From Anthoceros angustus (lineage: Eukaryota; Plantae; Anthocerotophyta), in NCBI GenBank assembly GCA_010909165.1, contig MU008188.1, positions 1 to 64,000 on the forward strand: a DNA stretch of 64,000 bases, read 5' to 3'. The position numbers were made by a program, and so were the translations under genes. This document shows, piece after piece, positions 1 through 64,000 of this stretch. Below the pieces are notes generated by a model. It did not search any database. It was not told the DNA's origin and saw nothing but the letters and a program-made list of their open reading frames with translations. How positions within the stretch are numbered: position 1 is the first letter of the stretch; every line of letters begins with the position of its first letter.

Positions 1-184
1 GATGCAATTTTTCTGCCCTGATCTGTTCCTGGTCAGCCCGCTTTTAATCTTTTCCTGGAGTGCAATCAGTGCGTGTAATAAAGCTTCAGGACGTGGAGGA
101 CAACCCGGTATGTAAACATCTACCGGTATCACATGATCAGCGCCTTTAACTACTGAATATGTATTGTAAAAACGGTCCTCCGGT
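1..184 (-). CDS. nuoB: C-terminal fragment of NADH-quinone oxidoreductase subunit B (NuoB/PSST family), bacterial type
   Basis: Manual minus-strand translation (not in the ORF track): [49 protein letters not shown], with one indel in the A5 run at about 168-172. [13 protein letters not shown] is the hallmark NuoB motif. The N-terminal part is missing and the fragment abuts retrotransposon sequence. Confidence 0.9.
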
Positions 185-189
185 TCGAC

Positions 190-1650
190 CACATTTACCT
201 CCAGCGCGTTTCTCCTCCTCGCTTGATTCCCGATCGCCTCCTTCACAATTTTGCGGGATCTCGGACTCACCATAAGCATCTCAGTGACCACAAATTCGCG
301 GTCAAGTGTCGTCTGGAGATCTTATCGACAAGGTTTCCTCCCGTTTGCAGCCACAGCTGGTCGATTCCGACCTTATTGGTAAAACTTCGATTCCATGATC
401 CCTCCTATCGGTGGGATCCATACCGTGGATCCAATTCGGCTCCACCTCCACCTTCCGGGGTGAGCTTTAGCTCATCGGCATTGCGCCGCCCGGCTAATGT
501 CGGGAGAGCGCAGACGTTCCTCCTCCTTTGGCCTTCTTGCCCTACCGGTAGTGCGTCTACCCGTAGTGCCGGACTCTGGGTGATGCCTACCTTTCGGTTG
601 GGTGGGTCCGTTCCTCTCCTTTCGCGCTTTGCCGCGTCTCCGGAGGCCAGGTGGAGTCGTCCCTCACCTTCCTCCGCTTCCTTTCCTCGTGCTCACGCCG
701 TTTTCCGTACGGCCTTCTCTCGGCGGTCGATCGGTGGTCTTGGCCACCATCAACTCTTCATCTGCGCTCATCTCTCCTTCGTACCCTTCCTCCACAATTC
801 CGGATGTCACTGCTGGAGAATCGAAATCTCGCCTCCACCTTGACCCGTCGTTCTGTGTCGGTCTCGGGATTGGTTCGTGCCTCTTCACTGCAGGCTCGGT
901 GAACCTGACCCCTGGTCGTGCTGGTGTCACTCGCGCCACCCCGTACACCTGGGATCCCCCATTTTATGTCCCAATTCCTTACATACAGCAAAGGGTACAA
1001 ACTTCTTGCTTCCAGTTACGGGCATTCGTTTGAGTAGTGACCTGGGGCTCCACAATTATAACAACATCCCTGTGGAATTGCCATCGGCCTTTGTGATGGA
1101 TCTGGTCTCCATTGTCCTGGCGATGTCGGACGCGATCCATACCTTGAGGGAACTGGTGTAGTCGGTTGGTAAGTCGCCCTCATTGATTGAGGTGGCCGAC
1201 TTCCAGTGACGCTTACTGGTCCTCGTCCACATACCAATAATCTCACAGCGGTTTCCACATGATTTCTGACATGTCGTGGTGCGAATACATTCTCGGTTGG
1301 TGTGTCCGTTTGATGACGGATTGAGCAATACACCAAGCGCCTCGGTGAAGGAGATCTTCGTGGAGCTTGATTCTTCCTTTTGCTTTAACCTCTCGGTCAA
1401 CCTCTTGGTCAAAGCCTCCACTTGTCCCAATCCCTCCTCTGCAGACGTTTCTCCTTCTCCATCCGACGGACGTTTTCCCTTTTCTCTCCTTCTCCAGTGC
1501 ACATTCCGCCTCTTCCTGTTGTCTTTTGACCTTCTCCAGGTCCTTCTTCATACGTCGTTCGTAGGCCTTCTCGATTCTTCATCCGATGTGGAGCTTTCAC
1601 GAGTTGTCCTCACTTCTGATGAGGGCGAGGCGGCCAGATGGAGGCGGAGG
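190..1650 (-). pseudogene. Ty3/Gypsy gag, C-terminal part with CCHC zinc knuckle (element Gypsy-A), frameshifted
   Basis: ORF 1016..1336 ends in CYNCGAPGHYSNECP (CX2CX4HX4C). Charged/coiled segments lie upstream (1056..1551). It continues the gag at 7910-9080 across the Copia-1 insertion. Confidence 0.75.
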
Positions 1651-1655
1651 AAGAC

Positions 1656-1848
1656 TACGAAAACCCGGTAGTTTAAGTCAAAGCTTGACATGATGTGGTG
1701 TCACGAAGAACAAGTGCAAGCAAGCGGCGAATGCTTAGATAAAATAAAATAAGTGAGCATACACATAAAGCGTAAATTGTAGTTTAAATAGTGTAAACCT
1801 AATGAACCCCATCGCCTAGGTTACATATACTTAATGTATATTTTCATA
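1656..1848 (-). repeat. Copia-1 3' LTR
   Basis: Direct repeat of 7696-7904 (shared core aagcttgacatgatgtggtgtcacgaagaacaagtgcaagc...gtatattttcata). Confidence 0.92.
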
Positions 1849-2679
1849 CTCCCACATAACCTAGGCATTATGCATTTTTGACAGGAAGTATAGTCCACGA
1901 GCAGGTTCATCGGTCTTCGTTTCAGCGAGGCACGAAGCACGGCGGCGGCAAGCAGCGTCTCGGCTACTTGCCATAGTTTTATTACGATCGGCGTATGTCT
2001 GCGCCATAATCCGCAGGGTCGATGACGGCCTTGATGGGGGCCTTCTGCCCCTGTGATGATGGAGGCACTAGGATTGCGATCTCTAGGAGAGAGAGCGGCT
2101 AGGGCACATACGAATGACACGCGCCCGCAAGGAATGGAAGCCCCTTCAATCGGCACTTCATGAGAAGCTGGTGGGAGGAAGAGATAGCGGCGGTGTGGTA
2201 TGCAGTGTGCAAGCGAATCGGCGAGCAGCAGTGAAGGAGGAGGAGATTTGTGTGCTGAACAAGCCTATTGCAGACCCTCTCGGAGGCATGAGAGTAAGGT
2301 GGCATGAGGCTATCGGGACTCACTACCGGTGAAGGCGTGATAAAGGAAGAAGCGGAAGCGAAGCTGCGGCTCCACATAAGGACAAAGGAAAGAAGGCGCA
2401 AGATTAGGTGAGAAAACATCGCTTCATCCATGCTCCCTCTTACTAGGTAGTGACACGAAAACATGAGTCTTTATGTGACCGGTATCTTGTTTGTGATGTG
2501 TGCCACAGGCTCCGAGATGGGAAGAGTGGGAGATGATGTCTGACAAGGCGAGATCTGAAACCTAAATTATACTAGGCTTGAAGATCGGAGACTTGGGTCC
2601 CCCTCTCCCCATAGGTCGGGAGAAGCAATACCTTGAGTAGATAGTCAAGTCTACGAGTCCCAAGGACTCCATATGTAAT

Positions 2680-5600
2680 GAATGCTTGACTTTGGCGTGC
2701 CTTTGTCAATATGTCCGCATGTTATCATTAGGGAACATGTAGAATCTTAATAATTCCTCTTGATCTCTCTTATGTAGTGATGTTTAATCTCGAAGTGCTT
2801 CGTTCTTGCATGGAAACGGGATTAGCGACCAACGCAATGATTTGTTGTCACATAGCACGACGTGGGTTCCTTCCGCTCAACATGGAGGTCTCTCAAGTAA
2901 GCACGCTCCCACTCGACCTCTTTTGCGAATCAACAACGATATGTACCTCGCTTGATGAAAGGGCTATTGACATCTGTTTTTGCATGACCAATTCACGACC
3001 ACCGGCCGGAGGAAGCGATGTCGAGGCTCTTCCGTGAGTTAGGGTCGGAAGCCCAACAAGATCCGATAAGAGATAGTGTGAGGCCGGAAGGCAAACCACG
3101 ATAGAAGAGGCCAGCTTGATGTCCCTTTGAGGTAACGATAGATTCGTTTGACAACCGCCCAATGCACTCGTCCAGGCTTCTCAAGAAATTGGGACAGAGC
3201 TAATCAAAAAGCAATATCCGGTCTTGTCCAATTGGAGATGTAAATGAGGCAGCCCTGGCATGCAAGGGATCTTCTCCATGTCGGCAAGTTCCTCGGTGGT
3301 TGCACATTGGTCAGTTAACTTTACCCCACAGGCACGGAGTGGATCCGGACGCGCTTGATCAAGCTGAAATCTCCTCAGTATCTCGGTAAGGTATTTCTTC
3401 TGGTGAATTACAATCAGGCTTGTGTCCCTGTGACGTAGCACCTGGACACCTAGACAGAATTTTAAATCTCCCACATCCTTCATCTCAAATTCAGTTCTAA
3501 GCAGATTTTTAACCTTTTCTAACATGTCAAAATTTATGCAGTGCAAAGATCTGATCATCTACATATATGGCTAGGATGCAAAAGCTAAACCATCAACAAG
3601 GTAGTACACGGAAGAATCGAAGACTGACGAAACCAAGACTCTTAAGGTGAGTGTCTAATCTCTTGTTCCACAGCATGGCACTTTGTTTGAGGCCATACAG
3701 GGCCCTAAGAAGCTTGAGTACCTTCCTTGGAAATTGTTTGTTGATGTAGCCTTGGGGCTGTTCCATATATATCTCCTCTTCAATTTTGCCATGTAAGAAA
3801 GCAGTACATACATCCATTTGATGCAGTTCGAGATTGAGCTCAGCAGCTATAGCCAGGATGATTCTAATCGACTGTGCTCTGACTACAGGAGAAAAGGTCT
3901 CCTGGTAGTCGAGGCCAGGAACTTGACTAAAGCCCCGTGCACAGAGTCGAGCCTTATACCGAGCAATCTCACCTTTAGCATTTAGCTTAGTCTTGAAAAC
4001 CCATTTACAGCTAACAGCTTTGCGGCCAGCTGGCAAGTCTGTGAGTACCCATGTTTTGTTTTTGAGTATGGACTGATATTCCTCCTCTCTGCGGCTTGCG
4101 CTGATGGGCGTCGGGCGGGGTAGGCTTCATCCATGGAGACCGGGTCCAGATCTGAGGGGCACTCCGGGGAGCAATGCCGGGGACAACCATGTGTCTTTGA
4201 AGAGCGATAGTCAATGGAAGAATAAGGTGGGTCTTTCCATTGGGAAGGAGGAGCCAGCCTTAAAGGATACTGAGGGGAACACTGAAGCAAAGCCTCCTCT
4301 AACCGAGATAGGCAGGATCTTCAAGGGCTCAAGATGCAAGTCATAATCAAGATCCGGTGGAGCAGGTATGGGCGGGCAGGCTCAATGATGGGTATGGAAT
4401 CCGGAAGAGGATCGATCGGGAGGGAGGGGGATCTGGATTTAAAGGCTTGGCATCCGTGGTGAAGATTAGGGACCTTGAGGCCACCTGTGGAAAGATAGAT
4501 GGAGGAGTCTCAATGGAATCAGGGAAAGACTCATCATCAGAGGAATCTGAATCAGGGTGCACGCCAGCACGAGGGGAGGCTGAAGAGCAGTTCTTTGAAA
4601 ACAATGCTTCGTGCGAGAAAAGGGGTAAGAGTGACTGGGTCTATCAGCTTGTAGGCTTTAGCCTCATCTCCATATCCTACAAAGATTAATGCCCTTGATC
4701 TGTCATCTAACTTCTGACGTTTTTCTGGTGGGATATAGGCGTAGGCAGTGGAGCCAAAAACTCTGAGGTGCTGTATGCTAGGTTTCCGTCCCCAAAATTG
4801 CTCAAAAGGAGTCTTACCTTGAAGTGAAGTAGTGAGCAGACTGTTTAGAATGTAGGTAGGCTATTGTGCTTACGCGTACTCGGCAATGATGCCCATCTCA
4901 ACATCTTTGAGTCATGCCATGAGAGTCTGGTTCTTCCTCTCGGCAACCCGTTTCTTTGTGGGGTATAAGCAGTGAGTTGACGAAGGATACCATTTTCTGG
5001 AGGAAATCATCAAAATGCAGTTGCGAAATTGATTCCATTGTCGATTCGCAAACATTTGAGTAAACTGACTGTTGTCTCGGGCCATGAGGATCCATTCTTG
5101 AAACATGTGAAGGTATCACTCTTACGGGACATGGTATAGGTCCAAGTAAAACGGAAGTCATCGGTTATTGTAAGATAGTACCATGCTCCTCCTAAAGATT
5201 GTGTTTGCAGTTTACGGATATGTCGGCATGAACCAAGTCAAGGAGGCTGAAGTTCGAAGGCATGGTGTGGAAAAGGCTTCTCTTTTGCTTCGCCAAAAGC
5301 GAGGCCTCATGATGGGCAAGTCTTTGAAACATAAAATGGTTATTCTGATCCGAGACATTTTATTAGTGAATTCTTGTTGACATGCCCAAAGCGAGCATGC
5401 CATAACCCTTCACTTGCGGGCAAATGTCTTTGGAGAAGTTGATGCGATGACAACACTCGATGGGAACTTCACAAGTCACATCCGGTCGGTAAAGCTCGGT
5501 CGGGGACTCCACGGCCAATACCTTTATTCCTTTGGAGGAATGCTGAAGACTTCACAAGTTGTCCCATAGAGCGGAACTCAGGTTGTGTTGGATTGCCGAG

Positions 5601-6750
5601 TCGGACGGACGATTCTTCGCCATTCGGTACATAAAAGATGCACGGCACATGCGACCTTGAATTATCAGCCATAAGAAAGCAGCGGTGCAGATCCACTGGA
5701 TGGGTAAGCTCGTTGAGCGTCGTTCGTCACCCGGCAGACTGACTTGGTGGGTCGAAACTTCAGCTGGCGAGCAATTTGTTGTCTTTACAAATGTGTGCGA
5801 TTGCGCTGAATCTAGGTACTGCGAGGCGCTCGATGATGAGGAGAGGCGGATGGTGAGAATCTTGACCACTTGCTTTTCCATTCTCATTTGAGATCTTTCT
5901 TCCTTAGTGTTAACCTCGGCTTGGGACGACGGGCTCGCCTTCTTTTGCGGCAATCCCTCCTGCCGCACGTTACCAATTACTACCGGGTTTCTTGGTTGAG
6001 GAAGAAGATGAACCGGTGGTCGGACGACTGAGAATCTTGGTCGTCCTCCTCTTCCGCCCTCTCCAGAACCTCCACTGGCGTGAGGTGTAGAGGACTCATG
6101 CATCCGAACCTTTCGAGCCACTGGATTGTGTCAAGTCGACTCTTCTTGATACAATAGGATATCACATTCTCAGGTGAGGTTCACAGGTTCAGTGCCACGT
6201 TACGGCTAGCTATAAGTGGCCCATTTTGTAGTGACACAAAAGTTTGGTATGATGCGGGAAGACTAAGCGGTGAGCAATAGCATCCTCTTGATCATTTGGT
6301 GTTCAAGGAGCAAGGCGGGAGGCGAAGATGAGAATTTGCTTGTGTGGGCAGCCACCGTCACCCTCCCGCATCTTCAAAGTGTAGAACTCTGTTTGTCTTT
6401 GCACACTTAGTAAGCATCGTCTTGGCGGCATATGTATTAATGGTGATTCCAAACTTCATGGGCTTTGGTCAAAGATTCCATATCTGGAATGAGAACTTCA
6501 TCAAGTCCGTGGATCAAGAGCAAAACAACAACATTGGTAGTTCCATTTGTCAACATCGACTTGTGTTATAGTGGTTCGATTGCGATCCTCCGGTAGGAAA
6601 AGCGGTTCGCGTAAGATCCATCCACGACTCCCCATACTCCTCTTGCGCATGAGTGGTCATCATCACGTACGCCATATGTCAAATTTCGTTCCATTGAATC
6701 ATCTTGTGTTTTCAATTACTGTAAAGGTTGGAGCGACCATCTTGTGGATG
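2680..6750 (-). pseudogene. Copia-1 gag-pol polyprotein (frameshifted)
   Basis: Gag N-terminus FNGTKFDIWR (about 6670-6700), protease-like YLDSA (about 5810) and integrase (LDLVHADI about 5230, GVAERKNQTL about 4940, LRVFGSTAYAYIP about 4750). RT in ORF 3593..4036 (CKWVFKTK, YKARLCARGFSQ, HQMDV, LYGLKQS) plus YVDD at about 3554-3565. RNase H ADILTK at about 2710. Confidence 0.92.
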
Positions 6751-7162
6751 GGCGGTTGTATAAGCGGAGTTGAAAGGGAAAAAGAAGGTGGATTGGGAGG
6801 AACGGTGGTGGATTGGATGGAGATGTAGCTCTAGGTGGGTACGTGGTGGGCTTGGAGGTGTCCTAAAAGCCCAAACGCGTCTCTGAAATATGTATGGAGA
6901 TAAAGGGAAGCTAAAGAGGTAGTCTCTAGCGAGACATACATAAATACAAAAAACCACCGAGCAGATGGCAGTTATCTAAAGAAAACTCTTTTAGGGTTTC
7001 ATTTGGCTTTTAGCGAACTAGAAAAGACCAACTAACTCTTGACTTCTTTTCTAGGGCATGGATGGCTTGAGAAAGCGGTTACTAGCGCGGTCTTGAGCCA
7101 GGCGAGAAAAGGGTAGTAACGCACTTGGGTAAAACGAACCATCACCATGCTAGAAAAGCAGG

Positions 7163-7680
7163 TTAGATCACGACGCTCCTCCTCTCGGAGGGCGTAATGT
7201 TGATATGCGCTTGGTGGTCCTTCAATTTGGAGGAAAATCTAACAAATAGTTTATGAATTTTCGTGTTGAGTCCGACCTCATAGAAAAGATTGTTGTCTAC
7301 AGACACGTTTAAAATTCCTTCCAAAGTACCTCGGTGAATATCACGCAATGTGTTTGGATGTCTTGGTCTCCGTCTGAGGCTGGTGAGAGATCGCGGTTTC
7401 TTTGTGATGATCTTGTTTGAACAATCGTCCCTGTACAAGTGGATGTTGTAGCGATTCGTTTTTTGATGTGAAGTATTGCGGCCCGCCAATAATTCTCCAG
7501 GATCAATTGATCACGTTCAGCCTTTGTCTCAACCCCAGACCAGGGGATGCTGGTTGGAATACACGAGGAGGTCTTTAGAAAACCTGGCCTTGAGAAGGTC
7601 TTTGCAAATCCTCCTCTTCCACCGAATCCACAATTCGATTTGTTCCTCGGCATTGCAACTACAGCATGTTCACCAGCGCA
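7163..7680 (-). CDS. Possible extra ORF of unknown function between PBS and gag of Copia-1
   Basis: Overlapping ORFs 7309..7653 and 7163..7489 on the element's sense strand could be one frameshifted ORF of about 165 aa. No motif recognised. Confidence 0.3.
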
Positions 7681-7683
7681 TGT

Positions 7684-7695
7684 GCTCTGATACCA
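7684..7695 (-). promoter_or_regulatory. Primer-binding site, tRNA-iMet (TGGTATCAGAGC)
   Basis: Plus strand gctctgatacca is immediately adjacent to the 5' LTR. Confidence 0.92.
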
Positions 7696-7904
7696 TATGA
7701 AAAACCAGAGGCGCTGGATTTAAGTCAAGAAAGCTTGACATGATGTGGTGTCACGAAGAACAAGTGCAAGCAAGCAGCCAGAATGCTTAGATAAAATAAA
7801 ATAAGTGAGCATACACATAAAACGTAAATTGTAGTTTAAATAGTGTAAACCTAATGAACCCCATACGCCTAGGTTACACATATACTTAATGTATATTTTT
7901 CATA
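7696..7904 (-). repeat. Copia-1 5' LTR with TATGAAAA...TTTTCATA terminal inverted repeats
   Basis: Direct repeat of 1656-1848, followed by the TSD AAGAC. Confidence 0.92.
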
Positions 7905-7909
7905 AAGAC

Positions 7910-9080
7910 GAGGAGCTAGATCTCCTCGATCCTTTCCTCTTCTTATGACTTCGCCTCTTCTTTCTCCTCCTCCCCAACTCGGCGGACTCCCATTCCTCAG
8001 CTAAGCGGAGGGCTCCTGCTAACGTCTTCGTTCCACGCTGCGGTGTACCTCCATTTTGAGACAAGCCACTCACAAACCAATCAGCAACGCTCTTGTGAGT
8101 ACCCGGAGGTGGCGGGTCTCCGGCCTCTCGGGTGCACATTTCGGAACTCGATCTAGATATACGTAAAACCTCTCCACATAATCGAACAAAGACTCGCTTC
8201 TTCCCTCTGAAGGGTCCTCGGCTTTGCCAAAGTGTGGTGTGCATATGAGCCCAGGAAATTCAAGGCTGCCTTGAGCTTCCCAATTGGCGCCCCACGAATT
8301 ATGGATGCGCCGTACCCACCGTTGTCGTGCCCTCTCGGATCCGGAAGATCTTGCGGTCGATCGGACTCCATCCTCCAAATTAGCGTGGGAGGCGTGCCGA
8401 AAGTTCTTACAAGCGCCTCCGCGTCATCTCCCTTCTTCTTCTGCTTTTGGCGTATTGGCGCGGTTGCGTGGCGTGGCCCTCCTCCTCCACCAACTCCACT
8501 CATGTTGCTTTGTCACAGCGTCACACACTTCTTCTTCCTTGAATAACAGCAGATCGGGATCCTTGAGTAAATCTTCTACCAAGGTGGTGACCTCCCTTGG
8601 TTCGTCAGCGGATCAATCGTGAGATTCGATCGAGTCGTTCCGCCAAATCCTCCGACCAGGCCTGAAATTCCCCGCTACTGACGACCTCGTCGTCGCTGTC
8701 AGTTTCGCTGGAAGTTGGGGTGGTATCACCGCTTCGAGAAGCAAAACGTCGCGGGAGTTCCGCGACGGTTGTGAAAGGCAGGTCGTGCTCGGAAAAGTGC
8801 GCCTCTTCCTCGTCGCTGGACACCAATTTCTCTTCCACGACCTCCTTCCTTTCGCTGTCGGTGATCTCCGCCTCTTCCTCCTCTTCCTCCTCTTCCGCAC
8901 CTCTCGTTTTACGGGTCAAGCGACTTCCTCGCGTCACGTGACTCACTTCCTCCTGTCCTCGGTAGCGGCAGTACGGTCTCTTCCATGGCTGATTCCTCCA
9001 TGGCTCGTAAATCTCCTTGCGGTGTGGTGGTGACCTCACGTGTATCTCGAGATCGGCCCCTACGGACATACGCACTCATC
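7910..9080 (-). pseudogene. Ty3/Gypsy gag, N-terminal part (Gypsy-A), frameshifted
   Basis: Capsid-like segments ESLFDYVERF and VADWFVSGL...ALRLAEEWE in ORFs 8070..8378 and 7900..8244. Lies downstream of a PBS and LTR. Confidence 0.7.
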
Positions 9081-9276
9081 CTCATGTCCTCCAACTCACA
9101 GGTGTTAAGAAGAAAGCAAGTCACGCCCCGTTTAGTGTCTCAACCGGTCACCCCTATGACAACTTAGGCAGCGCAAGTTTCCTTCTTCTCACCCTATGGT
9201 CGACTCTCAGTCCCTTTGGAAAACACTCTGCAGCCTATCGATGGAAACCACAAAACTTCAAACTTTCAACAACAAA

Positions 9277-9294
9277 TCCCCGGCAACGGCGCCA
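9277..9294 (-). promoter_or_regulatory. Primer-binding site, tRNA-Asp type (TGGCGCCGTTGCCGGGGA)
   Basis: 18-mer located 4 nt from the LTR CA end. This is the PBS typical of Athila-like plant Gypsy elements. Confidence 0.88.
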
Positions 9295-9298
9295 AAAA

Positions 9299-9900
9299 TG
9301 TGGTAGGGAAAACCCGGGGCACTCCCGAGGTCCTCCCACTATAGCGGCCACACTTATCACTTTGTCGCTTTGCGTTGGGTTTCGTCCCATGAGACTTGTG
9401 TGAAAGTTCGAGGTCTTGATGCCCGTCGCTACTGCATGACACACTTCTCGACCTTCTAAACAAGCAAGGCGCCTCTACTCTCCCTCTTCCACGGTACGCT
9501 TGCCTTTGCCCGAAAATCACCAATCCTCGACCTACAACGACACACTTGCAGGTCACCTTTGGCGAGGAGCCTATCACGGGCGCCGAGGACCCCAGTCCAC
9601 AGCGATTTCGTCCCTACTTCTAAGACCACTCTTCTCCACTCGGGGCTCTCTTTTACTTGCAGTTGGGATTCGTCCCTTAGGCTGCACTGTGGCCTTCCAC
9701 TAACACCTACACCTCTAATCCTCTACTCATCTTCTCATCTTCTCATCCTCTTCCTCCTATTCTAACCTCGATTCGGGCTTCTTGACTCGCCCTTACGGCT
9801 GGCCACAGGGTCGGCCTCCACCAGCAAGTTCTTCCTTGGGCGGTTGCTATGAGTTTGACACCACTCGGCGCCACCGAGTCTTTCCCATGTGCGATCTCCG
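9299..9900 (-). repeat. 3' portion of the Gypsy-A 5' LTR, interrupted by Copia-2 and resuming at about 16735
   Basis: Homologous to 31121-31790 and 40061-40730. The sequence at 16735 onward matches 31820 onward. Confidence 0.85.
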
Positions 9901-11014
9901 TAGTGTTCACTGTGAAGGATCGTAGCGTCTTTGGTGGAAGGAGGAGGCGGAGGAGGCAGAATAGCTCTCTCTCATTGAGATGAGGCTTGGAGGTATTATA
10001 CCCTCAATAGGCTCCCTAGGAAGCTCCACAAGAAGCTCCTAGGAAGGAGCACAAGAAGCTTCCTAGTGATTAGCTTAGCTAAACTAATGATACTTAACAC
10101 CTAACTTAGACTAAGTGTATTAGTCTAAGTACATTTGGGCTTTAATACCCTTACAACCTCCCACTTAAAGGCCAATTTACCTTGGAAGAATGGACTATCT
10201 CATGCCCATCGATGTCAGAGCTTGTGCAAATTGCTCGTAGAGAGTCCCTTGGTAAGAATATCTGCGGGGTTGGTGGTGTGAACCTTGACAAGTTGTACCC
10301 TCTTGTCATCCAACACCTCTCGAATGAAGTGATACTTCACATCCACATGTTTAGTCTTCGCATGAAACACGATTCTTTGCCAATTGGATAGCACTGCTAT
10401 CACAATGCAACACCGGACTCAACCTTGATCCCCAAGTCTCCCACTAAGCGCAAGCCATATGGCTTCCTTGCAAGCCTCGATTCGCAACATACTCGGCCTC
10501 TGTGGTAGATAGCGTGCCGCAAAGCAGATCGCCATGAGACGCCCCTCCAGTGCGTGAAGACATAACGATGTGGACCTCCTTTTGTCCATATCCCCACATA
10601 ATCGGCATCTGTACCCAACCACATGCATCTTCACTACCAAAACATATGCACAAAGCTTTTGTACCATTCGGATACCTCATAACTCCTTTTCGCCTCCCAA
10701 TGCTTCTTGCGGTTTGACATAAACACACTAACCACTCCGCAAAGGCAATGTCGGGACGCAATCATTGCATACATCAAACTCCCTACGGTGATGAGTATGG
10801 GACCTTCTCCATTTCAGCTTTGTCCTCCTCGAGCTTGGGGCAATCCGGCAAGTTTCACATATGGAGGCAATGGAGTACCCAATGGCTTCCCTTCTCCATG
10901 TTGAAGCGTTGAAGCACCATAATGTATTAAAGAGACAAATAAAGCACGCTTATATGTTCAGAATCGCATGCCAAGTATATGGCTCGCCTCTCCCAAGTCT
11001 GTCATTTCAAAGTG

Positions 11015-12372
11015 ACCCTTACAACCTCCCTTGGGTGACCCTCTGCAGGTCACCTTTTCCAATATTCTATTATTTCCTACATGACATTTAATGACCTAGC
11101 ATCTAAGTCTATGCATCCTTGGTAAATTCTATTCTAGCAACTTCACCTAAGATCATCCTTAAAGGATGTCGGTCTACATCACCTATCCTTCCTATTATTC
11201 TACCAGCTCATTTATGGTCATTGACCATTCTAGTCCTTATCTTCTTTGGGGTGGTGACATGTCCTTGTGGATTGGCTCCCTCGCCCTCCTTTTGCTCTGT
11301 CCCTTCCCGGATCTTGTCGCCTTCCTAATGTGGGGCAAGTACAATCCCCTTCCTCCATCTCTGAGGCGGCCTAAAGTCTGTTACCTTCCATCAATCGCGC
11401 CCCTCCGCACCTAGGCGCCTTTTCTCCGCCTCACGGTCGCGCCCGTTCATCGCACCCTACGCGGTAGTCGGCGGACTACCGTGGTAGGTGACTACCTACC
11501 ATGGTAGTCCCCTTCCTTCTTCTCTCCGCGCCGGTGAGGACTTGGTCAAGATCTCCATTGCTCTTTGCCTTGTTTGGTTGTCCATACCTATTATGGAGCA
11601 TGTTTTCAAAGGTTCCTCCCCATTTTGACCGATGTTGTCACCTCGCTAATTCCTCCGGGCCTTCTTTGCGTTGGTCTCCTCTCTTGGCTGCTCCTCCCTT
11701 ATCCGTGGGGTGAGGGAATTTCTTACCCCTCTCCTTCTTCACGGGCCATACCCGTCTTTGGTCTCCTCGGTGGCATTGCTCCCTCAACCACCTTATCATC
11801 TATCTTAGGGGCATGTTCGATCCCCCCTTCCATCCTCAATCGGGCCTTCGTGGCTGGCTCCCTCAGTCCGCCCGTAGGTACAGCCCCTAATGTAGTCGCG
11901 GACTCGTGGGGTGGCGACCTACCACGGTGGTGGCGGACTACCGTGGTGGTGGTCACTCTGGTAGGTGACCCCTACCTTGCTTCTGCGCCATCTCCTTCCT
12001 TGGCGAGGACTCATCCTCCTCTCCTTCACTTGTGGAACAAGTGACCTCCTTGCTCTGCACTTATGTTGGTAGGTTGAGCTCCTCTTTGTGATTTTTCATT
12101 CTCCTAGGGAGACAACCTCCTCCTTAACATCTCTGTGGGGCCAAAGTACTTGCCTCCCTACCATCGCTCTCCCTCAATAGCACTTGCATCCATTGCCTCC
12201 TTGACGGACCTCGCGGTGGGCTGCACGCCTCTGTGTAGGGCGCCTCTGTGAGGTGCCTCCCTACCGTGGTAGGTTGCCTTCTTCCTCCTGTTTCCTTATG
12301 GCACTATGGGCTCCTCTCTCGCCATTTCTTCTCCAAACTCCTCGAGTCCATATCGCTTGTGACCTCATCAAA
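11015..12372 (-). repeat. Segment of the long Gypsy-B-family LTR replacing the Copia-2 RT core
   Basis: Matches 32050-33480 and 41000-42365. A second such segment lies at about 14430-15070 (matches 34945-35590). Confidence 0.8.
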
Positions 12373-15300
12373 GTCAATGCACTGTTGTTGCTTGAAACCC
12401 TTAGCAACCAATCGTGCCTTGTACTTTGGTTTGCCATCAAGCGGTATGACCTTCATCTTGTACACCCATTTGCAGTAGTATCCTTAGCAACGGAACCAAC
12501 TCCCAAGTTTGGTTCTTATGCGTAATTCATTTTGGCCTTCTCCACTTGTCTTTGTTACTCGTTGTGAGCCTCTTTGTAAGAAGAGGGTTCCCCACAATCT
12601 GTCGGTAACATAATCCAGAGATGGATCATACACCGAGGCGTGTAATCCCGACCTCGGCACGAGCACCTCTATAGGAGCTTGTTCGACTCTTGGTTCATCT
12701 ACGGTGGAGGAATGTGCTCTGCACATTACCAGTTTTCAACGCCCATGATGATCATGTCCATCTTCTTGGAAGATCACCCTTCGCACCTCCACAGTTGGAG
12801 TAGGCTTCTGCATCTTGTTCTCATTGAAGAACACGTCGTTACGAACAACCTTTCTAGCCTCGGATCCCACTGGTATCCCATCTCACGGAATCACCATAGC
12901 CAAGAAAAATACATTTCTTGGACTTAGGTGCCAACTTGTCCCGAAACTCTTTTGGAACATGGCGGTATGCCTCACACCACTGAGATGCTTGTAGGATGGT
13001 TTCTTTCCGGACCATAGCTCCTCTGGAACTGCTCATCAACACCTTATTAGGAGATCTGTTAATAAGATGAATGCGATGAACACATACCAAAACCCATTAG
13101 GCAATCCAGTTTGACAACAAACTACGCATCCTCTCGAATGGTTACATTCATCCGCTCACACCATTTTGTGGAGGAGTATACGCGATCAATTCTCTTTTGA
13201 TTCCCAATCACAATGACTGAAAGCTTTGAAACATACTCCACCATTATCTCCCAGACACTTCAATCGGTGGCGGTGATTCTCTACAAGGGTGACAAATTTA
13301 AACACCGTCGAACTTCATCCTTTTCCTCAAAGGATAAACCACACCTTGCGTGAGAAATCATCTATGAAAGTGACAAAATAGGAGGCACCGCCTAATGATG
13401 CGGTAGGCATAGGTCCACATACATCACTGTGAACCAACTCAAGAGGTTTACTTCTACTTTTACCTCGTGTTCGATGTGATGATTTTGTCTGTTTCCCATA
13501 TAAACAGTGCTCACACATCGAGAGATCGAGAAGTTAGAACGAGGATATAACGAGCGAGATAAAACCTTCATTCCCTTGAGACATATGTCCTAACAAGCAA
13601 TGCCACAAGGAAACATTTGGTCCTGTCACCTGATCACATGATCTTTTGGCGTGTTTACAGTGAGTACAAAGTGCCACACTTGATCCACGAGCTAACACAA
13701 GAGAACCTTTGGAGATCTTCCAAGAGTGATCCCCAAACCGGTGGTAACCATCATCCAAGCTCTAATCATGCTCTTTGTCAACTTGAACATGCCTAACGTC
13801 CTTGAGAATGAAGATCCGTTGTCAAACTTGAGTTGCACATCACCTCGCTGCGATCATGCATAGTTATTTCCAAGCCTAACGCATCCTTTTCCTTGTAGCA
13901 TCATCATTAAACCACTCTCTATGAGGAGTAACATGGAAAGATGCGAGTCAATTATCCAATTGCGAATAAATGACTATCCACGTGGTATGCGCATTCAAGT
14001 AAGAAGAGATAAGGACATCTCCGTCCTCAACTTTAACTCTTCCAACTTCGAGAAGTCGCCTTCTTGTCTCGCTTCTTCTCTTTTCCTTGGTCCTTTTGAA
14101 CTTCTCGCACTCTCTTTTGAAGTGACCCCTTTTGTGACAATAGTGACACTCCACATTCTTGTTACGACTACGAGATTTGCTGAGAAAGCTTACGTCGGTT
14201 GCTTCCCTTCCTCCTCCTCCTCCTCCTCCTCCTCCCTTGGAAATTTCCAGCTCTCTTCCTCCTCCTCCTCTTCCTCCTCCTTCTCCACATTTCTCCTTAG
14301 CGAACTCCTTGACCAACTCTCGGTAATGTGACCAATGAAACATAGCTCTCACGGAATGCAGTGATACCTTGAGATGAGAGCTGGCTGAAAATGGTATTGA
14401 AATCATTCGGATGATCGGACATCCTCGTCCCTTCCTGCTGGTAACTGCCTACCAACGTGGGCTGCCTACCTACGGTCTTTGGGTACCCGGGCTATAGTGG
14501 GTACCCACTCACCCTGTCGTGTTGTTCCTATCACGGTAGGGTGTGCACCTACCATGGTAGGCGTCTCCCTATACACCATTTGGCCCTATCCTGCATCTCT
14601 TGAGCTCCTCTGGGGCTCGCTCATGGAGGTTTCCTCCTCCTCGGCACAACCCCTCGGGTTCTCTTCCTCCTCTTCCTTGAGTCCTCCAGCCTTGATCTTG
14701 CGGTCGATGCTTGTCCTCCGTGTCTTCTTCAACATAAAGGCAATGGTCTTTCCATGCTTGGCGAGATGGACAATCTCGAATGGATGCCAAGAACCTTCCA
14801 GCTCCTTGCAATTTCCACACACACACCACAGCCTTGACCTCGCCCTTGCTCACAATTCCCCTAGCTCTTATACCCTTGCTTTTCCCGAGTTTCCAATTCT
14901 GTGATTTGAAGGAATTCTCTAAGGTTCACAGTTCTTACATCTTCTCCAGCAAGTTGAGAGTCCCTTCTCCATAATTTCTCTTCAATTTTGACATGCCTTG
15001 CTCTTCCCAACACTCCTTTGGGCTTGGGGCATTGCCTTCTTCCTTCCACCCGGCCCTTTCCTTCCTTCATCTTCAAGTCCACCATTGTTTCAACCAATAC
15101 ACACGAGAAGCCGCACTTTGCTTCTCACAGTCCTGACCGCCCGATCGTAACTCGTGGTCTTATCTTTCACATTGAAGTACCTTTTTTTGACAATGTTAGC
15201 ATGATAGTAGATCTAGCAAGCTCATCCAGTCCGCCACTCATCACAGTCATACTATCGGTTTGGCCTAACAACTTTATGGGCTTGATCTGCTTTTTACGCA

Positions 15301-15539
15301 CTAGAACATTATACACTTGTTCTTTCGAGCAGTTAGTACCATCTAACTACCGATATTGAACATGACGTTTTCGGCGATGAAGACATCATGACTCAAAAAT
15401 CGTCTGATTAAACACTCAACTCGCCTTGTTAGAAAAGTCAAAGAAAGCGGATCACGGTCGTGTATTTTGCCGTTGACTATTCCACGAGTAATCCGCGATC
15501 GGAATTTTACGCTCACCGGCGTTGGCACCCTCACACTTG

Positions 15540-16330
15540 CCCGTCGCTGCGTCACGCGGCGCACGCCCGCCGCGCGCACGGCCACCGCGGCGCCGCCTGG
15601 CCAACCGCGCCCACCGGCCACAGCCACGCCCGCGGCCGCACGCACCCGCCTGGCGCGGCGCGCGCCCTGCGCCCGGCGCGCCGCGCCGCCCACGCCGCTG
15701 CGCGCCGCGCCGCGGCGCGCGCGCGCGCGCGCCCAGCGCCACGCGCCCGCGCTGGCGCCGCGCGCCGCGGCCGCGCCCGCGCGCCCGCGCCGCGCGCCGC
15801 GCTGCGGCGCGCCGCGCTGGCGCCCGCGCCCCGCTGCGGGCTACCGCGCCCGCGCTGCGGGCGCCCAGCGCGCCTGCGCGCGCTGCGCCAGCGGCTGCGG
15901 CGCCACGCGCGCGCCCCGGCCGCGCGCTGCGCTGCGGGCGCCTGCGCGGCTGCGCGCCCCGCTGCGGCGCGCGCGCCCCGCTGCGCCCCGCGCGCGCCGC
16001 GGCGCCCCTGGCTGGCGCCTGCGCGCCGCGCGCCGCGCTGCGGCGCCACCGCGCTGCGGCCCGGCGCGCCAGCGCCTGCGCCCCGCGCGCGGCCTGGCGC
16101 CCGGCGCGCCCCGCTGCGCCGCGCCCGCGGCCCGCCGCCCGCTGGCGCGCGCGCCCGGCCCGCGCCGGCGCCCGCGCCGCGCGCGCGCGCGGCTGGCGCC
16201 CCGCGCTCGCCGCGGCTTTCGCGCCCCGCGCCGCGCTCGGCCCGCGCGCGCGCGCGGCCGCCTGCGCGCTCAGCGCCCGCGGCGGCCTGTCGCGGCCTCG
16301 CGCCCGGCCGCGCCGTCGCGGCCTTGCCTC
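15540..16330. repeat. Extreme GC low-complexity tract (almost only G and C)
   Basis: About 800 bp of cgcgc/gccgc permutations inside the Copia-2 gag region. Its Ala/Arg/Pro ORFs are compositional by-products. Confidence 0.85.
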
Positions 16331-18797
16331 GCTCACGGCCTCATCCCGCTCGCGGCCTGCTGCGGCGTTCGCAGCCCTCGCCGCGATCTGGATCACCTGC
16401 AATTCCACGAGCTGCTGCCAGCCCTGCAGCTAGAAAATTCTAGCATCACAACACAACCAAACCATGGCTCTGATACCAGTTGAAGGATCGTGTGGCAGCC
16501 ATGATGGTGGAAAGAGGAGAGGAGAGGAGGAGGCAAGAGTAGCTCTCTCACATTGAGATGAGGCTTGGAGGGTATTTATACCCTCCAATAGGGCTCCCTA
16601 GGAAGCTCCACAAGAAGCTCCTAGGAAGGAGCACAAGAAGCTTCCTAGTGATTAGCTTAAGCTAAACTAATGATATAAGACACCTAACTTAGACTAAGTG
16701 TATTAGTCTACTTACATTGCTCATGCACTTACCACAGGCATGTACACACCAAGCAAAGCAATTTCACAACAACCATTCACAAGAGCAACTCGTTTAGGCA
16801 CTTGCGAGCAAGTCCTCCACCAACACTCACCACCGACTTCCTCTCTGCAGGGCTGCGTTGGCTCACAGTAACACGAAATTCTCTGTAATGGCAAAGGACT
16901 GGGTGGGCGCAAGACATGATACTTTACTTTGTGAAATCCTCCTCCTCTTATAGGAGGCCTTCCACATACAACCTCCCCGGGGTGACCCTACTGCAGGTCA
17001 CCTTTTCCAATATTTTATCATTTCCTACCGCCAGCATTTAAGACCTAGCATCTAAGTCTACTGTCTGGTCCTTGGTAAATTCTATTCTAGCAACTTCACC
17101 TAAGATCATCCTTAAAGGATGTCACCACACCTATCCTTCTTCTTCCTCATCATTTATGGTCTTTGACCATTCTAGTCCTTATCTCTGGGTGGTGACATGT
17201 CTTGTGGATTGGCTCCTCCTCCTCCTCTTCCTCCTCCTCCTCCTCCTCTTCCTCCTCCTCCTCCACCATCTTTGTGAAATCCTCCTCCTCTTCCTCCTCC
17301 TCCTCCTCCTCCTCCTCCTCCTCCTCCTCGCCTCCCGCGCACCTAGGCGCCTTTTCTCCAGCCTCCGCCGCTGGTCGCTTCATCAAGACCCCTACATGTA
17401 GTCCGCGATCATCGTAGGTCACTACCTACCATGGTAGTCTCTTTCCTTCCTTGTTGCTTGACCTCCACCATCTTTGTGCAATAGTCCATTGCCACCAAGA
17501 TATATTGTTTCCTTGTCCATTTTGTGGGTGGCTTGATTGGACCCACAAAGTCTAAGCCCACTTCTCGGCGGATGTAAGTAGGCCAGAGCCGAAAAAGTCG
17601 GACTCCCAACCCGGCGGCATCACATAATTCCGACCAAAATCCCACACATCTCCCTGCATCGTAGCCCACCAAAAGCCTGCATCCAGGATTCGCTTCACCA
17701 TGATTTGCACCGAGTAATGCCCTCCAGCCTCTTTTGCATGCAGAGCTTCTGTGACAAGCGAAGCTTCCTCCGCTTCCAAACAACGTCGAATTTTCTCATT
17801 CAGACCAAGCTTGTATAAGACTCCCTTTTGTAGACATTAGGGTGCGGTTTATGAAGAAAAAGCACGCCCTTCCCTAGACAAGCTCAAGCATGATTCCGTG
17901 ATCCAAGAAATTTGCCTCACAACAAATAACGTGGACATGGGGTCCTTCACGTTCCATCCTCCTCTTCCCATGCACACCTGCGTTTCCCTCTAGCTTGTTC
18001 ACGGTGGATGTCGGTGCGTGGCCACAGCCCGCCTTCAACTCATTCACAAAACTAGCTTCTCCTCCTCGCGTCAATCTGCGAGCATCCGCTGGGTCGACTG
18101 CATCTATTGGCATCGCCACCCCTTCATCTCTATGCTCCCTAGTCTCATGACTAGCCCTAGATCACGCTCTAGTAGCGACCTCCTCACCTTGCTGCGGTTT
18201 CTTGGGCAATTTCGTCGACCAAGAATCGGTCGATGCTCCTCCTTACAATTCCCTGCAAGCACACCTTGAGGTGTGATTTCTCCACAATCCTCCTTCATAC
18301 ATGGCACCATAGAGCCGTCCTCGCTCCTAGGCTCCAGTGCACACACCTTCTCAACACCATTTTGTGTGCCACTCTCCTTCCTCCAAATTGCGATTTCTTG
18401 CAATTTCTCCATCGCTCCTTGCCACCATCATGGCCTCCTTGCAGCCCTCATGCTCACCCTTAGAGCACTCCTCATTCTCCTTGTACACATGTTGCCACTT
18501 CTTGCTTCATCTCGAACTCTTAGATTGACCTCCTGCAAACCACCGCACAAAACCCCTTCCATGGACACTTGGCCTTCTACTTGCAACACCTCTTCTGCAG
18601 CCAATCACACCTAAACTTTGCCCACGTTCCTCTCCTTCCAAGCATACCACGTTGCCTCTTGCTAGCTCGCCTACCAGCAGCCCCGGGATCCATTCACAAA
18701 TCCATTTTCTCCTGCTTTGTCCATACCTACCATAGAGCATCTTTAAAGAGTCTTCCCAATTGTCACCGATGTCTAACTTCTCCGGCCCTTTTGCATG

Positions 18798-19124
18798 CTC
18801 CTCCTCCTCCTCCTCCTCCTCCTCCTCTTATAGGAGGCCTTCCTCCTCCTCCTCCTCCTCCTCCTCCTCCTCCTCCTCCTCCTCCTCCTCCTCCTCCTCC
18901 TCCTCCTCCTCCTCCTCCTCCTCCTCCTCCTCCTCCTCCTCCTCCTCCTCCTCCTCCTCCTCCTCCTCCTCCTCCTCCTCCTCCTCCTCCTCCTCCTCCT
19001 CCTCCTCCTCCTCCTCCTCCTCCTCCTCCTCCTCCTCCTCCTCCTCCTTCCTTGTTGCTTGACCTCCACCATCTTTGTGAAATCCTCCTCCTCCTCCTCT
19101 TCCTCCTCCTCCTCCTCCTCCTCC

Positions 19125-19156
<32 letters not shown>

Positions 19157-19222
19157 CTCCTCTTATAGGAGGCCTTCCTCCTCCTCCTCTTCCTCCTCCT
19201 CTTATAGGAGGCCTTCCTCCTC
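18798..19222. repeat. (CCT)n microsatellite and CT-rich low complexity; further tracts at 17213-17330, 19730-20020, 20530-20810, 21395-21565 and 22890-23000
   Basis: About 200 bp of uninterrupted CCT at about 18842-19047. Confidence 0.95.
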
Positions 19223-19861
19223 TTGGCCAAACGCAAGACTCGTTGTTGGCCTTCAAGATTCTATTGGAGGTGAGCCCCAAGCTATGATATTGCATTTGGA
19301 GATCATCAATCTCCGTGGGCCACTCTCCATCTTCACACCTACCTTTGTAGGCGCCCTTGAGGTGGTCAATTCCCCACCTTGACATGGAGGTCACATTCTC
19401 CTCCTCGCGGCCTCATGGCCCCACCTCGCCAAGTGGGGGCCTTCCGTCGCTCAAAAGCAGTTGCTCTCTCATGTCGTTTTTGCTTCTTCTTTGCCAACGT
19501 GTGGCCTCCACTTGCAGCCCTCCGACTGCTCATCCTTGAGGAGAATTCCAGCCTCCTCCTTGCGCCCATGCTGGCGCCCTCTTATCCTCTCTCGGTTCCA
19601 GTTGTCCTGCTGCTTTTCTGCACAACACTCCCTTCTTGCTCATTTGGCCTCTCTGCTGGCAACAAGACTTGCTGATCAATTCTTAGGCCGTCTACAACAT
19701 GCTCACGTCCTCCTCCTTTGTCCATCTCCTTCTTCTTCCTCCTCCTCTTCCTCCTCCTCTTCCTCCTCCTCTTCCTCCTCCTCTTCCTCCTCTTCCTCCT
19801 CCTCTTCCTCCAAATTGCATTTCTTCCTCCTCTTCCTCCTCCTCCTTGCCACCATCATGGC

Positions 19862-19902
<41 letters not shown>

Positions 19903-20574
19903 TGCTCATTTGGCCTCTCTGCTGGCAACAAGACTTGCTGATCAATTCTTAGGCCGTCTACAACATGCTCCTCCTCTTCCTCCTCCTCTTCCTCCTCCTC
20001 CTCCTCCTCCTCTTCCTCCTCCTTGCTCATTTGGCCTCTCTGCTGGCAACAAGACTTGCTGATCAATTCTTAGGCCGTCTACAACATGCTCACGTCCTCC
20101 TCCTTTGACCCGCCGTGGCAACCAACTCCTCGTCGAAATCGGTCATCGGCCTCAAGCCGTTTTCAGTTTCGATGAGAAATAAGACCTTCATTCACATGTT
20201 GCTCCCCGCAACCTCTTCAACTCTACCATCTCCTCTACACCTAGGTACTTAGAAATCCTTGCTATCTTACGGACTCTAGCTCTCGTCTTCTATAGCATCA
20301 TACATTCCCTCGAACTTCCGAACTTTTATCGGAAAAGGTCACTCCTTGGACGTGGTGGTACTCTCTTGAAGTAACCATAAATCCCTCTACATAATCATAC
20401 AAAGACTCCCCTCTTCCTTCGAGTGCTCCACGAGCAGTATGATGTGCATAGCTCAGCACATAATCGTTTCAAAACTACAATTCCCATATAATCCCAATGC
20501 GGCGGGTGGCCTCGGCGCCCACAAAACTCTCCTCCTCTTCCTCCTCCTCTTCCTCCTCCTCTTCCTCCTCTTCC

Positions 20575-20630
<56 letters not shown>

Positions 20631-22544
20631 CTCCTTGCTCATTTGGCCTCTCTGCTGGCAACAAGACTTGCTGATCAATTCTTAGGCCGTCTACAACATG
20701 CTCCTCCTCCTCCTCTTGCAGCCCTCATGCTCCTCCTCTTCCTCCTCTTCCTCCTCTTCCTCCTCTTCCTCCTCTTCCTCCTCCTTCTCCTCATCCTCCT
20801 CCTCTTCCTCCGCCTCGTAGCTTGTGGAGGTCGACCTCCCACTTCAAATGCAAAGGCAAGGCCTTTCCAAGCTTGGTGGAGATGGATATCTCAAGGATGC
20901 CAAGCATCTTCCACCTTGCTTGTGAGAAGCCCTTCCGTTTCCACAAATGCACCAAATAGGTGCTAGAGGTAAGGCGGCCCTTCCTCATCCACCGAATTTG
21001 GCTTGAGGAGCTTTTCTCGGTGGTGGATGTAGGCCTCATACATGATGGTGCCCCAATCTGGCTTGGCTCCTCTTGAAATCTTCCACAAAAATTGAGGAAG
21101 TTGGTGCTGGGGCGTGGTAATTTACCAACCCCGACAATCTTTGAAGAGCCTCCACTTCACCTCCTTCCTCCTCTTCCTCCTCCTTCTCCTCCTTCTCCTC
21201 CTCTTCCTCCATCATGTCGAGGAACTCTGGAATGAGAGGGCCGTTCTTCCTTGGGCGGTTGCTATGAGTTTGACACCAGACGGGAGAACCTCGAGTCTTT
21301 CCTGTAGTCTACCCTCAAGCCGAGTTCTCAGGCATTTGCCACACACCCAAAGCAAAGCAAGTGAATTGGGGCATCACAAGTTCACCTCTCGGCCTTCTCC
21401 TCCTTCTCCTCCTTCTCCTCCTCCTTCTCCTCCTTCTCCTCCTTCTCCTCCTCCTTCTCCTCCTTCTCCTCCTTCTCCTCCTTCTCCTCCTTCTCCTCCT
21501 CCTTCTCCTCCTCCTTCTCCTCCTCCTTCTCCTCCTTCTTCCTCCTCCTCCTTCTCCTCCTTCCTCTCGTGGCGGTGGCGGGTGGTCGAGGTCCTCCTCT
21601 TCAACTCTACCATCTCCTCTACACCTAGGTACTTAGAAATCCTTGCTATCTTACGGACTCTAGCTCTCGTCTTCTATAGCATCATACATTCCCTCGAACT
21701 TCCGAACTTTTATCGGAAAAGGTCACTCCTTGGACGTGGTGGTACTCTCTTGAAGTAACCATAAATCCCTCTACATAATCATACAAAGACTCCCCTCTTC
21801 CTTCGAGTGCTCCACGAGCAGTATGATGTGCATAGCTCAGCACATAATCGTTTCAAAACTACAATTCCCATATAATCCCAATGCGGTGGTGCAGCCTCCC
21901 CAACTGCTTCTGGGCATGACCTCAGCACTCTAGGAAAATTTGGAGACAATCTGAGGCTTCCAAATTCGCATTCACATGTTCAAAAGTTTCCACAAAGCAT
22001 CTTCACCTTGTTGCTTCTCCCCAAATCTCACATCTGGCGCAGTGGGGTGGATCCACCTCTACTTCCTCCACTCATGGTCGGCGTCCACAAAATTGTGGGC
22101 ACACTCCCAAGAAACTCCCACATCGGCAATAAGCATCTGCTGGCGGGATGTCTTGCACGGACTTGGGCACACAAGCGCCTCCTAGCAATCGAGTTGAAAG
22201 GGCAGCAAGTTGGGCAATAATTCGAACAAGACCTTGTGGCTCGGCCATTAGATCGTACTAACTTCTCCTCCTTCTCCTCCTCTTCCTCCTCTTCCTCCTC
22301 TTATAGCAACCAACTCGAGCTAGAAGAGCTCAACAATCCACGAAAAAGTCCTCCTCTTGAGCGAAGATGTGAAATTACTAACCGGCTCGGATTCTTGACC
22401 CTCACCCTTAATCGGCAACTCCTCGGTAACAACCTCCTTCCTCTCTCGTCCGTGAGCACAACCTCCTCCTGCTCTTAGACAACTACCTCTTCTTCCTCCT
22501 CCTTCTCCTCCTTCTCCTCCTTCTCCTCCTCTTCCTCCTCCTCT

Positions 22545-24210
22545 TCCTCCTCTTATAGGAGGCCTTCCACATACAACCTCCTCCTCTTCCTCATGACTTT
22601 TGGGGCAAGTACCTTCCTCCTCCTCCTTCCTTGGGGCAAGTACCTTCCTGCCCCTTCTTCTTCTCTGCGGGCGCCCGATTCCTCTTGCCATCCGGGCAAT
22701 CGCGCCCTTCGCGCACTCGAATGGCCCATCTTCTAGCCTCCACGGTGGCGCTCCTTCTCCTCATCCTCTTCCTCCTCTTATAGGAGGCCTTCCACATACA
22801 ACCTCCTCCTCTTATAGGAGGCCTTCCACATACAACCTCCTCCTCCTCTTCCTCCTCTTCCTCCTCTTATAGGAGGCCTTCCACATACAACCTCCTCCTC
22901 TTCCTCCTCCTCTTCCTCCTCTTCCTCCTCCTCTTCCTCCTCTTCCTCCTCCTCTTCCTCCTCCTCTTCCTCCTCTTCCTCCTCTTCCTCCTCTTCCTCC
23001 TCTTATAGGAGGCCTTCCACATACAACCTCCTTCACCTATGGCCACTCTTTAATGTTGCCAACCTACACCTCTAATCCTCTACTCATCTTCTCATCTCCT
23101 TCCCTCTTCCTCCTCTTATAGGAGGCCTTCCACATACAACCTCCTCCTCTTCCTCCTCCTCTTCCTCCTCTTATAGGAGGCCTTCCACATACAACCTCCT
23201 CCTCTTATAGGAGGCCTTCCACATACAACCTCCTCCTCTTATAGGAGGCCTTCCACATACAACCTCCTTCCCTCTTCCTCCTCCTCTTATAGGAGGCCTT
23301 CCACATACAACCTCCTCCTCTTATAGGAGGCCTTCCACTAACACCTACACCTCTAATCCTCTACTCATCTTCTCATCTCCTCATCCTCTTCCTCCTCTTA
23401 TAGGAGGCCTTCCACTAACACCTACACCTCTAATCCTCTACTCATCTTCTCATCTCCTCCTCTTATAGGAGGCCTTCCACATACAACCTCCTCCTCTTAT
23501 AGGAGGCCTTCCACATACAACCTCCTCCTCTTATAGGAGGCCTTCCACATACAACCTCCTCCTCTTATAGGAGGCCTTCCACTAACACCTACACCTCTAA
23601 TCCTCTACTCATCTTCTCATCTCCTCCTCTTATAGGAGGCCTTCCACTAACACCTACACCTCTAATCCTCTACTCATCTTCTCATCTCCTTCCCTCTTCC
23701 TCCTCTTATAGGAGGCCTTCCACATACAACCTCCTCCTCTTCCTCCTCTTCCTCCTCTTATAGGAGGCCTTCCACTAACACCTACACCTCTAATCCTCTA
23801 CTCATCTTCTCATCTCCTCATCCTCTTCCTCCTCTTATAGGAGGCCTTCCACATACAACCTCCTCCTCTTCCTCCTCTTATAGGAGGCCTTCCACATACA
23901 ACCTCCTCCTCTTATAGGAGGCCTTCCACATACAACCTCCTCCTCTTATAGGAGGCCTTCCACTAACACCTACACCTCTAATCCTCTACTCATCTTCTCA
24001 TCTCCTCATCCTCTTCCTCCTCTTATAGGAGGCCTTCCACTAACACCTACACCTCTAATCCTCTACTCATCTTCTCATCTCCTCCTCTTATAGGAGGCCT
24101 TCCACATACAACCTCCTCCTCTTATAGGAGGCCTTCCACATACAACCTCCTCCTCTTATAGGAGGCCTTCCACTAACACCTACACCTCTAATCCTCTACT
24201 CATCTTCTCC
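22545..24210. repeat. Irregular tandem array built from two LTR-derived modules
   Basis: Recurring cctcctcttataggaggccttccacatacaa (source about 32027-32062) alternates with ggccttccactaacacctacacctctaatcctctactcatcttctc (source about 31595-31640). Confidence 0.9.
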
Positions 24211-26749
24211 TCCTCTTGAGGTAAATTCTATTCTAGCAACTTCACCTATGGCCACTCTTTAATGTTGCCAACCTACACCACCTATCCTTCCCATTCCCCA
24301 AAGCTCATTTATGGTCATTGACAATTCGGTCCTTATCTTCTTGGGTGGCAGGTTCCCTTTTGGTCTTCTCATCCCCTTTTGCCTGGTCTTCCCTTTTTCT
24401 TCTGGTCTTCCGACCTCGACTCCTCATGACTTTTGGGGCAAGTACCTTCCCCCGACTTTTGGGGCAAGTACCTTCCTGCCCCTTCTTCCACCTTTCTGCG
24501 GCGGCGCCCGATTCCTCTTGCCATCCGCAATCGCCTTCGCACTCGAATGGCCCATCTTCTAGCCTCCGGCGCTCCTTCAAAGGGCACCCTACCGCGGTAG
24601 TCAGCGGCTGGGTGGGCGACTACCTACCATGGTAGTGGTCCCTATCTCCTTCCCTCTTCCTCATTGATGGTCCAGGGTTGAGATCCTTTTGCTCCTTCCT
24701 TGTTTGATTTGTCCATACCTATTATGGAGCATGTCTTCAAAGGTTCCTCCCCATTTCTGACCGATGTTGTCACCTCGCTAATTCCTCCGGGCCTTCTTTG
24801 CGTTGGTCTCCTCTCTTGGCTCCTCCTTATCCGTGGGGTGAGGGAATTTCTTACCTTCTCCCTTCTTCACGGGCCATACCGTCTTTGGTCTCCTCGGTGG
24901 CATTGCTCCTCAACCACCTTATCATCTATCTTAGGGGCATGTTGGATCCCCTGCCCCTTCCATCCTCAATCAGCCTTGGTGGCTGGCTCCCCTCAGTCCC
25001 TCGCCGTAGTGCACCTTCCACCGTAGTGCGGACTAGGCGTGGTGTGACCACGGTAGTCAGCGGACTACCGTGGTAGGTGGTCACCTGGTAGGTGACCCCC
25101 TACCTTGCTTCTGCGCCATCTCCTTCCTTTGGCGCGAGGACTCATCCTCCTCTCCTTCACTTGTGGAACAAGTGACCTCCTTACTCCTGCACTTATGTTG
25201 GTCACTGCCATACCTCCATATGTTGGTTTGTCACATGTAGGTGGTGATTAAATCTCCATCCGCAACCCATGTGCTTGGGTTGTCAAGAGGTGGTGGTCAA
25301 ATGTCTTGCCTCCCAGATGTACCTTCTCTTGGTCATCCTTCAATGTGAACGTCTTCTTGAAAACATCTCGGTTCCTGCGCAGGCCATCTCCATCTTGATG
25401 TGCACAATAAATTACCCGATGATGTCCATTGCTTGACTGTCACCCGCCTCACCATATGTAGTGTTCTCTCCCCATTTGCTGACCGATGTTGTCACCTCGC
25501 TAATTCCTCCGGGCCTTCTTTGCGTTGGTCTCCTCTCTTGGCTCCTCCTTATCCGTGGGGTGAGGGAATTTCTTACCTTCTCCCTTCTTCACGGGCCATA
25601 CCGTCTTTGGTCTCCTCGGTGGCATTGCTCCTCAACCACCTTATCATCTATCTTAGGGGCATGTTGGATCCCCTGCCCCTTCCATCCTCAATCAGCCTTG
25701 GTGGCTGGCTCCCCTCAGTCCCTCGCCGTAGTGCACCTTCCACCGTAGTGCGGACTAGGCGTGGTGTGACCACGGTAGTCAGCGGACTACCGTGGTAGGT
25801 GGTCACCTGGTAGGTGACCCCCTACCTTGCTTCTGCGCCATCTCCTTCCTTTGGCGCGAGGACTCATCCTCCTCTCCTTCACTTGTGGAACAAGTGACCT
25901 CCTTACTCCTGCACTTATGTTGGTAGGTTGAGCTCCTCTTTGTGATTTTCATTCTCCTAGGGAGACAACCTCCTCCCGTACCCATGAACCTCGCACTTCC
26001 ACAAGTCCATCTCACTAAGTATGTGGAATCCATAGTAAACCGCCACCTCCGCCGCCTCGACATCTCGCTTGTGGATCACGAGTGCCATTGTTGTTGCCTG
26101 GTGAAACCGCGAGGCTTTATGACAAGGCTGCCTTCAAGATTTATGCATGAATGATGCAATTGCTCTCCCCTTCTCTCACAAGGACCTTATGACGCCGCCC
26201 CTTCCTCCTCTCACGGCTTCTGGTAGCATGGCGGATCCTCCGTCTGCCACCGTTCCGTTTTTCCTAGTCTCATTGAATATCCTAGGCACTCTTCCCTAGA
26301 GGTTAGTTAGTTATGGCAACCGCTCCGGACATGCATATGTCTCTGTTTTCCCTTTTGCATTCAATTGCTCATGACACTTGTCCCTGATCTGTGGCCTTCC
26401 GCATGGTATCTGCCCCTGCGGGCTCGATCGTTGATCTTGCCATGAATCGCTTGTCCTCCACCGCTAGCAACTTCACCTATGGCCACTCTTTAATGTTGCC
26501 AACCTACACCTCTAATCCTCTACTCATCTTCTCATCTCCTCATCCTCTTCCTTGGGCGGTTGCTATGAGTTTGAGTCGCATCACACTAGCCGATTTTGGC
26601 TCTTTTGGCCTCCTTCTATAGAGGATGACTCTCTCTGCGCTTTCTTTATTCCTCGACGTCTCCGCAGTCACCGATCATCCCAGATCCCGGCTGCATTTCG
26701 CCGGTTTTCCTCACAAGCCCAAACATCGAGGCTTTCACAAACATCGCAA

Positions 26750-29700
26750 TTTTAATAATTCAACATTGTCGCTTTGAATACACATCAAGTCAGGCCCAGA
26801 TCGACAAGCATAGAAAACGCGATTTACTGATGACTATCACAGAGTGAGATTTGACCTCAAGGATCAGCCCGATTGTCGAAATTGATCGCTTCTAACTGCA
26901 GTATCATGTCGCCCAATCCTCAGCCCGTAGTTGCAAGAGAAGACCGCTGAATCAAATAATTTTGATGCCTGAGTTTCTGTGGTCGGTGCATCCTAGAGGA
27001 AAAGCACCATGGGTCTGCATCAAGAGGGTGACCAGCCATCTGAACACGACACCAAATCGCAAATTATGTCCACATGAAAGATGAGCTAGAATGGAAGTAT
27101 AAGGCGAAGGCACGTCATTCGTTGCCTCGCCTCTCGCAGGAGTTTATATAAGATTGACGTCCTCAAACGAGGTCGCCATTCTATCGAAACCTATGATTCA
27201 AAAGGATATGGTATCAGGCGAACCTGCAATATCGACACTCATGAAGGAGTCTGTCTGAGAGTCGTAGCCAAGTTTCGAGCTCAGAGCAAGCTTGCATCTC
27301 TGGAGTGATCATTTTAATCGGGCAGCAAGTTGCCTCTTCCATCCAAAATGAACACTTTAAGCTGATTATCACCGATCCATACCGCCATACCTACTACCGC
27401 CTCATCAAACCTAACCGCCTTAAAGTTGTATCCTCATTTGCCTCGAAAACAAATGAAGGGAGGTTCTACCATACATATGTTTCACAAATGAGGATACACT
27501 TTAAAGAGGTGGGGGTTTCAGATCCGAGGTAGAGGTAGAGGAAGTTTCCCAGAGGTGAGGTCATCGTCCTCCTTCTCAAACTAACACAAACTCTTCCTCA
27601 ATCAAAACGGAAATTGTAACATCAAGGCAAGCTGAATCGGATTAAAGATTGTCAAGAGGATTAAGGATGACAACTCTAAAGGAAAGCATATTCGCCCCAT
27701 AATGCAAGGTCACCACCGGGCCTTGGTTCATGCCCGACCTCTTCAAGAAGGATCTGGCGGTATCTGACACCTTCGAATCATATGTGTTCCAAGAAAATCT
27801 TTCATCTCTTATGTGCCATCTTCCTTGTCATCAAACTGAGATGTTAGCTCAACTATACCAATTAAGGTTCGGCACCATCTTACCCTGCATGGTAGTTTCC
27901 CGGAGAACACTTCATGTTCGAATTGCTAAGAACTGGTTAGTACAATCCTTGGGAAGACAAATCGATCGGATTACCTCAAGGAGTTGAATGCACTTTCCAC
28001 TCTCCGCAAACTTTCATAGCTCGTGGAAAGCCCCTCAGCTTGATCTCTATCTTATGGACTTCTGATGCCACCTCCAATGCAAAACCTAAGATGTTACTCA
28101 CAATCTTCAATGCCTTCAAATGGCATTGTAGACTTGGCCATCCCAATATTAAGGCCATGAGGAGATGCTGAAAGAGAAAAATGGTCCCGGCTCAGTGAAT
28201 TACCCGACCTGACTTGTCATGTGTGCATGGAAAACAGCTCAAGTCCCACTTTGGGAGTGGAAATCCACAAAGGGCCTTCTCCGACCTCGCCATCTATCGT
28301 GGGCCTATGTCTCGGAGCTCATGGGAAAATAAGTTGATTTTGAAGATGATAAGTCCCACTCACCTCTGTGCGTCCGAAAAGTCAAGTGTTTGATCCAAGC
28401 GCTATTTAGCCTATCCGAGAGGCAAATGACATAAGCTTAAATGCATCGACAAAAAAGGAGTACCTTTTCTCGCGCTTCGTGAATATTGTCAAGAGAGGGG
28501 ATCCGCTCCTCCCATACCATTCTCGATATGAATGGTCGTGCAAACATAGACCATACAAGATGCTAAGATCACTACTACCAAGGAGGTTATCTATACGCTC
28601 GCGTGTCGACATTGCTACATACCTCCGATCAGCTTCTCCCCAGTGACAATACACCTTGAGGGATGGATTCCGCACTGCCTCATCGAGTGTTTGGTAGCAC
28701 AACGATGCTCATATCCTGATCCCCTTTAAGTTCTCTCGCTCAAGTCCAAGAGACACATTTTCATTGGGTATGGGCATTCACGGGTATAAATTGTTTGAAC
28801 TCCGCTTCGGAGGGCTCATTCTGCTGTAGCCTTGACCAACCTTGTCCTTCTGCCTCCACTCATTCCTTTGATGATTTTCTCCGCCGCTTGAACTTGAGCA
28901 CCTTGATCCCGCATGGGAGGATCCCACCGACATCCAGTTCCATCGATCCCTCCGATCCGGCATATAGGTCCCGATCGCATTGCCGATTACATCCTTACCT
29001 CCCGATGACCTGGATCCCGTCTCCCCCACCGCCCCGTGAAGGATCGCACGCTTCCTCGATTTCACTCATCCCACCGATCCTCCTCCACCGGCCGTGGTCA
29101 CTTGACAATGAGGACGATCACCAAGCGCACCAAGATATCCCATTTTCCCGATGACGGCTAGTTAACGATCGGAGTATGTTATACTGTTCGACAATTACCT
29201 CGTGTCTACCCGCCGAGAAGACCTCGATGCCAGAACCTCCTTATCGCAGTTGAAGATGGAAGGTACCCGCCACATGGGTCCGCATCGGGAAGTTGTGGTG
29301 GGCTGGTGAATATCATCAATCCCGGACATGAACCACCACATATCGTGAAGCTATCTCACCAGATGCCAAGCATTGAAAGCACATAATCGTTGCTCATACG
29401 AACAAGACATGGAGCTCACCACACTGAGGAAGATTGTGACCTCAAAGTGGGTCTTCAAATTGAAATACAAGGCGGGGTAGCATAGCTATAAGGCTAGACT
29501 TGTCATGCGTGGTTTTTCTCAAGTCCCGAGTTTAGATTATCATGATACTTTCTCTCACATTGTCAAGTCCCGTCCTTGAGTCTTGTTTGCCATATGCGTT
29601 TCTCCTGCACATCCACGGATGGGCGTTAAAGCGCCTTTCTACGGCAAACTAGAGGAGGAGATTTCATCTGACTGAGGGGTTTGAGCTTACGGCGGTGAGG

Positions 29701-30806
29701 AGTGGGTATGTGGCTGAAAACCATTTACGGCCTTAAGCGAGCCCTCGTGCTTGGTATGAGTGCATAGATGAGTTTCGATAGGTTTAGGCTTCGTGAAAGC
29801 TCTGCCGATACCAATGTTTACTTGCAAGAGAAAGGTGGTTTGTCATTTTGGCACTTTATGTAGATGATTGTATTCTACTAGGCACACACTTGGAAGGATT
29901 AGTGAAGGGTGCTGGTCGGGCCGAGTTCGAGCATGGTAGATGTGGGTGAACTTTCCTATTGTTTGGGAACCCGGCTTCAAAGAGATCACGCGGTGGAACT
30001 TTGTCCGTGCATCGGGAAAAGTACATCTATGACATGCTTCATAAATACAAGTTAAGGCTAAATGCTTTTACCCCCTTGAAATTTGGATGCAAGTTGTCGA
30101 TTCTTGATCTCCAGACGGACCAAGGCGAGGCTTGATATGGGCTGTCCCCTATGCATAGCGATCGGCTCCCTCATATTACTCGAATCATACTCGTCAGATG
30201 TTTCTTTACCGGTGAGTATGGTTTCTCGGTATACGAAAGAGCCGGGAAGAGCCAGTCGGCAACAAAGCGAATACTTAGGTATCAAGGGGGCAGTGGGCAC
30301 GGCATCCACTATACAAAGAGGCATATAATGGAGAAGAACTTACCTTGGTTGGCTCTTTGCGGATTGGGCCGATCAAGATACCGGAAGGTGTCACGCCTCA
30401 CGCCTTCTTGTTAGCGGGAGAGTGCGATTCGTGGTCGTCGAGCGGAACAACGATTCTCTTTCCTCCACCGAGGCGAGTACTCAGCCCTTACACAAGCAAA
30501 GAGGCCATATGGTTGCGGCGACTCCCTAGCGATATGGGCCAAGGCGGCATACTCCAGGTCATCTTTGTGATAACGATGCCTTGGCTCTAGCACAAAACCC
30601 GGTCTTTCATGCGAACCAAACACATAGAAGTGCATCACCACTTCGTAAGGCATGCTGTAGAGACTAAGCAAGTGAGGTTAGAGTATATTTCGAGAGAACA
30701 AAAATCGGCGGACATACTTGCAAGCTTTACCTGCGAAACACCATCGGTTCAAAGAGGCTTTGGAGTGTTACACCACTTCACCACGTCAAACAAGTCCGAC
30801 ATCTAG
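26750..30806 (+). pseudogene. Copia-3 gag-pol (heavily frameshifted)
   Basis: SNHMC (about 27780), KWHCRLGHPN (about 28120), RT KWVFKLK...YKARLVMRGFSQVP (29445-29530) and LYVDD (about 29854-29868). RNase H RTKHIEVHHHFVR...ADIL in ORF 30609..30806. Confidence 0.85.
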
Positions 30807-31120
30807 TAAAGTGCATGCGAGAGGCTATAGCGGTGAAATGCAAATTAACCACTACTAAGTCCTACCTATGGTAACGGACTATGATGATCCTTAGCCGTCT
30901 TGGTAGAAGGCGAAACTTAGACTTGCCATTTACATCCGGTTTACGCGATTCAACAAAAATTAGGATCATTATGCGGCCCGCCTCCGGTCGTCATCGATCC
31001 CGTCCATCGATCGACACCGGCCTCTTGACCATCCTTGCTGCGGACATCGGTACTGGGTCGGTATGTGTGAAGCGTGATACCACACCACAACAAAGTGGGA
31101 AAACAAAGTAAGGTGGATGC

Positions 31121-34100
31121 TGTGGTAGGAGAATCCGGGGCACTCGGGGTCCTCACTATAAGCGACCACACTTATCCAATAAGCCGTGCGTTGGGTTTCG
31201 TCCCATGAGACTTGTGTGAAAGTTCGAGGCCTTGTGGTCACCAATCGCTTTGCACAACTCTCGGCCTTCTCAACAAGCAAGGCGCCCTACTCTCCCTCAC
31301 AGACCACTTGCCTTTTGCTTGAAATCGCCAACCCTTGACCCCTGGCGAACAACTGCGGGTCACCTCGGCTATCCACAGCCCGGGGACCCCAGTTCACACG
31401 CGATTTCGTCCCTACTTCTAAGACCAACTTGACCTACAACGACACAACACAATTGCAGGTCACCTCGGACAAAGCCTACCAGGCGCCGGGACCCCTGGTT
31501 CACACCGCGATTTCGTCCCTACTTCTAAGACCACTCTTCTCCACTCGGGGCGCTCGTTTACTTGCAGTTGGGATTCGTCCCTTAGGCTCACTGTGGCCTT
31601 CCACTAACACCTACACCTCTAATCCTCTACTCATCTTCTCCTCATCCTCTTCCTCCTAGTCTAACCTCGGTTCGGGCTTCTTGGTTTCGACTCGCCCTTA
31701 CGGCTGGCAGAGGTCGCCTCCACCGGCAAGTTCTTCCTTGGGCGGTTGCTATGAGTTTGACACCAGACGGGAGAACCTCCGAGTCTTTCCTGTAGTCTAC
31801 CCTCAAGCCGAGTTCTCAGGCATTTGCCACACACCCAAAGCAAAGCAATTTCACGCAACCATTCACAAAGCAACTCGTTTAGGCACTTGCGGCGAGCAAG
31901 TCCTCCACCAAGCACTCGACCACCGACTTCCTCTCTACCATGTTGGCTCACACGCACGAAATTCCTCTGTAATGGCAAAGGACTCGATGGCGTGGCGCAA
32001 GACATGATACTTTACTTTGTGAAATCCTCCTCCTCTTATAGGAGGCCTTCCACATACAACCTCCTTGGGTGACCCTCTGCAGTCACCTTTTCCAATATTC
32101 TATTATTTCCTACCGACATTTAAGGCTGGCATCTAAGTCTATCGATCCTAGGTAAATTCTATTCTAGCAACTTCACCTATGGCCACTCTTTAATGTTGCC
32201 AACCTACACCACCTATCCTTCCCATTCCCCAAAGCTCATTTATGGTCATTGACAATTCTAGTCCTTATCTTGCTGGGGTGGCCAGGTTTCCTTGGTTGGT
32301 CTTCTCATCCCCCTCTGCTGGTCTTCCCTTTTCTTCTTTGGTCTTCTCATCTCCTCTTCCTCATGACTTTTGGGGCAAGTACCTTCTGCCTTGACTTTTG
32401 GGGCAAGTTACCTTGACCGGGCAAGTACCTTCCTGCCTTCTTCACGGGCGCCCGATTCCTCTTGCCATCCGGGCAATCGCGCCTTCCGCGCACGAATGGC
32501 CCATCTTCTAGCCTCCCGGCGGCCGCGCTCCTTCAAAGGGCACCCTACAGCGGTAGTCGCGGACTACCGTGGTAGGCGACTACCATGGTAGTCGGTCCCT
32601 ATCTCCTTCCCTCTTCCTCATCGGTGATGGTCCACAGGGTTGAGATCCTTTTGCTCCTTTCTGTTGTTTGATTTGTCCATACCTATTATGGAGCATGTCT
32701 TCAAAGGTTCCTCCCCATTTGTGACCGATGTTGTCACCTCGCTAATTCCTCCGGGCCTTCTTTGCGTTGGTCTCCTCTCTTGGCTCGGCTCCTCCCTTAT
32801 CCGTGGGGTGAGGGAATTTCTTACCCCCTCCCCTTCCTTCACCACCCGTCTTTGGTCTCCTCGGTGGCATTGCTCCCTCAACCACCTTATCATCTATCTT
32901 AGGGGCATGTTCGATCCCCCTCCTTCATCCTCAATCGGGCCTTGGTGGCTGGCTCCCCTCGGTCCTCGCCGTGGTACACCTACGGTAGTCGGCGGACTAC
33001 CGTGGTAGGTGACCTACCATGGTAGTCGGCGGACTACCGTGGTAGGGTGGTCACCACCGTGGTAGGGTGACCCCTACCTTGCTTCTGCGCCATCTCCTTC
33101 CTTTGGCGCGAGGACTCATCCTCCTCTCCTTCACTTGTGGAACAAGTGACCTCCTTCCCGCACTTATGTTGGTAGGTTGAGCTCCTCTTTGTGATTTTTC
33201 ATTCTCCTAGGGAGACAACCTCCTCCTTAACATCTCCTGTGGGGCCAAAGTACTTGCCTCCCTACCATCGCTCTCCCTCAATAGCACCCCATCCATTGCC
33301 TCCTTACGGACCTCGCGGTGAGGCTGCCCCCCTCTGCACTTATGTTGGTAGGTTGCCTTCTTCCCTCTGATAGCTGCCTCAGTGGTAGGTTGCCTTCTTC
33401 CCTCTTCCTTGTACTATGGGCTCCTCTCGCCATTTCTTCTCCAAACTCCTCGGAGTCCATATCGCTTGTGACCTCATCAAAATCTAAGGCCCCTGGCTTA
33501 ATGCATGAGGGCCTCCCTATCATCGTGTGGCCCAAGCATCCTCCTCTTCACAATTATTGTAGGCCTCCACACACCATGCCATCGCCCAATATTTTTGGCA
33601 ATGGGTTTACACTCAAACTACCACCATGCTTCATGAGTTGGGGTTTCTTGGCCTTGAAACCCTTCACGGCATCCACAGCTTCCTCGGAACCGGCCTCATC
33701 CTTGACTTGGCTCTTAGCAATCCCATGAGGAGAACAAACACCAAGCTAAGCACCAAGAACACTAAGGACGTCCCCTCTTAGAAGAAATTCACTCTCAAAA
33801 CCAAGCCAAGGCACACAAGACCCAAGAAATTGGTGCCACAAGAAAAGAGAACACCAAGAGGAGATGGCGGCATCACTCTTAAGAAGGCACACACACAGTG
33901 GGGCGCACACAAGCTCTAGCTCACTCCCCTCTGCACTTTTAGAGCTCCAGTCTTCTCATCGACAATTATAGCAACAGGCTCCTAAATTGCAGCCATAGAT
34001 TTGAGTGGTTCTGCAAGCATGTGGCCATATCCCATCCATTATTTCCGAGCCATAACCTCTAATTTCTATCGTAGCCATCAATCCCCACCATGAATCTAAG

Positions 34101-36274
34101 GATCCTTTCCATCCATCTTGCACAAATTCAAGACCCTAGTTGGTTTGCACCAAGAAGGCTCTTAAGTCATCAATCCTTCAGCTCCTGTGCAAGAACAACA
34201 TTCCCTGCATCTCCTTGGTCCTAGGCGCTCCCATAGAGACCATCTTATCCAGCAAAACCCAAGGAAAAAGCTCAATCCTCAACCTCCAAAACCCGTGCGC
34301 CAGGCTGCGCCTGCAACCCCCTACTAAGAACTTTCCCAATCAGCTCCCGTGTGTCTTTTACAAATATAAGCTTATACTCCAAAAAGCACCCCATATGAGC
34401 CCTGATCCGCTCACAGGACGCTTAACTCACAGTTCTTATATATATATCCAACACACCAAGTTCCTTGTGCATATCTTTTGCATACATTTTGTTTCATTAT
34501 TGAACTCCTCACCAAGCTCCTTCTCCACATTTCTCCTTAGCGAACTCCTTGACCAACTCTCGAATCAGCCTACCTTGCTGCCCAATTCTCCTCGCACCAC
34601 ACCTCCCTTCACACCTACTTGCAGCCCAGCTGCAATTTTGCCTTCATGATGCACACCCCATTGCGATTCCTTCACCATATTGCAGCCCATCGCAATACTA
34701 CCTTCTGTGTCACCTCCATCTTGCAGCCAATGTAAATTCAGCCATGGCCTCTCCTAGTTCGACACGGCCCTATCATGCCATCCTCACATCATTACTCCGC
34801 AAGTACTTCCACATGCTTGACCTTGCCATGGCCTCCTCTTGCAAATGACTAGCATTGGTGCACCATAACCATCTTCTCTGTCTTCTTCATCCTTCGCCTT
34901 GTGGCCTTCACCCAACGCAACATGTGCTAGGCACTCTCCAATTCCCTTCCTGCTTGGCTGCCTACCTACGTAGGCTGCCTACCTACACGGTCTTTGGGTA
35001 CCCAGCTATAGTGGGTACCCACTCACCCTGTACGTGTTGTTCCTATCACGGTAGGGTGTGCACCTACCATGGTAGGCGTCTCCCTATACACCATTTGGCC
35101 CTATCCTGCATCTCTTGAGCTCCTCTGGGGCTCGCTCATGGAGGTTTCCTCCTCCTCGTGACAACCCCTCGGGTTCTACCTTGCTTCCTCCTCTTCCCCG
35201 AGTCCTCCAGCCTTGATCTTGCAGCTTGGCGATGCTTGTCCTCCAGTGTCTTCTTAAAAAAGGTCTTTCCATGCTTGGCCTCGAGATGGACAATCTGAAT
35301 GGATGCCAAGAACCTTCCAGCTCCTTGCAATTTCCACACACACACCTGGCCTTGACCTCGCCCTTGCTCACAATTCCTAGCTCTTATACCCTTGCTTTTC
35401 CCGAGTTTCCAATTCTGTGATTTGAAGAAGGAATTCTCTAAGGTTCACAGTTCTTACATCTTCTCCAGCAAGTTGAGAGTCCCTTCTCCATAATTTTCTC
35501 TTCAATTTTGACATGCCTTGCTCTTCCCAACACTCCTTTGGGCTTGGGCAAGCATTGCCTTCTTCCTTCCACCCGGCCCTTTCCTTCCTTCTTCTTCTCT
35601 TGTTGCACCCCTACTTGTCTTGCCTATTTTCCTCCTTGCCTAGCTTGCGCCTCTTCTCTATCCTGCAGGCGCGTACGCCATATGTGGGGCTCTTCTGACT
35701 CTTGGTGTGGCGGCGCCTTCTGCAGTGTTGGCGCTTCCTCACCTTCAAGTTGTGACCTCCTACACATGCAGTTATAAAGATAACTTGGGGTTAGGAATGG
35801 TAACTACCAATCTTCTACGCCCTTGGATATGCACCACGTGGCACCTTTTCTCTGATTGATTGGAGTTTCCCAATTCCTCTTATACTAAGATACTATTTCC
35901 CCTAGTTTCCTAACGCAATCTTTCCTATTACCCATTTATCTAGTCCACTATTGGTGGGCATATATAGTGGATATCTCCCTATCCTAATTTCCCTTTTGTG
36001 AGATTGACCTACGGTCTGCCTTCCTCTCGACCTACGGCGTAGTGTGGCGACCTCGGCGGTGATGCCGCCCTTCGGTTGCCATTACGCCTTGCACGGTCGT
36101 TTTGACCCGTTCTTCTTCCTCGGATATCCTCTTCGCCTTCCTAACAATATCCTACAACTCCAGCTTCAAGATTCTCGAAAATTTCTGTGCTCCTCTTCAA
36201 TCGTTCTAGCCAAAAAAAATCAAACTTGTTCGTCTTGGGCTCTTTTGGGCTGGTTGCCCAAACTTTCGTTCACA
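31121..36274 (-). repeat. Gypsy-B 3' LTR (about 5.15 kb)
   Basis: Colinear with 40061-45227 from tgtggtagg to gcccaaacttt...caca, and bounded by the PPT. Confidence 0.88.
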
Positions 36275-36309
36275 TACTCCCCACCTCACTGTTTGCGTCC
36301 TCAACAACT

Positions 36310-37200
36310 CGGGTTGAAGGTACTTCTTAATCTTCCACCCATTCACCATAGTTGGCAAATCCCCATCCGGACTTTGATTGCGGATCCATTCACATATACT
36401 ACCACCACGAGAAGGTTCCATCCACCTCAACCTAAGCTTCCACAGGAAGTCCATATATGACTATCATATAGAAGAACTAAATCCCCGGCCGATAGTCTCT
36501 TGCTTCCTCAACTTCCCATCATGCCTATCCTTTGGTTCTTGAATTAGTTTCCTTCTAAAGCTTCCTCCCTATGCTCCTCCTGTTCTATGAAAGATTCTAA
36601 CCTAGCTACCTGACTATCTTCTACAGTCATGCATTCATCCTCCATGATCCTGTAGGTAGGTACTTCAAATTCCATGGGCATCACAGGAGACATGCAGATG
36701 TTAAATAATATGGAGTCGTCTTGGTTGTCACCTTCTCCGCTGTCCAAATTATGCTGTTCTCGATGAGAAACTTCGCCACTGTAGGTGCATCATCCTTCCT
36801 TGTTGCTTCAGCCTCCACCATCTTTGTGCAATAGTCCGTTGCCACCAAGATATATTGTTTCCTTGTCCATTTGTGGGTGGCTTGATTGGACCCACAAAGT
36901 CTAAACTTCTCGGCGAGATGTAAGTAAGAGGCCCTTTATCGAAAAGTGACTCCCAACCGGCATGCATCACATAATTCCAACCAAAATCCCACACATCTAG
37001 TGCGTACAAAAGCCTCCATCCAGGATCGCTTCACCATGATTTGCACCAAGTAATGCTCTCCGGCCTCTTGCATGCGAGCTTACATGACAAAGCTTCCTTC
37101 GCTTCAAACAACGTCAAATTTTCTCATCCGGACCAAGCTTGTATAAGACTCCTTTAGTAGACATTAGGGTGCGGTTTTATGAAGAAAAAGCGCCCGCCCT
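36310..37200 (-). pseudogene. Gypsy-B integrase (frameshifted, partly deleted)
   Basis: GVLYKLG upstream region, LDFVGPIKPP (ORF 36749..37009), PVMPMEFEVP (36544..36747) and C-terminal KLRLRW...VNGWKIKKY (36206..36454). Confidence 0.8.
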
Positions 37201-37399
37201 AGTGTCAAGCATGATTCCGTGATCCAAGAAATTTGTACCTCAACAAATAACGTGGACATGGGAGTCCTTCACGTTCATCCTCCTCTTCCCATGCACACCT
37301 CGCGTTTCCCTCTAGCTTGTTCACGGTGGATGTCGTGCTGTATGGCCGCCTTCAACTCGATTCACAAAACTAGCTTCTCCCCGCGTCAATCTTTGCGAG

Positions 37400-39900
37400 C
37401 ATCTCTTCTGCTGGTCGCATCAGCATCGCCACCCCTTCATCTCTATGCTCCCTAGTCTCATGACTAGCCCTAGATCACGCTCTAGTAGCGACCTCCTCAC
37501 CTTGCTGCGGTTTCTTGGCAGCAATTTACGCGATCGACCAAGAATCGGTCGATGCTCCTCCTTACAATTCCAAGCACACCTTGAGGTGTGATTTCTCCAC
37601 AATCCTCCTTCATACATGGCACCATAGAGCCGTCCTCGCTCCTAGGCTCCAGTGCACACACCTTCTCAGCACACCATTTTTGTGTGCCACCTCTCCTTCC
37701 TCCAAATTGCAATTTCTTGTAATCTCTCATCGCTCCTTGCCACCATCATGGCCTCCACTTGCAGCCCTCATTGCTCACCCTTAGAGAGACTCCTCGTTCT
37801 CCTTGTACACATGTTGCCACTTCTTTGCTTCATCTCGAACTCTTAGATTGACCTCCTGCGGCAAACCACACAAACCCCTTCCATGGACACTTGGCCCTTC
37901 TACTTGCAACACCTCTTGCTGCAGCCAATCACACCTAAACTTTGCCCACGTTCCTCTCCTTCCAAGCATACCACGTTGCCTCTTGCTAGCTCGCCTACCA
38001 GCAGCCCAGACGGCGTTGATCCATTCACAAATCCATTTTCTCCTGCTTTGTCCATCTTGCAGTTTCTTAACTGCGCCCGTTTTGCTCCTCCTCCGACAAC
38101 GTTCTGATTTCTTCCATTCTTGCTGGTCTAGCCTCGTGTCTAGGTCCAGCTCATTTCCCATGGCGACCTCCTCGCCTTGCTGCACCTCCATGGTGAATTT
38201 TGAGTGATTGCCCGGATCGCCAACTCTCCCTACGGTTTGCTCAAACTTTTCTTGAAGCGCATCTCCTTCTTCGCCCCCTGGCGTGCCCACCTCCCTAGGG
38301 GCGTCTCCTCCTCGCGGCCCCATGGCGCCTGGCTTCTGACCTCGCCGAGTGGGGGCCTTCCTGTCGCTCAAAAACGGTGCTCTCATGTCCGTTTTCGCTG
38401 CTTCCTTTTGCCAACGTGTGGCCTCCACTTGCAGCCCTCCTGACTGCTCACCCTTGAGGAGAATTCCAGCCTCCTCCTTGCGCCCATGCTGGCGCCCTCT
38501 TATCCTCTCTCGGATTTCCAGATTGTCCTGCTGCAGCTTTTCCTGCACAACGCTCCCTTCTTGCTCATTTGGCCTCTCTGCTGGCAACAAGACTTGCTGA
38601 TCAATTCTTAGGCCGTCTACAACAGGCTCACGTCCTCCCCCTTCGACCCAGGCTGCGGCGACCAACTCCTCGTCAGGAAATCGGTCATCCGGCCGTTTTC
38701 CGTTTTCATCGAAATAAGACCTTCATTCACATGTTGCTCCCGCTCTTCAACTCTACCATCTCCTCTACACCTAGGTACTTAGAAATCCTTGCTATCTTAC
38801 GGACTCTGGCTCTCGTCTTCTATAGCATCATACATTCCTCCGAACTTCCGAACTTTTATCGGAAAAGGTCACTCCTTGGACGTGGTGGTACTCTCTTGAA
38901 GTAACCATAAATCCCTCTACATAATCATACAAAGACTCCCCCTCTTCCTTGAGTGCTCCACGGCTAGCGTATGATGTGCATAGCTCGCATAATCGTTTCA
39001 AAACTACAATTCCCATATAATCCCAATGCGGTGGTGCAGCCCATCGCTATATGCTCTATGACCTAAGCACTCTAGGAAAATTTGGAGACAATTTGCTTTG
39101 AGGCTTCCAAATTCGCATCGTCACATGTTCAAAAGTTTCCACAAAGCCTCGGCATCTTCATCCTTGTTGCTTCTCCCCAAATCTCACATCTTCTTTGGCG
39201 GTATGGGGTGACTCCCACCACCTCCCTCCACTCATGGTCGAGGCGTCCACAAAATTGTGGGCACCTCCCAAGAAACTCCCGCATCTTGGCAATAACAAAT
39301 GCTTGCAAGCGGGATGTCTTGTACAGACTTGGGCACACAAGCGCCTTGTCCTCCTAGCAATCGGGGTTGAAAGGGCAGCAAGTTGGGCAATAATTCGAAC
39401 AAGACCTTGTGAGCTCGGCCATTAGATCTCGTACAACTTCTCCAGCCAAATCTCACCCTCTTGCCTTCCTCCTCTTGACACCAACTCGAGCTAGAAGAGC
39501 TCAACAATCCACGAAAAGTCCTCCTCTTGCGAGCGGAATGTACTTGAAATTACTAACCAGCTCGGTTCTTGACCCTCACCCTTAATCGAACTCCTCGGTA
39601 ACAACCTCCTTCCTCTCATTGTCCGTGAGCACAACCTGCTCACCCAACTACCTCTTCTTCCTCAAGGAACCCACAAGATGTTAGCACATGTAGCTTCCTC
39701 CTCTTCCTCCTCTTCCTTTGCACATTGTGCAGCGGCAACTAAACTTTCTTCACACATGATTTCTCCGTTCAGCTCACAAATCCTTTGCAGACAAAGCGGC
39801 GATCTCTCTACACGTAAATTACTTCCTTCCCTCCCCAACTAGACATCTGCAAGCATCCTCATGACCTCCAACCCCGATCGTTAAGAAGGAAGCAAATCAC
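37400..39900 (-). pseudogene. Gypsy-B gag and downstream charged/coiled region (frameshifted)
   Basis: EEGESLYDYVEGF (ORF 38828..39016) is homologous to the Gypsy-A gag. E/K/Q-rich ORF 37781..38665. Position is downstream of the PBS. Confidence 0.65.
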
Positions 39901-40060
39901 ACCCTTAGTGTCTCAACCATTCACCTATGACAACTTAGGCGGTGAAGTTCCTTCTTCACAACATATGGTCAACCCTCGGTCCCTTCTCAAGCATCTCTGA
40001 CCTAGCGATGGAAACCACAAAACTTCAACCTTTCAACAACAATCCCGACAGCGCCAAAAA

Positions 40061-43000
40061 TGTGGTAGGGAGAATCAGGGCACTCCAGGGTCCTCCCACT
40101 ATAGCGGCCACACTTATCCCTTGTCGCCGTGCGTTGGGTTTCGTCCCATGAGACTTGTGTGAAAGTTCGAGGGGCCTTGTGGTCACCAATCGCTGCACAC
40201 TCTCGCCTTCTCAACAAGCAAGGCTCTCCCTCTCACAGCGGTGCACACTTGCCTTGAAAATCGCCAACCCTTGACCCCTGGAACAGCTGCGGTCACCCTG
40301 AGAGCTATCACAGGCGCCCGAGACGTTCACACGATTTCGTCCCTACTTCTAAGACCAAACTTGACCTACGACACAACATTGCAGGTCACCTCGTGACAAG
40401 AGCCTACAGGCGCCAGGGACCCCTGGTTCACACCGCGATTTCGTCCCTACTTCTAAGACCTACTCTTCTCCACTCGGGAGGCGCTCGTTTACTTGCAGTT
40501 GGGATTCGTCCCTTAGGCTGCTGTGGCCTTCCACTAACACCTACACCTCTAATCCTCTACTCATCTTCTCATCTCCTCATCCTCTTCCTCCTAGTCTAAC
40601 CTCGATTCGGGCTTCTTGGTTTCGACTCGCCCTTACAGCTGGCGCACAGGGTCCGCCTCCACCAGCAAGTTCTTCCTTGGGCGGTTGCTATGAGTTTGAC
40701 ACAGGCGAGAACCTCCAGTCTTTCCTGTAGTCTACCCTCAAGCCGAGAGTTCTGGGCATTTGCCACACACCCAAAGCAAAGCAATTTCACAGCAACCATT
40801 CACAAGGGAGCAACTCGTTTAGGCACTTGCGGCGAGCAAGTCCTCCACCAAGCACTCACCACGCGACTTCCTCTCTACCGATGTGTTGGCTCACGGCACA
40901 CGAAATTCCTCTGTAATGGCAAAGGACTCGATGGCGTGGGCGCAAGACATGATACTTTACTTTGTGAAATCCTCCTCCTCTTATAGGAGGCCTTCCACAT
41001 ACAACCTCCCTTGGGTGACCCTCTGCAGTCACCTTTTCCAATATTCTATTCTACCGCCATTTAAGGCACTGGCATCTAAGTCTCGATCCTAGGTAAATTC
41101 TATTCTAGCAACTTCACCTATGGCCACTCTTTAATGTTGCCAACCTACACCACCTATCCTTCCCATTCCCCAAAGCTCATTTATGGTCATTGACAATTCT
41201 CGGTCCTTATCTTGCTGGGGTGGCAGGTTTCCCTCGTTGGTCTTCTCATCCCCTTTTCTTTGCTGGTCTTCCCTTTTTTGCTGGTCTTCCCGACCTCGAC
41301 TCCTCATGACTTTTGGGGCAAGTACCCCTTGACCTTTGCAAGTACCTTCCTTCTTCACCTTTCTGGGCGGCGCCCGATTCCTCTTGCCATCCCAATCGCC
41401 GCGCTTTCGAATGGCCCATCTTCTAGCCTCCCACGCGGCGCTCCTTCAAAGGGCACCCTACGCGGTAGTGCGGACTACCGTGGTAGGGTGACTACCTACC
41501 ATGGTAGTCTGGTCCCTATCTCCTTCCCTCTTCCTCATCGGTGATGGTCCACAGGGTTGAGATCCTTTTGCTCCTTCCTGTTGTTTGATTTGTCCATACC
41601 TATCATGGAGCATGTCTTCAAAGGTTCCTCCCCATTTCTTGACCGATGTTGTCACCTCGCTAATTCCTCCGGGCCTTCTTTGCGTTGGTCTCCTCTCGCC
41701 TGGCTCCTCCTTATCCGTGGGGTGAGGGAATTTCTTACCCTTCTCCCCTTCACGGGCCATACCCTTTGGTCTCCTCCGTGGCATTGCTCCTCAACCACCT
41801 TATCATCTATCTTAGGGGCATGTTCGGATCCCCCTTCCATCCTCAATCGGGCCTTGGTGGCTGGCTCCCCTCAGTCCTCGCCCGTGAGTGCCTTCTGTAG
41901 CAGACTACGCGTGAGTGGCACCTGTGATGGCGGACTACCGTGGTAGGGTGGTCACTCACCGTGGTAGGGTGACCCCTACCCTTCTGCGCCATCTCCTTCC
42001 TTTGGCCGAGGACTCATCCTCCTCTCCTTCACTTGTGGAACAAGTGACCTCCTTCTGCACTTATGTTGGTAGGTTGAGCTCCTCTTTGTGATTTTCATTC
42101 TCCTAGGGAGACAACCTCCTCCTTAACATCTCTCCAAAGTACTTGCCTCCCCTACCATCGCTCCCCTCAATAGCACTTGCATCCATTGCCTCCTTCGACC
42201 TCCACGGTAGGCTGCACCCTCTGTGAGGCTGCCTCCCTGGTAGGTGGGCTGCCTCCCCACCGTAGGTTGCCTTCTTCCCTCCTGTTTCCTTATGGCACTA
42301 TGGGCTCCTCTCGCCATTTCTTCTCCAAACTCCTCGGAGTCCATATCGCTTGTGACCTCATCAAAATCTAAGGCCCCGGCTTAATGCACGAGGGCCTCCC
42401 TATCATCATCGTGTGGCCCAAGCATCCTCCTCTTCACAATTATTGTAGGCCTCCACACACCATGCCATCGCCCAATATTTTTGGCAATGGGTTTACACTC
42501 CAAACTACCACCATGCGCTTCATGAGTTGGGGTTTCTTGGCCTTGAAACCCTTCACGGCATCCACACTGGCTTCCTCAAACAGCCTCATCCTTGCGCTTG
42601 GCTCTTAGCAATCCCATGAGGAGAACAAACACCAAGCTAAGCACCAAGAACACTAAGGACATCCCTCTCTTATAGAAATTCACTCTCAAAACCAAGGCAC
42701 ACCAAGACCCAAGAAATTGGTGCCACAAGAAAGAGAACACCAAGAGGAGATGGCGGCATCACTCTTAAGAAGGCACACACACAGGCGAGGCGCACACAAG
42801 CTCTAGCTCACTCCCTCTGCACTTTTAGGCGCTCAGTCTTCTCATCGACAATTATAGCAGAGCTCCTAAATTGCAGCCATAGATTTGAGTGGTTCTTTTG
42901 CAAGCATGTGGCCATATCCCATCCATTATTTAGCACAGCCAGCCATAACCTCTAATTTCTATCGTAGCCATCAATCCCCACCATGAATCTAAGGATCCTT

Positions 43001-45227
43001 TCCATCCATCTTGCACAAATTCAAGACCCTAGTTGGTTTGCACCAAGAAGGCTCTTAAGTCATCAATCCTTCAGCTCTTGTGCAAGAGCAACATTCCTGC
43101 ATCTCCTTGGCCCTAGGCGCTCCCATAGAGACCATCCTACCATCAAAACCCAAGGAAAAAGCTCAATCCTCAGCCTCCAAAATCTGCGTGCAGCAACTCC
43201 CTACTAAGAACTTTCCCAATCGCTCCCTTGTGTCTTTTGCAAATATAAGCTCATACTCCTCACACAAAAGGCACCCCATCCTGTCTTGATCCGCCCAAGG
43301 ACGCTTAACTCTAGTTCTTATATATATCCATATCCAACACACCAAGTTCCTTGTGCATATCTTGCCATACATTTTGGTGTTTCATTATTGAACTCCTCAC
43401 CAAGCTCCATTCTCCACATTTCTCCTTAGCGAACTCCTTGACCAACTCTCGAATCAGCCTACCTTGCTGCCCAATTCTCCTCGCGGACACCACGACCTCC
43501 CTTCACACCTACTTGCAGCCCAAGCTGCAATTTTGCCTTCATGATGCACACCCCATTGCGATTCCTTCACCATATTGCAGCCCATCGCAATACTACCTTC
43601 TGTGTGCCACCTCCATCTTCTTGCTGTAAATTCAGCTTATGGCCTCTCCTAGTTCGACACGGCCCTATCATGCCATCCTCACATCATTACTCCACCGCAA
43701 GTACTTCCACATGCTTCGCCGCCATGGCCTCCTCTTGCAAATGACTAGCATTGGTGCACCATAACTCAGCTCTCTTCTCTCTTCTTCATCCTTCGCCTTG
43801 TGGCCTTCACCCTGCTGCAACATGTGCTAGGCACTCTCCAATTCCCCTTCCTGCTGCCGTAGGCTGCCTACCTACCAACGTAGGCTGCCTACCTACCTGG
43901 TCTTTGGGTACCCAGGCTATAGTGGGTACCCCACTCACCCTTGTACGTGTTGTTCCTATCACGGTAGGGTGTGCACCTACCATGGTAGGCGTCTCCCTAT
44001 ACACCATTTGGCCCTATCCGGCCTGCATCTCTTGAGCTCCTCTCTGGGGCTCGCTCATGGAGGTTTCCTCCTCCTCCGGCAGCAACCCCTCGGGTTCTAC
44101 CTTCCTCCTCTTCCTTAAGTCCTCCAGCCTTGATCTTTTGCTGTGATGCTTGTCCTCCAGTGTCTTCTTCAACATAAAAGGCAATGGTCTTTCCATGCTT
44201 GGCACAGATGGACAATCTCGAATGGATGCCAAGAACCTTCCAGCTCCTTGCAATTTCCACACACACAGCCTTGACCTCGCCCTTGCTCACAATTCCCCTA
44301 GCTCTTATACCCTTGCTTTTCCCACGAGTTTCCAATTCTGTGATTTGAAGAAGGAATTCTCTAAGGTTCACGGATTCTTACATCTTCTCTAGCAAGTTGA
44401 GAGTCCCTTCTCCATAATTTCTCTTCAATTTTGACATGCCTTGCTCTTCCCAACACTCCTTTGGGCTTGGGCAAGCATTGCCTTCTTCCTTCCACCCGGC
44501 CCTTCCTTCCTTCTTCTTCTCTTGTTGCACCCTACTTGTCTTGCCTATTTTCCTCTTCTGCCTAGCTTGCGCCTCTTCTCTATCCTGCAGGCGCATCGCA
44601 ATCTTGTGTGGGGCTCTTCTGACTCTTGGTGTGGCCTTCTTCTGCGGTGTTGGCGCTTCCTCACCTTCAAGTTGTGACCTCCTACACACATGCGTGATTA
44701 TAAAGATAACTTGGGGTTAGGAATGGTAACTACCAATCTACTTCCCTTGGATATGCACCACGTGGCACCTTTCTCTGATTGATTGGAGTTTCCCAATTCC
44801 TCTTATACTAAGATACTATTTCCCCTAGTTTCCTAACGGCCCAATCTAGCTTTTAATTTCCTATTCGACCCATTTATCTAGTCCACTATTGGTGGGCATA
44901 TATAGTGGATATCTCCCTATCCTAATTTCCCTTTTGTCGAGATCTTACCTACCGGTAGTCGCCTTCCTCACCTACGAGTGTGGCACCCTCGGTAGTCGCG
45001 GACTACCGCCCTTTCGGACTGCCATTACGCCTTGCACGGGGTCGTTTTGACCCGTTCTTCTTCCCTCGGATATCCTCTTCGCCTTCCTAACAATATCCTA
45101 CAACTCCGGCCTTCAAGATTCTCGAAAATTTCGCATGCTCCTCTTCAATCGTTCCTAGCCAAAAAAAATCAAACTTGTTTGCCTCTTGGGCTCTTTTGGG
45201 CTGGTTGCCCAAACTTTATGCTCCACA
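40061..45227 (-). repeat. Gypsy-B 5' LTR (about 5.17 kb)
   Basis: Direct repeat of 31121-36274, with the PBS adjacent at 40043-40056. Confidence 0.88.
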
Positions 45228-46199
45228 CCGCTCACCATAGTAAGTAAAGTTTCCATCATGTCCTCCATCTCCACGATTCATCCGAACATCATAATTTTAG
45301 TGGTTGGACATATATAGACTTGAGTGCAGGATCGCCCACACCGTCACCATCTGTAACCACTCTTCTTCTGCAGTAAGGTGGCACAGCCAGTTGTATTCTC
45401 GCCTTGAAGTCCTCAGCACTAACCTTATCAAGTCCTTGTTGGTGTCTCAGTCCTAGTCTTCCGTAGTTGGAAGGAATGAGGTCTTTGAGCAGGATGTAGA
45501 GACTTCCTTAGGTCAGCAATGTGTGTTCTCTCTCCACAGCCTTAGCTTTGCCTAGCAACCCTTACCGATTTGGCGCCGCCTGCCCTCTGCCACTCTCCAA
45601 GCGGGTTCGCCTTGAGATGGATAGATCAATGCATCCCAGACAGTGCAGATCTGTCTCATCGCTGCACTCCGGATGATTCTCTGTGTTGAGTGAAGAACGA
45701 GGCGTCTGCGGGCGCTTCGATGCGGCAACTGTCCACTCAGTGCTGCCGGATGTCAAGTCTATGGGAGGCGGGCTGAGCCTACCATTTCGGGTGAGGAATT
45801 AAAAGGCATATGCGTTGGCGTTGATCCAGAGGCATCACGACAGGTCCTTAGCTTATGTGAAGTTTGCATTTCTCGTGGTTATGATCGTATATCCAATGAG
45901 AGGGTGTTGAATAATTATAATCGTTAGTAAAACTACATTGAATATACCTAGGGCACTCTTGGTAAACCCTAGAGGTTAGTTAGTTATAGCAACCGTTTTC
46001 ACGGACATGCATATGTCTCTTGTTTTTCCCTTTTGCTAATACACAATTGCTTTCATTGGCGACACTTGTCTCGATGCTGCTGTGAACCTATAAACGGAAC
46101 ATAAGCGTTGGGATGGAAAGTCCTTCATCCTTGATCACTACGCAGTACTTCTGTCTTGTCATGCAATAAAACCCGATGACTTTTGTCTTATACGCTGCG

Positions 46200-48100
46200 G
46201 AATGGGCGGGTATGGTTTGCGTCCATACTTTGACCCGATATGACAAGTCACTGCCAGACACCACGCTTCTCCTCCTCGGTGCCCCACGGGCGGCCCGGCG
46301 CAGGAGGAGGCGGCCACCGACGGAGTTGGCGGCTCCACCGGCAGCCGATCAGCGACGATAATGGCAGATGCCCCGGCGGACTTATCGGGAACCGAAGATA
46401 AGGAAAACGCGCGCCGCTGCCAACGTAGCACCCCGCGCGTGCCCTTCCGCCAGCGGAGTGGCAAGGCGGAGGAGGCGGTCTGAGGGGCGGAAAGGCCCGC
46501 CCAGAGCGGAGGCCACTGCAGTGACCACACCTGCCCTTGTCCGACCGGGAGGCAACGGGCCTCCGGACCCTTCACCACCTCCGAGCCCCAAGGAGAAGGC
46601 GGAGAAGGAGTTAAGGCCAAGAGGGCTAAGGAAGGAGGCGGACTGAAAAGACTCAGACCTAAGAGGTCTGATTAGTCCCGAGAGCCCGATCGGACTCGCC
46701 CCGGACGTAGTATGGCGATCCTCGACGGGCCAAGAGATGCTGCGCCACTACGGACTTTCTAGGCATCTCCCTCACGCGGCCGTGGAAGAAACGCCGAGTT
46801 TTAGCCACTGTCATGGACGGTATGCTTTGGGGTCTCAGGAACAAATGGAGAAGACCCAAGAGAAGTGGAGGCCACCATGAGGATGGTGGAGCTTCAAGGG
46901 CGTGAGGCGGCCTGTGAGGCGGTAAGGCGTGAGTCCCTCCTGAATCGAGGAGGGAAAACGCGGAGGCGGAGCGAGAGGTCCGACGGTTCAGCAAGACCGG
47001 ACCAAGATCCTTCAGGCTGCGGTCACTGAAGCGCATGGAGGCCCAAGCATATCAAGACCTCTGAAACGGAGGCGTGGCGGAAGGAGGCAGGAGGGTCGAG
47101 GTGCGGAGAACGCAGCGACCGGCCGAGGCGGCTCAGACCTAACACCAAGCCGGCGAGGCTCGTGTGAAGGCGGCATGGAGGCGGAAGTCATGCAAGGTCG
47201 ATCGGATCACTACCGACGTGATCGAACCGTGGAGGGAGACTACGGGGTAGCCAAGCAACTTGAAAGGCCGAACAGTGTGGCATGAGCAAGCACGAGCCGT
47301 GAAGAAGAAATGGAGGCCAGCACCCGGGAAATAGGGGACCTGGTGCGGCAGGAAGCGGAGGAGCGGCGGCAGGAGCTGGAAGGCAGCAAGGACACCCTGG
47401 AGCTGCAACTCCAAGACGCGTCGGAGCAACACGGGATTCTCAACGGGAGAATCCAAGACTTCGAGCAGGAGATAGAGCGCCTCCAGCTTCGCTTGAAGAC
47501 GGAGGAGAATAGGCGGCGGTCCAAGGAGTTGGACGTCGCCAGGCTGAAGAAGGAGCTGGAGGAAGCCAGGAGTCGGGCGGAGATACCGGCCCGCCTGGAG
47601 AAGGAAGTGGCGGACTGCAAGGATGAACGAGGGACGAGCGGAGGAGGAGCAGAGGTCGCTCATTGCGGGAGGCAAAGGGGGAGCTCTGGCCCATGGCCAA
47701 AGAACCGGGTGGAGCTACAATGACGAAGGGAGGAGGAGCACGTTGAGCAGCAGCAAAGGCTGCAGGAGGTGTCGGAGGCCGCCTTGGCGGCATCAAGGGA
47801 GTCTGCCCGGCTATAGTTGGCAAGCCTGGCGACGGAGACGGGCCAGCAGGCCGGACAACACGCCCAGCTGCCGGAGCACCTCTGGAGGAGGGAGTACCGG
47901 GTGCTCCGGGCCCATGTGGAGGAGGCAATTCAACAAGTCGATTCCGACTTTGCCTACTACCACGCAGAGCTCCTCAAGGCTCTAGAGGTCTTGCCACCCT
48001 TAGGTGGGGTGACTTCCGTGACGGGCCAAGGAGGAGGAGGAAGGCCCGAGACAGCCACCTGGGACCTTAGGAGCGCCTGATTTGACGATGTGCAGCAGCA
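46200..48100 (+). pseudogene. Coiled-coil-rich ORF of unknown function in the 3' region of retroelement family D (copy 1), frameshifted
   Basis: Heptad-like ORF 47310..47723 and EEAIQQVDSDFAYYHAELLKALEVLP (47817..48080). A homolog lies at 49900-51350. Confidence 0.6.
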
Positions 48101-48272
48101 GGGGGAGTTGGAGGAGCAGGACGCAGGGGAAGGTCACGAGGTAAGCACCGCACCTTCGCATGGAAGGAAGGGAGGAGGGCCTGGGAGGCCGTGAAGTGGC
48201 ACATCCAGAAACCGAACCACGGAGGGCCTGGGTGAGCCTGATAAGCCCAGAGGGGCGAACCAGCTCGCGAGT

Positions 48273-48520
48273 CGGACTTTGTCCTGGACTGAAGAACGGC
48301 CGGACCCGAGGTCCGGCCTCAAGAAAGTCCGACCCGAGGTCCAGGACTTAGTGACGAGACCGGACCTCGCCTACGCCCGGGGAGAAGACCTGGACCCCAG
48401 GCGGTCCGGACTCGAGGTCCGGACCCGAAAGAAGACCGGACCCGAGGTCCGACTCGAGAGAAGACCGGACCTAGAGGTCCAAACTCCTGAGTCGAGATCT
48501 GGACCTCAAGTCCAGACTCA
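48273..48520. repeat. Short tandem array of the hairpin-capable GGACC-CGA-GGTCC motif; also at 51577-51700 and 63910-64000
   Basis: Repeated ggacccgaggtccggac units spaced about 25-35 bp apart, upstream of the PPT/LTR in all three family D copies. Confidence 0.8.
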
Positions 48521-48613
48521 GTGGCGGAGGAGCCACCAATCACCACTAGAACCATCTCGAGGGTTCATGAACCCGGGCCCGCCAATGAGATAAGAGAGAG
48601 GAGGGGAGGAGGA

Positions 48614-49432
48614 TTTAGTGGTGATCGCCCGTGCCGCCGCCCAGCCCGACAGAGCCCTGGGGATCACGCGATCCGGGTGCGCCCACTGTGGCTAGGCCTT
48701 GGGCCGCCAGCCGCCAAGGCGGAATCGGGGCAACCCACCCCACCACCGACTCGTAGATAGGTGGAATAGTAGGCGATTAGGGCGGCCGCCATCACCGCTA
48801 AAGGTGTAATAAAGACGACCTTGGCGTATAAGAGGGCCGAGGCTGCTCTAGTAAGTATCTTTCTCTTGGTGTTGATGCCGCGTCTTCTTGCCCTTGTGTG
48901 CCTTCTTGCTAGCGTGAGTCCCGAGTCAACGAAAGCGGGCCCGACAACTCGAGAGATCGATCAAGGTCCCGTGATGGACCCTAATGTGGTGGTGGTGTAG
49001 GAAAAGCAGGGACCCTTGCTGAGCAACACCGGGCCTGGACGGACGGAACCACAGGGAGCTGTGAGGAACGTGCAGAGCCCTGGGACGGAGAGGCTGGGCA
49101 GAGCGGAGGAGATCCCATCAGGCATGACCACCGCGATTTTCTCCAAGGATAATGAGTGAAGTGTGAATGGTGAGGAGGAACGGACCAGGAGAAAGTGACT
49201 TAAACTTGGACGATACGGACGAATAGGTCAAACGTTTGGCCACTGGCCTCGTCCGGTGAACGTTACGGTAGAAGTCAAAAGCGATGAATGTGTGTTGAGT
49301 CTCGAAGCGAGTACTACGTGAGTGAGAAACGATTGAAACGCGGGCCAACGGAGCCTATCATTCTCTGGGAGCGGACCTCGGCTACAACCGGGACGGCGCC
49401 TAGGGCCGTCACCGTGAAAGTCTCGCCACACA
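48614..49432 (+). repeat. Family D LTR copy 1
   Basis: Preceded by a polypurine tract (48592-48613), contains a TATAAGAG box (about 48827) and ends in CA. Homologous to 60791-61664 and to inverted 62921-63816. Confidence 0.75.
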
Positions 49433-49499
49433 CCTCAACCTCACAAGGAGGAGAAGAGGGGCGCTCAGGAATGGCCCCCTCACGGGAGGCAGAGCGGGG

Positions 49500-51400
49500 A
49501 GCAGCGAGGCGGAGGCCCGACCTCCTAAGGCCAAACGGCCCGGAGGAAGATGATTGGGAGGATCGACTCCATCGACCTGAACGGGACACCCCGCCGCCCA
49601 GAGGTATGGGAAGATATCCCTGCCTCCCTCCTTCCTGGTTCGGGGCCCGGAGGTGCCGCGCCCGGACAGGGACCCACTGGGGAGGAGCCTACCAGCGCCA
49701 GCAACCCGCCACACCCCCAAAGAACGGAGCCACGCCCTGACAAAGCGAGTCGTCAAGAGGCGGAAGGTGGCTCCTACCAACTAAGCGCCAAGGAGCGCAC
49801 CATTTCCTCGTCCTCTACCTACCTGCAAGGTGGGGAGGCGGAGGAAGCAGAAGGAGAGCGAGAGGACGCCCAAGGTGGGGGGCAGGGCGGCCCAAATTCG
49901 GAGCCGGCCTTCCGGCTGGGAGAGGGAAATTAGCTCCGGACCTCACCGCCACCGAGCCCAAAATGAAGGCGGGCGGAGAAGGAGTTAGCGGCCAAACGGG
50001 CCAAGGAGGTGGAAGGGCCGGATCAGGGGCACTGGGACCTGAGGGTCCCGACTGATCAGTCCGAGAGAGCCAAGTGGGACTCACCCGGACCTGTGATCCT
50101 TAACGAGATTCCCGCACCCACGACGGACTTCTTGGGTGCCTCACACCGTGGCCGTGGAAGAGACAGGCGGTCCCTGCAACCGCCATGGGCAGGATGCCTG
50201 GGGTCTCTGGGACGGCAGAGAAGACCAGGAGTGGAGGTAACCTTGAGGCGCATGGTGCTCCTGTGAGGAGGCGGCCCGGAGGCAGCTAAGAAGACCCTCG
50301 CAATCGAGGAGGAAAGCGTCGAGAAGTAGCGGAGGTCCGGGTCTATTCAGCAAGACCCGGACCAAGTCCTTCAGCGAACTGGTAGGCAGTGAGGCCCAAG
50401 CCCGGTGGCAGGACCTCTGCAGCTGGGAAGCGCGCAGGGGCAGTTGGAGGAAGCCCGAGGACAAAGCAGTGGCCGAGACCTGCCCATGGGGCCTACAGAA
50501 CAACACCAAGCCGGCTGTGTGAAGGCGGGCGCGGAGGCGGAGGCTGCAGCTAAACCGATCAGTGATCATTACAGGATCGAAACTGTGGAGGGAGAGCCAG
50601 GATAGCATGGCTAACTGGCATGAAAGGAGGCATGGAGCGAGAGCCACCGTCACGGAAGAGAGGCCAGCAACAAGGAGATGGAGGATCTGCCTCGATGCGT
50701 GGAGCGGAGGACGGCGCGGAGATGGAAGACCGCAAGAGACCTTGCGGCTCCAAGACACTGTCAGCGGGCGAGCTCTTGGGCGTGATCGGCGATCACGGCG
50801 GAGATAGAGCGACTCACTCTAGCTGGAGGGCGGAGGAGGTAAGGCGATGGAACAAGGAGCAGGCGTCGCCGTAATGGAGAAGAACACAGGCGAGGCAAGG
50901 AACCGGGCAGAGTTCTTGACCGGACCGGAGGGAGATGGCGGAGCTCGGGCCGAGATGAGCGGAGAGCAAGGGCCTTGGGCGAAAAAGAAGCTGCTAGTCC
51001 GAGTTGAGGAAGGCGGAGGGGGCCATGCGGGGAAGCCGGGCGGCTGAGGACGGGCCGGGGCGGAGCGGCACGGCGGCTGGTGGAAATTGAGGCCTCTCCT
51101 GCCTCGCAAGATCTGCCCGCCCCAGCGAAACCCGGCAGAGGGGCAGGCCAACAAGCTTCGGATAGCACGCCATTGCCGGGAGCACCTATAGAGAGATCGA
51201 GTGCTCGGCGCATGTGGAAGAGGCAATCCAGAAATCGACTCGATTTTGCCTACTACCACGGCTGGCTCCTCAAGGCATTGAAGCTTCTCAAACCCGCCAT
51301 AACCGGACGGACCTCGAAGGGTCGAAGGAGTGGAAGGAGAAGAAGGGCATGGGGACAAAGACTAGGGCCTTGGTGGCCTTGTCTTGAGTGCGCAGTGGAG
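49500..51400 (+). pseudogene. Family D coiled-coil ORF (copy 2), frameshifted
   Basis: DFAYYHGWLLKALKLLKP (ORF 51080..51589) and DNA similarity to 46540-48050. Confidence 0.55.
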
Positions 51401-51893
51401 AAGAGCCCGAGGAGGCGGATGCGGCCAAGCGTGAGCCTTGAGGTGTCAGCGCAGCCGGGGAGGATGGGCGAGGGCCTCGAAGGAGGAAGGAATAGCAGGA
51501 CCCAAGCCGGAGGAGGGGCAGTGGCGAGATGGGCCCCAACGGTGGGTGGTCATGTGGTGAGGTTGGGACTTGAGATCGGACCACAGTAATGGTCGGACCT
51601 GAGGTCCGAACTGCAGTAAGACGGGACCCGAGGTCCGGCTCGAAATAAGGCCGACCAAGATCGGACCGGGTCGAGCCCGGACCCGAGTCCGGACTTAGAG
51701 AGAGGAGTCACCCCAACTGCCGGGGAGGCGGTCAGAGGTGGCCCATGGGCGGGGATGTCGCGCCACGCGGCGCAGCGGACATGGCGCATGCCATCCTATC
51801 AAAATCCACAAAACAAAAAGTCTTTCAACTACTTGCTATCAACTCATAACCTTGGGCCACATGCGTCATCACCACCTCCGTCACGCGCTAAAA

Positions 51894-52417
51894 TGGCAAA
51901 ATTTACCGACTTGGGATGGTTGTCCTCAGACACCACACAAGCATCACAAGGTGCTCGAAAATGCTTGGGATCTGTCTGGCTGTTCTATTGAATCAGACAT
52001 CAACAATCCGCCCTCAATGACGGATTGCTGGACTTTGTAGCCTACACCGCCGCCGATCTTAATTACTGGCCCGAATTCCGAAGCGCCGTGATCACACCCG
52101 CACATGTCGGGAGATCTTCGCCGAGCCGTAATTGCGCTTGACCAGATTCTCGCTTGTATGGTCCACATAACCACGACACCATCCTATTTCCATACCCATG
52201 CCACTCATCATGCCACCACACACATAGCACACGCACACCATCACACTTTATTTCTTATCTACCTCTTTCTACCATCATACATGATACCGCGCCACGGCCG
52301 CAGATAGCGACATGGCAGATGCCATCCTATCAAAATCCACAAAACAAAAAGTCTTTCAACTACTTGCTATCAACTCATAACCTTCACATGCGTCATCACC
52401 ACCTCCTGCGTTTCACA
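51894..52417 (-). repeat. Complete Gypsy-E LTR (B+A, about 520 bp, TG...CA)
   Basis: Starts TGTGA after a G-rich tract (about 52425-52433) and ends ...TTTTGCCA. Its two halves recur at 51754-51885 and 60386-60758. Confidence 0.75.
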
Positions 52418-54114
52418 ATAAATGGCCCCCGCCAAAGTTGGCTCGTATGTCATGTTGAAAGCACCACTTTGGCACTCTCAAATGCCGTAGAATCGTCGGT
52501 AAAACCTTCGAACATGCCATCCCTTAGTTGTGGTTCCGACGGTTTATCGTGATCCATTCTCCCCGTAATAACGCGCCACACGCCGCTCTTCCGGATCGAA
52601 ATACTCATCAACTTGTGCTTTGCCCAACTGCCGTTCTTTCGCTCGATGCCGCCATGAGTTCTTCTTCTTCATCGCTATCTAGTCTTCACCTAGCCACCCA
52701 TTCAAACCATTTACATAATAATCTTTTTCGATACATGCCCCTCGATAATCACCCACATTGTCGTCGAAGATACCAAGATTCGAGTGGCTTCATCCCATTC
52801 CAACACTCGTAAGCAAGCAAACACCAGAAAGCTCGTGGGTACCGATAAAACGCCCTTTTCTGCAAGTGACTTAGCCAAACTTTCGACTTCGAGGTCGCTG
52901 GTTTTCCTTGTGCGTACATTAAGAACCCTTGGTGGGCGTTGATCAAACACCGATGCATGAACAGGTGATGTTCCGTTGAAAGGCCCCTTCACGAATCGGT
53001 CCACGAAGCTTTGCCTGCTCATGCCCCTTCCGCCACTCAAAAAGATCTCTATGATCATAAGGAAAACTCTCTATGTTGCAGCCCTCATGGTGTGATTCCA
53101 TATACAGCAAAATGCTTGCAACTCCGTAAATGTCTCGGTCGTTCGGGTTTACCAGGATACTTCCTTACCAAAGGTGTTTTCCACTTGTCTTCCCATGGCC
53201 TCGTCTGAAATTGCGGAACACTTGTGCTCATTCTCCTAAGCATGATTTGCAAGTGTGGTCCGCTTCCATATCCATGTCAACCACCGTGTTGTCCCCAACG
53301 AGAACCCTCTTTGATGCTCTCGAATTTGGAAAACGGGTGTTGTTAGTGTTGGTCAAACAACCATATGAACTGTTGATTCTCGAAGACTACCTATGTTGCA
53401 ATCGGCCTTGCAAAGCGAGTGTCTTGCTTGTTAGTCAACACAAGTCGCCCGATTGCAACGATCGAATGTCACTTGGTCTTACCTGTGTCCCGCCATCGTC
53501 ACTTGCCGCCTACATACAAACATGCCATGCACCTCTCGCTCGTGCTCACATCCGGATACTTGATGCCATGACCACCTTCGCGCTTGTTCTTCACCCCAAT
53601 TCTTCTGATCACCGCCTTCACTTTTGTCACTTGAGCTATCCCTATCTACACCCGCAACTACATGCCTTAACACTGACCGCCGTGTGCTGCCACCGATGTT
53701 CCATCGTCATCGCCTTTCCTTCACCGCAACAACTCGTTGATGTCCCGGATCAGCCGCCTTCCTTGCTTCTCGCACCCACACGGTCACCACAATTAGCTTT
53801 CTCCCACATGCACCGTGATGACCTGCTTCACCTTCTCGCACCGCTACCGCATCGATGCACTCACACTGTATTTCTGCCTTGTCGCCTTCCAATGGATCAA
53901 TCCTCCGCCCTATTGAATCCTCCTTCGTGCCCGCCAATCCTCCGTCCACACCTTTACTTCCTTGCGCCGCCAACCCCAGACGCCTCACACACAACCCGCA
54001 TATCGATAAGGCAAGTAACGGGTTTTATAGACCTTCCCTTTAGTGACTCTCTTCCGCACGCCCACACCGTGAGTGCGCTTTACCCGCCCCGCTTCTTTCC
54101 GCCCTAACTTTTCC

Positions 54115-54250
54115 GTGCATTTGTGACAAAACCATTCTCCTTCCGGATCGCTTTCAGCGGTCGAAGACAAAAGACATGATGTCCTTGGTTGCCGGTCACA
54201 CAAGCATTAGTTCGGTCGTTGATTTGACCAGTGTTCGCACGGCAGATCAA
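54115..54250 (-). pseudogene. PHD finger downstream of integrase
   Basis: Across frames: LICR...MCD...NQGHHVFCLRPL...PEGEWFCHKC (ORFs 54104..54349 and 53985..54203), the C4HC3 PHD pattern. Confidence 0.8.
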
Positions 54251-54449
54251 CAGTGGCTTCCATGCTTGTGGTTGTATGCGTATCAAGATTCGGCAAGTGG
54301 CAGGCGATGTCGCATGTGCTCCTTGCATCGCCCCATCTTGCCCTTCCAACTCGATGACCCTTGCTCACCAACGCTCACCACTCTCAAAATCAACCGTCCG
54401 TGTTTACGCCCAAGTGCCGGAAGGATGTTGAAGATACACGAAATCACCC

Positions 54450-55300
54450 ACGAACTTTCGCCTTTGGCTTCCATGATCCTCCTCGTGTGAATGCATACCT
54501 CAATTGATCTCCGGCGTGCGATGGCGATTGTCCATCGCCATGGGTATCACTCGTTGTAACAACTTGGGTTTCTAACTCGAGCAACACTCATCCACATCTT
54601 GTGTCCATCCATCGGTTTGGAATATGTGCCGCCACTATGTTGGGCAGCACAAAGATTCGCCAAACATGATGTAGGTAAGTTGCCTGGTGACACCGATCCC
54701 AGAGCCTGTGGCAACGTGGTAGCAACTCATCCCAACAATTAGGCTCGATTCCGTGCAAGTGCGAAGTGAATCCTTGAAAGTTTGCACCTTTCGCTAAACC
54801 ATCTCGAGGATGATCCGTGACGTGCGTCGTGATCTATCAAACTCCGATCCAACAACGCTTGGAACTCTCCTCAATTCGCTGATCTCGTCACACCTCGCAC
54901 GCTTCCATATCTGCTCAAAACGCACTGTAAGAAAGCTCGTGCTGTGAATTGGGAAGTTCTGACTGGAAGGAATGCCAATTCCATCCACTTGGAGAAGTGT
55001 TCTATCATGAGCATACAATGCTTGTTGCCTTGCTTGGTCAATGGTAGCTCTGGCATGAGGTCAACGGACCATCGAAAGAACAGACCCCGAATAGGCAGCG
55101 AATGCAACACCACATCCTGGCTGTTGAACCTTGCTTTGACTGCATCACAAGCAGCACATCTCGACACCACTCCGCCGTGAGTACATTCCGGACCAAAAAT
55201 AGGCACTCTTCACATATGATGCGTCCTTTTACAAGTGCCCAAGTGTCTTGTGCACTTTACTCACTATCTGCTCCTTTCCTCTATGGGAGGGACCATTTTA
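54450..55300 (-). pseudogene. Gypsy-E DDE integrase
   Basis: Zn-binding CAAC and core LFFRWSVDL...LMIEHFSKWME (ORF 54871..55206). DQ and HP...DGLA motifs read across frames at about 54790-54890. Confidence 0.88.
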
Positions 55301-55549
55301 CACACCACGATCATCACTAACAATTTGCCATCCCTCTGTATACCTCATGACCTTCCGTCGAGCTTTTGAACGGGCTGCATCTAGTCCAACTACTTGTCCT
55401 TCCTTCAATAGTGAATAGCATGCCCATATTCCATATGTCTCGCCCCCCTCATTGAGTTGTTTTCTTCCTTCGACTTGTGGCCATGAGAGCCATATACATG
55501 CTTGGCATGTAACGAGCATGATCAAAATCGCCGCAGTCCCATCTTTGTC

Positions 55550-56750
55550 ATCAAGTCGGGTTCTGCTAAGTCCATCCGCATTGTGATGTACTTTGCCTGC
55601 CCGGTGCACTATGTGCATATCATATTCTGACAGCAGCAACGCCCACCTTGCGAGCTTGCCACTCAACTTCATGTTCGTCATTAACCAGTGCAACGGCTGG
55701 TGATCGGTCACGAGTTGGAAGCTCCTGCCGAACAAATAAATTCTGAAATGTAGAACTGCCCACACCGCAGCCAAACATTCACCCTCATACGACGAATAAT
55801 TGGCTTCCGCGAATTGTTCGACCTACTCGCATACGCAATCACTCTTTCTTTTCCTTCCTGATCCACCTGTGCAAGTACAGCTCCGATTCCAGTTGCACTC
55901 CAGTCGGTATACAGAGTGAACGGTTTTTCAAAATCAGGCCGTTTGAGCATGGGCCTTTCTGACAATTGATCCTTTAACTCCTGCCAAGCATGTTCATGTT
56001 TCTGCTCCCATCCATGTGCCCCTTTTCATCGATCATACAATACCTTGCAAGTCTGCTCATGTTCGATGAATCGGCGATAATAGCGAGTCCCAAGAATGCT
56101 CTCAACGCTACGTCCCTTGGTCTTGGCATAAGATTGAACCGCACCTTCGCGGCGACGCCTCGGCACAATCTTGTGGCCCAAGTATTCTATCTCCTTGTAA
56201 GCAAACTTACTCACTTCTTGGATGTCTCTGCAGCAACGCTTGGTGTCTGAATGTGTTCCTCTCATAAACACCAAAATGTCATCAATGTAACACCTCACGA
56301 ATGGTAATCCTTGCAACTCCAAGTCTCGCCACCCTCCGAAAGTAGATGGCGTTTTTTCAGCCCAAAAGGCATCGTCTCCCATTCCCACAATTTCTTTTTG
56401 CCCCGTTTTTTACACTTGTCTTCTTCGATGACAATTTGATTGAATCGAACTAAAGTCCAACGTCAGAAATACTTGGCTTCAATCGCGTCAAAGATTTCAT
56501 CCGGGGTAGGCATGGGATATCGCTCCATAGGCGTTACCTCATTCCCGATAATCTCCACACATCCGCTTTGTCCTTCCATTCGCTGCCTTTTCTTTAGCGG
56601 AAGGACCGTGGCACAGATATCGTGAACTTGATTTCCGAATTAATCCGCAAGTTCCCTACACCGTTTATCCACAATGTCCCACTGGCTCAACTTGCCGGAA
56701 AACCGCTCATTGGTAGTAGTGATGATTTTGAACTTGATGCGCTCATAACG
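55550..56750 (-). pseudogene. Gypsy-E reverse transcriptase and RNase H
   Basis: DRYPMPTPDEIFD (about 56490-56525), FVRCYIDDILVF (YIDD at 56278-56289), RPDFEKPFTLYTDWS...VIAYASRS (55708..55965) and FQLVTDHQPL...RWALLLSEYD...NADGLSR (55298..55774). Confidence 0.93.
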
Positions 56751-57019
56751 GCTCTTGCCTTGCCACCGAAGGTACCCGATTCTTCTCCAAAGATCTCCGG
56801 ATCCCGCATTGATCCTTATTCAAGTCCTCACATATTTGCCATACATGAGTTGAATGCCCACTCGTGCTTTCCACTCACGATACTTCTCCGCACTATTCGC
56901 GACATTTGGGTACTTGTCACTGACCGTAAGCTCTTCCCGTCACCCATCATCATACCCGACCTTCTGTATCTCGACTTGCATTCACCGTGTGGCTATTCCC
57001 ACACTCACCAACCATTGAA

Positions 57020-57830
57020 CACAGTCGTCAAATGCTTGTCCCGGTTTGCATCCGAAAGCTTGACACACCTCGCGTAGGTGCTGCCATCAAAACCCATCGC
57101 TGCTCCCGCTCTACAATCGTGGGTTCCCCATCTCCTCACCATTCATGTTCAATACCATGCCCGCACCACCGGCGAAAGGCATATGGTGAGCCGTCTTGAC
57201 GATGTGCCAAGCTCCGGTTCTCCCACAATATTGACAGGATAGTGTGGCAACCTATCCATCCTGCTCACTGCGATCGCTGCCTCCTCAAGGATCCCATCCA
57301 GTTCCGCTTAGTTGGTGTGGTTAAACTGATCGCTGAGTGTTTCCACACTGCAATGTCGCTGCAGACGATGAGCATACGACCGCTTTGCACCGTCAATGAT
57401 GAACTCCTCGCCCGCCTCGACCTTTTCATAATTTTCTCTCACATGACCCTTGTCAAAGCTCCGCAAACATTCTCCAGCAAGTACCAACATGCCGGATTGC
57501 ATCGCTGCACTTCTCTCGTATCTTCCGCCCGACTGCTGTTGCCTTGACCACGTCCCTTGGAAAAGGTCTTGCACTCCCATCCGCAATCAGTCAACCGGGC
57601 ATCTCATTGCATGCGTGCTTTTCCCACCAGCATCACATCGGCTTTCTGGCACCCTCTTATGGCTTCCACACTCGCAAGCTCGGATGCATTTTTGTAGCGA
57701 TAATCCCGGATTTGGCCAACGCCCGAGTCTTCTCATCAATTTCTACACGTATACTTCCGCACAATCCCACATCGCAGACACACTCCCACTACTAATCCCC
57801 GAACACAACTCCATGAGATGGATGCCTGTT
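57020..57830 (-). pseudogene. C5-cytosine DNA methyltransferase domain inside the Gypsy polyprotein (frameshifted in this sequence)
   Basis: Motifs in canonical order across frames: I GIHLMELCSGISSG (57785-57826), II VRKYT.EID (about 57735-57760), IV WEC then QDL (about 57560-57579), VI YLLENV (57466-57483), VIII D...SYAHRL (57362-57395), IX ERE.AMGF (about 57089-57113), X GQAFD (57027-57041). Confidence 0.85.
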
Positions 57831-58199
57831 CATGCACTCGCCACCGAATCACTTGGTTATCGATCGATTTCCCAGATTTCCTATGATCGTCAGTGGCGTG
57901 CTTCTTCCAGACAATTGTGTGATTCGCCATATTTGCATCCGCCGCCGAACACGCTCTCTTTCCAAAGCCTTCACGGGTGGGTACTCACGCGCACATCATT
58001 CGATGTCGTGCTTTCTTCGACACCTCGTGTCGTGCAGTCTTGTGTCTCTTCCCACACCTCCCTCGGTGAACACTCCGGCACGCCGTGAACGCCAAAGATA
58101 CTTCTTGATCTTTCACCATGCCTCCTCATGTCCGGAGGAATTCGCGACATGTGTGAAATCTCCATCCCGCCACTTTGGCCTATAAACGCCACAGGTGCG

Positions 58200-58480
58200 G
58201 GATCCACCCCATTGTCGCCCGCGTATCCGCACCCAATAACACATCATAGTTTCGCATCAAAACCAAACAATGTACTTCCACCACACACGCATCTGCTGTT
58301 CTCGGCTTATACTCTATCCGAATCGGATCGCGAGTCATCCCCATCACTGCTCTTTGGTGCTGATGTGGTGATCCGTACCTCACCGGCACTTGTCTCCATA
58401 CGCGGTGCTTCTTGCACCGTCCCCAAGCAACACCGGATCGGCACGGTGTCTACTAACACACACTCCGGCAAAAGCCATTG
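58200..58480 (-). pseudogene. Gypsy-E aspartic protease
   Basis: SVLVDT(G)A at about 58440-58465 (1-nt indel) and NYDVLLG at about 58230-58250. Confidence 0.7.
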
Positions 58481-58899
58481 ACGGTGACTTCTCGTCGCGA
58501 TTCTTCACTAACGCTATTCCACCTTTCCCTAGCCGGCTTTAGGTGATCACCACGTGGTGACAAGCCGGACACCATGTTCAACTCGGGCTTCCTTCTTAAT
58601 CCATGCCCGCATTGCTTGCTTGAACGGTTGTGTCCGGATCCCTGTGTCCCGCAAACTTACCAGGTACATCCATGGCTTTTTCCAATGAATCTAGCAGGGA
58701 ACAACCTCATCGATGTGTGACGTCCCTCCCCGGATCTCGAATGACTTGGGCATTCTCAATCGATTCCTATCCCCATCGGCCTTCACTTTTACACCCTTGC
58801 CGAAATCAATGCTTCCCACTTTGGTCCGCCTTGACCTTTCCGTCATCAACGCAAACACATCTTCGTCCGTCATAGGTTTCTCGCCGACATGAGTCCTTG

Positions 58900-60330
58900 T
58901 TTATGCTCACGCTCATAGCCACCGCTCTGCCGCTGACCTCACTAAGCGGCTAGTGTAGCTCGCACCCGTTCGCTTGTCCATTGCTCGGTCTCCTAGGCCC
59001 TTGGGTTTGAGTTCAGGGATGGGCTTGCTGCCCGTATGTCCGGTTTTACCACATGCCCGCACGCCTCTTTCTCCTTTGACCCACCAACACGATGCTCACA
59101 TTCATACGCCTTGTGCGGCCCCTTGCACCGCAAACACTTTACGGATGTCTTGAAGCTTACGCCATGAGCCACTTTGATCCTTTGATGGCGGCTCTGCTGA
59201 GCGTTCACCGCACATGCTCGCGATAATGTGACTTCCTGTGCTGCTCAATGTTCAAGTTGGTGTGACCTCGATCACATTGTGCTCCTCCCGAAGCATTGGT
59301 GACAGATCTCCTTCATAACTCTTTCGGCCATCTCGACGCTGCTCCAACTCATAATCGCCCATGTAGCATATGCAGTTGGCGATCACCCTCCTCTGTCTCG
59401 GCGGAATGTATATTTGCGCTCTCCTCATGGTCTTCACCTTGGTGTCTTTCACCACCCTCAACCGTAGATATGCGGATCTTAGAGGCTCATTCGGCTTGAT
59501 CACAAACTTTGACAACTCTTGGATTTTCTCAATGGAAGATCCGGAACATCTCACCAAACTTGACGAACATCTCGTCCACCAAATAAGTGATGACCTCGAT
59601 TGCGATGAACCCGATGATCCCGGGTTCTTCATCATCGACCTTGAGCCTTTCCTTGCCCGCTTCATTCGCGACATGTGTGTGCATCCTGCGATCTTTCTTT
59701 GCGATCACGATAGCGTGTTAAAGCTTCACCGGCTAGAAACGCGTGCTCATCTTTCCGAGTGCCATCTCGGTGTGAACTCGGACTTGTATTTGAGCACCAT
59801 CTCATCAATCGCCCATCCGAACTTCTCTTCAAAGTCGCAAGAGACATACTACCGTGTCTACCTGTGAACACATCATTTTCCGGGCCTGGTTCATAATCCA
59901 TCCCGGCGCCACCACGATTTTCTTCAAAGTCAATGGATCCTAGGAGTGTGACTCCACTCAAATCGACCACTTGTCCTACGGACCGAAGGAAGTGCCCCGG
60001 ATTGTAAGCTCCGGTGTGCTCATTCCACCCCGACCGTAACAACACCATCACTATCAATCCCTCCCCTGCGAGAGACTATGTAAGGCATTAGTCAAAGTTG
60101 GTGTCCTTCCTTCCCCCGCCAACCATGCCGCTTGTCAATCACCTCACTCAGACGTTGCAAAATCTGCCGGCTCCACCAGATCGGCCCACTCTGAATGGAT
60201 CTCACGCATAAAACAATAATCCAAGGTGTTTTCTCGATCTACCACTATGGACTTATACGTGTCGTTCAGGCTTGGGGTCACCGATTGACTTCCTCTTCTC
60301 CGTCTTCCGCTCGAATCTCGGGCCCCTCTC
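58900..60330 (-). pseudogene. Gypsy-E gag region
   Basis: Zinc knuckle CLRCKGPHKAYEC and EPLRSAYLRL capsid-like segment (59252..59674), upstream of the protease. Confidence 0.6.
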
Positions 60331-60790
60331 GGACCCTTGAGTCGCGTTGCTACCTTGTGTGGCTTCACCAAAGATGGATTGTTGATGTGCAAAAATTCAT
60401 CGACTTGGGATGGTTGTCCTCGCACACATGACCAAGCATCACAAGGTGCTCAAAATGCTTGGGATCCGTCTGCTGTTCTATTGAATCGACATCAACAATC
60501 CGCCTCAATGACGGATTGGCCTTTGTAGCCTACACCGCCGATCTTACCATCTGGCCCGACCAAGGCCGTGATCACACCCGCACATGTCGGGAGATCTTCG
60601 CCACGAGCCGTAATTGCGCTTGACCCGCTTGTATGGTCCACATAACCCACGACACCATCCTATTTCCATACCCATGCCACTCATCATGCCACCACACACA
60701 TAGCTTTCGCGCACATCACACTCAGTTCTTATCTACCTCTTTCTGCTGCGTGCCATGACAGGGACCCACTCGAAGACCAGGAGAGGAGGA

Positions 60791-61664
60791 TGTGGTGGTG
60801 ACCGCGGTTTGTCAGAGCCGCGGTAGCCAACGACAAGGTCTCGGGAAGGAAGGTCCGCCTGATCATCCGATTGGGTGCGCCATGGCCTCGAGGCGGGGGT
60901 GGGGTCATCGGGCGGCGGAACCAAGGCATCCCAGGCCCACCGCCACCATGCGGGAGATAGGTGGAGAGGGAGTAAGATGGTGGCGGTGATTACACTGCGC
61001 CACCGACTCGAATAGGAGGTAATAAAGGCACCTTAGGCGTAGTATAAGAGGGCGAAGTTGCTCTAGTAAAGTATGTTTCTCTTGGTGTGGATACCGCATT
61101 TTCTTGCGAGACCACTTGTCGTCTTCTCGCTAACGTGAGTCTGAGTCGCGGCGAGGCACAGCGGCTGGGAGGCGATCCGAGTCACAGTGACGGACCCTAG
61201 CGTGTGGTGGTGTGCGAGGGCGAATGATGAGACCCTTGCTCGTCGGGCGGCGAGACCAAGCGTTGGACGGGGCCGGGCGTGTGAGCGGAGGAACTACAGG
61301 GCGTGTAGAGCCCAAACGAAGAGGCCCGGCGGAACGATGGAGGAGGTCCGGACCACGCAGCCCACCCGCCTTTTCCCCCAAGAACAATGAGTGTAGTGAG
61401 AGTGGTGAGAGGAACGGACTAGAAGAACAAGTGGCGGACTGGATTGATACAGACGCGAACGAGTCCTTAAACGTTTGGCGACGCCGAGCCTGTTCGGTGG
61501 ACGTTACGAGTAGTTAGTCATAAAACGATAAACGTGTGTGTCTAAGTCTGAAACGGTCACGGCGTTGAGGTGTGATTGAAGCGTAGCGTGGAGCCTATCA
61601 TTCTCTTGGGCGGACTCCGACTACGACCGCGGGATTGTGTGTGCTGGCCGTCGAGAATCACACA
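60791..61664 (+). repeat. Family D LTR copy 2
   Basis: PPT ggagaggagga, then TGTGGTGG...CACA with a TATAAGAG box at about 61043. Homologous to 48614-49432. Confidence 0.8.
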
Positions 61665-61669
61665 GCCGG

Positions 61670-62873
61670 GAGGAGCTTCACACGCAGTAAGCGTCCTCCC
61701 ATTGTTCTTCTAACTCTTCCTCGTAGTCATACTCCACTTGGTTCACGGGCCTGGAGGGGCAGTTAGCCTTCGAGTGCCCGTTTTGGTGGCACCCCACGCA
61801 CCATAAATGGGTCTAGACCGTGGTGGCCGCCTTCCGCCGCTCGCGATCTTTCACCTGGTTGATCGTTAACTCCTCCACCCTCTTCATTACCCGCTCCAGG
61901 TCCTCCCTCAAACCCGCTACTTCCTTTAAGGGAGCCGGATCAGATAGAGCCTCTCGCACCGGGGCAAGCATCACGACCTCCTTTTTCTCGCCCCTCCGTT
62001 TCACTACGGCCTTCTTCTTCTTATTTTTGCGGCGGGGTTCTTCCTCCTCCATAGAGACTTCGGACTCTACCTCGGAGATCTCCTCTTCCTCCGAAGAAAT
62101 CTCAGTCTCTTCACCTTCCTCTTCCAAGGGCTCCTCATCTTCAGACTCCGAACTCCGTCTCTTCTTCTTCCCTCCTTGGGTCGTCCTCGTTCTTCGTTGG
62201 TGCATCGATTCTTCATAGTTCTCGGCCGCCCGGACCGCTTTACTCACATCCTTCTCGGCCAGCAACAGCACATGCTTGGCCATTGGCTTAGGTAGGCCGG
62301 CCACGAACCATCGCACTGCCTGCATGGTGGTGTGGGTGGGATGTCACCCGGAGGCGTGAGAACCCGCTTCGATATACGAGCCCTTCCGTTTCCCCTTCGT
62401 GTTCTCGAGCTTGGACAGGACGTAGCCTTCCTGGTCAATTCACCGGAATCTTTCCGGGAAGGCATCCTTCAAAGCTTCAAAGGTCGAGGGCGTGCTCGGG
62501 TTCAGCGCTTCGCCGGTACCACTGAGCCTTGCAAGGACCCCTGAAAGCTTGATGAAATGCGTCAAGGCGTGCCCCAGCCTCTCCAGGTTGAAGTTTGCCC
62601 GGGACACAAAATCCTCCACGAAGGTTTCCTTGTCCCTCTCCTTCTTACCCCCAAAGAGGGAGTGTGCTTGCTTTGTTGACGTCGTAGCTACCGCCGCCCA
62701 AGGGATTGAGGATTCACCGTCCCCCTTACTGCCGCCGAAATTTGCACTCCGTCCTCCTCGCGGTCTGACAAATCTACCACGCTCACACTTACTTGCCTGC
62801 TGGGACCTTTGCGTTGAGCCTGCCGCCGCTCACGTTCTGAGCTCAAAGGCTCATGGTTAATGACGTCTCTCAC
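61670..62873 (-). pseudogene. Family D gag with CCHC zinc knuckle, truncated by the oppositely oriented LTR
   Basis: QAVRWFVAGLPKP...KAVRAAENYE (ORF 61813..62325) and CVGCHQNGHSKANCP at about 61756-61800. Confidence 0.8.
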
Positions 62874-62920
62874 CCAAAGTTGCCTAACCCCTCACTCGTC
62901 CTCTACGTATCTCAGACTCT

Positions 62921-63816
62921 TGTGGCGCGACCGAGGACCAGGCGCACAATCCCGTGTGGTTGTAGCAAAGGGTCCGTTCCCGAGAGAATGATAGGCTCCG
63001 TTTGGCACGTTTTCAACCGATTCTCACCTCAACGTAGTGACCATTCGGACTCAAGCGCGCGCGTCCGCAGTTTTACGAATAACTACTCTCACGTTCACCA
63101 AACAGGCCCGGTGTGGCCAAATGTTTAAGGACTCGTTCGCGTCCGTATCCTATCAATTCGTTCCTTGTTCGTCTAATCCGTTCTCCTCGCCTCTCTCTCT
63201 ACACTCACCATTCTTTGGAAAAGAGTGGGTGGGCTGCGGGTCGGATCTCTTAAAATGCGTTATCTTGGTCTCCGTCCGGGCTCTACACGCCTCCGGAGTT
63301 CCTTGACTCGCCATCGTCGTTCCCACCGTCGGTCCTTTGCCTGGAAGGCGAGGTCTTTGATCGCCCACCCACGCACACACCACCACACGTTAGGGCCCGT
63401 CACGGGACCTTGATCAATCGCTCCGGTCATGCACGCCTCGATGACTCGGGACTCACGTTGCAAAAGACGACAAGGGTCTACAAGGAAAGCAGCGGTATCC
63501 ACCCCAAGAAAAAGATGCTTTACTAGAGCAGCCGCCCCTCTTATACTACATCGAGCGGCTTTATTACACTCCTATTACATTTTGTTGCCCCATTCGATTA
63601 ATATAATCGACCGCCTACTACCTCCCCCTCTTCCGCCTATCTCCTTCGCCTGCGGCGGCTGAGGAGTGCTCTTGGTTCTGCCTTGGCACTGGTGGCCCAA
63701 TCCTCGGCCACGGCAGTTCAGGCACCTAATCGGATGATCCGGCGGCGGCCCTTCCCTTCGAGACACAGCCGAGGTTCGGCTCACGGTGGCGGTTTGACAA
63801 CGCGGTAACCACCACA
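62921..63816 (-). repeat. Family D LTR copy 3 (inverted)
   Basis: Reverse complement is homologous to 60791-61664. PPT at 63817-63827 and gag directly downstream. Confidence 0.8.
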
Positions 63817-64000
63817 TCCTCCTCTCCACTGCCCCCAGTGGGTCCACCGCCTGGGACCACCAGGAGTGTTGCTCACTTTGCAAGTCGGTGGTAGTCCCCT
63901 CACCTCCCGAGTCCGGGACCGGGTCCACTGGGCACTGGGGTCCGATCCTCGGGGTTGGCCTTATTTGAGTCCGGACCTGTGGTCCGTCTGAGGTTCGGAC

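What the first reader, a model, noticed from the sequence alone, without database searches (positions are those of the whole stretch)
57020..57830. Cytosine DNA methyltransferase embedded in a Gypsy polyprotein between protease and RT
Seen: seven C5-MTase motifs (I ELCSGISSG, II EID, IV WEC/QDL, VI ENV, VIII SYAHRL, IX ERE.AMGF, X GQAFD) occur in canonical order on the element's sense strand. They are invisible in the ORF track because of frameshifts. The catalytic Cys appears in an EC rather than PC context. Known: retrotransposon-borne DNMTs have been reported in a few lineages (dinoflagellates and, as I recall, Gypsy elements of the charophyte Klebsormidium), so the concept is not new but it is rare. 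Inference: the element may methylate its own cDNA or its insertion site.
Basis: partly seen in the sequence, partly recalled or inferred. Interest (0 to 1): 0.9.

Follow-up and report, generated by a model that had tools for sequence, protein, structure and literature searches.

The report
Gypsy retrotransposon carrying its own methyltransferase
This is a frameshift-riddled copy of a jumping gene that carries a DNMT3-like DNA methyltransferase between its protease and reverse transcriptase, a kind already described from the alga Klebsormidium, and its relatives suggest that the enzyme is likely packaged in bulk to methylate the element's own new DNA copy.

Summary
A full DNMT3-like C5-methyltransferase lies on the minus strand (57829-56994), in pieces, between protease and RT of a 9.0-kb Gypsy element (51756-60760). 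Frameshift-aware scores are 159 and 172 against shuffled maxima of 48 and 51. It is no one-off capture: intact relatives carry the domain in the same slot, and the EC motif is common in the family (78 of 152). The element has DIRS-type split repeats, as published for KnitGypsy-Dnmt3 (PMC5890265), so this is a new member of a known kind. Four points were not found in my paper searches. (1) The ends are TG...CA with a 4-bp target duplication, and relatives keep a palindromic CA-NN-TG internal junction. (2) Many relatives have a conserved, probably leaky, in-frame stop right after the DNMT; the window has UGA-CGG at the matching place. (3) A sister clade, including the chlorophyte Hariotina, holds the domain between RNase H and integrase. 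(4) RT and DNMT trees agree on that split. Activity is untested. The scan's index held no note on this element; one note concerned a dinoflagellate DIRS.

The parts
51756..60760 (-). Whole Gypsy-DNMT element, 9005 bp, ends TG...CA with an imperfect terminal inverted repeat, inserted in a copy of another repeat
   Evidence: the flanks with one GGGA align without a break to the related repeat copy near 63650-64000
51752..51755 (.). 4-bp target-site duplication GGGA (left copy)
60761..60764 (.). 4-bp target-site duplication GGGA (right copy)
60392..60760 (-). Split direct repeat A1 (5' end, begins TGTCATG); no tRNA-type primer site seen behind it
   Evidence: 87% to A2; primer site judged by eye
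59098..59136 (-). Gag CCHC zinc knuckle
   Evidence: sequence; weak match to P0095 308-363; no Pfam hit
58190..58520 (-). Aspartic protease, broken
   Evidence: frameshift-aware scores 63-78 to protease parts of P0074, P0077, P0095 (no shuffle control in that call)
56994..57829 (-). DNMT3-like C5 cytosine methyltransferase domain, motifs I-X, in pieces; catalytic Cys codon 57573-57571 in EC context
56937..56942 (-). UGA-CGG stop, candidate leaky stop between Gag-PR-DNMT and RT-RH-INT
   Evidence: the first codon after the relatives' stop projects to 56921-56942; type II motif per PMC3542737; a second UGA at 56984 in the same frame and no 3' stem-loop weaken it
55930..56690 (-). Reverse transcriptase (YIDD at 56289-56278), broken
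55640..55929 (-). RNase H
   Evidence: Pfam PF17917 and PF17919, E 6.6e-20 and 3.1e-21
54450..55300 (-). DDE integrase with zinc-binding domain, broken
   Evidence: Pfam rve E 0.001, below its cut-off; tblastn to P0004 and P0029
54117..54290 (-). PHD finger, degenerate
   Evidence: alignments to P0095 and P0077 run to 54117; WFCHKC at 54134-54117; no PHD Pfam hit
52434..54110 (.). 1.7-kb 3' region of unknown content; no recombinase found
52426..52433 (-). G-rich tract just ahead of B1 (polypurine-tract-like)
   Evidence: relatives have a G tract at the same place
52283..52406 (-). Split direct repeat B1
   Evidence: 88% to B2
51898..52282 (-). Split direct repeat A2; the B1|A2 junction is degenerate in this copy
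51756..51879 (-). Split direct repeat B2 (3' end, ends CGCGACA)

Best explanation
The segment is a DNMT3-like cytosine methyltransferase domain that belongs to a Gypsy retrotransposon family of the KnitGypsy-Dnmt3 kind, and in intact copies it likely methylates the element's own newly made DNA inside the particle before integration. Shown: the domain, its slot between protease and RT, the family-wide conservation of Cys, Glu and both Arg, purifying selection in relatives, split repeats, TG...CA ends and a 4-bp duplication. Inferred: it is translated with Gag and protease and cut free by the protease. Where a leaky stop follows it, it is made at Gag level while RT-RH-integrase are made rarely. 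The ends are likely regenerated from the internal B1|A2 junction and joined to the host by the DDE integrase. The methylated new copy would arrive looking like host DNA or already damped. This copy's many breaks are probably in part sequence errors of the assembly.
For: (significance); 13 of 13 proteins pass PF00145; P0074, P0077, P0095, P0273 read PR-DNMT-RT-RH-INT in one ORF; 218 clusters at E<=1e-30. Cys 151, Glu 152, Arg 152 and Arg 151 of 152. DNMT dN/dS about 0.11-0.17 in 3 measurable pairs (2 more saturated); the EC-type relative P0143 folds (pLDDT 90) like DNMT3A/B (E 3e-17, TM 0.83 by target). Klebsormidium nitens GAQ93235.1 has CCHC-PR-DNMT and groups with P0188, the window's best pairwise match; repeats, ends and duplications; stop after the DNMT; gaps as frequent as substitutions (458 gap openings, 483 mismatches in 17 repeat pairs).
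Against: No activity data here. The Klebsormidium domain gave no methylation in yeast, though human DNMT3B also failed there. In this copy the second Arg of motif VIII reads as Gln in the X-broken reading, and the integrase is damaged. Pfam misses every single frame. The window's place in the DNMT tree is a long branch with support 0.38. The substrate (cDNA, insertion site or RNA) and the sequence context are not tested.
Confidence: 0.62

Rival explanations
1. The enzyme works after integration or in trans: guided by the integrase's PHD finger, it methylates the insertion site or other copies, as a self-limiting or competitor-silencing device.
For: A PHD finger follows the integrase in most full-length relatives. 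In the sister clade the DNMT sits directly ahead of the integrase, which would tether it to the integration complex.
Against: In the protease-side families a stop separates the DNMT from RT-integrase-PHD, so most DNMT molecules would not be tethered to the integrase.
Confidence: 0.2
2. The domain is kept as a binding module or RNA methylase and not as a DNA methylase; the P-to-E change before the catalytic Cys marks altered or lost chemistry.
For: EC in 78 of 152; negative yeast result for the Klebsormidium domain; PMC5890265 raises RNA methylation for a LINE-borne DNMT.
Against: All four catalytic residues are nearly invariant; EC and PC alternate across the tree; the fold matches DNMT3A/B.
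Confidence: 0.12
3. A one-off captured host DNMT fragment, or a chance string of motifs, inside an ordinary Gypsy copy.
For: No Pfam hit in any one frame; no second copy in the window and no genome to search.
Against: Significant full-length match to retrotransposon DNMTs. The RNase H query alone, blind to the DNMT, retrieved relatives with the domain in the same slot (P0004, P0029 and partly P0015, 3 of 64).
Confidence: 0.03
4. On the ends only: insertion is by a tyrosine recombinase as in DIRS elements, encoded in another frame or supplied in trans.
For: The repeat layout is that of PAT/Ngaro recombinase elements (PMC4157794).
Against: TG...CA ends with 4-bp duplications in the window and in 3 of 4 distinct related insertions, the fourth with one mismatch; no recombinase motif in six frames of the window element or in the long ORFs of 8 loci (one short motif only); no recombinase Pfam hit.
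Confidence: 0.05

Closest known systems
KnitGypsy-Dnmt3 of Klebsormidium nitens (de Mendoza et al. 2018, PMC5890265; read: abstract, section 9 passages with Fig. 4 legend, sections 10 and 11 whole, passages of the peer-review file, one row of the species table)
   Same: Intronless Dnmt3-like domain inside a Gypsy gag-pol region; DIRS-type split repeats with Gypsy domain content; a K. nitens protein (GAQ93235.1) has the DNMT after the protease and lies in the same family.
   Different: EC in place of the PC of the K. nitens protein; only about 35% identity to the nearest relatives; host unknown. Target duplication, terminal TG...CA, the junction palindrome, a stop after the DNMT and a chlorophyte sister clade are not mentioned in the text I saw. 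Fig. 4c itself and the main supplement (too large to read) may show some of these.
SymbioDIRS-Dnmt3 (same paper)
   Same: Dnmt3-like domain in a retrotransposon with split repeats; the only one shown to methylate CG de novo in yeast.
   Different: DIRS element; the paper reports an independent acquisition. The window has a Gypsy RT and a DDE integrase.
EpiLTRs of Cymbomonas and Euglena (bioRxiv 10.64898/2026.05.21.726589; passages only)
   Same: Ty3/Gypsy-like LTR elements with a DNMT.
   Different: Their DNMT is sister to DNMT4 and comes with a Dam domain and a chromodomain; the preprint keeps it apart from the streptophyte Gypsy-DNMT3.
PAT/Ngaro split-direct-repeat elements (PMC4157794; passages)
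   Same: A1-B1-A2-B2 repeat layout.
   Different: They use a tyrosine recombinase; here a DDE integrase, TG...CA ends and a 4-bp duplication.
Foamy-virus integrase cleavage of palindromic LTR-LTR junctions (PMC1180852; abstract and outline only)
   Same: Precedent for an integrase that cuts a palindromic end-to-end junction to give processed ends.
   Different: An analogy only; there the junction belongs to 2-LTR circles, here it is a fixed internal part of the element.
Gypsy-7a_cRei of Chlamydomonas (bioRxiv 10.1101/2022.06.16.496473; section 17 whole)
   Same: Green-algal Gypsy with a PHD finger in Gag-Pol.
   Different: Described with ordinary LTRs and no methyltransferase; relationship not tested.

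Membership tests
C5 DNA methyltransferase (PF00145), DNMT3-like | Motifs I, II, IV, VI, VIII, IX, X in canonical, unrearranged order | tested here: met
C5 DNA methyltransferase (PF00145), DNMT3-like | Significant profile match | tested here: met
   Family HMM 91.4 bits vs 4.3; relatives pass PF00145. Single frames of the window miss PF00145.
C5 DNA methyltransferase (PF00145), DNMT3-like | Catalytic Cys, Glu, Arg, Arg in this copy | tested here: inconclusive
   Cys, Glu and first Arg present; second Arg reads Gln next to a break. Family nearly invariant.
C5 DNA methyltransferase (PF00145), DNMT3-like | Nearest solved structures are DNMT3A/B | tested here: met
   On relatives, not the window copy: P0188; P0143. 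No tree with named DNMT classes was built.
C5 DNA methyltransferase (PF00145), DNMT3-like | Methyl transfer to cytosine in DNA | not testable with these tools
   needs an assay
KnitGypsy-Dnmt3 kind | Gypsy order Gag-PR-RT-RH-INT with an intronless Dnmt3-like domain in the coding region | tested here: met
KnitGypsy-Dnmt3 kind | DIRS-type split direct repeats | tested here: met
   layout per Fig. 4c legend and peer-review file
KnitGypsy-Dnmt3 kind | DNMT in the same ORF as RT and RNase H | tested here: inconclusive
   Window broken; three UGA in the linker frame. Relatives split: open in 6 proteins, stop in 32 of 32 in-frame loci.
KnitGypsy-Dnmt3 kind | DNMT groups with the K. nitens retrotransposon DNMTs | tested here: inconclusive
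   Best pairwise match P0188 is in the K. nitens clade, but tree support for the window is 0.38.
KnitGypsy-Dnmt3 kind | Purifying selection across copies | tested here: met
   In relatives only: dN/dS about 0.11-0.17. Not testable for the window's own family.
DIRS/PAT/Ngaro recombinase elements | Tyrosine recombinase gene | tested here: not met
   the broken 3' region limits sensitivity
Canonical LTR Gypsy | Two full LTRs and a tRNA primer site | tested here: not met
   Split repeats instead; no TGG-led primer site after A1 in the window or relatives (by eye).
Canonical LTR Gypsy | TG...CA ends and 4-6 bp target duplication | tested here: met
   definition from PMC6317226 passages

The most novel reading that the evidence does not exclude
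KnitGypsy-Dnmt3 is one tip of an old, green-lineage-wide Gypsy clade with a replication style of its own: no tRNA primer, ends rebuilt from an internal palindromic CA-NN-TG junction as in DIRS, that junction cut and inserted by a DDE integrase, and a DNMT3-like enzyme acquired once, moved between two slots of the polyprotein, and in many families placed on the Gag side of a leaky stop so that every particle is loaded with it.
Probability: 0.35. Interest if true: 0.8.

Novelty: new member of a known kind. Interest (0 to 1): 0.55.

Why it matters
The role of retrotransposon-borne DNMTs is an open question, and the one Gypsy enzyme tested so far was negative in yeast. A family of at least 218 clusters gives many intact EC- and PC-type domains to assay. 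A leaky stop after the DNMT would give a clear prediction (Gag-level enzyme in particles, methylated cDNA). Split repeats with integrase ends point to a hybrid replication route that LTR-finding software requiring two LTRs would miss.

Tried and rejected
No genome is held for the window, so other copies in this genome could not be examined. A word-indexed search with one X-read frame found nothing. Pfam on single frames found no DNMT. Run search: one DNA holder X1 at share 0.08, no RNA holder listed. Its contigs lie on parts of gag, protease, RT and integrase but not on 56920-58280; no contig joins across the gap and other holes exist, so this is no evidence either way. The viral collection gave one distant locus, L001. 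A Tudor reading of the YDDG linker (score 32, shuffle max 35) and of the 3' region (28, max 42) was rejected. The 325-codon plus-strand frame 53130-54104 has no Pfam hit, and the atlas did not complete. A loose junction pattern was uninformative (16 of 22, shuffles mean 8.2, max 14); the strict GACA-NN-TGTC pattern gave 7 of 22 against mean 0.4, max 3, but it was defined on one family, so only L002/L004, L047 and L063 are independent. A1 and A2 show no fixed differences. No stem-loop behind the window's UGA-CGG (z -0.12). A simple circle with two equal junctions predicts permuted insertions, and 0 of 19 A1 starts were preceded by B, so that form of the model lacks support. Passages of a Penium genome preprint (10.1101/835561) were read for background; no host was concluded. 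Not-in-print claims rest on paper searches of an open-access library only.

Full report
Observation. Pfam does not see the domain in any single frame (0 of 3), but finds RNase H and a weak integrase core downstream. I therefore looked for intact relatives with the RNase H frame, a query blind to the methyltransferase. Of 64 hits, two carry PF00145 ahead of RT (P0004, P0029) and a third begins inside such a domain. A frameshift-aware aligner then matched the window to these and further relatives: 11 of 13 beat all 100 shuffles, the best at 159 against a maximum of 48. P0188 scored 172 against a maximum of 51 in 200 shuffles, and a family HMM gave 91.4 bits against 4.3 for the best of 50 controls. 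The domain spans about 57829-56994 with roughly 9 frameshifts and 2 stops.

The family. A full scan with the P0068 domain found 218 clusters at E<=1e-30 and 2195 at E<=0.001; the best 150 were returned. In an alignment of 152 relatives (130 of those 150 with near-complete domains, 13 earlier proteins, 9 loci) the catalytic Cys is kept in 151, Glu in 152 and the two Arg in 152 and 151. The residue before Cys is E in 78 and P in 64. The EC context is thus a family trait, and the Cys in motif I is shared by 21 of 152. In the window the second Arg reads as Gln beside a break, so this copy's activity is open. DNMT pairs from intact or near-intact loci give dN/dS of about 0.12, 0.11 and 0.17; two more pairs are saturated. 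An EC-type relative folds with pLDDT 90 and matches DNMT3A/B best (E 3e-17), and P0188 also hits DNMT3A first by sequence. Named members are Klebsormidium nitens, Closterium, Hariotina and, for the RT-RH part, Coleochaete and Calypogeia. The host of the window is not known; a streptophyte alga or bryophyte is an inference from these neighbours.

The element. Mapping of full-length relatives gives Gag knuckle, protease, DNMT, RT, RNase H, integrase and PHD in that order. Self-comparison shows split direct repeats A1...B1-A2-B2, the layout that the Fig. 4c legend of PMC5890265 gives for KnitGypsy-Dnmt3. The element runs 51756-60760, begins TG and ends CA, and is flanked by GGGA on both sides; the flanks with one GGGA align continuously to a related repeat copy. 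Among 80 kept of 94 metagenome loci, one family shows the same design. Its 5' end is TGTCATG at 17 of 19 A1 starts (three pairs are the same site), its 3' end is CAYGACA, and it has 4-bp duplications at 3 of 4 distinct complete insertions, the fourth with one mismatch. A G tract precedes B1, no tRNA-type primer site follows A1 (by eye), and the internal junction joins the 3' end to the 5' end through two bases, as GACA-NN-TGTC, in 7 of 22 PHD-downstream regions against 0.4 by chance. In the window this junction is degenerate. No recombinase was found. I infer that the ends are rebuilt from the junction as in DIRS elements and inserted by the integrase. A staggered cut after each CA would give processed ends, for which foamy-virus integrase is a precedent (abstract of PMC1180852). 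Against the simplest version, no permuted insertion was seen (0 of 19).

Expression. In 47 loci with DNMT followed by RT, 32 keep one frame across the linker and all 32 hold a stop. In 31 of the 32 it is UAG or UAA followed by CAR-YY: 4 match the UAG-CAR-YYA readthrough motif fully, 27 differ at the last base, and 25 or so belong to one family, so about three families are independent (motif from PMC3542737 passages). Six proteins read straight through, so the stop is not universal. In the window a UGA-CGG, the type II motif of the same review, lies at 56942-56937, where the relatives' stop projects (56921-56942). A second UGA 42 bases upstream and the lack of a stem-loop keep this a hint. If real, the enzyme is made with Gag and protease, in many copies per particle, which favours the new cDNA as its target.

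History. In both the DNMT tree (153 rows) and the RT-RH tree (104 rows), elements with the DNMT between RNase H and integrase form one clade without protease-side members (87 in a clade of 112, support 0.956; 47 in a clade of 50, support 0.952). Hariotina is in that clade; the window is outside it, with weak placement. This agrees with one acquisition and one move, but no topology test or DNMT outgroup was used, so the number of origins and the direction are not established.

State of this copy. Repeat pairs in the window differ by 458 gap openings and 483 mismatches (17 pairs), A1 and A2 by 22 gaps and 15 substitutions, and contigs of run X1 differ mostly by gaps in six of the eight listed pieces. 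This suggests an indel-rich assembly, so the copy may be less decayed than it reads; that is an inference.

Verdict. The finding is a new member of the KnitGypsy-Dnmt3 kind (PMC5890265; also named as streptophyte Gypsy-DNMT3 in a 2026 preprint). What adds interest is the anatomy shown by relatives: integrase ends on DIRS-type repeats, a probable leaky stop, the EC motif and a second domain slot. These were not found in paper searches, but the paper's figure and main supplement could not be seen and subscription papers are not covered. The scan's index had no note on this element or on P0068-like sequence; one note on a dinoflagellate DIRS prompted the search for a hidden recombinase. Motif numbering and the roles of the catalytic residues are from general knowledge, not from a call. 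Interest 0.55.

Noticed in passing
P0266: A 2531-aa Gypsy polyprotein with a weak Dam hit (E 0.009), then a related DNMT ahead of the protease, then RT-RH-INT-SH3. It resembles a two-methylase element but with a DNMT of this family, and its RT falls outside the main clade. My tree label 'PRside' is inexact for it.
   Followed up: no
L009, L014, L047, L068: Four related elements end at G tract-B and lack A2-B2: either B-by-B recombinants (a solo-LTR analogue) or permuted insertions; their 5' ends could not be read.
   Followed up: partly
L051 9030-9909 and L052 1-1648: An 824-bp unit behind a G tract, holding a GTCA-GC-TGAC palindrome, suggests the same split-repeat design in the integrase-side clade.
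   Followed up: partly
window 46438-51712, 60761-61653, 62932-64000: Three diverged copies (62-69%) of another repeat with gag-like open frames and no Pfam hit; the DNMT element sits inside one of them.
   Followed up: partly
window 3596-4126: Copia-type reverse transcriptase fragment, Pfam RVT_2 E 6e-51.
   Followed up: no
window 15500-16350: 850 bases with 89% G+C and almost no A, low complexity; possibly an assembly artefact.
   Followed up: no
window 31121-36266 and 40061-45217: A 5.2-kb repeat pair at 89% with as many gap openings as mismatches, amid CCT-rich arrays.
   Followed up: partly
window 51756-60760: The element shows no CpG depletion (o/e 0.98) against 0.71 for the rest of the window.
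   Followed up: no
window 53130-54104 (+): A 325-codon stop-free antisense frame in the element's 3' region, no Pfam hit.
   Followed up: partly
P0115 (Hariotina): A Tudor-like domain follows the PHD finger (E 0.0004, below cut-off).
   Followed up: no
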